From contig CAVRJY010000001.1 in the NCBI GenBank assembly GCA_963721805.1, positions 864,001 through 928,000 on the forward strand: a stretch of 64,000 bases of DNA, written 5' to 3'. Position 1 is the first letter of the stretch. Each line of letters begins with the position of its first letter. Made by a program: the position numbers and the translations under genes. Shown piece by piece: positions 1 through 64,000 of the stretch. The stretch is from Nitrospirota bacterium. GTDB lineage: Bacteria; Nitrospirota; Thermodesulfovibrionia; Thermodesulfovibrionales; JdFR-86. Under the pieces are notes generated by a model. It saw nothing but the letters and a program-made list of their open reading frames with translations, did no database searches and had not been told where the DNA came from.

Positions 1-581
1 GCCAGAAACGTGTTAAACGCGAGCGCGGCGAGGAAAAAAGGCACCGCGAGCCCCGCCGAGTAGACCGCGAGGAGCTTAAACCCGTACATCGTCGAGCCCT
101 GCGACGAGGCGACCAATAAAATCGATCCCAGTATCGGCCCTATGCACGGGGTCCAGCCGGCGGCGAAGGTCATCCCTACTATGAATGTGCCGAAGTATCC
201 CGCGGGCTTCCCCGTGAAGTGTATCTTCTTTGTTGCCTGAAGGAAGTCCAGCCTGACGACGTCCGCGATGAAGAACCCAAATACGATGACGAGGATGCCG
301 CCGATTATGCGGATCCAGTCCTGGTACTCAAATAGTGCCTTCCCGACCAGCGAGGACGACGCACCGAGCGCTACGAAGACGAACGAGAACCCGAGAGTGA
401 AGATGAACGAGTTTTTGGCCGTGACGATGAGCACGTGCCGCCGGTTGGACTTGTCCGTAAGCTCCTCAAACGCGAGCCCGGTGATGAAGCTGACGTATGA
501 CGGCACGAGCGGCAGCACGCACGGCGAGAGGAACGATAGCACCCCGGCCAGAAACGCGAGAGGATAGCTAATCTCCTTCAT
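1..581 (-). CDS. ccdA: Cytochrome c biogenesis protein CcdA (3' end outside window)
   Basis: Manual translation of the minus strand from ATG 581: MKEISYPLAFLAGVLSFLSPCVLPLVPSYVSFITG...FAAGWTPCIGPILGSIL, the two conserved PC motifs of DsbD/CcdA. Start overlaps the mog stop (ATGA). Confidence 0.9.
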   Translation of the reverse strand, partial: MKEISYPLAFLAGVLSFLSPCVLPLVPSYVSFITGLAFEELTDKSNRRHVLIVTAKNSFIFTLGFSFVFVALGASSSLVGKALFEYQDWIRIIGGILVIVFGFFIADVVRLDFLQATKKIHFTGKPAGYFGTFIVGMTFAAGWTPCIGPILGSILLVASSQGSTMYGFKLLAVYSAGLAVPFFLAALAFNTFL

Positions 582-1063
582 CTGCCGCAGTCCTCCGTCG
601 AGCCCTTCAGTTTATCTATCGCGTGCTGCAGTACGTCTACTATAGCCATGAGGCCCTCCATCGCCGCCTTCTCGCTCCCCGGCAGGTTTATTATCATACA
701 CCGTCCCCGCGTCCCCGCGACCCCCCTGGAGAGCATCGCGCGCCGCGTGGCCTGCATACCCGCGGCCCGCATCGCCTCGGCTATGCCGGGGACCTCGCGG
801 TCTATGACCGAGCCCGTGGCCTCGGGCGTGATATCGCGTGGCGAAAGCCCGGTGCCCCCGGTCGTGAGTATCAGATCCGCCTGTTCGGAGAGCCGCAGCA
901 GGGCCTCTATTATGTTTTCCGCCTCGTCGGGGACGATCTCGGCCGAGAGCACGCTGATGCCCGCGCCCTCAAGCGCGCGGCGCAGGGCAGGGCTGCTCGT
1001 GTCCTCGCGGAGCCCGGCCGAGCCGCGGTCGCTGACCGTCAGCACGCAGGCGTTTATGGGCAT
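578..1063 (-). CDS. mog: Molybdopterin adenylyltransferase MogA/MoaB family
   Basis: VLTVSDRG...REDTS, ILTTGGTGLSPRDITPEAT, SRGVAG, IINLPGS motifs. Confidence 0.9.
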   Translation of the reverse strand: MPINACVLTVSDRGSAGLREDTSSPALRRALEGAGISVLSAEIVPDEAENIIEALLRLSEQADLILTTGGTGLSPRDITPEATGSVIDREVPGIAEAMRAAGMQATRRAMLSRGVAGTRGRCMIINLPGSEKAAMEGLMAIVDVLQHAIDKLKGSTEDCGR

Positions 1064-1491
1064 ACCACGCTGTCGCCGGGCCTGAGCTTGCCGCCCTTTA
1101 TGACCCTGATGAAGATACCCTCGCGGGGCATCACACAGTCACCGGCCTGTTCGTATATCGCACAGCGGCTGTGGCAGGTCTTGCCTATCTGCGTGACCTC
1201 GCCCACGACATCGCCGCCGAGCCTGATCCGGGTCCCTATCGGGAGCGAGACGAGGTCGATCCCCTCGGTCGTTATGTTCTCGGCGAAATCTCCGGGGCCG
1301 ACCTTGAGGCCCATCGCGAGCATCTTTTGGATGCTCTCAAGAGCGAGCAGGCTGATCTGCCTGTGCCAGTCCGGTGAGGCGTGGGCGTCGCCCTCGATCC
1401 CGAATTCGGCCCTGACCGAGGCCTCGGCCACATGGGACTTCCGCATCCCCTTTTTTTCGCTTATGTTGATAGAGACTATCGTGCCGGTCAT
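1054..1491 (-). CDS. MOSC domain protein
   Basis: GIEGDAHA, RQISLL, GDFAENITTEG, QIGKTCH...C...CVMPREGIF. Confidence 0.85.
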   Translation of the reverse strand: MTGTIVSINISEKKGMRKSHVAEASVRAEFGIEGDAHASPDWHRQISLLALESIQKMLAMGLKVGPGDFAENITTEGIDLVSLPIGTRIRLGGDVVGEVTQIGKTCHSRCAIYEQAGDCVMPREGIFIRVIKGGKLRPGDSVVCP

Positions 1492-1505
1492 CTACTCTTA
1501 AAATA

Positions 1506-2543
1506 TCACAAACATTCGGCCCGATGCGCGATCCGGCCCCCTCCGAGCACTAGGTCCCCGGCATACAGGACCGCCGACTGCCCCGGCGCTGGCGCCCAGA
1601 CCGGGCTGTCAAACTCTATGCGCAGCGTGCCCTTGCCGAGGACATGCACGGTTGCAGGCGCGGGCTCCATCATAGAGCGCACCTTGACGTCAGCCCTGAA
1701 CTCAGGCGCACCGGGCGGCACGAGCCATTGCAGATCGACGGCGGTGCAGCCGCCCTGCATCGCGTCTATGCCCACGGTGATCGTATTGCGGCCGGGGTCG
1801 ATCTCAGTAACGTACATCGGTTCGGCATGCGGGAAGTCGAGGCCCTTCCTCTGCCCCAGTGTATAGCGCTCGATGCCGTGGTGCGTGCCTACGGCCGCGC
1901 CCGAGGCGTCGAGTATGGGGCCGGGCCGTCCGGGCTCCAGCCTGCATTCCCTGAGCGCGGCGGTGTAGTCCCCGCCTTCGATGAAGCATATCTCCTGGCT
2001 GTCCTCGCGAAGGGCCGACGGCAGGCCGAAAGATGCCGCGAGCTCGCGCGTCCGGGCCTTTGTGAGTCCACCGAGCGGGAGCGTGAGCATCGAGATCGTC
2101 TCGGCCCCTATGCGGTATAGGACGTATGACTGGTCTTTCTTCGGGTCGGCTCCGCGCAGGAGCATACGGCCCTCGGTGCGCGCGTAGTGGCCGGTTGCGA
2201 CGCGTTCGGCACCGCACTGGCGCGCGTGGGCCATCAGAGATGGGAACTTAAGGCGGCGGTTGCACTCGATGCAGGGGTTCGGGGTGAGGCCGGAGGCGTA
2301 AGCCTCGGCGAAAGGCCGGATGACGAGGCGGCTGAACTCAGCTCTCAGGTCTACTACGTCCAGCGGGATCCCGAGCGCCGATGCGCTCTGCCTTGCGCTC
2401 TCAACGGCGCTCTCGCCTGAGCAGGCTTCGGAGTCCGGCGCCATCAGGAACGTGACGCCCCTGACCTCGTGGCCTTCGCGCTGAAGCAGGGCCGCCGAGG
2501 TCGAGGAGTCCACGCCACCGCTCATACCGACCAGAATTAGCAT
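1506..2543 (-). CDS. mnmA: tRNA-specific 2-thiouridylase MnmA
   Basis: GMSGGVDS PP-loop, TPNPCIECN, ATGHYAR, KDQSY, SQEICF, TLGQRKG, PAPGQSAV. Confidence 0.95.
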   Translation of the reverse strand: MLILVGMSGGVDSSTSAALLQREGHEVRGVTFLMAPDSEACSGESAVESARQSASALGIPLDVVDLRAEFSRLVIRPFAEAYASGLTPNPCIECNRRLKFPSLMAHARQCGAERVATGHYARTEGRMLLRGADPKKDQSYVLYRIGAETISMLTLPLGGLTKARTRELAASFGLPSALREDSQEICFIEGGDYTAALRECRLEPGRPGPILDASGAAVGTHHGIERYTLGQRKGLDFPHAEPMYVTEIDPGRNTITVGIDAMQGGCTAVDLQWLVPPGAPEFRADVKVRSMMEPAPATVHVLGKGTLRIEFDSPVWAPAPGQSAVLYAGDLVLGGGRIAHRAECL

Positions 2544-2644
2544 GTAAAGTGGCGTCCCTGCATGGTGTTAATTATAACCTATGAACTGATATAATTAATC
2601 CATATGAAGGCGGAGGGTACGATGGGCGGAGGGCGCCCCTCATT

Positions 2645-3988
2645 ATGACGTCCGGTCAGGACTGTGTTTTCATAGCCGACACCTCGGCGCGAGTGATCTA
2701 TTCAGACAAAAACCTGTGCTCTACGTGCGGCCTCGGCGAGACCGAGTTCCTAGGCAGGGGGCTTGTTGAGATAGCCAAACATTTCGACGCCCCGGCCGAG
2801 TTCGGGACCGTTCCCCAGAGCACGATCACGCACCTCTGCGAGAAGACGTCCAGGGAGGGCATGAAGCAGACGTTCGAGCTTTCGCTCGTGCCTGTCAGGG
2901 ACCGGGGCGGGGCGGTCTCGTCCGTAGTCGGGAGGGTCAGGGACGTCACCGACGAGGCCCGCTCTCAGGGGGTGATGAAAAAATACGCCGAGGGCCTCGC
3001 GCTCCTCTACGAACTCTCGGCCCTGTTTTTAAATGCGCGCGGGCTTAAAGAGGCGCTTACGAAGGCCCTCGATATGGTCCGGAATTATTACGACGCCGAC
3101 TGCACCCACGTGCTGTTCCCAGACGCCGGGGGCGTCGCCCTCGAGGTCTTCGCCGGGGCCGGGGATAGCGGCGGCATCGTGATCCCGGTCTCGCAAGAGG
3201 ACCAGGCCGGCGCAACGCTGCTGGACCAGTGCCCGGTGATCGTGATGGACTACGCCAAGGAGGCGCGCTACCGCCTCTCGGAATACTACGCCGCGCTCGG
3301 CATCCGCAGCGGCGTATGCGTGCCGATGTCGGCCGAGGGCCGCGTCACGGGCGTGCTCTGCATCTATTACAAGGAGCCCAGGGAGATCGACACCGGGGGG
3401 CTATGGTATATGAACGTCGTCGCCAACTCGCTCGCTGTCTATATCGAGAAGGAGCGCTCGCTGGAGAAGCTCGGCAAGTCCGAGGCGTTTCTGTCCTCGG
3501 TGCTGGAAGGCATAGGGGAGGGCGTAGTCGTCATAGACCGGGAGTTTAACATCCTCTCGGCCAACAACAGTTATTACGAGCAGGTGAAGTACGTGCCCGA
3601 TGACGCCGTCGGGCTTAAGTGCTATCAGATCTCCCACCGGATCGCCGTGCCCTGCTTCGAGGCGGGCGACGCCTGCGCCGTCAAGAAGGTCTTCGATACC
3701 GGCCGGGCGCAAAGCGAGATTCACACCCACCGCGACAAGCTCGGCAACCCCGTGCACGTCGAGACGAACGCATACCCGATATTCGACAGCAAGGGCGAAC
3801 TCGTCTCGGCGGTCGAGACGCTTACGAACATCACCGAGCGGATGCGGCTTGAGAAGGACCTCGAGAAGCGCGTGCGCGAACTCGAGGACTTCTACGAGAT
3901 GGCCGTGGGCAGGGAGCTCAAGATGATCGAGCTTAAGGAATCCATCGAGGCGCTCAGGCAGGAATTAAAGAGGCTCGGAGGGCAATGA
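2645..3988 (+). CDS. PAS-GAF-PAS sensor protein with C-terminal coiled coil, no catalytic output domain
   Basis: PAC ends (VRDVTD, LTNITER), GAF-like SGVCVPM..GRVTGVLCIY, and C-terminal ELEDFYEMAVGRELKMIELKE followed by stop. Confidence 0.75.
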   Translation: MTSGQDCVFIADTSARVIYSDKNLCSTCGLGETEFLGRGLVEIAKHFDAPAEFGTVPQSTITHLCEKTSREGMKQTFELSLVPVRDRGGAVSSVVGRVRDVTDEARSQGVMKKYAEGLALLYELSALFLNARGLKEALTKALDMVRNYYDADCTHVLFPDAGGVALEVFAGAGDSGGIVIPVSQEDQAGATLLDQCPVIVMDYAKEARYRLSEYYAALGIRSGVCVPMSAEGRVTGVLCIYYKEPREIDTGGLWYMNVVANSLAVYIEKERSLEKLGKSEAFLSSVLEGIGEGVVVIDREFNILSANNSYYEQVKYVPDDAVGLKCYQISHRIAVPCFEAGDACAVKKVFDTGRAQSEIHTHRDKLGNPVHVETNAYPIFDSKGELVSAVETLTNITERMRLEKDLEKRVRELEDFYEMAVGRELKMIELKESIEALRQELKRLGGQ

Positions 3989-5622
3989 AGCAGCGGCTGG
4001 CCTGGCCGATAGCGCTCTCCGGCTGGTTCCTGGCCGGGTTTTATCTCTATTACGAGTGGATCGAATACGGCGCCGGTCTCGGCAACCACCTCGTCTCGAC
4101 CGAATCGGGGACCGGCCTCCTGTTCCATCTGTTCATCTTCGGCGCGCCGCTGGTCTCGACCTATCTGGGCTATGTCGTCCACGAGCGCATGAAGCTCATG
4201 GGCGGCGTCAGGGAGCTTGAGGCCCGCTACCGCGACTATTTCGAGAACGCCCCGGTGGCATACCATACGGCCCTGCCCGACCAGACGCTCATGGAGGTCA
4301 ACGGCACGTGGCTGCGGCTGCTCGGATACGTGCGCGAGGAGGTCGCGGGGAGGATGAAGTTTTCAGACCTCGTGGCCCCGGCCTGCATGCAGCAATACGC
4401 GGCCTGCTGCGAGAAATTCCTCCTAGACGGCGCGGTCGACAACTCCGAACTCGTGCTCGTCAAGAAAGACGGATCGAGCGTACCGGTCATCGTCAGCGCC
4501 ACGATGGTGCGCGACGGCGCGGGCCGCCCCAGCCTCACGCGCACCATCCTGCGCGACATAAGCGAGCGCAAGGCTTATGAGGCCGCCCTCACCGGCGCGG
4601 CCGAGCAATGGAGGACCACGTTTGACTCGATGCCCTGGGGCGTGATGCTCATCGACAGGGAATACAACATAATGAGGGCCAACAAATTCGTCTCCGAGAT
4701 GTCGCAGACCGCGGTGCACGAGATAACCGGGCGCAAGTGCTTCGAGCTTATGCACGGCGGCCCGGGCCCTATCGAGGGCTGCCCCCATGCGCTCTCGATG
4801 CTGACCGGCAGCTCCAACGTCCTTGAGTACCATGAGGAGGGCTCGGCCAGGCACTACCGCATCTTCTGCAGCCCGGTCATACAAGACGGCAGGGCGCAGG
4901 CGGTCGTGCACTCCATCGTGGACATCACGGACATCAGGCAGCAGGAGCGCAAACTCCTGGACAGCCGCAACGCCTTCTTCAACATGCTCAAGGACATAAG
5001 CTCGGCCAACAGGGAGCTCCAGGAGCTCTACGACGGCCTCGTCTTCGCGTTCGCCAACGCCATCGACGCTAAGAGCCACTGGACCAAGGGCCACTCGGAG
5101 CGCGTCAGCCGCTTCGCGGTCTCGATCGCGCAGGAGATGAAGATGAAGCAGACGGACATAAACCGGCTCCGCACCGCGGCCCTGCTGCACGACATAGGGA
5201 AGATCGGCACCTACGACTACCTGCTTGACAAGCCCGAGAGGCTCACCGATGAGGAGTACGAGATAGTGAAGGAGCACCCGCTGCACTCGGCCCGGATACT
5301 CGAGCCGCTGACGCAGCTTGCGGACATCATCGACGTGATCAAGTTTCACCACGAGCGGTGGGACGGCCGCGGCTACCCGATCGGGCTTAAGGGCGAGGAC
5401 ATCCCTCAGATGGCGCGGATACTCTGCGTGGCCGACTCCTTCGACTCGATGACCGCGGACAGGCCATACCGCCCAGCGCCGGGCATAGACTACGCCATCA
5501 AGGAACTCAGGGAATGCTCCGGCACCCACTTCGACCCCGGGATCGTAGAGGTCTTCCTCGCGGTGCTCAAGCGCGAGGGCCACATGAAAGAGAGGTTTAC
5601 GTCCGCCCATGGGAGTAATTGA
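3985..5622 (+). CDS. Membrane-anchored PAS-PAS-HD-GYP cyclic-dinucleotide phosphodiesterase
   Basis: Two N-terminal hydrophobic segments, two PAS/PAC units, GHSERV, LHDIGK, HHERWDGRGYP, VADSFDSMTADRPYR. Confidence 0.9.
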   Translation: MKQRLAWPIALSGWFLAGFYLYYEWIEYGAGLGNHLVSTESGTGLLFHLFIFGAPLVSTYLGYVVHERMKLMGGVRELEARYRDYFENAPVAYHTALPDQTLMEVNGTWLRLLGYVREEVAGRMKFSDLVAPACMQQYAACCEKFLLDGAVDNSELVLVKKDGSSVPVIVSATMVRDGAGRPSLTRTILRDISERKAYEAALTGAAEQWRTTFDSMPWGVMLIDREYNIMRANKFVSEMSQTAVHEITGRKCFELMHGGPGPIEGCPHALSMLTGSSNVLEYHEEGSARHYRIFCSPVIQDGRAQAVVHSIVDITDIRQQERKLLDSRNAFFNMLKDISSANRELQELYDGLVFAFANAIDAKSHWTKGHSERVSRFAVSIAQEMKMKQTDINRLRTAALLHDIGKIGTYDYLLDKPERLTDEEYEIVKEHPLHSARILEPLTQLADIIDVIKFHHERWDGRGYPIGLKGEDIPQMARILCVADSFDSMTADRPYRPAPGIDYAIKELRECSGTHFDPGIVEVFLAVLKREGHMKERFTSAHGSN

Positions 5623-6517
5623 CTGCATTGGAAATACGCCGCTCGCATCGATAGACACCTTAAACCCAAACCCGGCCGTCAAGGTCTTCGCGAAGCTCGA
5701 GGGCAGCAACCCCGGCGGCTCGGTGAAGGACCGCATAGCGCTGCGCATGGTGAGAAACGCCGAGCGCGACGGCCTGCTCAGCCATGACAAGATCATCCTC
5801 GAGGCCACATCCGGCAACACTGGCATAGGGCTGGCGATGGTCGCCGCGGCGCTCAGCTACAGGGTCAAGCTCACGATGCCGGGCTGCGTGAGCATCGAAC
5901 GGAGGCGCATCCTCGAGGCCCTGGGCGCTGAATTGATCCTGAGCCCGGCCGAGGAGGGCACCGACGGCGCGATCCGCCTCGCCCACAAGATCATGGCCGA
6001 GGAGCCGGGGACGTACTTCATGCCCAACCAGTTTGACAACCCCGCAAACGTCGAGGCCCATTACGACACGACCGGCCGCGAGATCATCGAGCAGACCGGG
6101 GGGAAGGTTACGCACTTCGTGGCCGGGATGGGCACCTCAGGCACGCTGATGGGCGCGGGCCGGAGGCTCAAGGAGTTCAACGCCGGGATACGCATCATAG
6201 GGGCCGAGCCGGTGCTGGGCCACCGCGTGCAGGGGCTTAAGAACATGAGCGAGTCGATCGTGCCCAAGATCTTCGACCCCTCGGTGCTGGACGAGCGCCA
6301 CCTCGTCGGAGACGAGGATGCCTTCAACACCACTCGCATGCTCGCCATAAAGGAAGGCATATTCTGCGGCATGTCCAGCGGCGCTGCGATGAGCCTCGCG
6401 CTCAAGAAGTCCTCCGAGCTCAAGGAGGGGCTCATAGTCGTCATACTCCCTGACCGCGGCGACCGCTACCTTTCGACCGCGCTCTTCACCTCGGTGTGCG
6501 GCAAGTGCCCGCCCTAG
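5609..6517 (+). CDS. cysM: Cysteine synthase (O-acetylserine sulfhydrylase, CysK/CysM family)
   Basis: IGNTPL, KLEGSNPGGSVKDR (PLP lysine), EATSGNTGIG, NQFDNPAN, GMGTSGT, PDRGDRYLS; the cysM vs cysK assignment is tentative. Confidence 0.85.
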   Translation: MGVIDCIGNTPLASIDTLNPNPAVKVFAKLEGSNPGGSVKDRIALRMVRNAERDGLLSHDKIILEATSGNTGIGLAMVAAALSYRVKLTMPGCVSIERRRILEALGAELILSPAEEGTDGAIRLAHKIMAEEPGTYFMPNQFDNPANVEAHYDTTGREIIEQTGGKVTHFVAGMGTSGTLMGAGRRLKEFNAGIRIIGAEPVLGHRVQGLKNMSESIVPKIFDPSVLDERHLVGDEDAFNTTRMLAIKEGIFCGMSSGAAMSLALKKSSELKEGLIVVILPDRGDRYLSTALFTSVCGKCPP

Positions 6518-6533
6518 GGGGCATATCCACGGC

Positions 6534-6549
6534 CGTCAAAATAATGACG
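6534..6549. promoter_or_regulatory. Palindromic putative enhancer (bEBP upstream activator site)
   Basis: CGTCAAAATAATGACG (GTC-N8-GAC dyad, FleQ/NtrC-type geometry) about 150 bp upstream of a sigma54 consensus. Confidence 0.45.
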
Positions 6550-6697
6550 TTCTGTACGGATTTGTATGTCATGCATTTCTCGCTTAAAGGGTAAAACATT
6601 CCGCGTCCTGATTGGACACTAAGGGGTAACTTTTACTGATAGCGCAAATCCACCTGTAAAATAACGGAAATATTATGAGATCCCGATCTCCGAAACT

Positions 6698-6713
6698 TGG
6701 CACGGCGGTTGCA
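6698..6713 (+). promoter_or_regulatory. sigma54 (-24/-12) promoter
   Basis: TGGCACG-GCGG-TTGCA matches TGGCACG-N4-TTGCW exactly, directly upstream of the GGDEF gene. Confidence 0.8.
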
Positions 6714-6724
6714 TATCAATCGTC

Positions 6725-7807
6725 ATGATGAACAGGGCCAACGGCAAGGGGATGATCGGCAGGATGCTTAGCCGCACGACGGCCGCCCTCCATATCGTAT
6801 CCCACAAGACGAAGAGCGCCGACTACATGGCGCTGAGCCGCTACATCATAAACATCAATACGCTTACGGACATAGACGGGGTGCTCGGCGAGGTCTCCGT
6901 ATGCTTGAGCGAACTCCTCAACTACGAGGTCTTCGGTTTTGCGCTAAAGGACCAGAGCGGCTTTGACGTCTGGGTGGACCCCCGCACGCACAGCGAGCAG
7001 GTGCTGGGCATGGTGGAGCGCGATTTCGGCGGCCCGATGCAGGGCTACAGCCTGCACCACTTCAGCGAGGAGCACGAAGACGCCGCGGCCCCTGACGGCG
7101 CGGACTTCGAGGGGATGCTCTCCTATAGCGTGGCCGGCTCGAACGAGGCCCGGCTGTACGTGCAGCCCCGCAAGAAGATGCTCCCCCGCCACCACGAAAT
7201 CATGGAGGCGGTCGTAAGGTCGCTGGGCGTCGCTATCGGAAACTTGCAGAGGCTCCGCCGCCTCGAGGCCGAGGCCTCCATAGACCCCCTGACCGGCTGC
7301 TACAACCGCAGGACTTTCGAGCGGTTCATATCCCACGAGATCTCCAACGCCAAGCGCCACGGCGGCGCGATCACGATGATAATGTTCGACCTCGACCACT
7401 TCAAGAGGATCAACGACACGTACGGCCACCAGGCCGGCGACCAGGTGCTCGCGGAAGTCAGCGCCTTGGCAAGGAAGACCATCCGCTCAAGCGACTACGT
7501 CGTGCGCTACGGCGGCGAGGAGTTCGTGATAGTGCTCCACAAGTGCGGGCTCTACAGGGGCATGGTGCTTGCCGAGCGGCTGCGCCGCGAGATCGAGGGC
7601 ATGGACGTCAGCCTCCCGGACGGCCGCGTCATCAAGCTTACGTCGAGCTTCGGCGTGGCGACGCTGCGCGAGGACCAGAGCCTCGAGCCGTTCATCCGCG
7701 AGGCCGACATGATGCTGTATCAGGCCAAGAAGACCCGCAATACGGTCGTGCCGTCTCTGGACGTCCACTCCGCCTTCAGGCTCCAGCCCGCGTTGTCCGC
7801 CTGCTGA
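6725..7807 (+). CDS. Diguanylate cyclase (GGDEF) with degenerate GAF-like N-terminus; true start probably a downstream ATG (6751 or later)
   Basis: DPLTGCYNRR, FDLDHFKRINDTYGHQAGD, RSSD I-site, RYGGEEF. Confidence 0.9.
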   Translation: MMNRANGKGMIGRMLSRTTAALHIVSHKTKSADYMALSRYIININTLTDIDGVLGEVSVCLSELLNYEVFGFALKDQSGFDVWVDPRTHSEQVLGMVERDFGGPMQGYSLHHFSEEHEDAAAPDGADFEGMLSYSVAGSNEARLYVQPRKKMLPRHHEIMEAVVRSLGVAIGNLQRLRRLEAEASIDPLTGCYNRRTFERFISHEISNAKRHGGAITMIMFDLDHFKRINDTYGHQAGDQVLAEVSALARKTIRSSDYVVRYGGEEFVIVLHKCGLYRGMVLAERLRREIEGMDVSLPDGRVIKLTSSFGVATLREDQSLEPFIREADMMLYQAKKTRNTVVPSLDVHSAFRLQPALSAC

Positions 7808-7914
7808 GCCACAATCTTCCGGCAGGCCATTGCCCACGTACTTGCGAAACCTTTAAAATCAGCAGCCTCATGGTTTATAATTGTTGATTCTGATTACGCG
7901 TTACGGAGCGGGCG

Positions 7915-8151
7915 ATGAATAAACTTAACTGTTGGGAATGGAAGAAGTGCGGCCGCGAGGCCGGCGGGAAGCTGGCGACGAAGTTCGGAGTCTGTCCGGC
8001 GTATCCCGATGGCGGCCAGCGCTGCGCGCGGGTAGCGGGCACCTTATGCGGCGGCAAGGTGCAGGGCACTTTCGCCAGCAAGTTTTTAAACTGCATGAAG
8101 TGCGATTTCTACCTCAGCAGCAACTACGACACCGGGTACAGGGGACTTTAG
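7915..8151 (+). CDS. Small Cys-rich two-CW-type domain protein
   Basis: NCWEWKKCGRE...CPA...CARVAGTLCGG...CMKCDFY; GGAG RBS upstream. Confidence 0.7.
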   Translation: MNKLNCWEWKKCGREAGGKLATKFGVCPAYPDGGQRCARVAGTLCGGKVQGTFASKFLNCMKCDFYLSSNYDTGYRGL

Positions 8152-10010
8152 CCGAGCGCGTTTAGGCGCGCCTCGTACTCCTCCGAGCGGGCCTCCTGCT
8201 CGGAGGTCGCGGCCTCGAGCTCGGCGAACTTCGTGTCGATCTTCACCCTGAGGTCGTGCAGCGCTATCGACGCCTTCTGGATCGAGCCCCCGTCGCCGCG
8301 CGAGGAGGCGTCCATCAGCACCCCGGTCTCCCGGTTCTCCCTCGTCTCTAAATCTATTATTTCGGCCTCGAGCCTCGCTATGCGTTCCTTCAGCGGAGTG
8401 AGGACCTTCGAGCGCTCGTTGATCAGCGATGCCCTGGCGCGCTTTATGTCCTTGGCCCTGTAGTTCTTGGCTACGGCGGCCCCGCCGGCGGAATCGAGGG
8501 TGGAGGGCCCCTCGCCCTCCTCGGACCACCCGACGCGGTCGAGGAAGTCGCGGTAGCCACCCTCGAACATCTTGATCTCTCCCTGGTCGAATACGATCAA
8601 ACGCTCGGCGATGGCATCGAGTATCAGCTCGCTGTGCGTAACAATCATCACCGCACCGTTGAATTCGTCTATCGCCTCCAGGAGCGAGTCGATGGAAGGC
8701 ATGTCGAGGTGGTGCGTGGGCTCGTCGAGCAGCAGCAGGTTTGCGGGGCTTACGAGCAGCTTTCCCAGCAGGACGCGGCTCCGCTCGCCGCCCGACAGCA
8801 CGCGGACCTTCTTTAGCGCGTCGTCGTTGCTGAACATCATCGCGCCGCATATCGCGCGCGCCTGCGCGATGCTCACGTCGTTGCGCGTGTCCATGATCTC
8901 CTCAAGCACGGTCTTTGCCGGGTTCAGGCGGTCGATGTTGGTCTGGCCGAAGTATGCTATCCGGGCGTTCGGGTGAGGGGTTATCACGCCATCGCCCGGG
9001 TGCAGCTCCCCGGCGAGCAGGCTTAAAAGCGTGGTCTTGCCCCGGCCGTTTTTCCCTATCACGCCGATGCGGTCTCCGGGGCGGACCTCGAAGTTCAGGC
9101 CGTCGAGTATAGGGCTTCCCGCGCCTTGGTACGAAAACCCGAGCCCGCTTATGTCCATCATCCGCTTGCCGCTGAACGGGGCCTCCGAGAAGCTGAAATC
9201 CAGCACTCTCTCGGTCGAGAGCTTTTCCCTCCGTCCCTGCCTCTCCAGCGCTTTGACGCGCGACTGCACCGCGCTGGCCTTCGTGGCCTGGGCCCTGAAT
9301 CTATTTATGAAACGCTCGACCTCGCGCCGTTTCTTGTCGTCATTGATGCGCGTGCGCTCGTAGTGATCCTCCTCTTCGAGGATGCGGGCGGTGTATTTCT
9401 CGGTGCCCCCGGCGAACTTGCGGAACTTCTGGCGGTGGATGCCGAGCGTGTGCGTCACGACGCTGTCCATGAACGAGCGGTCGTGGGTGATGAGCAGCAG
9501 CTCGCCGCGCCACTGCCTCAGAAACCGCGTCAGCCACCTGATAGAGACGATGTCGAGGTAGTTGGTCGGCTCGTCTAATAAGAGCAAATTCGGCGCGGCG
9601 GCGAGCGCTTTCGTGAGGTTCAGGCGCACCTGGAACCCTCCCGAGAGCTCGGCCGGATCGCGGTCCATCAGCTCCGCGCCCATCCCGAGCCCTTCAAGTA
9701 TCGCCTTGACGCGGTACGTCTCGTCGCGGCCGTCCTCCGTGTGGGGCAGGGCGAGCGAGGCCTCGCGCAACACGGTCGGCTCGCTGAAACGGATGTGCTG
9801 CGAGACGTGCCCTATGCGGTAGCCGTCCGGGATGTTTATCGAGCCCTCGTCCGGGTGCTCCTCGCCGAGTATCATCTTAAAGAGTGTTGTCTTGCCCGAG
9901 CCGTTTATGCCGAGCACGCCTATGCGCTCACCGGGGTTAACGAAGAATCCGGTTGCGTCGAACAGGACGCGCTGGCCGTAATGTTTCGTGATGTTGTTGA
10001 CCTGTATCAA
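8148..10010 (-). CDS. ABC-F family ATP-binding protein
   Basis: Two NBDs (GINGSGKTT/LSGG/LLLDEPTN; GKNGRGKTT/LSGGE/LLLDEPTHHLD), no TM segments, C-terminal coiled coil. Confidence 0.92.
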   Translation of the reverse strand: MIQVNNITKHYGQRVLFDATGFFVNPGERIGVLGINGSGKTTLFKMILGEEHPDEGSINIPDGYRIGHVSQHIRFSEPTVLREASLALPHTEDGRDETYRVKAILEGLGMGAELMDRDPAELSGGFQVRLNLTKALAAAPNLLLLDEPTNYLDIVSIRWLTRFLRQWRGELLLITHDRSFMDSVVTHTLGIHRQKFRKFAGGTEKYTARILEEEDHYERTRINDDKKRREVERFINRFRAQATKASAVQSRVKALERQGRREKLSTERVLDFSFSEAPFSGKRMMDISGLGFSYQGAGSPILDGLNFEVRPGDRIGVIGKNGRGKTTLLSLLAGELHPGDGVITPHPNARIAYFGQTNIDRLNPAKTVLEEIMDTRNDVSIAQARAICGAMMFSNDDALKKVRVLSGGERSRVLLGKLLVSPANLLLLDEPTHHLDMPSIDSLLEAIDEFNGAVMIVTHSELILDAIAERLIVFDQGEIKMFEGGYRDFLDRVGWSEEGEGPSTLDSAGGAAVAKNYRAKDIKRARASLINERSKVLTPLKERIARLEAEIIDLETRENRETGVLMDASSRGDGGSIQKASIALHDLRVKIDTKFAELEAATSEQEARSEEYEARLNALG

Positions 10011-10528
10011 AACTCTATCCCTCGTCTCGCTCCTATTTTATTTGCGTACGGGTGCTTCGACTCGCGCATCTCGGTCACGAGGTCGGCCGAAGCGATCAGC
10101 TCGTCCGGCGCGCCCCGGCCGGTAAGCACGAGTTCGGTATGTGGCCCCTTTTTGCTTATGAATTCCAGCGCCTGAGCGGTCGTGATTATCCCCCCCGAGA
10201 GCAGGCAGTTGAACTCGTCGAGCACCACCAGGTCATATCCCGCGGCGATGCGCGCCGCGAGCTCAACCAGAGCGCGGCCCGCGGCCTCGCGGATTTCTTC
10301 TAGCGGCACCTCGGGGTGAAACCTCGGGGAGAGCACGTCGTGAAACCTCATGACCTCGACGCCGAGCGCCGTGAGCAGCTCGGTCTCGCCACCCTCTCGC
10401 GACTTCATGAACTGCGCGTAGAGCACCCGCAGGCTGCGAGACCTCGCGCGCACCGCGAGCCCGACCGACGCGGTCGTCTTGCCCTTGCCCCCGCCGGTGT
10501 AAACGTGTATCAGGCCCTGCTCAAGCAT
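10007..10528 (-). CDS. cobO: Cob(I)yrinic acid a,c-diamide adenosyltransferase (CobO/BtuR)
   Basis: GLIHVYTGGGKGKTTAS, LVVLDE, ELVLTGR, ADLVTEM..KHPY, RGIEF; start set at ATG 10528. Confidence 0.93.
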   Translation of the reverse strand: MLEQGLIHVYTGGGKGKTTASVGLAVRARSRSLRVLYAQFMKSREGGETELLTALGVEVMRFHDVLSPRFHPEVPLEEIREAAGRALVELAARIAAGYDLVVLDEFNCLLSGGIITTAQALEFISKKGPHTELVLTGRGAPDELIASADLVTEMRESKHPYANKIGARRGIEF

Positions 10529-11678
10529 CGTTGCGAAACCCCTCAAGCACGCGTGCGTCTATCTTATCGAGGATGGATTTGAAGCGGCCGCCATAGCTCT
10601 TGCTCTCCGCAAAAAGCGACGAGCGCAGGGCCTTGAGTTGCGGGTCCGCTGTAGCGGCGAAGCTCAAGGGCTCTCCGCGCTGAAGCGCCATCCGCTCGTG
10701 CAGCAGCAGCCGCTTTGCGTCGGCTACGAAAGAGGCGACCTCGCCGGCAAGCCCGTCCGGCAGAGCGCCGTCCGGCAGCTCGCGTATCATCGCGTGGAGG
10801 GTGAAGTACTCTATCCCCCTGATGCCGCGCCGCCACTGGATCAGCGGCGGACGGTCGTACCACAGGAAGTTCCGCCGCCCGAAGCGCATCAGCCCCTCGG
10901 CAAGGTCTTGGAGCGGCCCGGACGCAGGGCGAGCGGTCTCGGGCCTGATCATGCAGTAGTCGAGCCCAAGGTGCTTCCATACGTTTTGGAGCATGTGCGT
11001 TCCGCTTTGGTCGTATGGGGTATCCGGGTGCACGAGCGATGCCACTACGCGGCCGTCGCCGTATGCGCCCTCGACGACCAGCGGGTCCCCCTTCATGCGC
11101 GAGGGGTCGAGGTTGATCCCGTACGCGCGTTCGACATCTGTCCAGCCCGTCTCTTGCATGTCCCCGGCGCAGAGGTCGGACGAGAAGGTCGCCTGCGTGT
11201 GCGACTCGAACACCCCGAGCACGCGTATCGAGTTGTCGGCCGGAACGAACTGCGACGGCCACCAGATATGAAACCTCGGCGAGTCGATCCCCTCCCATAT
11301 CGGGTGGGGCGTGAGGTTGAGCATAACAGGGCCGCTCAGGCTCGGGGTGCGTTCCCTTAGAGGGCGGCGGTTGATCTGAAGCAGGCCAAGGCCGTCCGTG
11401 GTCGCGAGCCCCGCGCCGCCGCATATGCCGAAATATGAACCGCCCGAGCCGATGAATTTTCTTATCGCTGTCGCGCCCTTATCTCCGAGGGCCTTCATCT
11501 TATTAGACGCCCAGCCGCCGGGCACTACGAGCGCGGCGTGGTCGCGAAGCGCCCCGGCGCGGATGTCCGAGGCGGTCACAATCTTGTATGCGAGTCCGTT
11601 GCGATTAAGCGCGCGGATGAGTATCAAGGCCCAGTAGAACGACTCGTCCCACAGCAGCGCCGCCTTAGGAGAGCTCAT
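10521..11678 (-). CDS. BPL_N-like / class I glutamine-amidotransferase-like protein of unknown function
   Basis: LVVPGGWAS, GGSYFGICGGAG (nucleophile-elbow Cys), GRVVASLVHPD; overlaps both neighbours in the cob operon. Confidence 0.7.
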   Translation of the reverse strand: MSSPKAALLWDESFYWALILIRALNRNGLAYKIVTASDIRAGALRDHAALVVPGGWASNKMKALGDKGATAIRKFIGSGGSYFGICGGAGLATTDGLGLLQINRRPLRERTPSLSGPVMLNLTPHPIWEGIDSPRFHIWWPSQFVPADNSIRVLGVFESHTQATFSSDLCAGDMQETGWTDVERAYGINLDPSRMKGDPLVVEGAYGDGRVVASLVHPDTPYDQSGTHMLQNVWKHLGLDYCMIRPETARPASGPLQDLAEGLMRFGRRNFLWYDRPPLIQWRRGIRGIEYFTLHAMIRELPDGALPDGLAGEVASFVADAKRLLLHERMALQRGEPLSFAATADPQLKALRSSLFAESKSYGGRFKSILDKIDARVLEGFRNDA

Positions 11679-13374
11679 ACTTCCTCCCGTACCCGCGCGG
11701 CGTGACCATGCGCCCTCCCGTGCGGAAGCTCATCGAGTTTCCGATGATCACGGTGCTGCGCATCCCGACCTCGAAGTCCATCATGCGCTCCAATGTCGTG
11801 ACGACAGCGCGCTCGTCGGGGCGCATCGCGGAATCCACGATCCCTACAGGGGTAGATTGGGCGCGGTGGCGCAGTATGATCTCACGCGCCCGGCCGAGCT
11901 GTGTGGCGCGACCCCGGCTTTTTGGGTTATACAGCGCGATCACGAAGTCCGCGCGGCCTGCCGCATCGAGCCGCTCTTCTATCTTCTCCCAAGGCGTCAG
12001 GCGGTCCGAGAGGCTTATGGCAGCGAAGTCGTGCATCAGCGGAGCTCCGAGCACCGAGGCGCATGCGTTGAGCGCCGAGATGCCGGGGATGACCACAACG
12101 TCGACCGCTGCTGCCATCGCGTCGATGACCTCGAAGATCAGTCCGGCCATGCCGTATACACCGGCGTCGCCGCCGCTTATCACGGCCACGCGCCTGCCCG
12201 AGGCCGCAAGCTCGACCGCGGCCTTCGCGCGCTTGACCTCCTCGGTCATCGATGTAGCGACGACCTCTTTTCCTGCGAGCAGAAGCTCGATCATAGTGAT
12301 GTATGCCTTGAACCCGACTATCACGTCCGAGCTGCGTATGGCGTCGAGCGCGGCGGGCGTGATGTGCGAAAGCCCGCCCGGTCCGGTGCCGACGATGTAT
12401 AGCGTGGCCGCGAGCGACTCCGCGACCGCTAGCGTGAGGTTGCCGGATTTCGTCTTATGTACTATCAGCCTGCCTTGGTGCGATGCGACTATCGCCGATG
12501 GCTCCGCGACCGCCTGCACGCCCAGTGCGCGTTGTGCGGCCTCGGACTTCACGATGCCCTGCACGGAGTTCAACTCCTCGGCCGTGATGCCTATGACCCT
12601 GAGCCCGCGCGACTTTGCGAACTCGATCAGGCCCGGCTCCGCGGCCTTCTTCTCGTGAGTGGCGATGCATTTTAATGACAGCGGCGAGAGGGAGTGTTTT
12701 ATCATGAGCGCATCCACCGCGCCGGAGATCTCACCAGAAGTCGTGCCGCTGTTGAGGCCGATGCCTATCACGAGCGAGCGAGGCCTGAGCATCAGCGCGT
12801 GGCTCTCCATCACGCGTGAAGAGATGATAACGTCGGCCTTGTCAGGCGATGTCACGGCCTCGTATCCATCTGGCAGGTTAAACGCTCGATCCGAATATAC
12901 GCTGAGCGTGCCGTGCTCGATATGCCGCTTCGATACCCTTGGCAGGGCATCGCGGTTTTCGATGACCAGGCCATTGTCCTTTGCAAATACGTCGATGGAT
13001 ACCAGATCGTTCGTGTCCGTGCCGGTCGTGATGACCGGGTTCGCGCCGATATGCTCAGCGATCCGGGCCGCGAGCTCGTTCGCCCCGGCCTCGTGGCCGC
13101 CAAGCAGGCTGATCACGTTATTACCGCGTTCGTCGGTCACGACTATAGCGGGATCGTGAGCCTTGTCTTTAATGAGCGGGGCTATCGAGCGTACCGCTAT
13201 CCCCGATGCCATGATGAAGACAATAGCGCGGCTGGTGGGCCATAAGTGTGCGACGACCTCGCGAGTATATTTGATCGCCTCTGCCTCTGGATAAAGCGTG
13301 GCTATCCGTTCCGCTAAAGCGCGGCCGCCGGAGGTGACATAAAATATGATTACCCTGCTATGGTCTGTATCCAT
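11665..13374 (-). CDS. cbiG-cbiH: Fused cobalt-precorrin-5A hydrolase CbiG / cobalt-precorrin-3B C17-methyltransferase CbiH
   Basis: N-half: MASGIAVR, DKAHDPAIVV, SLLGGHEAGAN, AVAEPSA (CbiG). C-half: VGTGPG, ISGGDAGVYGMA, HDFAAISLSD, LYNPKS, TPRGY (CbiH/CobJ). Confidence 0.92.
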   Translation of the reverse strand: MDTDHSRVIIFYVTSGGRALAERIATLYPEAEAIKYTREVVAHLWPTSRAIVFIMASGIAVRSIAPLIKDKAHDPAIVVTDERGNNVISLLGGHEAGANELAARIAEHIGANPVITTGTDTNDLVSIDVFAKDNGLVIENRDALPRVSKRHIEHGTLSVYSDRAFNLPDGYEAVTSPDKADVIISSRVMESHALMLRPRSLVIGIGLNSGTTSGEISGAVDALMIKHSLSPLSLKCIATHEKKAAEPGLIEFAKSRGLRVIGITAEELNSVQGIVKSEAAQRALGVQAVAEPSAIVASHQGRLIVHKTKSGNLTLAVAESLAATLYIVGTGPGGLSHITPAALDAIRSSDVIVGFKAYITMIELLLAGKEVVATSMTEEVKRAKAAVELAASGRRVAVISGGDAGVYGMAGLIFEVIDAMAAAVDVVVIPGISALNACASVLGAPLMHDFAAISLSDRLTPWEKIEERLDAAGRADFVIALYNPKSRGRATQLGRAREIILRHRAQSTPVGIVDSAMRPDERAVVTTLERMMDFEVGMRSTVIIGNSMSFRTGGRMVTPRGYGRKYELS

Positions 13375-14101
13375 GCTTGAATTTCCTGTCATATAATTTC
13401 GATTCAGCCGCATCGTCATGCGCGAGCGCCGCGCCCACGTATATCAATGCGGTGCGAGTGATTGCGGCCTCCTTGACCTTTGAAGCGATGTCCGAAAGCG
13501 TCCCCCGCACGATGCGCTCGGTGGGCCACGATGCGCGCTCGACGACCGCGACCGGCGTCTCCGGAGTATAGCCGCCCTTTATGAGTTCTTCGACCAGCGC
13601 CTCGATCATCCCGACGCTCAGGAAGACGACCATTGTAGCACGATGGGCAGCGAGCGAGGCGATGTTCTCCCGCTCAGGCACAGGGGTGCGGCCTGCCATG
13701 CGCGTGAGGATCACGGTCTGCGAGACCTCGGGTATCGTGAGCTCCTGACCGAGCGCCGCCGCCCCCGCACCGACAGAAGACACGCCCGGCACGAGCTTGC
13801 CGTGTATGCCGAACTCCGCGAGCCGCCGGATCTGTTCGGTCACCGCGCTGTAAAAAGATATGTCCCCTGTATGGAGGCGTACCACGCGCTTGCCTTGGCT
13901 GATCGAGCTGCGTATAAGCTCCACGATAGCGTCGAGGTCCATCCCGGCCGAGTCGTATACCTCGGCCCTGATGCCCTGTAGCAGCGCGGGGTTCACGAGG
14001 CTCCCGGCGTATATCACGACGTCCGCCTCATCGAGCAGCCTCCGGCCTTTTATCGTCAGCAGCTCTGGGTCTCCGGGGCCTGCGCCCACGAAGCTAAGCA
14101 T
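13358..14101 (-). CDS. cbiF: Cobalt-precorrin-4 C11-methyltransferase
   Basis: FVGAGPGDPELLT, IYAGSLV, RLHTGD, ELTIPEVSQTVILTR, RASWP. Confidence 0.93.
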   Translation of the reverse strand: MLSFVGAGPGDPELLTIKGRRLLDEADVVIYAGSLVNPALLQGIRAEVYDSAGMDLDAIVELIRSSISQGKRVVRLHTGDISFYSAVTEQIRRLAEFGIHGKLVPGVSSVGAGAAALGQELTIPEVSQTVILTRMAGRTPVPERENIASLAAHRATMVVFLSVGMIEALVEELIKGGYTPETPVAVVERASWPTERIVRGTLSDIASKVKEAAITRTALIYVGAALAHDDAAESKLYDRKFKHGYRP

Positions 14102-14798
14102 TTCTTGTCCTCACGATCACGGTAGAGAAATAATTGAGGTCGCCTTCGTTGACCTCCGATAGCGGCTTTATCACCTCGCCTTGGCGCCCTGCGCGCGAGA
14201 CGAATACCGCGCCTCCCAAAAGCCCGCGCCTCGCGAGCACGGCCTTGATCTCCTCGATCACGCTGTGGGCCTTCATCAGTATGACGGTCTGAAACCCGTC
14301 GAGCACCGAATCGAGGTCACCCACGTACGTCGCGGGTATGACCGCGACCCTGTCGCCCGAGAGCGCGAGGCTCATCGATGCGGCCGCGGCCGAGGCCGTG
14401 ATCGAGCTGACGCCGGGTATGATCTCTGCCTTGAGGCCGGGCTCGATCTGGTGGATCGCGTCTAACAGATGAAAGAATGTGCTGTAGAGCGTAGGGTCGC
14501 CAAGCGTGATGAACGCCACGTCACGGCCCTGATACAGCAGGCCGAGCACCTCCTTGGCGGCCTTCCCGAGCGCCTCGCGTTGCGGGCCCTTGCGCATCGG
14601 GAAGTGTATCTCGAGCAGGCGCTTGCCCTGCATGTCCACGATGCTCTCGACGATGCCTAGCGCGACGCTCTCGCCGTCTTCTTTGCCCTTGGGCACAGCG
14701 ATCACCTCGGCCTCGCGCAGTATGCGCACGGCCTTGAGCGTGATGAGCTCCGGGTCCCCGGGGCCGATGCCTACGGCGTATAGCCTGCCTCGCGTCAT
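14094..14798 (-). CDS. cbiL: Cobalt-precorrin-2 C20-methyltransferase
   Basis: YAVGIGPGDPELITLKA, FPM, FITLGDPTLYSTF, IPGVSS, ILMK, YFS. Confidence 0.92.
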   Translation of the reverse strand: MTRGRLYAVGIGPGDPELITLKAVRILREAEVIAVPKGKEDGESVALGIVESIVDMQGKRLLEIHFPMRKGPQREALGKAAKEVLGLLYQGRDVAFITLGDPTLYSTFFHLLDAIHQIEPGLKAEIIPGVSSITASAAAASMSLALSGDRVAVIPATYVGDLDSVLDGFQTVILMKAHSVIEEIKAVLARRGLLGGAVFVSRAGRQGEVIKPLSEVNEGDLNYFSTVIVRTRNA

Positions 14799-15997
14799 GC
14801 GCGCCCCCTTATGAGCGTTACGGTATTTAACGCCTTCATGTATGTCTTTCCGTCCACGGGCTCGGAGCGCGATACAGATACTGCGACGATGTCCACCCCG
14901 AAGCCGTGGGCCTTAAGCGAGCTTATGGCCTCGTCGATATTCTCCAGCGTTATGGCCGAGACGACCACTACACCCCCGGCAGCCATGCGCCCGGCTGCAT
15001 GGCCGATGATCTCGCTCAGGCGCCCGCCCGAGCCGCCGATAAATACGCGCTCGGGGGAGGGCAGGGCGGCAAGCGCATCGGGGGCGCTTCCCTCGACCAC
15101 ATTGATCGCTCCGGCGTCGAGGATTCGGCTGTTGTGGCGGATGTCGGCCGCGCGCGCCGGGTCTTTCTCTATCGCGTATACATCGAGGGCGGGGCAGATG
15201 CGCCTTGCCTCTATCGCGACCGAGCCGGAGCCCGAGCCGATGTCCCATAGCACCCCGCGGCGCGGGAGCATGAGCTTGTGTATGGCGACTGCGCGGACTT
15301 CGTCTTTCGTTATCAGGCCGCGCTGGTGGCGGAACTCACCCTCGGATAATCCGAAGACGGGGCCGCCGGTTGCCTTGGAGAGGACGACCATCAGGTTAGG
15401 GCTTCGGAATTCCCTAAGCGCGATATCCTCGGCTGTGCCTGTCGTTATCGACTCGTCCGGATATCCGAGCCTCTCTAGAACGTGCACGGTGCACTCTGGC
15501 GGGAGCGAGCGAGAGATAGCGGCCGGCGTGTTCTCGCCGCCCGTGAGTATGAAGAGCTTGCCGTGGACCCGAAGCAGCATCCGCAGGTCTTCGAGCTTCC
15601 AGTCGCGCGTAGCCGTGCCGTGCAGGCTCACGAGGAATGCATCATGCCACGGTATGCGGAGCCGTGCGGCCGCGAGCTGCACCGACGAGAGCGTCGGGAT
15701 GATCTCTACCGGCCCGAGCGCCTCAATCAGCTTGATGCCTATGCCGAAGAACAGAGGGTCCCCGCTTGCGAGCACGGTAATGGTGCTCGCGGTTTTGCGG
15801 ACTCGCTCTATGATTTCTGACACGTTCGATATATTGACGCACTTCCCTGCGTATGGCTTAAACTCCGGGTGCTGCCCCGCAAGCCCGAGCAGGCTCGGGG
15901 ACGCCAGTATCTCGGAGGACGCATCGAGCGCGGCGAGCGCGGACTTTCCGAGCGCGCCCACGCCGTCGATGCCGACCACGAATATCTTCTCAGGCAT
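14795..15997 (-). CDS. cbiET: Fused precorrin-6Y C5,15-methyltransferase CbiE/CbiT
   Basis: VLASGDPLFFGIG, VSLHG, ERLGYPDE, GLITKDEVR, LWDIGSGSGSVAIE, FIGGSGG. Confidence 0.92.
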   Translation of the reverse strand: MPEKIFVVGIDGVGALGKSALAALDASSEILASPSLLGLAGQHPEFKPYAGKCVNISNVSEIIERVRKTASTITVLASGDPLFFGIGIKLIEALGPVEIIPTLSSVQLAAARLRIPWHDAFLVSLHGTATRDWKLEDLRMLLRVHGKLFILTGGENTPAAISRSLPPECTVHVLERLGYPDESITTGTAEDIALREFRSPNLMVVLSKATGGPVFGLSEGEFRHQRGLITKDEVRAVAIHKLMLPRRGVLWDIGSGSGSVAIEARRICPALDVYAIEKDPARAADIRHNSRILDAGAINVVEGSAPDALAALPSPERVFIGGSGGRLSEIIGHAAGRMAAGGVVVVSAITLENIDEAISSLKAHGFGVDIVAVSVSRSEPVDGKTYMKALNTVTLIRGRA

Positions 15998-17006
15998 TGG
16001 TTATCCTCCCGTCGTACGAGACCAGGTGCGCGCGCGTCGGTATCCCGCTGACGCTGCTACAGTACCATTCGGCCATGCGGAGCACCGGGCCGGGGCCTTC
16101 GATCTCGTCGAGCATCTCGCGCGCGGTGTTGTAATCTTTCCCCGAGAGCCTGATGCCGAGCCTGTCGAGGAACCCTGCAGCTTGTTTCATGTCGATCACG
16201 CCAGCGCGGACATGAGTGTCCGGGGTCGCCATAGCTATCTTGAGCATCTTGGCCCACTGGGCCGCGAGGTGTATGATTTTAAATCCGTGTGAGGCCGCCT
16301 CCTTGAGGCTGAACTCCACGTAGTCGCCCATCATGACGTATGAGGGCTCGGGAAGATTATATGTCCTCATGTGCGCAAGCTCGGAGGTGCGCCCGGCGCT
16401 CAGCACTATCTCATCGAGCCCCGATGCGCGCGCCACGTCCATCGACGAGCGTATCGTCGCGGTCCATGCCTCGCTCGAGAGCGGCCTGACTATCCCGGTA
16501 GTGCCTAGTATCGAGATCCCGCCCACGATGCCGAGCCTCGAGTTAAGCGTCTTTAGGGCAAGCTCCTCGCCGCGCGGGACGCAGATCGTGATCTCCATGG
16601 ATGATGCGACCTCTGAGACCGCCTCGCGTATCATCGCCATCGGCACGGGATTGATGGCCGACTCTCCGATCTTCACCGGGAGTCCGGGCCGCGTGACCAC
16701 GCCTACTCCAACGCCGCCTTTTATAATAATGCCGTTGTTGCTATGGGCTGCCATTGCCTCGATCTCGGCCCCGTTCGTGACGTCAGGGTCGTCGCCTGCG
16801 TCCTTGATGACCGACGCGCGAGAGACCGCGTCTTCCATGCCCTGAGAGTGTATCTTAAACGTCGCACGCTCGCCCGAGGGCATCGGGATATCTACCGACT
16901 CGCCGAGCGGTATGCCGGTAAGCTGCATTGCCGCGGCCTTAGCGGCCGCCGCGGCGCATGCCCCGGTCGTATAGCCCGAGCGCAGCGGCCTATTCGGGCG
17001 CGCCAT
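15990..17006 (-). CDS. cbiD: Cobalt-precorrin-5B C1-methyltransferase
   Basis: LRSGYTTGACAAAAA, KDAGDDPDVTNG, AINPVP, RLGIVGGISILGTTGIV. Confidence 0.95.
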   Translation of the reverse strand: MARPNRPLRSGYTTGACAAAAAKAAAMQLTGIPLGESVDIPMPSGERATFKIHSQGMEDAVSRASVIKDAGDDPDVTNGAEIEAMAAHSNNGIIIKGGVGVGVVTRPGLPVKIGESAINPVPMAMIREAVSEVASSMEITICVPRGEELALKTLNSRLGIVGGISILGTTGIVRPLSSEAWTATIRSSMDVARASGLDEIVLSAGRTSELAHMRTYNLPEPSYVMMGDYVEFSLKEAASHGFKIIHLAAQWAKMLKIAMATPDTHVRAGVIDMKQAAGFLDRLGIRLSGKDYNTAREMLDEIEGPGPVLRMAEWYCSSVSGIPTRAHLVSYDGRITNA

Positions 17007-17841
17007 CGAGCCTCCTAAGCAGCATCCGCCTGGCCTCGCCGACCGTGAGCGGGAGTTTCTTGAATTTCACGCCGTCTTCCTCCCTGAGCCTCCATATGAG
17101 CTCGGCCACGTGCGGGAGGCGGAGCTTGACCTCGCGCATCTCCTCCGGGGCGTTGAAGACCTCCTCGGGCGTGCCGGAGCGCGTAAGCCTGCCCTTGCTC
17201 AATATATAAAGCCTGCTAAGAAACAACGGCACCAGGTCTACGCTGTGGCTCGCCATCACGACCGTAACGCCCTTGTCCTTATTGAGTCCCATAAGCAGAT
17301 CCATCATCCTGTACTCGCCCATCGGGTCGAGCCCGGCCGTGGGTTCGTCCAGCAGAAGTATCTCGTGGCCCATCGCCAGGAGCCCGGCGATGCAGATGCG
17401 CTTCTTCTGGCCGAAGCTCAGGTGGCTGATCCGGCTCTTGGCATGGCCGGACATGTCCGTGGCCTCAAGCGCATACCTGATGCGCTCTCGGATTTCGGGC
17501 TCGGGTATGCCCATGTTAAGCGGGCCGAAGGCCACGTCCTCCTCAACCGTGCCGCCGAAGAGCTGAGAGTCCGGGTTTTGGAACACGAGCCCCACGCGGC
17601 CGTATATCTCGCGCGGCGTAAGGCGGCTGATCTCCGCGCCGTCAAGCCGCACGCTGCCCTCGTAGCCCTTGAGCATCCCGTCCATGAGGTTTAGAAGCGT
17701 GGTCTTCCCCGAGCCGTTTGAGCCGAGGATGCCAGCGAACTCGCCGCGGCGCACAGCGAGGCTTATGCTCTGAAGGCTGAACGCGCCCTCGTGGTAGCGG
17801 TATCCGGCGTCTATGAGTTCTATCCTCGCAGGACTGTCCAT
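16990..17841 (-). CDS. cbiO: Cobalt ECF transporter ATPase
   Basis: GSNGSGKTT, VFQNPDSQLF, DVAFGPLN, LSFGQKKR, DEPTAGLDP. Confidence 0.92.
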   Translation of the reverse strand: MDSPARIELIDAGYRYHEGAFSLQSISLAVRRGEFAGILGSNGSGKTTLLNLMDGMLKGYEGSVRLDGAEISRLTPREIYGRVGLVFQNPDSQLFGGTVEEDVAFGPLNMGIPEPEIRERIRYALEATDMSGHAKSRISHLSFGQKKRICIAGLLAMGHEILLLDEPTAGLDPMGEYRMMDLLMGLNKDKGVTVVMASHSVDLVPLFLSRLYILSKGRLTRSGTPEEVFNAPEEMREVKLRLPHVAELIWRLREEDGVKFKKLPLTVGEARRMLLRRLDGAPE

Positions 17842-18542
17842 ATCATCCCGGAGACTAAGATGAGCATGAATGCGAGCGCGGCCTCGGTGCGGCGCATGTG
17901 TTTGTGCTGATACAGTGGCATCACGCCCTCATACCCTCGCTGACGGAGCGCCGCCGAGGTCTGCCCCGCGTGGTCGAAGACCGCGAGGACCAAAGCCCCC
18001 GCGAGCGTGCCGAAGCTCCTGATGCCGTTTGACATCTTCGCGTATCCGAGTCTGTTTTTCTGAGCGGTGTATATCACCACAGCCTCTTCGAATAGCACGA
18101 ATATGTACCTGTACGCGAACGTCAGTATTTCGATGAAATCCCGAGGCAGGCGCATCCAGCCTAGCGCGGCTATGACCTCGGTAAAAGTCGTTGTGAACCC
18201 TATCAGCGCCAGCACCGAGACAGCCCCCATCACGCGTGAGCCGATTATCATCCCTTCCCGGAGGCTGCCATGTTCGGTGAGGAATACCTTTACGGCGCAC
18301 AGCACCAGCACGATGAAAAGCGGCTCGGCGAACCGCAGGAGGATGGTGAAGGGCGCTACGCCTATCACGAGCGCCGTAAACACTGACACCGCGAACACCA
18401 GCGAGGGGAACGCGTAGCCTCTGCTCAGCAGCACGAGCGCGATGAGCGCGAGACCCGCTATCAGCTTAAGCCGCGCGTCGGCCCGGCCGAGCGCCCCGGC
18501 ACTTTTGGCCGGGGCGTCAGCTATGGGATGGAAGTGGCTCAC
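17820..18542 (-). CDS. cbiQ: Cobalt ECF transporter T component
   Basis: DARLKL, hydrophobic helices, YRYIFVL, AQKNRLGY, LRQRGY; start set at GTG 18542 overlapping the upstream stop. Confidence 0.88.
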   Translation of the reverse strand: MSHFHPIADAPAKSAGALGRADARLKLIAGLALIALVLLSRGYAFPSLVFAVSVFTALVIGVAPFTILLRFAEPLFIVLVLCAVKVFLTEHGSLREGMIIGSRVMGAVSVLALIGFTTTFTEVIAALGWMRLPRDFIEILTFAYRYIFVLFEEAVVIYTAQKNRLGYAKMSNGIRSFGTLAGALVLAVFDHAGQTSAALRQRGYEGVMPLYQHKHMRRTEAALAFMLILVSGMIWTVLRG

Positions 18543-18802
18543 TCGCGGCCCTTTGGTTTCTCTGTCAGCATGCGGTAAGAATAACCTCCTGCGAACCCCG
18601 CCGCCGCGCCGCCGAGCAGGAACACGAACAGGAGCATATCGCCCTGGTCGGTGTTGATAAGCGGCGCGTGGGCCTCGCGGCCGTGCTCTTTTGCGACCTT
18701 CTCGACCACGGCCTCGTCCACTCCGACCCATGCTGCATAGGCCGCGCTCCCGGCGAATGCCATGCAAGCAAGCAGCGCCATAGATATGACTATGCGTTTC
18801 AT
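18539..18802 (-). CDS. Small cobalt-transport accessory membrane protein (CbiN-like)
   Basis: Signal/TM helix, WVGVDEAVVEK loop, second TM (LLFVFLLGGAAAGFAGGY); lies between cbiM and cbiQ with ATGA overlap. Confidence 0.7.
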   Translation of the reverse strand: MKRIVISMALLACMAFAGSAAYAAWVGVDEAVVEKVAKEHGREAHAPLINTDQGDMLLFVFLLGGAAAGFAGGYSYRMLTEKPKGRE

Positions 18803-19560
18803 GCCGCCACCTCCGAGGGCTTGATTACCTTCATCTTCACGAGCAGGTCCGGCCGCCGCTTGTATAGCAGCACGACCATCCCGGCTGTCATCGCGCCTTC
18901 CAGGATCCCGAGCGGGAGCTGTGTCGGGATGAACGAGAGCATTATCTTCCACGCCAGAGGCCAAAACGCATCATCGCCCTTGATGCCGGAGGCGAGCTCC
19001 ATCGACGTGGCGATGTAGGTGCACCAGTCTGCGGCGACCCCGGCGACAAAGGCCGATGTGCCGAGCGAAAGCCGCGCCGAGCGCAGGAGCTTGAATGTTC
19101 CGTAAGCCGCGAACGAGCCTACGATGCCCATCGACATTATGTTCGCGCCCCAGGTGCTGATGCCTCCGTGCGCGAGAAACAGGGCCTGTATCAGGAGCGC
19201 GGCCGCCGCGACCACCACGCTTACGAATGGCCCGACCAATAGCGCCGAGATGCCGGTGCCGCATGGGTGCGAGCATGTCCCAGCCACAGGCACCGGGATC
19301 GGCATGCACGAGATGATGAACACGAGCGCGGCCATCAGGCCGAGCAGGGGCTTGAACGATACGTCCTCGCGGCTTTTAATTTTAACCTGGCGAAGCCCTA
19401 TCGCAACAAACGGCGCTGCGAGCACGAACCACAGCGCGGCCCAGTTTAAGGGCAGGATGCCCTCCGAGATATGCATCGCATAGGCATTGGCGGGAACCAG
19501 CGCTAGCAGAGCTAGCAGAGCTATCGCAGAGCGTTTATGGCGGCATATTGTAGTCTTCAT
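18799..19560 (-). CDS. cbiM: Cobalt ECF transporter S component
   Basis: Leader ending ANAYA followed by MHISEG; GTCSHPCG, QALFLAHGG, QLPLGILEG. Confidence 0.93.
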   Translation of the reverse strand: MKTTICRHKRSAIALLALLALVPANAYAMHISEGILPLNWAALWFVLAAPFVAIGLRQVKIKSREDVSFKPLLGLMAALVFIISCMPIPVPVAGTCSHPCGTGISALLVGPFVSVVVAAAALLIQALFLAHGGISTWGANIMSMGIVGSFAAYGTFKLLRSARLSLGTSAFVAGVAADWCTYIATSMELASGIKGDDAFWPLAWKIMLSFIPTQLPLGILEGAMTAGMVVLLYKRRPDLLVKMKVIKPSEVAA

Positions 19561-19576
19561 GTTGTTTGTTTCCCTC

Positions 19577-19834
19577 TTATACGGTTATAGGTTCCTGAAC
19601 GGACCCTTTATTATATATCTGTTCGCTGACGACCGCGAGGACATAGCCGTAGCCGTCCTTTGTATGCGGGATAGTACAGCCGGAGCAGTCCTTGATGCCT
19701 TTCTTTATCGTGAAATCGCCTCCGCACTCAAGCAGATAAAGCGGACACCAGCAAAACAGACATGACTTCCAGTCTGTAAGGTCATGGCATGGGTAAAAGC
19801 CGCAGTCCTGATGAACGAAAAACTTGTAGTTCAT
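19577..19834 (-). CDS. Cysteine-rich small-domain (zinc-finger-like) protein
   Basis: CGFYPCH, CLFCWCPLY, CGG, KDCSGCTIPH; GGAGG RBS; first gene after riboswitch. Confidence 0.8.
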   Translation of the reverse strand: MNYKFFVHQDCGFYPCHDLTDWKSCLFCWCPLYLLECGGDFTIKKGIKDCSGCTIPHTKDGYGYVLAVVSEQIYNKGSVQEPITV

Positions 19835-19873
19835 CTCATTGATCCCTCCCTCGGGAACGCGCTGATTGTTCGT

Positions 19874-20058
19874 GGATAGGTCTTCCGGCTTGGGGCATAA
19901 GTCTTCACCTACTCGCCCGCCTTCCCATCGCGGTCATCTCCGCGACAGTGGCTAATGGATGGGCTTTCGTTCCCTTTACGGCTGCGGGGCAGCGGGAGAA
20001 TCGCACTCCTCTTCCCTGGCTTCCTCTGACATTGCTGGCTTTTGTCCCCATCACCTCC
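19874..20058 (-). ncRNA. Cobalamin riboswitch (upstream of the Cys-rich gene-cbiMNQO-cbiD block)
   Basis: Minus strand shows AGGGAA, CTGCCCCGCAGCCGTAA, GCCACTG...GGGAAGG, AGCCGGAAGACCT (B12 box); ends approximate. Confidence 0.88.
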
Positions 20059-20084
20059 TTATTCGGCTGAGACGCATTATGTAT

Positions 20085-21038
20085 TTATACGGCAAGCTTT
20101 GCTATCGCGTTTACTATAGCCGCGGCCACGGGGCTTCCGCCCTTCCTGCCAAGGTTCGTGATGAACGGAAAATTCTGGGACGCCAGCAGGGCCTTGGATT
20201 CCACCGCACGCACGAACCCCACCGGCACCCCAACGACCAGCGCCGGACGGACACGGCCCGTATTTATTAACTCTATGCATTTCAGCAGGGCGGTGGGCGC
20301 GTTACCTATCGCGACGATCCCGATGCTGTCATCGAGCATCTCCTCCATAGCCGACTCGGCGCGCGTCATGCCTTCCTTTGCCTCCGCCTCCGAGATGCCG
20401 CAGAGCACCTTGCCCTTGATGATTTTTTTATTGATCCCCGCGCGGACCATCTCGACGTCCGTGAGTATGTTCTTACCGCTGCGGATCGCCTCTATCCCCG
20501 CACCCACCGCGTCCGGGTGAAACATCATGGTAGTCCTGAAATCGAAGTCCCCGGTGGCGTGTATGACGCGGCGCACTACGGGGCGGTGGAGTTCCGGCAG
20601 GCCGTCGAGCGAGAGTTCGTCCTCTATAGTGCGCATGCTCGCGGCCTCGATCTCGTGCGGGGCGAGTCCGCATGCCGACTCGATGCGGTCGCGGACGACC
20701 TGCACGAGCTTCTCCGAGATGCCCAGCGGCTCTGTGTAGTGGAACTCGACGTCCGGATGAGCATTCCGGGCATCGTCTATGATCGCGGGGATGTCCTTTG
20801 TCACGTGCATGCCAGAGGCCAGGAAGTAGGGGTGCACGATCACGCGCGTCGCGCCCTCGCGCACTGCCTCTTCGAGCACCCCCGGAAGCTCCGGGCTCTG
20901 GAACTGCAAGTACGCGGTGCTGACGCAGGCGTTCTCACAGCCGGGGTGCAGCAGGCCGTGGAGCATGACGCCCACGAGGTCCATCTGGTTTGCGTCCTTC
21001 TTCGGGCTCCCGTGGCCGACCAGTATTATTTTTTCCAT
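20085..21038 (-). CDS. cbiX-cbiC: Fused sirohydrochlorin cobaltochelatase CbiX / precorrin-8X methylmutase CbiC
   Basis: IILVGHGS, AYLQFQSP, PYFLASGMHVTKDIP (CbiX); IEAASM, RVIHATGD, IGNAPTAL, GVPVGFV, GRKGGSPVAAA (CbiC); start set at ATG 21038. Confidence 0.9.
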   Translation of the reverse strand: MEKIILVGHGSPKKDANQMDLVGVMLHGLLHPGCENACVSTAYLQFQSPELPGVLEEAVREGATRVIVHPYFLASGMHVTKDIPAIIDDARNAHPDVEFHYTEPLGISEKLVQVVRDRIESACGLAPHEIEAASMRTIEDELSLDGLPELHRPVVRRVIHATGDFDFRTTMMFHPDAVGAGIEAIRSGKNILTDVEMVRAGINKKIIKGKVLCGISEAEAKEGMTRAESAMEEMLDDSIGIVAIGNAPTALLKCIELINTGRVRPALVVGVPVGFVRAVESKALLASQNFPFITNLGRKGGSPVAAAIVNAIAKLAV

Positions 21039-22351
21039 GTAGATTCCTTTCGAATAAAATCCACGAACCAGCGCGCGGCCTCGGGCCGTGAGCCGAGATG
21101 CACGTGCGTATAGCTCGCGAGGCATCGGTTCAGCGAGGCCGACGATACACGAGTGCCAGCCCCCTCGCCCAGAACATTATATTTTACCCCATCGGCAGCG
21201 GCCGGGTCCGTTATCTCGCTGTAATGAAACTCATGCCCGCGCAGGACCGTGCCCTCCGGCCCCAATATACAGTCCGAGAGAAGACGGACCTCGCGGTATC
21301 CGAGCGCCGCGCGTTTGTTGAGCATGCGGGTTTCGAACGGGAATACCTCGGCCATCTCAAACGTCCCGTCATCGCTCTGAATCGCCCGGCCAAGGTACAT
21401 CAGCCCCCCGCACTCGGCGTAGAGCGGCCGGCCTTCACTCACCCATGCCCGGACGCTCGCGAGCATCGCGCGGTTGCCCGAGAGCGCGGCAGCGTGGAGT
21501 TCGGGATATCCGCCCCCGATAGATACCGCATCGAGATCAGCGGGAAGGGCGGCATCATTAAGCGGGCTGAAGGGGACGATCTCCGCTCCGGCTTGGCGCA
21601 GCATTTCTAAGTTATCATCGTAATAAAAACAGAACGCGCGGTCCCGAGCCACGGCGATGCGCACGGTGGGCGTTTCGTTTACTGGCGCGGCTATCGCATC
21701 AGGTGGGATGGAGAGTTCCTTGATGCGATTCATGTCGATGTTCTTGATTATGGCGTCCGCCAGCACATCGAGCGAGGCCGCGCTGATCGGGGAGTCCTCG
21801 GCCACGTGCAGCCCCAGGTGGCGCTCGGGGATGCTAAACTGCACGTCTCTCGGAAGATACCCGAGCACCTCGACATCGGCTACCGAGGCGCGGAGCCTTG
21901 CGTAGTGCGCCTCTGACGCGACACGGTTGAAGATCACGCCAGAGAGAGTAGCGCCCGATGCATTAAAGCCGTGCACTATCGCACCGGCGCTCTCGGCCAT
22001 CCCATATGCGTCGACCACTAGCACGACGTTAGCGCCTATCGCCGAGGCGAGAGCGGCGGTGCTCCGATCCGCCCCGTCATAGAGTCCCATAACGCCCTCG
22101 ATCACGACCGCATCCGCGCCTTTGGAGTGCATCGCAAATGATGAACGCACATAGTCCGCGCCGCAGATCCAGAGGTCGAGGTTGCGTGAGACGCGCCCGG
22201 CGATCATGGTGTGCAGGCCCGGGTCTATGAAGTCCGGCCCGGCCTTGAAGGGCTGCACGCTATGGCCGAGCCTCCGAAGCGCGACGAGCAGCCCGAGCGT
22301 GACCGTGCTCTTTCCGCAGCCGCTGTGCGTGCCCGCGATCAGGAGCGGCAT
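21026..22351 (-). CDS. cbiA: Cobyrinate a,c-diamide synthase
   Basis: GTHSGCGKS, FKAGPDFIDP, EGVMGLYDG, IPERHLGL, AFCFYY, AECGGLM, GHEFHYS. Confidence 0.95.
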   Translation of the reverse strand: MPLLIAGTHSGCGKSTVTLGLLVALRRLGHSVQPFKAGPDFIDPGLHTMIAGRVSRNLDLWICGADYVRSSFAMHSKGADAVVIEGVMGLYDGADRSTAALASAIGANVVLVVDAYGMAESAGAIVHGFNASGATLSGVIFNRVASEAHYARLRASVADVEVLGYLPRDVQFSIPERHLGLHVAEDSPISAASLDVLADAIIKNIDMNRIKELSIPPDAIAAPVNETPTVRIAVARDRAFCFYYDDNLEMLRQAGAEIVPFSPLNDAALPADLDAVSIGGGYPELHAAALSGNRAMLASVRAWVSEGRPLYAECGGLMYLGRAIQSDDGTFEMAEVFPFETRMLNKRAALGYREVRLLSDCILGPEGTVLRGHEFHYSEITDPAAADGVKYNVLGEGAGTRVSSASLNRCLASYTHVHLGSRPEAARWFVDFIRKESTWKK

Positions 22352-23403
22352 TCGTAGCCCTCCTCGCCGGATGTGGCATCGCCGAGCCCTGCGATCAGGA
22401 GCGCGTTTTCTCTCCTCGTGCGCACCGCCACCCGTATATGCCGCCTGTCCAGTCCGCGGAAGTCCGAGCAGTCGCGCACGATGATCCCGCGCGCGGCGAT
22501 TTCGGTTGTCACGCGTTTTGCATCAGCTATTTCAAGGAGATAGTAGTTCACGTCCGACGGATAGTGCCTGATCGATAGCCGCCTGAACTCGCTTTCGAGG
22601 TATGCCTTCTCTGTGCCTATAAGGCGGCGTGTGCGTTCTATATAGTTGGTGTCAGCGAGCGATGCCGCAGCCGCCATCTGGGCCGGGGTGTTGATGCTCC
22701 ACGGTTCCTTTAGCAGCCGGAGCTTTCTAATCATGCGCTGCGGGAAGACGCCGAACCCGGCCCTGAGCCCGGCAAGCGCGTAGAACTTCGTTAGCGAGCG
22801 AATCACCGCAAGATAGGGGCTCTCTATGTCGAGCACCGAGCCAGAGGGGCAGAAGTCCATGAACGCCTCATCGACCACGAGCATGCACCTTGCGGCCTCG
22901 GCCGCCTTGACTATGCGCAAGACCTCCTCGCGTTCTATAAGCGTGCCGGTCGGGTTTCCGGGGTTGCACAGAAACGCCATATCCGTCCCGGACATTGCCT
23001 TTATGAACGCATCGGGCCTGGGCACGTAGCCGTCCCGGCGATGCGCGGTGACCTGCTTGAGCCTCGCGCCGGCCGCTGCCGCTGCATGAGCGTATTCCGA
23101 AAACGTCGGCCCCGCGATCAGGACGGTCTTCGGGGCCAGGGCGCGCACGCTAAGGAATATGAGTTCGGTGCTCCCGTTGCCGCAGAGCAGGCGCGATGGG
23201 TCAATATTATAACGGCTGGATATCGCCCGTGTCATTTCATATGAGTCGGGGTCGGGGTAATGCGCGCATAGCTCCAGCGCCCGCCTCATCGCGGAACGCG
23301 CCTTGGGCGACGGCCCGAGCGGGTTGATCGAGGCGCTCAGGTCGATGATCTCGCCGTCCCCGCGTTCGCGCGCGGCCTTGTGGATGTTGCCGCCGTGGCT
23401 CAC
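22339..23403 (-). CDS. cobD: L-threonine-O-3-phosphate decarboxylase
   Basis: HGGN, DLSASINPLG, YPDP, GNGSTE, CNPGNPTG, DEAFMDF, RSLTKFYALAGLRAG; cob-operon context. Confidence 0.9.
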   Translation of the reverse strand: MSHGGNIHKAARERGDGEIIDLSASINPLGPSPKARSAMRRALELCAHYPDPDSYEMTRAISSRYNIDPSRLLCGNGSTELIFLSVRALAPKTVLIAGPTFSEYAHAAAAAGARLKQVTAHRRDGYVPRPDAFIKAMSGTDMAFLCNPGNPTGTLIEREEVLRIVKAAEAARCMLVVDEAFMDFCPSGSVLDIESPYLAVIRSLTKFYALAGLRAGFGVFPQRMIRKLRLLKEPWSINTPAQMAAAASLADTNYIERTRRLIGTEKAYLESEFRRLSIRHYPSDVNYYLLEIADAKRVTTEIAARGIIVRDCSDFRGLDRRHIRVAVRTRRENALLIAGLGDATSGEEGYECRS

Positions 23404-24344
23404 AGGAGAAGCCTTAACTGGAGCGCGGTCGCCGCGAGCGCGAGGCCGCCGAGCGCCGTGACCGTCGTGATCGCCATCGCCCTGCAGCGCGTCTCCTTAT
23501 AATGCAGGCCGCCGCCCTCGCCGATGCGGGGCTTCTCGACGAGCACGCCGCCATACACGGACGGCCCGCCTAGCACCACTCCCAACGCCCCGGCCATCGC
23601 GGCCTCAGGGATGCCGCTGTTCGGGCTTGAGTGTTTTCCTCCGTCACGGAGCATCGTCATGAGCGCGTCCGTAGCATGCGCGGCGCGCACGAACGAGGCT
23701 GCAACGACCATCAGCGCGCCCGTGAGCCTCGCTGGTATGAAGTTCGCGATATCGTCGATCCGCGCCGGGGCCCAGCCGAACTTAATGTAACGGTCGTTTT
23801 TGTACCCGACCATCGAGTCGAGCGTGTTTACGGCCTTATACGCCATCGCGAGCGGGACGCCGCCGATCGCGAGGTAAAAAAGCGGCGCGATTATGCCGTC
23901 CGAGGTGTTCTCGGCGAGCGTCTCTATCGCGGCGCGGTGGATGCCCTCCTCGTCGAGCGATGCGGTGTCGCGCCCGACGATCCGCGATAGCCTCCGGCGC
24001 GCCAGCTCGATATCCTTGCTTTTGAACACGCCGCCCACCGCCATCACGAGCCCCCTAAGCGCGAGCGTCGTCGAGGCGAGGTATGCGATGATTATCGTAG
24101 CCGTGATCCCGCCTATGCGTAGGCGGATGAACTCAACGGCGTAATATGTTAAAAAGTATGTTGCGCCGACCATCGTGACCGCGAGCAATACCCCGCCGAT
24201 GCGCGCGGGCATTAGCTTGCGCAAGATCGCCTCGCCCCACTCGATAGCCTTGCCGATGATGCGCACCGGGTGGGGCAGCCAGCGGGGGTCTCCGATCAGG
24301 ACGTCGAACCCGAAGGCGATCAATAGCTCAAGCGGGGTAATCAC
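23400..24344 (-). CDS. cbiB: Adenosylcobinamide-phosphate synthase
   Basis: GDPRWLPHPV, IVGRDT, ETLAENTSDG, YKAVNTLDSMVGY, SPNSGIPEAA; start set at GTG 24344. Confidence 0.93.
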   Translation of the reverse strand: MITPLELLIAFGFDVLIGDPRWLPHPVRIIGKAIEWGEAILRKLMPARIGGVLLAVTMVGATYFLTYYAVEFIRLRIGGITATIIIAYLASTTLALRGLVMAVGGVFKSKDIELARRRLSRIVGRDTASLDEEGIHRAAIETLAENTSDGIIAPLFYLAIGGVPLAMAYKAVNTLDSMVGYKNDRYIKFGWAPARIDDIANFIPARLTGALMVVAASFVRAAHATDALMTMLRDGGKHSSPNSGIPEAAMAGALGVVLGGPSVYGGVLVEKPRIGEGGGLHYKETRCRAMAITTVTALGGLALAATALQLRLLL

Positions 24345-25813
24345 GAGACCAGCCCCTTTATGAAATCGATATCGAGGTTGGCGCGAAGGTGCCCGGCCCA
24401 TGCGTCTATGGCGCGGTCGCGGAGCGCCCGGAAATTTACCGGCTCATCAGGCACGTTGAGGCTCTTCCTGCGCCTGATCGTATTTAGCACTGCAGAGCGC
24501 AGGGCGTCGTTGTCGAATATCCCGTGCAGGTATGTGCCCCATACAGAGCCTTTAGTAGAGCCGTCCGGCAGGTCGCCCACCTCGCGGTTTAGAATGAACG
24601 CGCCGGTATCTCCGGTCGTAGTGCCCATATGGATTTCGTACCCTACGATCCCGGTGCAGCCCCCGAATAGCGCTGTTGTTGCGTTGGCCTGTGTGACGAC
24701 CTTGCTGCCCTCCAGGACCGTGTCTACATCCAGAAGCCCGATGCCCCGCTCGACGCCCGGCGCGCCTTCGACACCGAGCGGGTCGCTTATCGTGCGTCCG
24801 AGCATCTGGTATCCTCCGCAGAGCCCGGCTATTGGAACGCCCTTTGCGGCAGCACGTTTTATGGCGTCTTCGATGCCGCGCGAGCGGATGAGCAGCAAGT
24901 CCTTGATCGTGTTCTTGGTGCCCGGAAGTATTATGAGGTCAGCGCCCTCTATATGCTCGGCGGTATCCGTGAATATGAGTTCGACGTCCGGCTCGTACGC
25001 AAACGGGAGCAGGTCTGTGAAGTTCGATATGAAGTCAGTGCGCACGACCACGACCCGAAGCCCGCCGCGCTGGCCTGATATCTTGCTGCCCGGCAGCGAC
25101 ATGCCGTCTTCGTCCTCGAGCCCGATCTCGCGCACGTATGGCAGCACGCCGAGTGTCGGTATGCCCGTGCGCTTAAAGAGCATCTCCATGCCTGGGTTTA
25201 GGATGTCGCGGTCGCCTCGGAACTTGTTTATGATGAATCCCTTGATAAGCCGTGCGTCATCGCCCGTGAGTGCGACCGTGCCGTATAGCGAGGCGAAAAC
25301 TCCCCCCCGGTCTATGTCGCCGACGAGCAGGACCGGGCACGCGAGGCGGCGCGCCACGCGCATATTCACGATCTCGACGTCCGCAAGATTGATCTCGGCC
25401 GGGCTCCCCGCGCCCTCGATCACGATCAGTTCGTATGCCGCGCTCAGACGTTCAAGCGATTGCTCCACCGCGCGCCATGCCTCGTCACGGTATGAGTAAT
25501 ATTTCTTCGCGGTCATGTTGCCTACCGCGCGGCCGTGCACTATCACCTGCGATGCGCTCTCGCCGGTGGCCTTAAGCAACACCGGGTTCATATCTGATGT
25601 GGGCAGCACGCGCGCGGCCTCGGCCTGCAATGCCTGTGCGCGGCCTATCTCGGCCCCCTCTAGCGTGGCGAACGAGTTGAGCGCCATGTTTTGTGACTTA
25701 AACGGCGCTACCTTGATCCCCATGTCCGAAAATATCCTGCACAGCCCCGCGACGAGCATGGTCTTTCCGGCACCGGAGCAGGTGCCTTGCATCATCAGCG
25801 CCTTCACCTGCAT
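24341..25813 (-). CDS. cobQ: Cobyric acid synthase
   Basis: QGTCSGAGKT, PFKSQNMALN, MNPVLLK, EGAGSPAEIN, GDIDRGG, GLCGGYQMLG, GTYLHG. Confidence 0.95.
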   Translation of the reverse strand: MQVKALMMQGTCSGAGKTMLVAGLCRIFSDMGIKVAPFKSQNMALNSFATLEGAEIGRAQALQAEAARVLPTSDMNPVLLKATGESASQVIVHGRAVGNMTAKKYYSYRDEAWRAVEQSLERLSAAYELIVIEGAGSPAEINLADVEIVNMRVARRLACPVLLVGDIDRGGVFASLYGTVALTGDDARLIKGFIINKFRGDRDILNPGMEMLFKRTGIPTLGVLPYVREIGLEDEDGMSLPGSKISGQRGGLRVVVVRTDFISNFTDLLPFAYEPDVELIFTDTAEHIEGADLIILPGTKNTIKDLLLIRSRGIEDAIKRAAAKGVPIAGLCGGYQMLGRTISDPLGVEGAPGVERGIGLLDVDTVLEGSKVVTQANATTALFGGCTGIVGYEIHMGTTTGDTGAFILNREVGDLPDGSTKGSVWGTYLHGIFDNDALRSAVLNTIRRRKSLNVPDEPVNFRALRDRAIDAWAGHLRANLDIDFIKGLVS

Positions 25814-26421
25814 GGCCCCCCGTTTAGGAGCTTTATGACCGCCACGCCGTCGTCGTGTATCTCGATCACGTTTACGCATGAATACTGCTGCTCGATGCGG
25901 AAGATGTTATTCAATGACAGCCCCATGTAGTGGCAAAGCGTTGTGCGGTTTACGCCTCCGTGCGCGACGATTATAAACGTCTCGTCCTTGTGGCGCGCCG
26001 CGAGCCCCTGAACAATAGGCAGCACGCGGTCGCTCACCTGCTGGGTGCTCTCGCCCCCTATCGGGCTGAAGTGCAGCGGGTTCGTGGCCCAGGCCTTGAA
26101 GTCGTTGGGGTAGGCGGCGTCGATCTCGTCGAAGCTCATCCCCTCCCACTTGCCGAAATTTCGCTCGCGCAGGCCGGGCTCGATCTCTAATTCAAGGCCA
26201 TATAATGCGGCTATCGGCCGGGCGCTTTCTATCGCGCGGCCGAGCTTGGAACTATAGATAGCGCGCACGCCCTCGGGGAGGCATTCCCTGACATAGCGCG
26301 CGGTGATGCGAGCGGCTTCGAGGCCCTCGGCCGAGAGCGGGACGTCAATGGTGCCCTTATACCGCCGGTCCTCGTTGCCCTCGGTCGCGCCGTGCCTTAT
26401 CAGATATATAGTCGTTGCCAT
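25804..26421 (-). CDS. cobC: Alpha-ribazole phosphatase (histidine phosphatase family)
   Basis: LIRHG, LRERNFGKWEG, GGES, VAHGG; lies between cobS and cobQ. Confidence 0.85.
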   Translation of the reverse strand: MATTIYLIRHGATEGNEDRRYKGTIDVPLSAEGLEAARITARYVRECLPEGVRAIYSSKLGRAIESARPIAALYGLELEIEPGLRERNFGKWEGMSFDEIDAAYPNDFKAWATNPLHFSPIGGESTQQVSDRVLPIVQGLAARHKDETFIIVAHGGVNRTTLCHYMGLSLNNIFRIEQQYSCVNVIEIHDDGVAVIKLLNGGPCR

Positions 26422-27191
26422 GCCAGTACCGTCATAAGAAATATCAGCTCCGAAAGCTCGGCCGTCGCCCCGAGGGTGTCCCCGGTATGCCCGCCGAACG
26501 AAGTACGGCAGAATTTTGTTGCGATGCGCACGAATCCGTATGTCGCCAATAAGGCCACAATAAGCCCGATATGCCAAGCGACGGTTTGCAGGTCCGCCAG
26601 CATCAGCGAGGGCACCGCGAGCGATACGAGCGCGATGACGGTGGCCTCGGCCATATACCGGCCCCGCATGCCCTCTATAAACGCATGGCCCAGCCCCTCG
26701 GGCCTCGCGGACGTCCCGTGGTACATCGATGCGACCATGGCCCAGCGCGAGGCAACGAGCATGAGTGTCAGCGCCCCCAGATATGCGGCCCACGAGGCCG
26801 ATGCGAGCTCGACCAGTACCAGGTACTTGACGCCCAAGTCAAATACTATCGCTACCACGCCCATCGGCCCTACGGAGCTGTCCTTCATGCTCCGGAGCTT
26901 GCGCTCCCTGTCCCCGCGCGTTGCTATCGCGTCGAAGGTGTCCGCGAGCCCGTCGAGGTGCAGCCCGCCGTTTGAGGCCGCGAGCACGAGCATCACGAGC
27001 GCGGTCGTAAGCGCCGGGCCGAACACGTGCGAAAGCGCCGCGGCGCACCCGGCCGCGACGAACCCGAGCAGGAGCCCAACGAGCGGGAACGCGCCGCTTA
27101 AGGAGGACATGTTCGCCCCGCCCCAGTCGGTGCGCACCGGAAGCGGCACGATCGTCAGAAACTGCATGGCCATGATGAGACGCTTAAGCAT
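26400..27191 (-). CDS. cobS: Adenosylcobinamide-GDP ribazoletransferase
   Basis: FLTIVP, FPLVG, GGLHLDGLADTFD, MKDSSVG, GGHTGDTLGA. Confidence 0.93.
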   Translation of the reverse strand: MLKRLIMAMQFLTIVPLPVRTDWGGANMSSLSGAFPLVGLLLGFVAAGCAAALSHVFGPALTTALVMLVLAASNGGLHLDGLADTFDAIATRGDRERKLRSMKDSSVGPMGVVAIVFDLGVKYLVLVELASASWAAYLGALTLMLVASRWAMVASMYHGTSARPEGLGHAFIEGMRGRYMAEATVIALVSLAVPSLMLADLQTVAWHIGLIVALLATYGFVRIATKFCRTSFGGHTGDTLGATAELSELIFLMTVLAWQRLYI

Positions 27192-28273
27192 TAGGATTGC
27201 TTGTCGCTGACCCCGGCGCTCTCAAACGTGGCCATCTCCTTATATATCTTCAAGCCGCCCTCGATCAGCATCATCGCGAGCGCCGCGCCTGTGCCCTCGC
27301 CGAGCCTGAGGTCCAGATCGAGTATCGGCCTGAGTTTCATCTCGCGCAGCATCACTATATGGCCGCGCTCAACCGACTGGTGCGCAGCGAACAGGTAGCC
27401 GCGCACTTGTGGCACGAGCCTCGTGGCCACCAGCGCCCCGGCGGTCGAGATGAAGCCGTCGATCACGACCGGCACGCGGTTTAGGGCCGCGCCGATGCAG
27501 AGCCCCGCTATTCCCGCTATCTCGGCCCCGCCGAGCTTCGCGAGCACGTCGAGCGCGTCATTGGGGTCTGGCTTGTTGACCGCTATCGACTCCTCTATCA
27601 CCGCGATCTTGCGGCGCAGGGAATCGTCCGTGATGCCCGTGCCGCGGCCCGTAACCTCAGCGACCGGGTATCCTGTGAGCACCGCCGCTATGGCGCTTGA
27701 GGGCGTGGTGTTGCCGATGCCCATCTCCCCGGTGCCCATGATCTTGTAGCCAAGCGCCGCGTACTCGGTCGCGAGCGTCGCGCCTACCTCGATACACTGA
27801 AGCGCCTCCTCGTGCGTCATCGCCGCGCCCGTGTGCATGTTGCGGGTGCCGCGCACTATCTTTCTTGAGATCAGGCCTTCAATGTTGCCGAAGTCGTAGT
27901 CCACGCCGATGTCCACCACCGCGACCTCGGCCCCGGCGTGGCGCGCAAGCACGTTTATGCCAGCGCCGCCCCGGAGGAAGTTCAGGACCATCTGGGGGGT
28001 GACTTCCTTGGGGAAGGCCGAGACGCCGTCGCTGGCGACGCCATGGTCGCCGGCGAAGGTGAAGATGATCTTCTTATCGAGCGTAGGCATCAGGTTGTCG
28101 GTCATCGCGACGAGCGAGCGCGCGAACTCCTCGAGCCTGCCCAGGCTGCCCTGCGGCTTGGTGAGGTTGTCGAGTCTCCTCTGGGCCTCGATCAGGAGGC
28201 TGTCCCCCACCGGCTCGACCTGCTTGTTGGCCAGCCCTATCAGGCAGGCCGGGGCGCATTGAAACTTCTTCAT
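27191..28273 (-). CDS. cobT: Nicotinate-nucleotide--dimethylbenzimidazole phosphoribosyltransferase
   Basis: [46 protein letters not shown]. Confidence 0.95.
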
Positions 28274-28292
28274 CCGTGCATCCTCCTTATGG

Positions 28293-28808
28293 TTATTTGA
28301 TCTTTAGCGGGATTCCCGAGACCACGAGCCATGCCTCGTCCGAGGCGGCCGCGATCGCGCTGTTAAGCGCCCCGGCGTGGTCGCGGAACGAGCGTGCGAG
28401 CGCGTTTTCAGGCACTATGCCCAGCCCGACCTCGTTCGATACCACGATGATCGTGGTTTGGTGCGGGCAGCTCTTTATCGCGTTGACGAGCGAGCCTGAG
28501 CGGCTGGCGATGTCCGCCCGCGTGTGCATGAGGTTAGATAGCCATAGCGTGACGCAATCGAGCACGACCACCTCGTACTGAGGCGCGGTGCGCGCAATGG
28601 CGGATTCGATCTCCAGCGGTTCTTCATAGGAGTGCCAGTCTGGCCCGCGCTGGAGCTTGTGGAGGCGGATGCGCTCCGCGCATTCCTCGTCACGGGGCTC
28701 CATCGTGGCTATGAACGCGCGCGGGCCGGGGATCTGCGCTGCAAGCGACAGCGCGAAGGCGCTCTTGCCCGAGCGGGCGCCGCCGGTTATGAAGACAGCC
28801 CGGCCCAT
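28293..28808 (-). CDS. cobU: Adenosylcobinamide kinase/adenosylcobinamide-phosphate guanylyltransferase
   Basis: [39 protein letters not shown]; start set at ATG 28808. Confidence 0.93.
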
Positions 28809-28971
28809 CACATGCCCCTGCGGTTGCGGAGAAATGAAAAGCCCCGGCAGGATGCCGGAGAGTGCGGCATGTAACGCTCCATCTTGATGATCTCCTTGTC
28901 TTCGCAAGGGGGGCCGCGGGCGGGTCATTGACCCCTTCCGCTTAAATCACTGGCCCCTCAAGGTTAATCTG

Positions 28972-29142
28972 CGCGGGCAGGTTTTCTGGCTCCCGGATCG
29001 TCCTACTCGCCCGGCCTTCCCATCCGCGTGAGCGGACAGTGGCATGGTGGGCTTTCGTCCCCGGCTACAGCGGCGGGACCGCTCCCGATTCAAACGGGAT
29101 TCCCTTTTGTCAGCGCCCCGCAATTGCCGGGGCACCCGCGTA
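28972..29142 (-). ncRNA. Cobalamin riboswitch (upstream of cobU)
   Basis: Minus strand: GGTGCC, AAAAGGGAATCCCG, GCGGTCCCGCCGCTGTA, GCCACTG...GGGAAGG, GAGCCAGAAAACCTGCC; ends approximate. Confidence 0.92.
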
Positions 29143-29299
29143 TATATTTAATCAGCGCGGGGGAGGGAATGTCAACGCCGTAAATAAGCCTCATCGCGGC
29201 GGCATTTCCGCCAGGTCCGGAGGGCGCTGAATGCGGCGTTTTTGGGGGCTAGTGCATGCGCGCATCTTCTGATATACTGAGCTCAGGAGGGTACTGATT

Positions 29300-30157
29300 A
29301 TGACCGATATTGCATGTAAGTCTACGAAGTTAGGGAAGATTTTGCTCGCCACGGACGGCTCTGAATTCAGCGCCGGAGCGGTACGCGAGGCCATTGCCCT
29401 GGCCAGGGGCGCAAAGGCTGCGCTGGTGGCGATGATGGTGGTCGAGTTCAACCCCGAGTACGATGTCATGGCCCCGGAAACGCAGGTGAAGCACGAGGCC
29501 CAGGCGGTCGCGGCGGTGGGCGCGATCTGCGCGGAGGCGGCCAAAGAAGGCATCCCCTGCGAGACGGTCGCGCTACGGCACTCAAGCCCGTGGCTGGCGG
29601 TAGTCGAGGAGGCCACGAGCAGGGGCTGTGACCTGATCGTCATGGGCCGCCACGGCCGGCGAGGGCTGGCGCGGCTGATGCTCGGCAGCGTCACCGCGCG
29701 CGTCATCGGGCATTCGCCCGTAAACGTGCTGGTCGCCCCAAAGGAAGGCCGGACGGGCAAGGCGGTCCTGATCGCCACGGACGGCTCGGCCTACAGCGAC
29801 AAGGCAGCCTGCGAGGGCATAGAGATAGCCAGGTCGCTCGGGGTGCCGGTCGTCGTCACCTCGGCCGCAGAGGGCGACGAGAAAAACGCCAAGACCCATA
29901 TCGAGAAGATCACTAACTCGGCAAAGAACCTCGGCGTGGCGGCCGAGGGCATCGTTGTGCACGGCCGGCCGTACGAGGCGATAGCCAAGGCGGCAAAGGA
30001 CAAAAACGCCGGGGTGATCGTCATCGGAAGCTACGGCAAGACCGGGCTCGAGCGTCTGCTTATGGGCAGCGTGACCGAGCGGGTAATAGGCCTTGCCGAC
30101 TGCCCGGTCTTCGTCGCGGCATCGGGGACGTACCACAGCAAGTACATAAAGAAATAG
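29300..30157 (+). CDS. Tandem universal stress protein (two USP domains)
   Basis: KILLATDGS...DLIVMGRHG...LGSVT...VLV and VLIATDGS...IVIGSYG...MGSVTERV. Confidence 0.92.
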   Translation: MTDIACKSTKLGKILLATDGSEFSAGAVREAIALARGAKAALVAMMVVEFNPEYDVMAPETQVKHEAQAVAAVGAICAEAAKEGIPCETVALRHSSPWLAVVEEATSRGCDLIVMGRHGRRGLARLMLGSVTARVIGHSPVNVLVAPKEGRTGKAVLIATDGSAYSDKAACEGIEIARSLGVPVVVTSAAEGDEKNAKTHIEKITNSAKNLGVAAEGIVVHGRPYEAIAKAAKDKNAGVIVIGSYGKTGLERLLMGSVTERVIGLADCPVFVAASGTYHSKYIKK

Positions 30158-30192
30158 CCCGGCCGCCGGGGCCGGGTATCTGGCTTCGTTTT

Positions 30193-30218
30193 AAGGGGCG
30201 CGGACGCGCCCCTTTTTG
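30193..30218 (+). terminator. Probable intrinsic terminator after usp
   Basis: AAGGGGCGCG-GA-CGCGCCCCTT followed by TTTG. Confidence 0.65.
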
Positions 30219-30264
30219 TTGCCCTGCGGACTGCCCCCCACGATACGATGAAATCAAAAAACTG

Positions 30265-30293
30265 TTGACAAACCATGCGGTAATACCTAGAAT
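30265..30293 (+). promoter_or_regulatory. sigma70-type promoter of the AbrB-PIN operon
   Basis: TTGACA-N17-TAGAAT. Confidence 0.7.
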
Positions 30294-30383
30294 AAAACTG
30301 ACAATAAAAGAATAAGGAATAAAAAACGACATATCCAAAAGAAAGAGAACTACAATAAAGAACTACTTAATAAAAGTAATACC

Positions 30384-30578
30384 ATGCCGGTAATAACGAA
30401 AAAGGGGCAGGTGACGATTCCCAAGGAGATGCGCGAGGGCCTCCATATAAAGGAGGGCGACAGCGTGACGTTCGAGCTGCGCGAGGGCGAGATCGCTCTC
30501 AGGAAGCTCGAGCGCGTCTCGATACTCGGCCTCGGCGGTATGCTCAAGGGCTCATCCAGGAAGGGCAGGCCCTCATGA
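30384..30578 (+). CDS. AbrB/MazE/SpoVT-family antitoxin-like DNA-binding protein
   Basis: ITKKGQVTIPKEMREGLHIKEGDSVTF; ATGA overlap with PIN gene. Confidence 0.9.
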   Translation: MPVITKKGQVTIPKEMREGLHIKEGDSVTFELREGEIALRKLERVSILGLGGMLKGSSRKGRPS

Positions 30579-31009
30579 GCGCCGCCGCGGTGCGAAACGT
30601 CGCGAGGGCCGTGTTCGTCGATACCGACGTGTTCCTGCGCTTCCTGCTTAGAGACAGCGAGGCCCCGTACAAGCGCGCCCGCGAGCTTTTCGAGCTCGCC
30701 GAATCAGGCGCGGTCAAGCTCGACACGACCGTGACCGCCTTTGCCGCCCTTGCGGATGAGCTTGAGGCCTACGGCCTCGGGCGCGCCGAGATAAAGGACA
30801 TCCTCAGGGCGATCCTCGGCACCCGCAACCTGAGGGTCCAAAACCGCCTGCTGGTCGCGGGCGCGGTGGAGCTGCTAGGCCGCGGCATGAGCTTCAGGGA
30901 CGCATACGCTGTGGCCTACATGAAGGACAAGGGCATAACGAAGACCGCGACGTTTCGGCGCGGCGGGATCGGCACGGCGGGCGAGCCGATCTGGAAGGAT
31001 ACGGCATAG
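30575..31009 (+). CDS. PIN-domain (VapC-like) protein, acidic active-site set incomplete
   Basis: VFVDTDVFLRFLL, MSFRDAY, ATF; position downstream of AbrB. Confidence 0.75.
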   Translation: MSAAAVRNVARAVFVDTDVFLRFLLRDSEAPYKRARELFELAESGAVKLDTTVTAFAALADELEAYGLGRAEIKDILRAILGTRNLRVQNRLLVAGAVELLGRGMSFRDAYAVAYMKDKGITKTATFRRGGIGTAGEPIWKDTA

Positions 31010-31014
31010 CGGAC

Positions 31015-32397
31015 ATGGACAGGCTCTTTGCGTATAAGATGCTGATGACGCGCGGCACGCTCGAGGGCCTCTCGGACGAGGCCGCGCTCAGGCACATAGA
31101 CCGCCTTTCGGAGGCAGCGGTGGGCGTGGCTAAGGCCGACGGTCTGATGCGGGCCATCGGGCTTGCGGAGGAGCTTATCAGGCGCGGCACGCTGAAGCCC
31201 GCAGAGGAGTCCTCCGTGCACTTCGCGCTCGCCGAGGCGTGGGAGAAGCTGAGGGTCGTAAAGCGTACGCAGGTCGAGCTCTGGGAGCAGGACGAGATCG
31301 AGCACGAACTGCACCACCTGCGGCTCTCGGTGCCGCGCGATGGGGTCCGCGACGTACCGCGCGAGCGGCTCTGCCAGTCGCTATCGAACACGGCCGCGCT
31401 GCTTAACCACGTCGGACGGTTCTCCGAGGCGATAGAGCTTTGGGACCGCGCGCTCTCGCTGATGCCCTCTTTCGCGATGGCGCGGGGCAAGCGGGGCTAT
31501 GCGCTTACGCACTACGCCCAGACGCTGTATGACCGCGCTCAGGCCGCCGCGTTCCTTAAATGCGCGCACGCGGAACTCGGCACCTCGCTTCGCCTCGGGC
31601 TCTATGACAAGGCGCGCGGGTATTTCGAGTCGCGGCTGCGCTGGATCGAGGCGCGCATCTCGCCCGAGGAACTGGCCTCCGGGCTCGCGCTCGACGACTA
31701 CTCTGAGGGCTGCACGGAGGATGAGTCGCTATACAGGCGCTGGTGCCTCGATGCGCGGCTGTTTCTAAACCCTCTAAACGACCTCGGCCCGTTTCCGGTC
31801 GCGGCGCGCGACACCCTGCACCTTGACGGCCCCGCCCGTGACCCGTATTTTCAGGCCTTCTTCAGCCAGGCGAAGCGGGCCTACGTGTCGGCCCGCGCCC
31901 TATATTACGAGGGGCTCAACGCGGAGGGTCCGCAATTTACCGAGCGGGGCATCAACGGGACCCGCTCCCTCTCGGTCGACAAGATCAATGCAGCGTACCG
32001 CATCGCATACGGGCTTAGCGGGAAGGTAGCGCTATTCCTCGACCAGTATCTCAGCCTCGGCATCCCGGAGGGCAGGCTCGCGTTTGACACGCTTTGGTAT
32101 AACGGGCAGCTCAGGGCCGAAGGGTTGAGGCCGGAGTTTGCAAGCCGCCGCAACTGGCCGCTGAGGGGGCTGTTCTGGCTGAGCAAGGAGCTTTTCCCGT
32201 GCGGAGGCGCGGCCGGCGCAGGATCGCTCATCGTAGATGATCCGCTATATGGCTTCAGGCGCGGGGAGTTCGAGGCCCGGACGTTGCGAGCCCTGAAGCT
32301 CGTGCGCTCGGCGCTGCTCTACCTGGCCATGGCGGTGCACGCCGAGGAGCGCGGCCGGAAGACCCGGCTTATCGCGCATCCCCCGGCCGGGGCATAA
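31015..32397 (+). CDS. TPR + LA2681-like HEPN domain protein, RxxxxH motif apparently absent
   Basis: TPR-like helices (GRFSEAIELWDRAL), YRRWCL..RLFLNPLNDLG, YVSAR.LYYEG, NWPLRGLFWLSK, LKLVRSALLYLAMAVHAEE, recalled as LA2681-family signatures. Confidence 0.7.
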   Translation: MDRLFAYKMLMTRGTLEGLSDEAALRHIDRLSEAAVGVAKADGLMRAIGLAEELIRRGTLKPAEESSVHFALAEAWEKLRVVKRTQVELWEQDEIEHELHHLRLSVPRDGVRDVPRERLCQSLSNTAALLNHVGRFSEAIELWDRALSLMPSFAMARGKRGYALTHYAQTLYDRAQAAAFLKCAHAELGTSLRLGLYDKARGYFESRLRWIEARISPEELASGLALDDYSEGCTEDESLYRRWCLDARLFLNPLNDLGPFPVAARDTLHLDGPARDPYFQAFFSQAKRAYVSARALYYEGLNAEGPQFTERGINGTRSLSVDKINAAYRIAYGLSGKVALFLDQYLSLGIPEGRLAFDTLWYNGQLRAEGLRPEFASRRNWPLRGLFWLSKELFPCGGAAGAGSLIVDDPLYGFRRGEFEARTLRALKLVRSALLYLAMAVHAEERGRKTRLIAHPPAGA

Positions 32398-32418
32398 GCT
32401 CTCCCCTTAGTCGCTCTC

Positions 32419-32982
32419 TTAGGGCGCGACTATGATGTCAAAGGCGCTCTTCCACTTCATGAGCGTGAGCCTGGCGCCGGGGAACGACTTCGCGATCTTC
32501 AGTGCGTCCGCCCTGAAATCCGCGTGATAGTATATCGTCCGCTTCTTGATCGACTTGCCGCCGGTCCTGACTAAAGTGACGTCTCCGTAACCGAGTTTCT
32601 TAAGCTTCGGCACCGCGGCCACGGCGGCCCTGCCGCCCTTGTCCGCGCCACGCGCCAATACCTTGATCTTCAGGCCCTCGCCCGCAGCGGCTGACTCAGG
32701 GGCGGCCTCGGGCTTCTTCGCCTCCTCGATGGAGGCCGCGAGCCTGTCCTGCCCTGTCTTGAGCTCGGCGGTCTGGGCCTCTACGGCCTTGAGCCTGCCA
32801 TCGGTGTCGCTGGCCTTCAGCTCGAGGTTTTCGACCTTCGTGAGCATCGCCCTGTTATCGTCCTGAAGCGCGACCACGGACTTCTCGAGCGCCTTGTACC
32901 TGACCTCCTTCGCGCCCCCGGCGCACGCGGCGAACAGCAGCCCCATCGACAGCAAGCAGGCGATATATAATGCGCGTCTCAT
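32419..32982 (-). CDS. Lipoprotein with coiled coil and LytR_C-like C-terminal domain
   Basis: Lipobox LLFAAC, heptad region, IKVL.RG...LKKLGY...TIYY...ALKIA...DIIV; GGAGG RBS before ATG 32982. Confidence 0.55.
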   Translation of the reverse strand: MRRALYIACLLSMGLLFAACAGGAKEVRYKALEKSVVALQDDNRAMLTKVENLELKASDTDGRLKAVEAQTAELKTGQDRLAASIEEAKKPEAAPESAAAGEGLKIKVLARGADKGGRAAVAAVPKLKKLGYGDVTLVRTGGKSIKKRTIYYHADFRADALKIAKSFPGARLTLMKWKSAFDIIVAP

Positions 32983-33015
32983 ATCCCACACCTCCGCAAG
33001 TTTGGTTTTCGTCAT

Positions 33016-33606
33016 CTATAGCACGCCCTTGGTCGAGGGCACGGCGCCCTTTGACCGGGGGTCCAGCTCCATCGCGTTTCTTAGCGCTCGGCCCAGGGCC
33101 TTGAATATGCCCTCCACCATGTGGTGGGTGTTGCGGCCGTAAGGCACGTTGACGTGCAGGGTCACGCCCGCATGGTTTACGAACGCATGCAGGAAGTCCT
33201 CGACCAGGTCCACGTCGAATTCCTTTATCCTGGCCCGTTTCGGGTATGAAACCCGGTACACGAGATATGGCCTGCCGCTGATATCCAGACTGACAGACGC
33301 AAGCGCCTCGTCCATCGGCACTTCCGCGCTGCCGTACCTGCGTATGCCCTTCATCTCGCCCAGCGACTCCTTGAGGCAGCGGCCTATCACTATGCCCAGG
33401 TCCTCGACCGTGTGGTGGTCGTCCACATCGAGGTCGCCCTTAGCGGCGACCTTCGCGTCGATAAGCCCGTGCTTGAACATCAGGCTCAGCATGTGGTCGA
33501 AAAACGCTATGCCGGTCGAGACCTTGTGCACCCCGCTGCCGTCGATGCGCAGCGTGACATTTATATCGGTCTCTTTCGTCTTTCTCTTGATCGTGGACTC
33601 TCTCAT
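33016..33606 (-). CDS. hisB: Imidazoleglycerol-phosphate dehydratase
   Basis: RKTKETDI, FFDHML, GDLDVDDHHTVED, PMDEAL, NTHHMVEGIFKA, PSTKGVL. Confidence 0.96.
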   Translation of the reverse strand: MRESTIKRKTKETDINVTLRIDGSGVHKVSTGIAFFDHMLSLMFKHGLIDAKVAAKGDLDVDDHHTVEDLGIVIGRCLKESLGEMKGIRRYGSAEVPMDEALASVSLDISGRPYLVYRVSYPKRARIKEFDVDLVEDFLHAFVNHAGVTLHVNVPYGRNTHHMVEGIFKALGRALRNAMELDPRSKGAVPSTKGVL

Positions 33607-33614
33607 TTGGCTGG

Positions 33615-34644
33615 TTATCCTTTTTTGAGCGTATCTTTAAGCGCGAGCAGAAACGCGCTGTTTTCCTTCTGCGTGCCGACCGTGACCCTCAGGCAGCCGG
33701 GCACGACGCAATCCATGTTGCGCACGAGCACGCCCCGCCGAAGCAGGCCCTTGTGCACCGCGTCAGGGCGCGCGACCTTAAACAGTATGAAGTTCGCCTC
33801 GGAGGGGTAGGGCTCGACGCCATCGGTATTCTCAAGCCCGGACATCAGAGTGTCTCGTTCCTTGACGACCGAGCGCACTATGGAGCGCATGGTTTTTTTG
33901 TCCTTGAGCGCCTTGACCGCTAGAGACTGGGAGCAGGAGTTGAGGTTAAACGGGAGCCTGACCTTGTTGATCTCGCCTATGAGGGACGGATCGGCGGCGA
34001 GGTAGCCCACGCGCAGGGCCGCGAGCCCGATCTTGCTCAGCGTGCGCATGATTACCATGTTCGGGTAGTCGCGCAGCAGAGGCGCGAAGCCTTTTTCACT
34101 CGCAAAGGGTTGGTACGCCTCGTCAACGACGACTATCGAACGCTTCGCGGCCTCGGCTATTCGGAGGATGCCCTCGGCGGACATGCAGTTGCCTGTCGGA
34201 TTGTTGGGAGAGGCGATGAAGATCAGCTTGGGTTTCTCCTTGCGTATGGACTTGAGCATCGCGCCCGTATCGAGATCGAAATCGGCGTTTAGAGGCACGG
34301 AGACCGGCCTGTGTCCAAGCGCCTGAGCGATTATGCCATACATAACGAACGTGGGCGTCGGGAAGAGCACCGGGCCGCCAAACGTGGTGATGAGGTAATA
34401 GATGAGTTCGTCCGAGCCGTTGCCGGTGAGTATGTTTTCGGCTGTCGAGGCCCATCGGGCGGCTGAGCTCGCGCCTGAGAGCCTTGGACTCGGGGTCCGG
34501 GTAGCGGTTGAGGTCAATGCCCTTAAACAGGGCCGGGCCGATGGGGCTCTCGTTTGCGTCGAGCTTGACGCGGCACGGGACCTCCTTCGCCTCATAGGCG
34601 CGGAGCCCCCTGACGTTCGGCCTTACGAGCTTGCGCAAATCCAT
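33615..34644 (-). pseudogene. hisC: Histidinol-phosphate aminotransferase interrupted by a single-base frameshift near 34440-34460 (may be a sequencing error)
   Basis: N-part MDLRKLVRP...KLDANESP...NRYPDP in one frame; ENILTGNGSDE, SPNNPTG, VDEAY, RTLSKIGLAALRVGY in another. Confidence 0.85.
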
Positions 34645-34696
34645 CTTAACCGCACCCTCCAGTGCCCTCGTAACGGGGCGAATGTATTATACATTA

Positions 34697-34874
34697 GAAC
34701 CTGTCTCAAGATTGATTCTGGCTGCAAGAGGCTGAGATCGCGGGATACGGCGTCGTACAAGCAAAAATCGTCCTCAATGTAGCGCTGCTATACCTACGTC
34801 CGATTTTTCCTTTTCTCCTTGTCTGCCACGATTTCCTCTCTCTTTCGCTTCAGAATCAATCTTGAGACAAGTTC
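34697..34874. mobile_element. MITE-like non-coding element with 24-bp terminal inverted repeats
   Basis: GAACCTGTCTCAAGATTGATTCTG (34697-34720) vs CAGAATCAATCTTGAGACAAGTTC (34851-34874), 1 mismatch; internal AAAAATCG...CGATTTTT dyad. Confidence 0.7.
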
Positions 34875-34892
34875 AGCGCATTTGAGGCGGAT

Positions 34893-34928
34893 AAAAAAAG
34901 GGGCCGCGGCAATGCCGCTGCCCCTTTT
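34893..34928 (-). terminator. Probable intrinsic terminator of the repeat-lipoprotein gene
   Basis: AAAAAAAGGGGCCGCGGC-AAT-GCCGCTGCCCCTTTT hairpin with A-tract on plus (U-tract on minus). Confidence 0.7.
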
Positions 34929-34970
34929 GCCGGACTGTTAAGCGTTTGAGCTATCGCTCAGGCGGCCTCG

Positions 34971-36366
34971 TCACGGGCCGGCCTCGAATATCTGGTTGTT
35001 CGCGCCGTCTGACTGATACCACGTGATGATCGAGTTCCCGGCGGCGTCCATCGCGACCTGTGGGTCATAGGCGTCCTGCCCGTAGGGGCTGATGTTGTCG
35101 GTGAGGCTGGAGGGGTTCGTCCAGGAGGCTCCGTCGTAAACGCTCTTGAATATCTGGTTGTTCGCGCCGTCGGACTGATACCACGTGATGATCGAGTTCC
35201 CGGCGGCGTCCATCGCGACCTCTGGAGTAAATGGCATCCTGCCCGCTGGGGCTTATGTTGTCGGTGAGGCCGGAGGGGTTCGTCCAGGAGGCTCCGTCGT
35301 AAACGCTCTTGAATATCTGGTAATTCGTGCCATCGGACTGATACCATGTGATGACCGCGCCGCCACTGTCACTCATCGCGGCCTGAGGACTTACAGCACT
35401 CTGCCCGTCGGGGCTGATGTTGTCGGTGAGGCCCGATGGGTTGGCCCATGAGGTCCCGTTGTAAACGCTCTTGAAGATCTGGGTGTTCGTCCCGTCGGAC
35501 TCGTACCACGTGATGATCGCGTTGTCGTTATTGTCCATCGCGACCGCCGGGTTATTGGCCCACTTCCCGTCGGGGCTGATATAGTCGCCGATGCCTGAGG
35601 GGCCGGTCCATGAGCCGCCCCGGTACTCGCTCTTGTAGACGTGATAGTTCGTGCCGTCGTACTCGTCCCATGTGATGATCGCGTTGCCGTTGTCGTCCAT
35701 CGCGACCGAGGGAGAATCGGACCACTGCCCGGCGATACTTACAATGTCGCCTAGTCCTGAGGGGCTGGTCCATGAGCCGCCGCGATACTCGCTCTTGTAT
35801 ATATTGTTATGCGAGCCGTCGTACTGTTTCCAGGCGATGATCGCGTTGCCGCTCTGGTCCATCGCGATCCGGGGGGGCTCGGCATCCCCGCCGTCGGGGC
35901 TTATATTGTCGGTCAGCGACGAGGGGTTGGTCCATGAGGTCCCATTGTAGACGCTCTTGAATATCTGGGTATTAGAGCCGTCGTACTGCCGCCAGGTTAT
36001 GATCGCATCCCCGCTGTTATCCATCGCGACCCGCGGATTATATGCGTTGCTTCCGTCGGGGCTTATGTTGTCGGTGAGGCTGGAGGGGTTGGTCCATGAG
36101 GTCCCGTTGTATACGCTCTTGAATATCCGGGAATACGTCCCGTCGCTTTGGTCCAATACGATGATCGCGTTGCCATTGTCGTCCATCGCGACCTGTGGGT
36201 CGGAGGCGTTCTGGCCGTCGGGGCTCAGGTTGTTGGCCAGTGCCGGGTCAGGTGTTTTGCTGCTGCCGCCATCGCCTCCGCTGCTGCCGCCCGAGCCGCA
36301 GCCCGAAAGCGCTAATAAAAATACTGCCAGTAATATAAAGCCGGTCCTCTTAAATGCCATAGACAT
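34971..36366 (-). CDS. Lipoprotein built of eight ~54-aa beta-rich repeats (probable beta-propeller); frameshift near 35235
   Basis: Lipobox LALSGC, Gly/Ser linker, repeat consensus DNISPDG..A..P.VAMD..GNAIITW.Q.DG.N.QIFKS.Y.G.SW..PS.L; repeats 7-8 continue in a second frame. Confidence 0.8.
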
Positions 36367-36576
36367 CTCGCGTCTCCTCTCAGGTATAGATAGGATTATT
36401 GGCGTGGAAAAAACAATGCCGGTGAGCGGCCTCCCCCTTGAATACGCGGTCATGTTAACACCGGCATGGATTATTGTCAACCGTTTGGGTTCAGCGGGGC
36501 CAAAGCTTTACATATTTCGCACCGAAATCGTATAATTTTCGTTGAAAATCCCTGTGTCAAAAAGCGAGGAACGCGG

Positions 36577-37365
36577 ATGAACATAGTAGTCTGCATCAAG
36601 CAGGTCCCGGACACCGCCGAGGTGAGGATTAACCCAGAGACGGGCACCCTCATCCGCGAGGGAGTGCCGAGCATCATCAACCCATACGACATGCACGCCA
36701 TAGAGGCAGCGGTACAGATCAAGGAGGCCACCGGGGCGAAGGTCACGGTGCTGACGATGGGCCCGCCGCAGGCCGATGTCGCGCTCAGAGACGCAATCGC
36801 GATGGGCGCGGACGAGGCGGTGCTGATTAGCGACCGCGCATTCGCGGGCTCCGACACCTGGGCAACCTCATACACGCTCTCGCAGGCCCTGAGAAAGCTC
36901 TCGCCCGACATCATAATGTGCGGCAAGCAGGCTATAGACGGCGATACCGCGCAGGTCGGCCCCGAGGTCGCGGACATGCTCGACATCCCGCACGTGGCGT
37001 ACGTCCGCAAGGTCGTCGCGGTCGAGGAGGGCAAGATCATGGTGCAGCGGCTGATGGACGACGGCTATGACGTAGTGGCCTCTACGATGCCGGTGCTCCT
37101 GACCGTGGTTAAGGAGCTCAACATCCCCCGCCTGCCGTCGCTGAAGGGCAAGATGGCGGCCAAGAAGGCCGTGATCCCCAAATGGAGCGCCGCGGACATC
37201 GAGGCGATACCAGAGAACCTCGGGCTCACCGGCTCGCCCACCAAGGTCAAGAACATCTTCGCCCCGGAGATGCGCACCGACCGCGAGATGATCGAGGGCG
37301 GGTCTGTTGAAGAGAAGGTCGAGACGCTGATCGCGAAGCTTAAGGAGCTGAAATGGCAATTATAG
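36577..37365 (+). CDS. etfB: Electron transfer flavoprotein beta subunit
   Basis: VCIKQVPDT, NPYD, TMGPP, FAGSDTWATS, GKQAIDGDTAQVGP, PRLPSLKG. Confidence 0.95.
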   Translation: MNIVVCIKQVPDTAEVRINPETGTLIREGVPSIINPYDMHAIEAAVQIKEATGAKVTVLTMGPPQADVALRDAIAMGADEAVLISDRAFAGSDTWATSYTLSQALRKLSPDIIMCGKQAIDGDTAQVGPEVADMLDIPHVAYVRKVVAVEEGKIMVQRLMDDGYDVVASTMPVLLTVVKELNIPRLPSLKGKMAAKKAVIPKWSAADIEAIPENLGLTGSPTKVKNIFAPEMRTDREMIEGGSVEEKVETLIAKLKELKWQL

Positions 37366-38546
37366 TCAACCGAGACAAGTGCACCGGGTGCGAGAGCTGC
37401 ATAGCGGTATGCCCGTTTGACGCGATCAAGATGGAGGGCGGCAAGGCCCTTATAAATGAATACTGCCAGGCATGCAGCGCCTGCATCGAGACCTGCCCGG
37501 AGGGCGCGATATCCCGCGTGGACGAGGCACCGGCGGCCGACGCGGCATCGCTGGACTCGTACCGGGGAGTATGGGTGTTCGCCGAGCAGCGCGACGGCCA
37601 TCTCGCCCACGTCGGCGTGGAACTCCTCGGCGCGGGCCGGAAGCTCGCGGATAGATTAGGCGTCGAACTAGCTGCGGTGCTCTTCGGCGCGCCGCGCGAG
37701 GCTGCCGAAGAGCTGACAAGGTGGGGCGCGGACAAGGTATACCACGCGCCTGACGACTCCCTGCGCGCGTTTAACGACGAGCCGTACGCCGAGCTGCTGA
37801 TAAAGCTGATCAAGACATACAAGCCCGAGGCGGTGCTATCGGGCGCGACACCCATCGGCAGGTCGTTTATGCCGCGCGTCGCGTCGCGCGTGCGCACCGG
37901 ACTGACCGCCGACTGCACGCAGCTTGGGGTCGACGACGGCTCTCGCAACCTGCTTCAGATCCGGCCCGCATTCGGCGGCAACATCATGGCCACGATCATG
38001 TGCCCGAACAACAGGCCCCAGATCGCTACAGTCAGGCCGCGCGTGATGAAGCCCAACGAGTACGACGCCTCGCGCACCGGCACGATAGTCGAGGTCGACG
38101 CAAGCGGGCTTAAGTCCCGCACCAAGGTGATAGAGACCGTAAAAGAGGTCGAAGAAAACGCATGCAGCCTGCAGGACGCACCGGTCATCGTATCGGGCGG
38201 ACGCGGCCTGGGCGGCCCCAAGGGGTTCGAGATGCTTCGCGAGCTCGCCGAGCTTCTGGGCGGGACTGTCGGATCTTCACGCGCAGCGGTGGACGAGGGC
38301 TGGATAGCGTACCGCCATCAGGTCGGGCAGACCGGCAAGACCGTATGCCCGCGCATCTATATCGCGTGCGGCATCTCGGGCGCGGTGCAGCACCTCGTGG
38401 GGATGCAGTCTTCGGACATCATCATCGCGATCAACAACAACCCGGAGGCCCCGATCTTCAAGGTCGCGACACTAGGCATAGTCGGCGATCTCTACGAGGT
38501 CATCCCGGCGCTGATCCGCAGGATCAAGCAGGAAAAGGGCGCATGA
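37353..38546 (+). CDS. etfA: Electron transfer flavoprotein alpha subunit with N-terminal 2x[4Fe-4S] ferredoxin domain
   Basis: CTGCESCIAVCP and CQACSACIETCP; TGLTADCT, RPAFGGN, SGGRG, QVGQTG, GISGAVQH. Confidence 0.95.
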   Translation: MAIIVNRDKCTGCESCIAVCPFDAIKMEGGKALINEYCQACSACIETCPEGAISRVDEAPAADAASLDSYRGVWVFAEQRDGHLAHVGVELLGAGRKLADRLGVELAAVLFGAPREAAEELTRWGADKVYHAPDDSLRAFNDEPYAELLIKLIKTYKPEAVLSGATPIGRSFMPRVASRVRTGLTADCTQLGVDDGSRNLLQIRPAFGGNIMATIMCPNNRPQIATVRPRVMKPNEYDASRTGTIVEVDASGLKSRTKVIETVKEVEENACSLQDAPVIVSGGRGLGGPKGFEMLRELAELLGGTVGSSRAAVDEGWIAYRHQVGQTGKTVCPRIYIACGISGAVQHLVGMQSSDIIIAINNNPEAPIFKVATLGIVGDLYEVIPALIRRIKQEKGA

Positions 38547-39478
38547 AGATCGCGTTCGTATTCCCCGGCCAGGGCTCGCAGAAGGTCGGGATGGGCAGGG
38601 ACCTCTTCGACGGCTACGACAAGGTGCAGGCGCTTTACGAGCGCGCGTGCGAGGCGCTGAATTTCGATATCGCGGGGCTGAGCTTCAACGGGCCCGAGGC
38701 CGAACTCAACCAGACGATGCGCACGCAGCCTGCACTGGTCGCGGCGAGCACCGCGGCGTATGCCGTGCTGCTCGGAAGCGGGATCAAGCCGGACGTCGTC
38801 GCGGGCCACAGCCTCGGCGAATACTCCGCGCTCGTCGCGGCGGGCGTGCTTAATTTCGCTGATGCGCTTAAGGTCACGGAGCTTCGCGGCAGGCTCATGC
38901 AGGAGGCGGTGCCCGAGGGCAAAGGGCTGATGGCGGCCGTGCTCGGCATGGGGCGCGAGGTACTGATCGAGGCATTAAAAGAGGTCAAGAGCGGATATGT
39001 CGCCCCTGCGAACTTCAACTGTCCCGGCCAGATCGTGATCTCAGGCGAGCGCGTTGCTGTCGAGGAGGCGATGGAGGTCTTGAAGGCTCGCGGGGCCAAG
39101 CGCGTGATCGCGCTTTCTGTAAGCGTGCCCTCGCACAGCAAACTGATGGACGAGGCCTCGAAGAAGCTCTCGGAGCATCTCTTTTTGGGCGATATCGAGG
39201 TGCGCGAGCCGAGGGTGCCGGTCGTCTGCAACTCCGACGCGATATTTTTAAGCACCACGGACGGGATCAAGGCCGCGCTCGTCAAGCAGTTAAACTCCCC
39301 CGTGCTCTGGGAGGACTCCGTGGCCGCGATGGTCAACTCCGGCGTAGATACCTTCATCGAGGTCGGCCCCGGCAAGGTCCTCTGCGGGCTTATAAGGAAG
39401 TGCAACCCCGACGTCCGGACGCTAAACGTCGAGGACCGCGCGAGCCTGGAGAAGACGCTCGCCGAACTCGCGGCTTAA
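38543..39478 (+). CDS. fabD: Malonyl-CoA:ACP transacylase
   Basis: FPGQGSQ, TQPAL, AGHSLGEY, NFNCPGQIV, SVPSHS, EVGPGKVL. Confidence 0.95.
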   Translation: MKIAFVFPGQGSQKVGMGRDLFDGYDKVQALYERACEALNFDIAGLSFNGPEAELNQTMRTQPALVAASTAAYAVLLGSGIKPDVVAGHSLGEYSALVAAGVLNFADALKVTELRGRLMQEAVPEGKGLMAAVLGMGREVLIEALKEVKSGYVAPANFNCPGQIVISGERVAVEEAMEVLKARGAKRVIALSVSVPSHSKLMDEASKKLSEHLFLGDIEVREPRVPVVCNSDAIFLSTTDGIKAALVKQLNSPVLWEDSVAAMVNSGVDTFIEVGPGKVLCGLIRKCNPDVRTLNVEDRASLEKTLAELAA

Positions 39479-39504
39479 TACAACACATACTGGAGGCGGC
39501 AATC

Positions 39505-39996
39505 ATGCATATCAAGGGCAGGATCTGGAAGTTCGGAGACAACATAGACACGGACGCGATCATCCCGGCGCGGTACCTCAACACATCGGACCCGAAGGAA
39601 CTGGCGGCCCATGTGATGGAGGACGCGGACGCGGACTTCCCCAGGAAGGTCAAGCCGGGCGACATCATCGTCGGCGGGTCGAACTTCGGCTGCGGCTCGT
39701 CTAGAGAGCACGCGCCGCTTGCGATCAAGACCGCCGGGATCGCGGCCGTCATAGCCAAGAGCTACGCGCGCATATTCTACCGCAACGCATTCAATATCGG
39801 GCTGCCGATCTTCGAGGCCCCGGACATGCCGGACGCGGTCGCCGAGGGCGACGTGCTCGATCTCGACGCGGAGGCCGGGGTAGTGAAGGACATCACCAAG
39901 GGCACGTCGTACAAGGTCTCGCCGATACCCCCGTTCATGCAGGAGCTGATCTCCGCTGGCGGCCTCATCGAGTGGACCAAGAAAAAAATAGCATAA
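39505..39996 (+). CDS. leuD: 3-isopropylmalate dehydratase small subunit
   Basis: GDNIDTDAIIPARYL, NFGCGSSREHA, ARIFYRNAFNIG. Confidence 0.93.
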   Translation: MHIKGRIWKFGDNIDTDAIIPARYLNTSDPKELAAHVMEDADADFPRKVKPGDIIVGGSNFGCGSSREHAPLAIKTAGIAAVIAKSYARIFYRNAFNIGLPIFEAPDMPDAVAEGDVLDLDAEAGVVKDITKGTSYKVSPIPPFMQELISAGGLIEWTKKKIA

Positions 39997-40075
39997 GATA
40001 GCGCTCGAAATTCTCGCTTCGCTCGTATTTCGAGCGGGGCGCTGAAGATAAATCTCGATCTGAAAGGGACTCAGG

Positions 40076-41134
40076 ATGAAGACATACAAGATAGCGGTAG
40101 TGGCGGGCGACGGCACAGGCCCGGAGGTCGTGGCAGAGGGCCTGAAGGTCCTGGACGTGGTATCGAAAAAGTTCGGGTTCAAGCTCGACCTTACGCACTT
40201 CGACTTCGGCGGCGAGCGCTACCTGCGCACGAACGAGGTGCTGCCGGCCTCGGCGATTGACGACCTCCGCAAGTTCGACGCGATATTCCTAGGCGCGATC
40301 GGCCACCCGGACGTGAAGCCCGGCATATTGGAGAAGGGCATCCTGCTGAAGCTCCGCTTCGAACTCGACCAGTACATAAACCTCCGCCCGGTCAAGCTAT
40401 ACCCCGGCGTGGACTGCCCTCTGAAGGGCAAGGGGCCGGAGCACATAGACTTCGTCGTGGTGCGCGAGAACACCGAGGGGCTATACGCGGGCGCGGGCGG
40501 TTTCCTTAAGAAGGGCACGCCGGATGAGATCGCCACGCAGGAGTCGATAAACACGCGCAAGGGCGTGGATAGGTGTCTCAAGTATGCGTTTGAGTACACG
40601 AAGAAGCGCAACAAGGACAACAAGCTCACGCTCTGCGGCAAGACGAACGTGCTTACGTTCGCGTTCGACCTCTGGATGCGCGCGTTCAACGAGATGGCCA
40701 CGGCGTATCCGGGCATCACGGCCAACTACGCGCACGTCGACGCGATCACGATGTGGTTCGTCAAGAACCCCGAATGGTTCGACGTGATCGTCACCGACAA
40801 CATGTTCGGGGACATCATCACGGATTTAGGCGCGATGATACAGGGCGGCATGGGCATCGCTGCGGGCGGCAACATCAACCCCGAGGGCGTCTCGATGTTC
40901 GAGCCGATCGGCGGCTCGGCCCCGAAGTACAGGGGATTAAACGTGATCAACCCGCTCGCGGCCATATGCGCCGGGGGGATGATGCTCACGCACCTTGGCG
41001 AGGAGAAGGCTGGGGCGGCCATCGAGGCCGCCGCGATGGAAGTGACCGGAAAGCACATCAAGGACCTCGGCGCGGGCAAGATGGGGATGTCTACCACGCA
41101 GGTCGGCGACCTTGTCGCCAAGCTCGTAAGCTAA
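40076..41134 (+). CDS. leuB: 3-isopropylmalate dehydrogenase
   Basis: [41 protein letters not shown]; follows leuD. Confidence 0.9.
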
Positions 41135-41157
41135 ATTTAAGTTACCTTATCCATGCA

Positions 41158-41187
41158 GGGCCGGGATTATCTCCCGGCCTTTTTTTT
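41158..41187 (+). terminator. Intrinsic terminator after leuB
   Basis: GGCCGGGA-TTATC-TCCCGGCC followed by T8. Confidence 0.8.
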
Positions 41188-41201
41188 GCGCTCGCAATGG
41201 A

Positions 41202-41230
41202 TTGACACGAATCAGATGGAGTGCTAGGGT
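41202..41230 (+). promoter_or_regulatory. sigma70-type promoter of ygiD
   Basis: TTGACA-N17-TAGGGT with TG at the extended -10 position. Confidence 0.5.
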
Positions 41231-41236
41231 TATGCC

Positions 41237-42016
41237 ATGGATAAGCCTATGCCAGCGGTCTTCGTCGGACACGGCAACCCGATGAACGCATTATACGAAA
41301 ATGCCTATACCGAGGGCTGGGCATCTATCGGCAGTTCGATGCCCCGGCCCAAGGCGATTCTGTCGGTATCGGCCCACTGGTTCATACCCGCGACCGAGGT
41401 GACGGTCAGCGCTACCCCGCGCACGATCCACGACTTCGGCGGTTTCCCCGACGAGCTGTTTGAGATGAAATATCCCGCCCCCGGCTCTCCGGGGCTTGCG
41501 TCGCGCGTCAGAGACATGCTCGCGCCCGTGGCGGTCGGGCTGAGCGTGGAGTGGGGACTGGACCACGGGACATGGACCGTCCTGCACCATATGTTTCCGA
41601 AGGCCGACATACCCGTCATCCAGCTCAGCATCGACGAGGCGAAACCTCCGGCGTTCCATTATGAGATCGGCAAGCGTCTTGGGTCATTGCGGGAAGAGGG
41701 CGTGCTGATCATCGGCAGCGGCAACGTAGTCCACAACCTGCATTCCTATGCGTGGGGCCAGCAGGGGGGCAAGGCGTACGACTGGGCCGTGCGGTTTGAA
41801 CACAGGGTGCGGGAGCTTATCGTCAAGGGCAACGATGCGCACGTTGTCGAGTATGAGAAGATGGGCCGTGACGCGATGCTCTCGGCCCCGACGCCGGACC
41901 ACTATCTCCCCTTGCTGTATGTGCTCGGCCTGCGCAGGGCGGGAGACGCGATCAGTTTTCCGGTAGTGGGGACGGATGGGGGGTCGGTTTCGATGTTAGC
42001 GGTGCAATTAGGGTAA
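41237..42016 (+). CDS. ygiD: 4,5-DOPA dioxygenase extradiol (LigB family)
   Basis: FVGHGNPMN, SAHW, TIHDFGGFP, GLDHGTW, GSGNVVHNL, PTPDHYLP. Confidence 0.9.
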   Translation: MDKPMPAVFVGHGNPMNALYENAYTEGWASIGSSMPRPKAILSVSAHWFIPATEVTVSATPRTIHDFGGFPDELFEMKYPAPGSPGLASRVRDMLAPVAVGLSVEWGLDHGTWTVLHHMFPKADIPVIQLSIDEAKPPAFHYEIGKRLGSLREEGVLIIGSGNVVHNLHSYAWGQQGGKAYDWAVRFEHRVRELIVKGNDAHVVEYEKMGRDAMLSAPTPDHYLPLLYVLGLRRAGDAISFPVVGTDGGSVSMLAVQLG

Positions 42017-42104
42017 ATACACTCACTGCGTCGCCTTTTCCAAAGCGCGCCAAATCGCTTGATACTGCGTCACGCCTCACAGCCCGATCCTCAACGTATG
42101 TCCA

Positions 42105-42604
42105 TGCCCACTTCTCAAGACGCTTCAGCCTTAGCCCCTTCGTCTCGATGCCGTGCCGCAGCCATACGCCCCTCACTCCGCCCTGACTTATCGTAATACC
42201 CAGCTTGTTTAGCTCGTTTGCCGTGCGCATCCGTGCGTGCGTGGGCTGCTCAAGCGAGTACGATAGAACCTTCGCCTCTATCTCCGGGGCAACCCGGTTT
42301 CCGATGCGGGGCATGCTGCGCGTCTTCTCGATCAGCCCTTCAAGCCCCTCTTCGGCTATCGCGTCCTTGATGTCGTAGAAGTGCTGGCGTCTGATGCCGA
42401 GCATCCGGCAGGCAAGGGATATGTTTCCGAGCGTCGCGCCAAGTTCCAGAATGTTGAGCTTGCGGCTGATGATATACTGTCTCTGAGCCATGGTCTTCCT
42501 TCTCGGTTAAGTTTGTTTGGGCAAACTATCTTAACCGGAAGGCCATGGCTCCTTGAACCTCCAAAGAGCCCTAAACTGTCAACGCTTTTCTAGATTAGTG
42601 CACA
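42105..42604 (-). mobile_element. IS481-family insertion sequence remnant (left end plus N-terminal HTH part of transposase, no DDE domain)
   Basis: KLNILELG..LGNISLACRMLG..RQHFY, ..ANEL...ISQGGVRGVWLRH...RLKRLE; minus-strand end TGTGCACTAATCTAGAAAAGCGTTGACA; hairpin covering the start codon. Confidence 0.7.
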
Positions 42605-42716
42605 TTCTACCCTTTCCATCTGTTGCGCTCACTTCAAATAGAGAAATGCTAGCCCCCTTGTTTCCATCACCAACAACACACACGCAACGCAACCAAATTA
42701 ACCTTATGAGTCAAGG

Positions 42717-42801
42717 TGGTGCGAGAGAGGGGAGTCGAACCCCTACGGTGTTACCCATTGGATCCTAAGTCCAACGCGTCTGCCAGTTCCGCCACTCTCG
42801 C
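42717..42801 (-). tRNA. tRNA-Leu (anticodon TAG)
   Basis: GCGAGAG acceptor stem, TGGCGGAACTGGCAGAC D-arm, TTGGA-CTTAGGA-TCCAA anticodon arm, long variable arm, GGTTCGACTCC, CCA end. Confidence 0.95.
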
Positions 42802-42859
42802 TGCATGATTTTATAGGTTTATTCAGCCTACGGTCAAACGTCTACTCCCCGACCGCGAG

Positions 42860-43665
42860 CTACACATACGACGCGAACGGAAAAACTATTGCAATACAGG
42901 GGCAGGTTGCGGTATCTTTGGGGATGGCGCTGCGGGGAGAAAGAACTACGACCAGTTATATATATGACGGCTGGGACATCGTGCAGGAGAGGCAGGACGA
43001 TCAGGTGAAGTGGAACTATCTGAGGAGCCTGAACATCGACGAGCCATTGGCCCGCATCGGCTTCGACAATACGACCGAATACTACCATGCCGATCACCTC
43101 GGAACGCATCACCTCGATAACGGATGAAACCGGCGTCGTTAAGACCCAATATGCATACTCGCCTTTCGGCGAGCCCATGATGAACGGTGCCGCATCCGAT
43201 AATGCGTTCCAGTACACAGGCCGCGAGAACGACGGCACCGGGCTAACATATTACCGCTACCGCTACTACAACTCCGCGCTAGGCAGGTTCATCTCCGAAG
43301 ACCCGATAGGGTTAAGGGGCGGGGTAAATTACTTCCGATATGCCGCGAATAATCCCCTACTCTATCGAGACCCGCTTGGGTTGACCAATTGGGGTAAAGT
43401 TGGAACTGGAACACTAGCTGGACTTCAAGGCCTTGGCACATTCGGCTTTGGTGTTGCAGTAGGAATCTATGGCTACGGTGAGATAGCTGAAGGTTTTGCA
43501 TTAGGCGGACCACTTGGTGGATTAGCTATGTTGTACGGATTAGGCAATATAGGGCATATATTTGGACTGAGTGGAATGTTGGGGGCTTTAGGCGGAGGTG
43601 AGGTTATTTTTGGAGTGAATATGATACTTGATGGTCTAGCAGAGCCGGATGGTGGTTGTCATTAA
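42860..43665 (+). pseudogene. Rhs repeat-associated core remnant with Gly-rich hydrophobic C-terminal extension
   Basis: YTYDANG, YIYDGWDIVQE, LNIDEPLAR, YYHADHLG, frameshift near 43105, then YAYSPFGE, FQYTGREND.TGLTYYRYRYY, GRFISEDPIG, DPLGL. Confidence 0.85.
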
Positions 43666-43689
43666 CGCCTCAGAATCACAAGCATCGAA

Positions 43690-44643
43690 ATGAGATGGTT
43701 CAGAACAGTCTGGGGCTGGCTGGATGTCGCGATATTGGGCTTGATTATTGTGTATTTTATTCTCATGTGGAATGAATATCCTCTTACTCTCGGCGGCTCG
43801 ATAGTGTTTATTACGCTGATCGCATTAAATTGTTTTTTCTCTACGTTACGAATAGTGAATCCATGGTTTCTTACAACTTTCTCGATGATGCTCTTATTAT
43901 TTATGAGTATTAATCACGTTGCTTATTTGGAATCACTACATGGTGTTCAGAGTTCTTATATCCCATGGTATATTTGTCTTGGCTATATAATGTTTCATGT
44001 ATATAGCATATCGGTTTGTCTTTCTATTGGCTCAGGATCTGAGAGAAGGAGTGAGAGTGAAATTGGTTTGCGCAAGAGTATTACTATCCGCATCCTTATG
44101 AAAGTATTTTTTCCTTATCTAATTGGAGCTCTTGTTACTGGTGCAGTTTTTTTAGTTTATGCCCATAGAGAAGCATTCACTGTGAAGCTATCACTCATGA
44201 AACATTATCTTTTTTGGTTTATTGTGGGGCAGGCATGGGTCCTGATTGCAAATAGAAAAGAGATTGATTGGGCATTCTCAAAACTTACCATTGAAAAGTC
44301 GGCGCTAAGGATTCGTAATCCACGCAAGATATTTATTGTTTTTGCACTTGCCACCTTATTCATAGGGAGCGCGTTTGAAATGATGCGAGGTCTCTGGTTT
44401 GTATGGTTTGGGACATGGCTTGCTGTAACTCTAATGGTTATGAACTACTGGAGAATGTGGAAATATTCTCTTTCTGAGAATAATAAATACACATACGAAT
44501 CTATTGATAATAATCGACTTGACACAATGGGAAACGAATTCGAATTAGTTAAATATCTTATTCGATTTGTGGTCATTGGTGCTCTGCTAGGAACAGCATA
44601 CATGCTTATATTGGCTGTCCTGCTGGTAAAACATATGTATTAA
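43690..44643 (+). CDS. Low-GC multi-pass membrane protein, candidate Rhs immunity protein
   Basis: About 9 hydrophobic segments; strongly AT-rich relative to the window; immediately downstream of the Rhs C-terminus. Confidence 0.6.
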   Translation: MRWFRTVWGWLDVAILGLIIVYFILMWNEYPLTLGGSIVFITLIALNCFFSTLRIVNPWFLTTFSMMLLLFMSINHVAYLESLHGVQSSYIPWYICLGYIMFHVYSISVCLSIGSGSERRSESEIGLRKSITIRILMKVFFPYLIGALVTGAVFLVYAHREAFTVKLSLMKHYLFWFIVGQAWVLIANRKEIDWAFSKLTIEKSALRIRNPRKIFIVFALATLFIGSAFEMMRGLWFVWFGTWLAVTLMVMNYWRMWKYSLSENNKYTYESIDNNRLDTMGNEFELVKYLIRFVVIGALLGTAYMLILAVLLVKHMY

Positions 44644-44964
44644 TCGCTGTTACCTCTACCACTACATACCCTGGAAGCTACAACTGTAGCGCGCCGTCCG
44701 AATAACCATAGGGAACATCCCGCACGGGGAACATAAGCTAGACCTACGACTCGATGGACCGACGTAGGGTTCAGATTAATACCCCACGCAACAGCTCAGT
44801 TGTGCATTGCCTCAACCGTGACCAAAACGTGACAGAATATATCTGAACGGACAGACAATACGGCAATGGGCAGAAAGGACAGAACGGCGGACTATCCTTT
44901 CCTGAAGCCATATTATGAAATTTACCAAGCTGGAGGCCCAGTTACGAATTTAGTCGTTTTAGGT

Positions 44965-45005
44965 TCCTAAGTCCAGCGCGTCTGCCAGTTCCGCCACTCT
45001 CGCTG
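44965..45005 (-). repeat. Direct repeat of the 5' half of tRNA-Leu (att-like site)
   Basis: TCCTAAGTCCA(G/A)CGCGTCTGCCAGTTCCGCCACTCTCGCTG matches 42763-42803 at 40/41. Confidence 0.9.
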
Positions 45006-45240
45006 TGTGATTTTAAAGGATATTTAAAAGCGATAGCAAATGCCTCCAGCATTTCTCCAGTAGACGCGAGCGCAAGGAACAAAACAATAATTGAGCCTGC
45101 GCATAGAATATTCCGCGGACGCTTTCTCTGGGAACCAGCAGGCTCGAATTGACTAATGGACATTTGAGGACGTGACCTGCATGGCCTCGAGTTTAAACAA
45201 GTGCAAGTGCTTATAGGCTAGCGAACGGTCGAGGAATGAC

Positions 45241-46326
45241 TCAGGAAGGCAGGCGTGAGCTAGAGACAGTGGGCTTCAGTCCCATATGTTTTTCGAAATA
45301 ATCGCTCCAGTGCGTTACGAAGGCCGCATGGCTGTAAATCTTGGCGGTCGCCAGGCCTTCGGCCACGAGCCGCTGTGCATATGCGCCATCAGACAACACG
45401 TTAGCCGCCTTGTCGCACAGGCCGTCAAAATCAGGGTATCCCGTAACCTCACAGTTTACCCCAGGCAGCATGAACTCGGTGCCTCCGCAGCCGTGGAAAC
45501 CGATGACCGTGCAGCCGCACGCCATCGCCTCAAGGGGCATAAGGCTAAACCCCTCGCAAGTCATCAGCGACAGGACGTACCGGTGTTCGGACATCAGCTT
45601 AAGGAGCTCATCTTGCGTTATCCTCGGAGGCGGATACGTGACGGAAAACTCAGCCTGGGGGTGGCGCGCCCTCATGGTGTCTTTAAAACGCTGCAAAAAC
45701 AGCCCGGAGTATGACTTGTTCAGGGCCAGGATGCTTCCGGGCGGCCTTTGGTCCCACGGTTTTCCCTTAGGCATATCGCCGGTGATATAGGCCGGGATGA
45801 CAGGGGCGTCTATGCCGTAAGTGGTCTCGATAAAACGCTTTACGAAGCCCGAGACACAGACATAGTAATCGAAAAAGCCGTCCAGGACGTTATACGTTGT
45901 GAACGCCTGGATATACATCAGTTTGCGTCCTGGCAGCCTGAGCCCCATCATCAGACTCGAGCAGCTCGATGGTGCAAGGATGATATCTTTCTCGGTGACG
46001 GCGTCTTCCATCTCTTCGATGGTTATCGACTCAAACTGGTGCCTATAATGGAAAATGTTTTTGGCCGTATTTTGCTTTTTCGCTTTCCGCTTCTCCGCCT
46101 TTAAAACCACGAAGCATTGGCTGCCAAACCGCTCGTATAGTATGCACCCGAGCTGATAGATCATATAATTGCCGCCATAGGGCATGTAGCCGTTCATGAT
46201 GAAGACCCTCATGCCGTTTTCTGGTGGTGCCGGGATCCGCCTGTTTTCCCGCCGCCGCTTAAGCGGGAAGCGCAGGAGCCGTTGCATTATCGCTGCTAAT
46301 TTATTCAAGCCGGATTTGCGCTTCAT
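45241..46326 (-). CDS. Glycosyltransferase, GT4-like C-terminal domain
   Basis: PYGG at N-terminus, EGFSLMPLEAMACGCTVIG. Confidence 0.75.
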   Translation of the reverse strand: MKRKSGLNKLAAIMQRLLRFPLKRRRENRRIPAPPENGMRVFIMNGYMPYGGNYMIYQLGCILYERFGSQCFVVLKAEKRKAKKQNTAKNIFHYRHQFESITIEEMEDAVTEKDIILAPSSCSSLMMGLRLPGRKLMYIQAFTTYNVLDGFFDYYVCVSGFVKRFIETTYGIDAPVIPAYITGDMPKGKPWDQRPPGSILALNKSYSGLFLQRFKDTMRARHPQAEFSVTYPPPRITQDELLKLMSEHRYVLSLMTCEGFSLMPLEAMACGCTVIGFHGCGGTEFMLPGVNCEVTGYPDFDGLCDKAANVLSDGAYAQRLVAEGLATAKIYSHAAFVTHWSDYFEKHMGLKPTVSSSRLPS

Positions 46327-46345
46327 ATGCGGTTGAAGGCTGCAT

Positions 46346-47335
46346 TCAAGGGTTTATGAGCCTCGAAAACGGCCCTTTGGAAGCGAGATAGACCTTGCAC
46401 CGGGAACACGCAACCCCGGGATCAGGCCGGGCCTTTCCGAGCACCATTGCCTTTGCATAGCGGTATTTTTTTGAGCGGAGACAGGCGCTGAGCCCTTCCG
46501 AAAACACGTTACCGAAGTCTGAGTATATGTTCTCGCAGCAGCCCAGGAGTTTTCCGTCCCAGTTTATCTGGGGCGCGAACCATAGCTGCAGGCAAGGCCT
46601 CGCGGACATCAATCCGCTTTCGCGCTGGTAATTATAGCGTGCGATGTATTTCTGCCCGGCGCCTTTTCCGAGGGAAGCTGTTTCAACGACCGGGGAGTAA
46701 GAGGGCGCATGGTTAAGTTTAGCGTAGAACTCCATCCCTAGCTCTGTTGCCATGGCCCTGGCGGCCTCGAGTTCGTGGGCATTGTGGCCGAATACCACGA
46801 ACTGCCATCGGATACGCGGCAAGCCGCTCCGGTACTGCTCCTTATATTTGTTGATCAGTCTTACATTAGAGAGGACCCGCTGGAGGTCGCCGCCGACGCG
46901 GTACTTGCCGTACGTCTCTTGGGTGGCGCCGTCAATCGAGACCGAGAGCTTCTGTAAGCGATGCCTCACGATCGCCTCGGCCTTTTCCTCGTCGAGCGTA
47001 TTGAGGTTGCTGCCGTTTCTGCACATCAGCGAGACACCATGCTCCGCCCCGATGCGAAGGATTTCGGAGATCTGCGGGTTAAGGAATATCTCGCCCCAGT
47101 TTGAAAGCTCGACGGACTTCACTCGCGGGTTGTTGCTGAGGAAGGAGCCGAAGTCCTCCGGACTCAGAAACCCGCTGCCGACCACTGCCTTGCGGTTTTC
47201 TCCGCTGGCGGTAGGGCAGATCGGGCATTTAAGCTGACATATGCTCGATGCATCGATGCGCACCTTCTCCGGTCCTACAAAATCAGCAAGATACGCCTTA
47301 GCCCTGAACTTGAGATATCTGACCAGCAAGCTCAT
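46346..47335 (-). CDS. Radical SAM protein with SPASM/Twitch-like extension
   Basis: CQLKCPIC, NWGEIFLNP, VSIDGATQETY..YRVGG, PC...INWDGKLLGCC...FGNV...CSRC. Confidence 0.88.
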   Translation of the reverse strand: MSLLVRYLKFRAKAYLADFVGPEKVRIDASSICQLKCPICPTASGENRKAVVGSGFLSPEDFGSFLSNNPRVKSVELSNWGEIFLNPQISEILRIGAEHGVSLMCRNGSNLNTLDEEKAEAIVRHRLQKLSVSIDGATQETYGKYRVGGDLQRVLSNVRLINKYKEQYRSGLPRIRWQFVVFGHNAHELEAARAMATELGMEFYAKLNHAPSYSPVVETASLGKGAGQKYIARYNYQRESGLMSARPCLQLWFAPQINWDGKLLGCCENIYSDFGNVFSEGLSACLRSKKYRYAKAMVLGKARPDPGVACSRCKVYLASKGPFSRLINP

Positions 47336-48174
47336 CCGCCTTGAGACTCCAGGCCTTTCCCGTAGCCGTAAAACGGATCAAGTTCCGAGACCGCGTCGTC
47401 GAGATACGACAGGTCCTCAGGCCCGAAGTGTTTAAGGTAGCCCTTGACTACGCCGGAGCGGACCTTGAAGGAATCGGGGTCCCCGGGGTTCCTGTGCTTC
47501 AGGACCTCGGATTTTATCTCGCCCTTCTTCTCCATGCGCTTCATGTTCTCGAAATCTGAAAATCGCACTGCCTCCAGCAAGGCCGCCTCGTCGGCGCGCC
47601 CGCTGCCTTCGATGAACTCCAGTATCCGCCTGAACTCCGATACCGTGTCGGTGCGCAGGGCCTCGTAATTTATCCATAGGCAGCGAGGGTGGGCGGCAAA
47701 CCGCATCCGCCAATTGTTGAGTATCGTGACTATCGGACGGATACCGCAGCGCTCATCCCTAATGAACTTGGAGATGGTGCCCAGATGCCTGGGGTCGACC
47801 TCGTTTTTGGTAACGTGAAAATAGCGTGAGACGACCATGTCACGCGGGTCGCGGCTGAGGATTATGAGTTTCTTCTCAAAGGCCACCTTATCCGGGATGA
47901 GATGCTTGCCCTTGAGGCGCTGGAAAAAAGTATCAAGGGCGATGTGGTGCCAGATCTCGTGGCTGAAAAATACAAACGGTATCGTCTCACCCGGTTTGAT
48001 TTTTTCGAATTTCATCGAGAATTCGATCCCATACTTGATGGAAAGATATTTATTGAGCAGCACCCTCAGCCATGTTCTGCCGCTGTTTGCAGCCGACAGT
48101 ACAAGCGTGTCAGCGCCATTAATCTTGCGTCTATTTGGATTGAAGACGAAAAACCGCATAGAGTATATTAACAA
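47332..48174 (-). CDS. PAPS-dependent sulfotransferase domain protein
   Basis: SAANSGRTWL (5'-PSB-like), RDPRDMVVS (3'-PB), YEAL, SDFENMK, FKVRSG. Confidence 0.8.
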   Translation of the reverse strand: MLIYSMRFFVFNPNRRKINGADTLVLSAANSGRTWLRVLLNKYLSIKYGIEFSMKFEKIKPGETIPFVFFSHEIWHHIALDTFFQRLKGKHLIPDKVAFEKKLIILSRDPRDMVVSRYFHVTKNEVDPRHLGTISKFIRDERCGIRPIVTILNNWRMRFAAHPRCLWINYEALRTDTVSEFRRILEFIEGSGRADEAALLEAVRFSDFENMKRMEKKGEIKSEVLKHRNPGDPDSFKVRSGVVKGYLKHFGPEDLSYLDDAVSELDPFYGYGKGLESQGG

Positions 48175-48282
48175 ATCCGCATCGTTCCTGTCAGATTAGG
48201 GCTTAGCTCTGTCCCGTTATCAAACACCCCCTGACTTGGACATGATAAACTAGTTGATCTGCGGCTTTGGAGGGTAGGGGGA

Positions 48283-49137
48283 ATGACGGTAGAGCAACCG
48301 CGTAATGCATCGGGGACCGCCTGCGGCGGCATTGGGATCATGAAGCCGCTGGACGTCCTGAAGCAGCATATAAGGCTGGCCCTGACGCGACGAAGCCTCA
48401 GAGTGTTGCTGGATCAATACCGTCGTGCCCCCGGGACGTCCGGCAGATCGCTCCCCGACGGCGGTGCGGCGGCTATCGGCGGGCTCACGCCTCCAGAGAG
48501 GACCGGACTCGCTATCACGACATATAACCGTCCTGAATACCTGAGCCAATTTATAAGCTCGCTTCTGGAGACGGACCACCGTTTACTCGGGCATGTCTGC
48601 GTCATAGACGACAACAGCGATATGGAGGAAACGCGCGGCTTGCTTGAAAGGTTTAAGGCCCTGGATGTAAACCACGTCAGCGTCTTTAAAACTGCGAGGA
48701 ATGTCCGCAATCATGTGACATTGCCCCTGGCCCTGGATTATCTGCTTTCACAGGGGTGTTCGACTTTGATCAATGTCGATGCCGATTGCATCTTCAAACC
48801 CAATTGGCTCTCCGTGCTGCTGGAGCTCCATAAGCAGTTCCCCAATGATATCGTCACAGGGTTTAACTCTCCTAAACACCCTGCCGCCTCGACATCCGCG
48901 GCACACTATATTAAAAACACCATCGGAGGGGTGAACCTCGTCTTCGGTGCCCTCACCTACGCCGAGGCAGTACGTGGATCGTTTGCCTCGAAATCCCGCT
49001 GGGACTGGGAGATGTGCGCACGCGCTAAGTCAAGTCACAGGCTGCTTGTAGCCTCTCGGCCCTCCGTGGTGCAGCACATAGGCATCGAGTCCAGCCTTCG
49101 GCATAAATATGCTGACAGGGCGGAGGATTTCGAGTAA
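48283..49137 (+). CDS. Glycosyltransferase family 2 (GT-A)
   Basis: ITTYNRPEYL, VIDDNSD, NVDAD (DxD), WDW, VVQHIG. Confidence 0.8.
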   Translation: MTVEQPRNASGTACGGIGIMKPLDVLKQHIRLALTRRSLRVLLDQYRRAPGTSGRSLPDGGAAAIGGLTPPERTGLAITTYNRPEYLSQFISSLLETDHRLLGHVCVIDDNSDMEETRGLLERFKALDVNHVSVFKTARNVRNHVTLPLALDYLLSQGCSTLINVDADCIFKPNWLSVLLELHKQFPNDIVTGFNSPKHPAASTSAAHYIKNTIGGVNLVFGALTYAEAVRGSFASKSRWDWEMCARAKSSHRLLVASRPSVVQHIGIESSLRHKYADRAEDFE

Positions 49138-49244
49138 CCGTTAAGCCGCGCATGCTTTCATTTGCGCTCTTGCGCTGGACCGTCTGGGGCCGCAAGAGCA
49201 GCATTGCACCTTGGTATCCATTTTATTGTTAATATATTCGATAT

Positions 49245-51203
49245 ATGTTTATGTCAAATTTTTCGAGACATGCAGAGGCCCGCTCCCCAGCCATTAGGCC
49301 ATACAGAGTTATGCACGTGATCCATTCTTTAGGCACCGGAGGCAGCCAGGTGCATGTCCGCGACGTCATAAGGCACCTTGACCGTTTTGCACTTACGCCT
49401 ATAGTCTGCTCGCTTTCGGATATCGGCCCCGTAGGCCGCGAACTCCAGGCCGAAGGGATAGAGGTCATAGCGCTCGGCATGCAGGGGCGTGGCGGCTGGG
49501 CCATAGTGCGGGAGCTTTCAAGGGCTATCCGCGAGCGCGGAATCGACATAGTCCATACGCACACGTACAGGTCAAACCTGTACGGCAGGCTTGCCGCCAT
49601 CCTGGCCCGCACCCCATGCATAGTCGCCTCGGTGCATAACCAGTATAAGCCCAGTGCCCGAAAGCCGATGCGGAGGCTCATTAACCACCTGCTTGCAAAA
49701 TATACGAATGCCATTGTGGCGGTCTCCGAGCCGGTGAAGGCGGACATCGTAAGCTGCGACCGTATCCGGCCCTCAAAGACCGTAGTCATACCAAACGGCA
49801 TCGACGCCGAGGCCCTTGCAAAAGGTGACCGCGCCTCTGCAAGGCTGTCGCTCGGCATACCCGAGGACAGCCAGGTTATCGGTGCGGTCGGAAGACTTGT
49901 GGAGCAGAAGGGTTTTCGTTATTTGATCGAGGCATTCGCTGAGATTAAGGCGAACCTGCCAAACTCAGTGCTCCTGATAGTCGGCGACGGCAGCCACGAT
50001 GCGCAGCTCAAGGAACTGGCCGCGCGGCTCGGCGTTCGAGACAGCGTCACATTCGCCGGGATGCGCCGAGACATCCCGGACATGCTCGCCGCGATGGACG
50101 TATACGCAATGCCATCACTCTACGAGGGGTTTGGCATTTCGCTTGTCGAGGCTATGGCAGCTGGCAAGCCGGTAGTTGCGACGACGATCCCGCCCTTCAT
50201 GAAAATACTGAGCCATGGCGAGACCGCGCTGCTCGTGCCGCCTAAAGACCCTGGCGCCCTTGCTTCCGCGATAAGCCGCCTGTTGACCGACAGGCCCCTT
50301 GCGCTGCGTCTGGGCCAGGAGGCGCGTGAGACGGCCGCAAGCAGATACGACATAGAAGACGTCTCGGCCCGTTTAAGGCTGCTTTACATGACATGCCTAA
50401 AGAGTGCGCACCTCATCGGAAGCGTGGGCCCGGCCTCCTGCGAGGGCAAATACGGCAATACGATAAACGTTATATCTCCGCACCATGACGACGCGTGTTT
50501 TTCACTCGGCATAGCCCTGAGCCGGTTCCTGAGGGAAGGTTACAAGGTCAACGTCATTAACTGTTACACTGTTTCGAGTTATACGGTAGGGCGCAAAAAC
50601 AATGACGCCAGCATCGTAAGCGCGATACGCAAGGAAGAGGACTCAGCCTTTATATCAAAGCTCGGTCCCGGGGCATCGGCCACTGACCTCGGCTTTAGCG
50701 ATTCGTTAAACAGGGGGCAGGCGTTTAAGTACAGTACCCGTCCCATCGGCCAGGCCGATAGCGAAGAGTTGCGCCAGGTCGCTGCGGCTTTGAGCGTGGC
50801 GCTCAAACCCGGGCCGATCCTGATCCCCCTATCCGTCGGCCACCATCCGAACCATCGAATAGCGCACATGGCCGGGATTCAGTCGCGCGATGGAAACGAA
50901 TTCATAGGTTTTTACGAGGACCTGCCTTATAGCGCAAACCTCACCGAGGCCCAGGTCATAGACTACGTCCGGGATGCGGAGACCGCCCTCGGCCGCACCC
51001 TCTCGCCTCTTGTGATCTCATCTGACGGCGGCGCGCGTTTGAAGGCGAGGTTGGCAGGGAGTTACGTCTCCCAGCTCGGAGAGAAAACGGTCCGGAAATT
51101 GGCCAGGAGGGCAAAGAGGTTTAACGACGGCGAACGTCTGTGGCTCTCTGAGCCACTCAGAAGCCTGCTTGCTGGATGCCTGACTAGCAGCCCTTCGAAG
51201 TAG
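49245..51203 (+). CDS. Fusion: GT4 glycosyltransferase + PIG-L/LmbE deacetylase-like domain
   Basis: [38 protein letters not shown]; then [33 protein letters not shown]. Confidence 0.85.
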
Positions 51204-51239
51204 ATTTATTGCCGCATACCGGTGAGGACCGGATTCACC

Positions 51240-51562
51240 CGGAGCTATGCCGCTATCTCGGTGAGCGACACCGGCACGGGTTTGGACGAGGAGACGATGC
51301 GCAAGATATTCGAGCCTTTCTTTACAACCAAGGGGCGAAGCGCACCGGCCTCGGCCTCGCTATAGCATATGGGGTGCTCAAGCAGCACGGGGGCCACATC
51401 TGCGCCTCCAGCGAACCGGGAAAAGGAACCACCTTCAACCTCTATCTGCCGTTTGCCGATGCGTCTGCCGCTGCAAATATCCGCAAACCAGCCTCGCCGG
51501 AAGCGCTCATCTCGAAGATAAGCGCTATTTTGCAAGGCAGACAGCCGGTCCCGCCAGGTTAA
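51240..51562 (+). pseudogene. Remnant of a hybrid sensor histidine kinase (HATPase C-part joined to the last strand/helix of a receiver)
   Basis: [26 protein letters not shown] in one frame, [33 protein letters not shown] then [14 protein letters not shown] in another. Confidence 0.8.
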
Positions 51563-51664
51563 GAAATAACGCACGCGGGCTGGCGAGGGCGGCTTACTCC
51601 CCCGTCGTCCCGCGTGCGAGATCTTTTTGCGCCACCGGTTGCGGACCGGTACGTCATCCTCCGG

Positions 51665-52471
51665 TCAGGCAAATACGCTTGTGCCCGGAGCCGGGATGGA
51701 ATTTGCGGCAGTGGCGGTGACGCCGCCTGCCTGCGCGTACTGTTCGAGCGCCTTTGTCACCACGTTTGATACGCCGTTAGCCGAGAGACTTCCAGTGCCG
51801 TTTTTTAGGTCGTATGCCAGCTCCTCGGCGGTCGAGACTACGCCGTCCTGATTCGTATCCTTGACGTCGAACGTCGTGCTGCCGCTGCCCGAAGACGGAC
51901 TGCCTGAAGACGGGCTGCCGCTCGCTGCATCTATTGCGTCGAGCAGCGAACTGAGCGAGCCGCTGCCTCCTGCGCTCCTCGCCGTCGCTCCCTGCGTCTG
52001 CTGCCCGCCGCCGTGATGGTGGTGGTGGCCGTGAGCCTTTTGCATGCCGCTTGCAAGCTCACTCTCGCTGACGCTGCCGTCGCCGTTGGTGTCAAGGGCG
52101 CTGAACAGCTTCGAGACGTCACCTGTTGCGCTGCCCGAGGCCCCTGCGGACAGGCCCGCGGCGAGCTCGTCCTGACTGAGGACGCCGTCGCCGTTAGTAT
52201 CGAGCTTCTTGAGCATCTCGCTCTGCATCTGCTGCTGGAGGTTCTTCAGCCCCGAGTCCAGCTCGCTCTGGCTGATCCCCCCGTCCTGATTACTGTCCAT
52301 GAGGGTTATTACGTCGTTTACGCTCGCGCCAAAGTCCGTTGCCAACTTGCTCTGGCCGAGTTCGTCCGTGCTGATGCTGCCGTCTCCGTTGGTGTCGAGC
52401 TTGTTGAACAGTTGAGTGAGCCACTGCGAACCGGCCCCGCCTACCGCTCCCATCGAAGATGAAACTGACAT
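51665..52471 (-). CDS. Multi-EF-hand calcium-binding protein with poly-His tract
   Basis: Five loops: DTNGDGSISTDE, DSNQDGGISQSE, DTNGDGVLSQDE, DTNGDGSVSESE, DTNQDGVVSTAE; HGHHHHH; AAGGAGG RBS before ATG 52471. Confidence 0.85.
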   Translation of the reverse strand: MSVSSSMGAVGGAGSQWLTQLFNKLDTNGDGSISTDELGQSKLATDFGASVNDVITLMDSNQDGGISQSELDSGLKNLQQQMQSEMLKKLDTNGDGVLSQDELAAGLSAGASGSATGDVSKLFSALDTNGDGSVSESELASGMQKAHGHHHHHGGGQQTQGATARSAGGSGSLSSLLDAIDAASGSPSSGSPSSGSGSTTFDVKDTNQDGVVSTAEELAYDLKNGTGSLSANGVSNVVTKALEQYAQAGGVTATAANSIPAPGTSVFA

Positions 52472-52836
52472 CTGCGACCTCCTTTCCAAAACTTTTCCCC
52501 CCGGAGCTTGATGCTCCTATCTCACATATCGGCAGGGAAATAGCTTTGCGCGGCTATTTCCGGGCCTTTCACGGATTTCCTTATTTCTTCCATAATTAAG
52601 CTAACTTATTGAATTGTTGTGAAAATTTAAGGCACGTGACTCGTGCTGCGTCCGGGTGCGCCCTCGGGACGCCGCGTCAGAGGATACGTCGCACGGAATT
52701 AGGCAATTGCTTCACTGATGACATAGAAACAATGCGAGGTATTATCCGAACTCAACGCTGTGCTGCGGAGGGGGCGGGGCGGACGGCAGCGAAGGGAGAG
52801 TGCGTATCGCCGTCCGCCCCGTGAGAGACGCCTTGA

Positions 52837-53367
52837 TTACTCTTCGGTCTGTCCGATGCGTGCCGGGCGGGACGCCACGCCACGCATCTTGCACTCTCTA
52901 TGGTCCATTTGAGTTTTCCTGAGCATCTCCTTGAGTTTCTTTCTCTGCTCCGGCGTCAGCTTCGCCTTGGCTTCCTGGACCGCCTTGATGAATGTGAGCT
53001 TTATGTCAGTCTTCAGGGATTCGACCTGTTTCAGTTTTGCCTCGACCGCGCCCATGTCGACCTGATCTTTGCTCAGGAGTTCTCTGAGCTCTATCGAGGC
53101 GATGCGCTCATCGGCTTTTTTCCTGATCAGATCCTTTATCGTCCCGAACGCGATCTCGCCTATCTCGGCCCTCTGTTTCTGGTTAAGGTCGAGGGCCATG
53201 ATTTCCCTTAGCATGCGATGCCCTTCATCTCGCATCGGCCTGTCATCGTTCATCCAGGGCGCGCTGTGCCTCATGCCCCCTTCGTCTGCGGAGGCGGTCT
53301 GGGCGAACCATGCCCCGGTGGCCAGCATTGCGGCCAGAAGCAGGCCGATAGTCAGATTTTTCTTCAT
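52837..53367 (-). CDS. Periplasmic Spy/CpxP-family (heavy-metal sensor-like) protein
   Basis: Signal peptide ending ASA, LDLNQKQ and LTPEQ LTxxQ motifs; divergent from a two-component pair. Confidence 0.8.
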   Translation of the reverse strand: MKKNLTIGLLLAAMLATGAWFAQTASADEGGMRHSAPWMNDDRPMRDEGHRMLREIMALDLNQKQRAEIGEIAFGTIKDLIRKKADERIASIELRELLSKDQVDMGAVEAKLKQVESLKTDIKLTFIKAVQEAKAKLTPEQRKKLKEMLRKTQMDHRECKMRGVASRPARIGQTEE

Positions 53368-53531
53368 CGTTTTCTCCTTTTTACTTTTTCTTCCGGCTGT
53401 CGTGCGGGCAGCCGTTTGCTGTAAATTAATGTTAACAACCGAATATGGCGGAAATATGGAAGAAATGAGGAATTTCAAAAATAGCGCAAATGCTTATGGA
53501 TTTCCCTTGGAAATGAGAGATAAAATGAAGG

Positions 53532-54953
53532 ATGAAGGTTAGCATTACATACAGGCTGTTTCTCTCGATTCTCGCCGCGACCTGTCTGGCGCTGCTGTGC
53601 ATGTTCCTCATTATGCAGCAGAGTATCAGCCAGGGGTTTTTCCAGTATCTCAATTCAATGGAGCAGGGCAGGCTGGTGCAGTTGGCCGGTATCCTTGAGC
53701 AGGAGTACGCAGCCGACGGGGGCTGGGATGCCCTGCGGGAGAACCGCAGACACTTTCACCTCATGGTAGAGAGGGCCAGGGACGCCGCCGCTGCGCAACG
53801 GGCTCAGGAACTCAGCGAGGGAACCGGCGCACCTGCACTTCAGCCCCCTGCGCCTCGCTCGCCAAGGCTGCCCTTTGTCGTCATTGACGCGGACCGCAAC
53901 GTTGTAGTTGGCACCCCGGGGGATGCCAAGGAGTCGAATTTCATCCCCATTGTCCATGACGGCAACACAGTCGGCTACGTAGGGCTCATGTCGCCATTGC
54001 ATTTCCTTACCCCTTCGCAGTTTAAATTCCTGACAAAGCAGAGGTCAGCCATGGTGCTTGCCGCATTAGGGATGGTCATGGTGGTCATCATATTTTCCAT
54101 CCCGCTGGCAAAACGCATGGTCCGGCCGATAAGGGCAATGGCAGCCGCAACCAATGAGTTAGCCTCGGGCAATTATGCCGTACGGATTCCAGTATCCTCG
54201 ACCGACGAACTCGGCCAGCTTGCCCGGGACTTCAACGAGCTGGCCCTGACGCTCGAGAAAAACGAAAAAGAACGCCGCCAATGGGTAGCCGACATTTCCC
54301 ATGAACTCAGGACCCCTGTGGCCGTGCTGCGGGGCGAGATCGAGGCGCTCCTGGACGGAATCCGCAGCGTGACCCCGGAGACGATGCGCTCTCTTCACGC
54401 CGAGGTCCTGCAGCTAAACCGCCTGATCGAAGACCTCTACCAGCTTTCGCAGTCCGATATCGGCACATTGAGCTACCGCAAGGAGCAGCTCGATCTTGCG
54501 GAGGCCGTCAGGGATTCCGCGGAATCCTATGGCGCCGAGTTCGGCCGCAGGGGGATCAAGCTCACCTCAGAGCTGCCCGATAAGGGAGGGATCACTGTGC
54601 TCGCCGACGGCGACCGGCTGGATCAGCTGTTAGCGAACCTGTTTGAGAATTCCCTGAAATATACCGATAAGGGCGGGGAGCTCGTCGTCCGTCTGGCATG
54701 CCGGGAAGGGCGGGCTGTCATAGATTTTGAGGACTCCGCGCCCGGGGTCCCCAAAGAGGACCTGGCCAGGCTCTTTGACAGGTTCTATCGCGTGGATGCA
54801 TCCCGAAGCAGGTCATCTGGCGGGGCCGGCCTCGGCCTTGCGATCTGCAGGAATATCGTCGAGGCGCACGCCGGTGCTATCGAGGCTCTCCCCTCGTCCC
54901 TGGGCGGCGTGCTGATCAGGGTAACCATGCCGGTTACGGGTGAATGCGCGTGA
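53532..54953 (+). CDS. BaeS-like HAMP sensor histidine kinase
   Basis: Two TM segments, HAMP (DELGQLARDFN), ADISHELRTP, NLFENSLKYT, GGAGLGLAIC. Confidence 0.9.
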   Translation: MKVSITYRLFLSILAATCLALLCMFLIMQQSISQGFFQYLNSMEQGRLVQLAGILEQEYAADGGWDALRENRRHFHLMVERARDAAAAQRAQELSEGTGAPALQPPAPRSPRLPFVVIDADRNVVVGTPGDAKESNFIPIVHDGNTVGYVGLMSPLHFLTPSQFKFLTKQRSAMVLAALGMVMVVIIFSIPLAKRMVRPIRAMAAATNELASGNYAVRIPVSSTDELGQLARDFNELALTLEKNEKERRQWVADISHELRTPVAVLRGEIEALLDGIRSVTPETMRSLHAEVLQLNRLIEDLYQLSQSDIGTLSYRKEQLDLAEAVRDSAESYGAEFGRRGIKLTSELPDKGGITVLADGDRLDQLLANLFENSLKYTDKGGELVVRLACREGRAVIDFEDSAPGVPKEDLARLFDRFYRVDASRSRSSGGAGLGLAICRNIVEAHAGAIEALPSSLGGVLIRVTMPVTGECA

Positions 54954-55630
54954 GCGCAGCAGATAAGCTCCTGATAGTCGAGGACGAGCCCAAGCTGGCG
55001 AGCCTGCTCTCGGATTACCTTGAGGCCGCCGGTTTCGAGCCCTATTGCCTCGCAAACGGCGCGGAGGTCGTGCCGTGGTTCCGTGAGCATGGGGCCGACC
55101 TCATACTCCTGGACCTGATGCTTCCGGGACGCGGCGGCATGGACATATGCAAGGAGATAAGGACATTCTCCCGCGTGCCGATAATCATGGTGACGGCGCG
55201 GATCGAAGAGATCGACCGGCTGCTGGGGCTCGAACTCGGGGCTGACGACTACATCTGCAAGCCCTATAGCCCGCGCGAGGTGGTCGCTCGCGTAAAGGCC
55301 GTACTCCGGCGCGCGGCCGACGGCAAGACCCTGCAGGCCCAGGGGCTGGTGCTCGACGCTCACCGCTATAAGGCGACGCTTGACGAGCATGACCTTGACC
55401 TCACGGCCGTGGAGTTCAAGCTATTGCAGTTTCTGGCTTCCAATCCCGGGCGCATCTATAGCCGTGCGCAGCTCATGGACGTGATCTATCCCGACGAGCG
55501 GATAGTCAGCGACCGCACTATCGACAGCCACATAAAAAAGCTGCGGCGAAAGATCGAGGCAATCGACGCTGAAGCAAAGCTCATCCGTTCGATCTACGGC
55601 GTCGGTTACAAGTTCGAGCGCGAGCCGTAA
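54944..55630 (+). CDS. BaeR-like OmpR-family response regulator
   Basis: VEDE, LDLMLPG, GADDYICKP, LTAVEF, RTIDSHIKKLR, IYGVGY. Confidence 0.92.
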   Translation: MRVSAADKLLIVEDEPKLASLLSDYLEAAGFEPYCLANGAEVVPWFREHGADLILLDLMLPGRGGMDICKEIRTFSRVPIIMVTARIEEIDRLLGLELGADDYICKPYSPREVVARVKAVLRRAADGKTLQAQGLVLDAHRYKATLDEHDLDLTAVEFKLLQFLASNPGRIYSRAQLMDVIYPDERIVSDRTIDSHIKKLRRKIEAIDAEAKLIRSIYGVGYKFEREP

Positions 55631-55705
55631 AGAGGATGCTGCATCGGACTCGCCGGAGCCGGGCACGCTTGCAGGCCCGGCCTCTAAACGGGATATGGAC
55701 TGGCG

Positions 55706-57238
55706 TCATCCTTTGAAAGTTTCGTATACCTCGTCGAACTTTGAAGAAATACTCATAAACGCCCTCAGCGTCCGCGGATCGAAATGCTCCGGCATCGTCC
55801 TGCCGTCTCCTCGGGTGATTATGTCGCAAGCGGTTTTATGGTCGTATGCGGGCTTATACGCACGCGCGTTTCTGAGCGCGTCGTAGATATCGGCAACCGC
55901 CATTATCCTGCCTTCAAGCGGTATGCCCTCGCCGGAGAGGGCGCTGGGATAGCCGCCGCCGTCCCACCTTTCGTGGTGGGTCAGGGCTATCGTCCTTGCG
56001 TGCCTGAACCTGGGATGGCCTCCGATTATCTTGGCGCCGTGGACCGTGTGCAGCTGCATGATCAGCCACTCCTGCGGCGTCAGCGGGCCGGGTTTCCTCA
56101 GGATTTCGGCCGGTATATGGATTTTTCCCACGTCGTGCAGGAGCGCCTGGACCCGCAGCGCATTGACAAAGGCGTCGGGCTGCTTCAGCACCTTGGCAAG
56201 GATGGCGCAGTACAGCCCGACCCTTACTATGTGCTTCCCGGTATCCTCATCGTTAACCTCGGAGGCCCTGGCGAGGGCCTCCACTGTATATTCAAAGGCC
56301 TCCTCAGTCTCTTTGACCTGCGTGGAGAGCGACCTCAGAAACAGGGTCTGCATAACGATGCTGTTGAGCACCGCCGCGTCATAGCTCGATACCTCCCGCC
56401 CGTAGTTTAGCGCGAATACGCACAGCGGGTCGCTCAGGTAGCAGGTCATATTCTTGACCGATACGCTGAAAGCCTGCAGCTTTTCGCTGAATGCCTCAAA
56501 CAGCGGGCTTTTCATGTCAACGTCATTGTAAAAGACGAGCCTCGAGCCCGCTGCCTGATGATGGTTTATGTCCAGGACTATCTGGAAAGGCGTCCTTTCG
56601 AGCTTGCCGAAGACGAACTCGTAGCGGAACCAGTCGTAATTGCCATTGTCGTTAAGTATGCGGACCAGCACGATCTCGGGCTTCTCGAAGACGTCGCTCT
56701 GCTGCCTCAGGACGCGGCCCACGATGCCGTCAATCTTCAACATGAAGTCGAACTCCAGGGGGTTGAAGGTATTGATTAAGTCCTCGCCGAAGTTGGTGAG
56801 GCTGCTGATATTGTCGTAGGCGTAATTTAGCTTGTCGTTGAGCTCCTTCACCCTCAGCAGCATCTTTATCCGGGCCAGCACCTCGGCCTGGTCGAAGGGC
56901 TTTGAGAGGAACTCTTCGGCCCCGGCCTCTATGCCCTTTACGCGGTCCTGCTTCGTGTTCAGAGCGGTTATCATGATTACCGGTATGTTGCGGTATGTGC
57001 CGCTGCCCTTTATCTCTCGGCATACCTCGAAACCGCTCATGCCCGGCATCATGACGTCCAGAAGCACTAGGCCGATACGCTGTGTCTTTATTATCTTAAG
57101 GGCGTCTTTTCCGTTTGAGGCCGCGACGACCTCGTATCCCCGCGGGACGAGTATGTTTTCGAGCAGCTTGAGATTCGCCGGTTCGTCGTCGACGCACAGC
57201 ACCATCGGGCTTACGGGATTCATCGTCTCATCCGCCAA
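55706..57238 (-). CDS. Receiver + unknown central domain + HD-GYP phosphodiesterase
   Basis: CVDDE/LDVMMPG/KP receiver; [37 protein letters not shown]. Confidence 0.9.
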
Positions 57239-57593
57239 GTACTTTCTTGATTATTTCCGGCAGCCTTCGAGTATCGATGGGCTTAGCCAGATATTCATCG
57301 AAGCCGGACTTCAGCGCCTCTTCCCTGTCCCCCTTCATCGCGAACGACGTAACGGCGATGACCTTCGTGGCGTGCAGTTCAGGTGTATCCCTCAGCGCCC
57401 TGATGACCTCGAAGCCGTCCATCACCGGCATCTGCAGGTCTAAAAGGATCAGGTCGGGCCTGTTTTCCCTGGCCATCCTCATGCCCTCGGCGCCGTCCGG
57501 GGCCTCTATCACCTCATAGCCGTGGTAGGTCAATACCTGCCTCAGCAGGATGCGGTTATGTTCGTTGTCCTCGACTACGAGTATCTTATGCAT
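57228..57593 (-). CDS. Single-domain response regulator (DivK-like)
   Basis: [25 protein letters not shown]. Confidence 0.9.
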
Positions 57594-57602
57594 GGCCCAA
57601 TG

Positions 57603-59864
57603 CTACCTCCGGCCTTCCAGTGCCCGCTGCCTCAGCGGCAGGACGAACGCGAACCTGCTGCCCTTGCCGAATTCGCTCTCGACCCAGATCCTGCCTCCGT
57701 GCAGCTCCACGAGCCTCTTCGTTAGCGCGAGCCCGAGCCCGGTGCCTTCGTACTCCTTGGTGTAAGCCGTTTCAAGCTGAGTGAATTCCGTAAATAGCCT
57801 CTTTATGTCCTCCGGCTTGATGCCTATGCCCGTATCAGTAACGCTGATTTCAATTTCATTTGTATCGGCAAGTTTCCTCGCAGCCAGAGCCACCGTACCG
57901 CCGTCCGGGGTGAACTTCAGGGCGTTGCTCAGGAGGTTAAACACGATCTGTTTGAGCTTCCGCTGGTCCGCCTCGATCGTTATGTCCGCACCGTGGCCAA
58001 GTTCGAGACATAGGTTGATGCCGTGCTTTATAGCCTTTTCTTTCTGCATGACCATGGCTGCCTCGAGCAGTTCCCTTAGAGACACGGCCTCGGGTTCGAG
58101 CGCCATCCTGCCTGCCTCGACCTTCGAGAGGTCAAGGATGTCGTTGATGAGGCTCAGAAGATGCCTGCCGGCGCTCATGATATACCCCACGTTGTCGCGT
58201 TGCGAGTCGTTAAGGCTGCCGAGCAGCTCATCCTGCATGACCTCGGAGAAACCGATTATGGAATTCAGGGGCGTCCTGAGCTCATGGGACATGTTCGCAA
58301 GGAAATCCGACTTGGCCTTCGTCGCCGCGTCGGCCTGGGTTTTCGCCTCTTCCGCCTCATTGCGCCTCAGGATGAGCTCGTCGTTCAGGATCTGGAGTTC
58401 GCAGTTGGTATCCTCAAGCTGTCTCGTCCTTTCTCTGACCTTTGCCTCAAGCGTCTCGGCGTATTCCCTCAGCTTATTTTCAAGCTGTTTTCTTTCCGTG
58501 ATGTCCCTGCCCACACCGCTGAGGCCGATGGGGTTTCCCTTATGGTCTCTGAGCAGTGAGGCGGTAAACTCATAAGGGATCTGCCTCCCGTCTTTGGTAA
58601 CCACATGTGCGTCAGAACTGGCGCTTCCCTCTTTGACCGCCGCGTTAATGGCCTCGGTTATTCGCTCTATGTCATCGCCGCTGAAAAAAGCCATTGGGTT
58701 CAAGGCGTCGATTTCAGAGTCGCTGTAGCCTGTGACGTCATTGACAGCCTTATTCCACCTGATGAATCTTCCCTGCAAGTCAAATACAAAAAATGTATCC
58801 TTCAGGACATTCAGGGCGTTTTCAGTGAAGGCCTTCTCTTCCTTAAGCGCCTCCTCTGCCTCGATGTACTCCGTGATGTCGCGAATCGTTCCGATAACGC
58901 CGATTATCTCGCCCCTTGCGTTCCTTAATGGTGAACTCATATCGTACGTCCAGTTCGAGATTCCTGTATTCTGGTCGGCAAAATGAAAACGCACACCCGA
59001 AACCGGCTCCCCCTCAAGCGCCCTTTCGATGCATTCCATGATCCCTGATTCACGCAACGGGGGGAAAACTTCCAGCGGATGCTTGCCCAGGATCTTGCTG
59101 GCAGGAAGACCGGTTAATCGCTCCATCGCGTGATTCCATACCTTGACCTTCAAGTCAGGGCCATAAACAATAAGCCCCTCCTGAGCGCCTTCGATGATCT
59201 GGCGGTTAAACTCGCTCGATTCGCGAAGCGCCTCCTCGGTTTCCATCCGCGCCTCGATCTCTTCAACAAGGCTCACGGTCCGTTGCTTGACCTTCTGCTC
59301 GAGTTCTTCGTTGAGGATCTTTAACTGTTCCTGGACCGCGATGAGTTCGGTGTTTTTCTGGACGGCGTTCTCGTAGGTCGAGATCAGGAGGTCGAGTATC
59401 TGTTTCCTTTCGGATGTGATGAAATACTTTTTCCCTGCAAAATATATCTCGACCCCGATCTGCGTCCGTGATGACTTCTGCAGTTCGCGGTTTATGAGGA
59501 TCTGCCTTATCCTCGCAAGCAGATGCCCTTCGTTGTAAGGTTTGACAATGAAATTGTCAGCCCCGCACTCAAGGCCGCTGATGACGTCCGTAGGGTCAGA
59601 GAGAGAGGTAAGCAGGATAACGGGCGTGGAACCCATCTCCGCATCTTTCTTTATATTCCTGCATAGCTCGAATCCGTCCATTTCAGGCATTAAGACATCG
59701 GTGATGACGAGCTCCGGCCGATATTCCTTTGCCATTTTAAGCCCCTCGGCGCCGTCCTTTGCCACGGCCACGGAATACCCTTCGGCCACTAGCGTCCTTC
59801 GGAGCGTCTCGGCCTGGATGGCGCTGTCTTCGGCGATCAGTATCCTCGTCTCCGGGGTTGTCAT
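57603..59864 (-). CDS. Receiver-PAS-PAS histidine kinase
   Basis: AEDS/TDVLMP/KP receiver, two [34 protein letters not shown]. Confidence 0.92.
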
Positions 59865-60931
59865 GGCTGCTTTTTTCCCTCCAGAAGCCGCACCGCAAAA
59901 TTCAGGATCATCGGGCCGATCTCACCAAGCGCGGTGACGTATCCCGCCGCGCCCATTTCGATTGCCCGTTTAGGCATGCCGAATACGATGCTGCTGGCCT
60001 CATCCTGAGCAACCGTGATCCCGCCTGCGTCCCTGATCTCGCGCAGGCCCTCGGCCCCGTCCCTCCCCATCCCTGTCAGCAGGACCCCGAATGCCGAATC
60101 GCGATAGTAATCCGCCGCGGACCTCATCGTTACTGTGACGGACGGCCTATGCCCCTCAATTGGCGGCTCGGCCGAGACGACGAACCTGCCCGCGCAATCG
60201 ATCTTCAGGTGCGTTTCTTCCTGCGGAAAATATACGGTGCCGGGCAGGGGGACCTCGCCCGCCTTCGCTATCTCGATTTTCATCCTGCACTGCGATGAAA
60301 GCCAGTCGAGGAGGCCCTGTAAAAACCCCTCGTTGATGTGCTGGACGCAGATGATCGGCAATGGGAAATCGGAAGGAAGAATTTTGAGTATTGTCATGAG
60401 CGCGTTGGGCCCCCCGGTGGAAGCGCCGATGACGATGATCCGGGCCTTCGATCCGTCGAGCTTGATCCTCGTGCCCGCCGCCGCCGTCCTGACCCCGTTG
60501 ATCACTGGCGCATCAGGCGCCGGCCGCCTGAAGACGCGGATACCTGAAAGTATCCGGATCTTTTTTGTCAGCTCCGGGGCTAGCCTTTCGAAGTCGGTGT
60601 CGAGGCTCACCCGTGGCTTCGGAAATATATCTATCGCCCCCGCCTCGATGACCCTGAATGCGTTCAGGGAGCCTTCGCGCCCTGATATGCTCACGAGGAG
60701 TATCGGCAGAGGATGCCTTGCCATGACCTCCCTCGTGAATTCGAGGCCGTCCATCACAGGCATATGGAGGTCGGTGCAGATAACGTCAGGTTTCACACGG
60801 GGGATGAGGTCCAATGCCTCCCTGCCGTTTCCGGCCGCGCCGACGACCTCCATCTCGGCTGACTTTGACAGCATCCTCCTGAGCACCGTGATGGCGACGG
60901 GGGAATCGTCGACGAGCAGGACCCTGATCAT
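59861..60931 (-). CDS. cheB: Chemotaxis protein-glutamate methylesterase
   Basis: Receiver plus [25 protein letters not shown]. Confidence 0.95.
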
Positions 60932-63186
60932 GCCAGCCTCCTGAGCGTTTCAAGGAGGGCCTTCTGGTCAAAGGAAGGTTTTGTTATGTAGGCGTTCGCG
61001 CCTGCCTCCATGCCCCTGCGCCTGTCGAGGTCCGATGCCAGCGATGTCACGAGGATGACTGGCATCTCCCTGTAGCGCTTGTCCTGGCGTAATTTCCCGG
61101 TGAGCGCCAGCCCGTCCATTTTCGGCATCATGATGTCCGAAATGAGCGCGTCATATGGGCCTTCGGCAAGCTTGCCGTATGCATCGAGGCCATCTACGGC
61201 CACGGTGACGTCATACCCCGCCCCTTCGAGGATGCGTTTCATCTGGGTCCTGACCGTCATGCTGTCTTCGGCCACGAGGATCCGCTGCCTGGATTCCGCC
61301 TCACCGGCCGGTTTTTCTCCCAGAGACGGGCCCGCTATCTTTTTGAAGGTCTTTATCAGGTCAAACGGGTTTAAAACCAGACATACCTCTCCGGTGCCGA
61401 GTATCGTCGAACCCGAGATGTTTCTCGCCCGCTTCACTATTGCGCTGTACTGTTTGAGCACTACCTCTTGTTCATCCAGCAGTTCATCGACAAGCAGGCC
61501 GAGGCTGTTGTCCCCCGCAGATACGATGACGCACGGGAGTTTTTCGGGCCGCTGGTCGCGGCGCTTGATAGGCGTGTCCCGCTCTTTCAGCCCAAGGAGG
61601 TCGGCAAGGCCGGCGACCGGGACTGGGGCCTTGTCGAAGACTATCGTCCTGCGCCCCTTGATCGTGAATGCGTCTTTGAGGTTCATGAGGCAGGTCGTCT
61701 GGACATGCTCGACCGAGACAGCGTATTTGATGCCGCTTACCGCCACGATCATCACCCTTGAGGTCACAAGGGTCAATGGCAGCTGGACGCGTATGCTGCA
61801 GCCCCTGTCGGGGGAAGACTCGAAATGCACCGTGCCTTTGAGGCGCTCGGCGTTGGCCCTCACGACATCGAGCCCGACGCCCCTGCCGGAGACGTCCGAT
61901 ACGAAATCGCTCGTCGAGAGCCCTGAGACGAATATGAGGGATTGGACCTGCGACTGGGACATCGATGCAAGCTCGCCCTCATTTGCGATATTCCCTTTCA
62001 GGGCCGCTCGCCTGATCGCATCGGCATCGAGCCCCCGCCCGTCGTCGCTGACCTCGATTATCACGTTGGAAGGCGTCTGAGAGGCCCTTAACGTGACCGT
62101 GCCGGAGCGCGGCTTGTTCTTCCTCAACCGCTCCTCCGGCGTCTCGATACCGTGGTCGACGGCATTCCTGACCATGTGGATAAGGGGGTCCTTCATCTCC
62201 TCTATGATCCGCTTGTCGGCCGGGGTGTCGCCGCCTTCGATTACGAGCGCGACCTCTTTTGAGCTTTCTTTTGCGAGGTCCCTCACCATGCGCTGAAACA
62301 GGTTGAAGATAATCGAGAGGGGCAGGAGCCGAAGCTGGCTGCTGTTGTCCTGAAGCTCCGCAGCCACCAGCGCGAGCCTCGAGCTGTCCTCGTATAACTT
62401 GCCCCTGAAGGCGTTGAGCACCGCGCCGAAGACAGTAATTACCGGCTTGTCGCCCGGTCCCGATGCCGGGAGCTTCCTCGCTATCCCTTCCCACAGCGCC
62501 ATGGCGTCGGTGATGTCCTCGAGCCGCTGGGCGATCCGGTGGCTCGTGACGTTCAACTCGCCCGTCTGAGACATCAGTTTGTCGAGCTTGTGTGTATCGA
62601 CCCGTATCGTATCTATGCGAAAATCACGGATATGCGGCTGATCGGGAACTGGCGCGGAGCCCTCGGGCTGCACGACCGGGGGGTGCGTGCGGCGGGCCGG
62701 GGCCTCCGCGCCTTCTATTCCCGGGGACGAGGGCCGGGGACCGCCTTCTTGCATCTCGGGACCCTGGTCTCCCCGAGCCTGCTCCGCTGACGGGGCGGCG
62801 CCGCTCTCCGGAGCGATCTTCATCCGTTCAAGCACATCAGATACCGTGACGTCGGAGGACTCCCCGTCAAGGGCCTGTCTTATGATATTCCGTATGGCGT
62901 CGAGCCCCTTGCACAGTCCGTCGATGACACCGGAAGACAGCCCCGCAGCGCCGCTCTTTGCGGAGCCGAGGATATCCTCGATGCGGTGCGAGAGCGCCTC
63001 GACGCCTGTCAGGCCAACCATGCGCGCGGCCCCCTTCAGGCTGTGCGCCTCGCGGAACGTATCCTGAAGCACCGCCTGGTTGCCCGGTTCTTTCTCAAGG
63101 CGCAGGAAGCCCTCCTCCAGCCGCTGGATATGCTCAGCGCTCTCGGTCCTGAAAATGTTAATCAGCTCGTCATCGTGTTCGATCAT
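60928..63186 (-). CDS. cheA: Hybrid CheA-type kinase (Hpt-HATPase-CheW-receiver)
   Basis: FREAHSLKGAA, HMVRNAVDHG, DDGRG, SGRGVGLDVV, CheW-like region, C-terminal receiver (AEDS, DIMMP, KP). Confidence 0.93.
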   Translation of the reverse strand: MIEHDDELINIFRTESAEHIQRLEEGFLRLEKEPGNQAVLQDTFREAHSLKGAARMVGLTGVEALSHRIEDILGSAKSGAAGLSSGVIDGLCKGLDAIRNIIRQALDGESSDVTVSDVLERMKIAPESGAAPSAEQARGDQGPEMQEGGPRPSSPGIEGAEAPARRTHPPVVQPEGSAPVPDQPHIRDFRIDTIRVDTHKLDKLMSQTGELNVTSHRIAQRLEDITDAMALWEGIARKLPASGPGDKPVITVFGAVLNAFRGKLYEDSSRLALVAAELQDNSSQLRLLPLSIIFNLFQRMVRDLAKESSKEVALVIEGGDTPADKRIIEEMKDPLIHMVRNAVDHGIETPEERLRKNKPRSGTVTLRASQTPSNVIIEVSDDGRGLDADAIRRAALKGNIANEGELASMSQSQVQSLIFVSGLSTSDFVSDVSGRGVGLDVVRANAERLKGTVHFESSPDRGCSIRVQLPLTLVTSRVMIVAVSGIKYAVSVEHVQTTCLMNLKDAFTIKGRRTIVFDKAPVPVAGLADLLGLKERDTPIKRRDQRPEKLPCVIVSAGDNSLGLLVDELLDEQEVVLKQYSAIVKRARNISGSTILGTGEVCLVLNPFDLIKTFKKIAGPSLGEKPAGEAESRQRILVAEDSMTVRTQMKRILEGAGYDVTVAVDGLDAYGKLAEGPYDALISDIMMPKMDGLALTGKLRQDKRYREMPVILVTSLASDLDRRRGMEAGANAYITKPSFDQKALLETLRRLA

Positions 63187-63238
63187 AACCCTCGCGCCTC
63201 ACAAGGAGTATCCGTCGCCCCCGGTGCGCCACATTCGC

Positions 63239-64000
63239 TCACAGCAGCTGTTTGAGGTTTTCCGCTGCTGTATTGAGCTGCTCGATCCCGGCCTTCGTCT
63301 GAGCAATACCTGAGGCCGTCTCCCTAGCGCCGGTGTTCAGGCCGTTCATGGCCTCCACGATCTGGCCTATCGCCGTAGCCTGCTGCTTTGTATTGAGCAG
63401 GACCTGCTGCACGTTCTCGTATGACGTATTCGAGGCCTCGGACAAGGTGTTGAACAGCTCGCCGACGTTGCGGGTACACGCCGTCACCTCCTCGACCACC
63501 CGGGTGCCTTCCTCGGTCTTGAGTACCGTCGCGTTAGTCGCCTTCTGGATTTCCGAGATGACCGCGTTTGACTGCTCGGCCGATTTCTTGCTCTCGTTTG
63601 CAAGCTTCCTTATCTCGCTTGCGACGACCGCAAAACCCTTTCCGTGCTCACCTGCCCGCGCCGCCTCGACGGCCGCGTTGAGGGCGAGCATGTTTATCTC
63701 GCCCGAGAGGTCCTTGACCATGTTGGCAAGGTTTCCGAGCTGCGCGCTCTGCTCCCCAAGCTGCAGTATCTGGTCCGCTATAGCGCCGACCTTGGTCCCG
63801 AGGTTGTTCATGCCGTCGATCTCCTGCTTGACCAGCACGGTCCCCTCGGACGTGGCGCTCTGCGATTTTTGCGCTGCCTCGGCGGCGCCCGACGCCTGCT
63901 CCGAGGTCTGCATCGAGGAGGAGCCAAGCTCCTGAATCGTGGTGGTCGTCTCGTTGACCATCGAGGCCTGCTGCGACGCGGTCCGTTCATGCTGGCTTAC
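63239..64000 (-). CDS. Methyl-accepting chemotaxis protein (5' part outside window)
   Basis: [33 protein letters not shown]. Confidence 0.93.

Follow-up and report, generated by a model that had tools for sequence, protein, structure and literature searches.

An amidotransferase-like protein encoded in the corrin-ring operon of a CbiJ-free Nitrospirota bacterium

The locus described here raises the question of what a protein of 385 amino acids contributes to a B12 gene cluster in which one ring-building enzyme, the cobalt-precorrin-6A reductase CbiJ/CobK, is missing. The window, that is, the whole stretch of 64,000 nucleotides of a Nitrospirota contig that was analysed, carries two cob/cbi operons, each preceded by a cobalamin riboswitch (Table 1). 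We denote the product of the ORF near the end of the second of these as X.

Operon context and homologues of X

NCBIfam models identified CobU, CobT, CobS, CobC, CobQ, CbiB, CobD, CbiA, CbiX-CbiC, CbiM/Q/O, CbiD, CbiET, CbiL, CbiF, CbiGH, and CobO in the cluster. Every gene listed in the initial annotation was confirmed in this way, as was the lack of CbiJ/CobK within the cluster. X is the sole gene of the cluster without an assigned function. The tail of the operon headed by the cbiM riboswitch is formed by cbiGH, X, and cobO. The X reading frame overlaps both of its neighbors, as first noted, by 14 nt at the cbiGH stop and by 26 nt at the listed cobO start. X would thus be co-transcribed in a riboswitch-controlled corrin-ring operon of the order cbiMQO-cbiD-cbiET-cbiL-cbiF-cbiGH-X-cobO. 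In the cbiGH fusion, TIGR01466 matches residues 340–577 (310.9 bits) and CbiG models match residues 24–334. The cobO product matches PF02572 at 172.7 bits, with the NCBIfam equivalog models below their cut-off (141.8 vs. 185).

Table 1. Coordinates of X, its domains and motifs, and the surrounding cob/cbi features in the window.
Feature	Position	Strand	Basis or remark
Gene X	10521..11678	-	ORF, ATG start, 385 aa, two domains
X N-terminal domain, residues 1–246, class I triad glutamine-amidotransferase fold	10941..11678	-	VIA-align and Foldseek
X C-terminal helical domain, residues 247–385, family-specific	10524..10940	-	Conservation and folding alone
Codon of the elbow nucleophile Cys86 (motif G-x-C-G-G)	11421..11423	-	Position checked
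Codons of His217-Pro218-Asp219 (His and acid of putative triad)	11022..11030	-	Position checked
cobO/cobA-type corrinoid adenosyltransferase	10007..10546	-	Directly downstream; start overlaps X
cbiGH fusion (cobalt-precorrin-5A hydrolase and C17 methyltransferase)	11665..13419	-	Directly upstream; end overlaps X
cbiM, cbiQ, cbiO, cbiD, cbiET, cbiL, cbiF (remainder of X operon)	13358..19560	-	NCBIfam
Cobalamin riboswitch ahead of cbiM	19878..20017	-	Rfam RF00174, 72.2 bits (gathering 31.5), model positions 45–169
Upstream operon cobU, cobT, cobS, cobC, cobQ, cbiB, cobD, cbiA, cbiX-cbiC	20085..28928	-	NCBIfam
Cobalamin riboswitch ahead of cobU	28959..29154	-	Rfam RF00174, 114.7 bits, full model

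Among 8000 candidates scored, 941 homologues of X were found at E≤1e-3, and 1320 cluster representatives reach the same threshold. The AlphaFold2 model has a mean pLDDT of 95 and a pTM of 0.93. Given these numbers and the quality of the model, X cannot be an ORF that arose by chance. Of the 77 copies compared, 49, from many families, lie directly 3′ of cbiGH on the same strand. One further copy follows cobQ and six lie within 12 kb of cbi genes; the copy of the window itself is linked to cbi genes as well. Most of the compared copies are therefore co-localized with cbi genes, which supports the earlier view that X belongs to cobamide operons as a component without an assignment. We regard it as a real new pathway component. 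The gene 3′ of X differs among loci: it can be cobO, a ThiC-like gene, cobU, cobS, cbiB, or none. Fusions are also found, with CobO (13 of 268 stored homologues), with CbiH (P0123), and with DsrN (P0137). A literature search found nothing on the X family or on a CbiJ substitute, and the relevant passages of PMC7617358, PMC6461909, and PMC7242693 name no CbiJ replacement.

Fold and putative active site

The N-terminal domain of X has the three-layer α/β fold of class I amidotransferases together with an elbow cysteine and a His-x-acid motif in the sequence. By VIA-align, model residues 2–240 match Pdx2 (2abw_A; Z 20.2, rmsd 2.4, 189 residues aligned), HisH (1kxj_A; Z 19.3), and PurQ (3d54_D; Z 18.5). 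Overall, the likeness to Pdx2/PdxT, HisH, and PurQ spans Z 18–20 and rmsd 2.4–2.8 over 183–193 residues. The top Foldseek matches are also GATase domains (E 3e-8). The GICGG cysteine (Cys86) and the HPD motif (His217-Pro218-Asp219) described initially are present, and the model contains the amidotransferase-like core with its long helical C-terminal part.

All 35 diverse sequences and all 77 locus-derived sequences have Cys86. His217 and the stretch P53-G54-G55-W56 are likewise invariant in both alignments. At position 219, every one of the 77 locus-derived sequences has Asp; the wider alignment of 35 has either Asp or Glu there. Several basic and aromatic residues (R104, R284, R287, R352, K60, W10, W56, W139, and W282) are invariant in all 77, and K367 is kept in 76. 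From its sequence, X looks catalytically competent.

The C-terminal domain, in which W282, R284, G285, R287, G288, and E290 are invariant, is predicted to fold on its own with a pLDDT of 91. A structural search with this domain gave no informative match, the best (Z 7.8) being to generic helical bundles, and the ESM Atlas returned a single unnamed cluster at 0.77 that gave no lead.

The architecture of X differs from that of known systems. Like Pdx2/PdxT, HisH, and PurQ, it is free-standing rather than a synthase domain and has the elbow cysteine followed by His-x-acid. The usual nucleophile motif of class I glutaminases is G-x-C-x-G-x-Q, in which Q binds glutamine. In X the motif reads G-x-C-G-G-A-G and lacks this Q. 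X also has an additional helical domain of 140 residues, has no known synthase partner, and shares just 15–20% sequence identity with these proteins. The C-G-G nucleophile motif is common to X and to the GATase_3 domains of the window's CbiA (CbiA/CobB) and CobQ (CobQ/CbiP). These enzymes and DsrN belong to the same pathway and neighborhood, and GatD of GatD/MurT (6gs2_A) matches X at Z 12.7. However, GATase_3 (PF07685) scores 17.6 bits on X (E 0.003), under its cut-off of 27, and X has neither an ATP-grasping nor a DTBS-like synthetase domain. A few X homologues carry a precomputed match to PF07685. DJ-1/PfpI models are below their cut-offs (PF01965, 15 vs. 26.6 bits; TIGR01382, 12.6 vs. 139), as is a weak match to Pfam GATase. 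The sole Pfam model above its cut-off is BPL_N (PF09825; 32.3 bits, cut-off 24.2), the N-terminal domain of eukaryotic biotin-protein ligase, whose name the databases give to the homologues. It covers residues 46–92 only (profile positions 49–95 of 283), and X has neither a biotin ligase domain nor a link to biotin genes.

That the BPL_N label spans just 47 residues, that the helical domain has no informative structural match, and that the genes 3′ of X in Syntrophales (see below) are not conserved would be in line with X being a general glutaminase, peptidase, or scaffold carried along with cbi and dsr blocks. We give this very little credence. The position after cbiGH is fixed across many families, and independent fusions join X to three tetrapyrrole enzymes. 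In the sample of the window's order, X occurs only alongside ring genes.

We instead propose, with a probability of roughly 0.5, that X is an enzyme dedicated to tetrapyrroles that derive from sirohydrochlorin, on which it would act as a hydrolase or glutaminase-type enzyme by way of a thioester. Cys86 would be the catalytic nucleophile, activated by His217 and Asp219, and the PGGW loop would serve as the oxyanion hole. A thioester would form on a carbonyl at the amide, ester, or aldehyde level, as in the glutaminase subunits Pdx2, HisH, and PurQ. The helical domain, together with the invariant Arg, Lys, and Trp side chains, may hold a polycarboxylate macrocycle, or else dock X onto a partner, for which a CbiA/DsrN-type amidase, CbiGH, and CobO are candidates. 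We commit to acyl transfer as the chemistry of X, either as a glutaminase or through hydrolysis of an amide or ester in the side chain of a tetrapyrrole. We do not think that X performs an NAD(P)H-type reduction as CbiJ does. The fold had not suggested a reductase to begin with, and the amidotransferase fold and the invariant Cys-His-Asp point to acyl transfer and not to hydride reduction. Of the roles put forward initially, an amide-editing hydrolase or an ammonia supplier would fit the modeled structure better than a CbiJ role. As had been noted for the first two, CbiA (Cys314, AECGGLMYL) and CobQ (Cys354, GLCGGYQML) each retain a glutaminase cysteine, as does DsrN, and an extra ammonia supplier would thus have no obvious client.

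X and CbiJ across genomes

The initial annotation had left room for a cbiJ gene elsewhere in the genome. Searches of the whole source genome (nine contigs, 94% complete) with PF02571 and TIGR00715 found no CbiJ/CobK even at E≤10. We then compared 301 genomes of the window's phylum. X is present in 70 and CbiJ in 11, never together, and none of the 11 has a full X; the anti-correlation considered at the outset is thus seen in this phylum. In the window's class, CbiC-positive genomes carry exactly one of X and CbiJ, with one exception (G246), in which CbiC, CbiET, CbiF, CbiG, and CbiH are present and both X and CbiJ are absent. The two cluster types alternate even within a single genus, where one genome has a CbiJ-type cluster (G125) and two have X-type clusters (G106 and G140). 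No CbiJ match was found in 80 X loci. In G319, which has an X-type cluster without CbiJ, X is encoded elsewhere in the genome.

This complementary distribution and the place of X in the corrin-ring operon suggest an alternative: in clusters with fused cbiGH and cbiX-cbiC and no cbiJ, X supplies the CbiJ step or makes it unnecessary. Since only the CbiJ step lacks an assigned gene in this cluster type, and X is the one gene left over, the cluster itself favors such a replacement. In another family, clusters with neither X nor CbiJ have oxidoreductase genes next to cbiD; the source genome encodes no homologue of these. We nevertheless consider the alternative unlikely, while taking it seriously. 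Whole cluster types are exchanged, which confounds the complementarity. Two Syntrophales genomes (G320 and G321) carry X and, inside a cbi cluster of the classical kind, an intact CbiJ; a third X-bearing genome has a truncated CbiJ. In the phylum, 48 CbiC-positive genomes have neither protein, which shows that CbiJ-independent routes exist without X, and G246 has its ring genes in the absence of both. Unassigned ORFs next to cbiD in clusters that lack both X and CbiJ were considered as divergent X and rejected (hhalign probability 0.2).

In this alternative, X could act as a thiol-based reductase. Neither a second conserved cysteine nor a nucleotide-binding fold is present in X by alignment and structure comparison, and PF02571 has no match on it at E≤1. 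CobK is described in the abstract of PMC4663756 as two Rossmann domains, whereas the fold of X is amidotransferase-like.

The other variant would use the chemistry of Cys86. By our redox balance of the textbook pathway, the conversion of cobalt-precorrin-3 into cobalt-precorrin-6B and acetate is redox-neutral. If Cys86 attacked the aldehyde-level two-carbon unit extruded by CbiG and oxidized it to an acetyl-thioester, the unit would exit as acetate and not as acetaldehyde, and two electrons would be kept in the macrocycle. The macrocycle would then reach the oxidation level of cobalt-precorrin-6B without an NAD(P)H reductase, and Thermodesulfovibrionia-type clusters would need no CbiJ. This specific proposal is more doubtful still than a CbiJ-related role as such.

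The distinction matters for the routine prediction of cobamide producers from lists of genes. Thermodesulfovibrionia and relatives, a class of anaerobic sulfate reducers, have B12 clusters that are otherwise complete and no CbiJ, and they would thus score as incomplete. Among the genes of these clusters, X alone is both universally co-located and without an assignment. If X does take the place of CbiJ, it closes this gap by new chemistry, as a non-orthologous solution for a whole bacterial class. Alternatively, X would add an unrecognized step, amide editing or acyl transfer, common to cobamide and siroheme-amide metabolism.

X beside cobO and dsr genes

The overlap in the window between cobO and the 3′ end of X, and the X-CobO fusions, raise a further possibility, that X is an accessory of CobO that prepares or hands over the corrinoid, for example by thiolate removal of the upper ligand before adenosylation. 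In the window's order, however, 39 of 41 genomes have CobO and 19 have X (18 with full-length matches), and the occurrence of X follows that of the ring genes. The variable gene 3′ of X also speaks against this role, which we hold to be improbable. A complex prediction for X and CobO (alignments A1 and A3) gave a score of 0.00, which counts neither for nor against binding.

About 20 genomes of the order have CobO and almost always DsrB, yet no X, so X is dispensable there for adenosylation and for Dsr cofactors. A role as a Dsr cofactor factor in this order was rejected (DsrB in 40 of 41 genomes, X in 19). X as a substitute for precorrin-2 dehydrogenase was also rejected, as SirC (TIGR01470) is found in 38 of 41 genomes, including the source genome.

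Outside the order, X copies that form a clade with good support (15 rows, Syntrophales) adjoin dsrAB-dsrN-dsrC. Five genomes of this clade have neither CbiC nor CbiG_N. All five have CobO, in keeping with a CobO accessory, but X does not adjoin cobO in Syntrophales. An obligate partnership of X with small CbiX chelatases was rejected, since none of these five genomes has PF01903. The X of the clade keeps every conserved residue, and its dN/dS is 0.10–0.22. Judged from these sequences, purifying selection maintains X even where CbiC and CbiG are both missing, and its substrate would not be limited to late corrin-ring intermediates.

The notion of X as a CbiJ stand-in survives in part. The source genome lacks CbiJ and the two proteins are complementary in the phylum, but as a general function the role is not supported, with X beside intact CbiJ, 48 genomes without either, and X in the ring-less Syntrophales. 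The expectation that X occurs wherever the ring is made without CbiJ, and is absent where no ring is made, holds in the window's class apart from G246 and fails in Syntrophales.

The preferred reading of X as a thioester-forming enzyme on sirohydrochlorin-derived tetrapyrroles spans both settings. The N-terminal part of the DsrN fusion protein P0137 shares 54% identity with DsrN and 37% with CbiA, and its X part falls outside the Syntrophales clade. The link between X and DsrN has thus arisen at least twice, once as adjacency in Syntrophales and once in P0137, and this repetition points to a step shared by cobamide and siroheme-amide metabolism rather than to the CbiJ gap.

The X gene and its predicted product

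An uncharacterised amidotransferase-like gene, X, had been proposed in a B12 operon. Its open reading frame, its overlaps with cbiGH and cobO, and the gene content of the cluster were borne out in full by ORF calling and NCBIfam models. All genes of the two operons lie on the minus strand, and X is the only gene of the cluster without an assignment. The nucleophile cysteines of CbiA and CobQ are indeed retained. No match to cobalt-precorrin-6A reductase (CbiJ/CobK; PF02571 and TIGR00715) was found in the whole genome (nine contigs, 94% complete) even at E ≤ 10, which upholds the missing step.

Features of the B12 region and its surroundings in the window
Feature	Position	Strand	Remarks
X	10521-11678	minus	ORF, ATG start, 385 aa
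cbiGH	11665-13419	minus	NCBIfam; 3' end shares 14 nt with X
cobO	10007-10546	minus	NCBIfam; listed start shares 26 nt with X
cobalamin riboswitch	28959-29154		ahead of first operon, cobU-cobT-cobS-cobC-cobQ-cbiB-cobD-cbiA-cbiX/cbiC
cobalamin riboswitch	19878-20017		ahead of second operon, cbiM-cbiQ-cbiO-cbiD-cbiET-cbiL-cbiF-cbiGH-X-cobO
ABC-F ATPase	8148-10010	minus	downstream of cobO; matches the 'ribosomal protection-like ABC-F' model at 365 bits, just missing its cut-off of 380
HEPN_LA2681-domain protein	31015-32397	plus	upstream of the B12 region
low-G+C stretch	42001-46000		0.48-0.50 versus about 0.62 elsewhere; may be foreign DNA

BPL_N was the sole Pfam model above cut-off on X (32.3 bits versus 24.2, residues 46-92 only). 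Matches to GATase_3, DJ-1/PfpI and GATase were weak and sub-threshold, and NCBIfam gave no informative match. In the AlphaFold2 model (pLDDT 95, pTM 0.93), residues 1-246 overlay the structures of stand-alone glutaminase subunits, and Foldseek concurs. The closeness is seen with Pdx2 (2abw_A; Z 20.2, rmsd 2.4, 189 residues aligned), HisH (1kxj_A; Z 19.3) and PurQ (3d54_D; Z 18.5). A CGG motif is common to X, CbiA and CobQ. Unlike the stand-alone subunits, X has an additional family-specific domain, predicted to be helical, in its C-terminal 140 residues. Modelled alone, this domain reaches pLDDT 91; structure comparison found nothing closer than generic helical bundles (best Z 7.8).

Across 35 diverse homologues, G54, G55, G79, G84, C86, G87, G88, G116, P141, D168, Y186, P192, G209 and H217 are invariant, and an Asp or Glu stands two residues after His217 in all of them. 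Toward the C-terminus, L272, W282, G285, G288 and G364 are invariant, and the C-domain carries the invariant motif W282-R-R284-G-x-R287-G-x-E290. With its glutaminase-type fold, invariant Cys-His-acid residues and helical domain, the modelled X resembles a Cys-His-Asp acyl-transfer enzyme that is competent for catalysis and carries a novel appendage. Arg, Lys and Trp are numerous among the invariant residues and, we infer, would suit a polycarboxylate macrocycle.

X is new within the class I amidotransferase-like superfamily, in both its domain and its pathway context. Literature searches returned no paper on the family or on a CbiJ substitute. One review presents CbiJ as an NADH-dependent step, with no alternative named at that point (PMC7242693); another acknowledges unidentified non-homologous replacements in general terms (PMC6461909).

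Family, gene neighbourhoods and fusions

The X family is large. Among 8000 candidates scored, 941 proteins matched at E ≤ 1e-3; cluster representatives at this threshold number 1320, 93 of them at E ≤ 1e-30. A relative is encoded in at least 574 stretches (574 of 600 among the pattern matches listed, one genome per species in GTDB). Source names include Nitrospirota, Thermodesulfovibrionales, Dissulfurispiraceae and Syntrophales.

Gene context was compared for 77 near-full-length copies, namely the window's and those of 76 of 80 fetched loci; the other four were left out, their matches covering fewer than 330 residues of the query. The expected co-localisation with cbi genes holds for 49 copies with cbiGH directly upstream on the same strand, one with cobQ directly upstream, six with cbi genes within 12 kb and the window's own. 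It does not extend to the eleven copies adjoining a PF03601-dsrA-dsrB-dsrN-dsrC block (DsrN being a CbiA-family siroheme amidase). One copy adjoins a PF03601 gene alone, four have dsrC or dsrN at 7-10 kb, and four have no marker. No CbiJ match lies near X in any of the 80 loci. In Syntrophales, the gene for a PF03601 (YeiH-like) membrane protein comes first in the conserved dsr block, which is divergent from X (L068, L071, L081, L102, L103 and L114, positions about 3700-9700 each).

Three tetrapyrrole enzymes occur naturally fused to X. They are CobO, in 13 of the 268 stored homologues, the methylase CbiH (P0123), and DsrN (P0137). The N-part of P0137 shares 54% identity with a Syntrophales DsrN, as against 37% with CbiA of the window. 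Its X part falls outside the Syntrophales dsr-adjacent clade, and the DsrN link is thus seen twice, independently. The X family represents a genuine enzyme, so far uncharacterised, with ties to the metabolism of sirohydrochlorin-derived tetrapyrroles. A CofD-family domain (PF01933) is the fusion partner in a remote homologue, P0216 (763 aa), which is about 30% identical across both domains.

X and CbiJ in Nitrospirota

Among 41 genomes of the order, the window's included, 18 encode CbiD; 13 of these have X and lack CbiJ, and the remaining five carry CbiJ but not a full X (one of them, G035, has an X-like match of 76 residues only). Five more genomes have X without CbiD. X follows cbiGH in four of them, where an extra tetrapyrrole methylase occupies the position of the window's cbiD; in the fifth the contig ends. 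Many X-type clusters without cbiD carry such a methylase (244-263 aa) between cobO and cbiET (L015:4047-4838, L036:5790-6575 and L037:14712-15446, from G015, G106 and G140), which may be a CobF-like enzyme taking the place of the C1 methylase.

X is restricted in the order sample to genomes with ring genes and does not track CobO (39/41), DsrB (40/41) or SirC (38/41). The first of these counts makes a CobO-accessory role improbable; a non-specific role is also less likely, and indeed very improbable.

In 301 genomes of the phylum, a full X occurs in 70, CbiJ in 11 and both in none. CbiC is present in 124, of which 65 have X, 11 CbiJ and 48 neither. Five genomes have X without CbiC; three of them encode CbiG_N, and completeness is only 63-65% for the remaining two. 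This exclusivity is what would be predicted if X replaced or bypassed CbiJ, a reading also favoured by the confinement of X to ring-gene genomes in the order, its position as the cluster's one unassigned gene, and a genome (G319) that has no CbiJ and no X beside its X-type cluster and encodes X elsewhere. In one chemically coherent form, based on our redox book-keeping, the two-carbon fragment released after CbiG would be oxidised by Cys86 to an acetyl-thioester, with internal reduction of the macrocycle.

We nevertheless regard this reading as a live but less likely alternative. Exchange of entire cluster types confounds the complementarity: within one genus, G125 has a classical cluster (CbiK, separate CbiG and CbiH, CbiD, CbiJ), whereas G106 and G140 carry the X type (CbiX-CbiC, fused CbiGH, X). 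The 48 CbiC genomes with neither gene show that other CbiJ-free solutions exist. One of the genomes lacking both, G246, is 100% complete and has CbiC, CbiET, CbiF, CbiG and CbiH; no CbiD or CbiL match was found beside its cbi genes, so its pathway may be decaying. As originally argued, the fold does not suggest a reductase: structure comparison gave no nucleotide site, and the 35-sequence alignment no second conserved cysteine.

In G246 (L133:9721-12198), cbiG and cbiH are in separate frames, and two small unidentified ORFs (92 and 120 aa) come after cbiH. In genomes of another family of the phylum that have neither CbiJ nor X, three conserved genes precede cbiD (L029:6047-8519; also L030 and L034). 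They encode an oxidoreductase of the FAD_binding_6 type (241 aa), a product of 125 aa, and one of 403 aa with no Pfam family. They are candidates for another CbiJ-independent solution; the window's genome has no homologues of them.

X in Syntrophales and in ring-less genomes

Ten genomes with X were checked, all labelled Syntrophales, Syntrophaceae or delta-proteobacterium. Two, G320 and G321, encode an intact CbiJ, which in each lies in a classical cbi cluster distant from X, and a third, G315, a truncated one. The anti-correlation suggested initially is therefore seen in the phylum and fails here, which again argues against a CbiJ substitute. CbiC occurs in only four of the ten. Five of the CbiC-less genomes, one a single 4.6-Mb chromosome, also lack CbiG_N, and all five encode CobO.

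The dsr-adjacent copies form one clade (15 rows, SH-aLRT 99 in a quick tree) nested among cbi-linked copies and retain the triad and almost all other conserved residues checked. Between five genomes without CbiC, four of them also shown to lack CbiG_N, dN/dS of X is 0.10-0.22 in eight of ten pairs; the other two are saturated. The same active site is thus preserved in the absence of corrin-ring synthesis, a further point against a role at the CbiJ step.

We consider it about an even chance (roughly 0.5) that X is a thioester-forming hydrolase or glutaminase-type enzyme whose target would be a tetrapyrrole side chain, or which would serve a tetrapyrrole enzyme. The predicted structure, the CGG motif common to CbiA and CobQ, and the repeated DsrN link point to this assignment. 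It is weakened by the fact that CbiA, CobQ and DsrN need no outside glutaminase, and that CobO and Dsr can do without X in the window's order.

At L127:6657-10479, G315 encodes a CobD-CobQ fusion (857 aa), then cobO, then the truncated CbiJ (profile positions 73-231 only). This genome lacks CbiC, and the arrangement resembles what would be left of a ring pathway after its loss.
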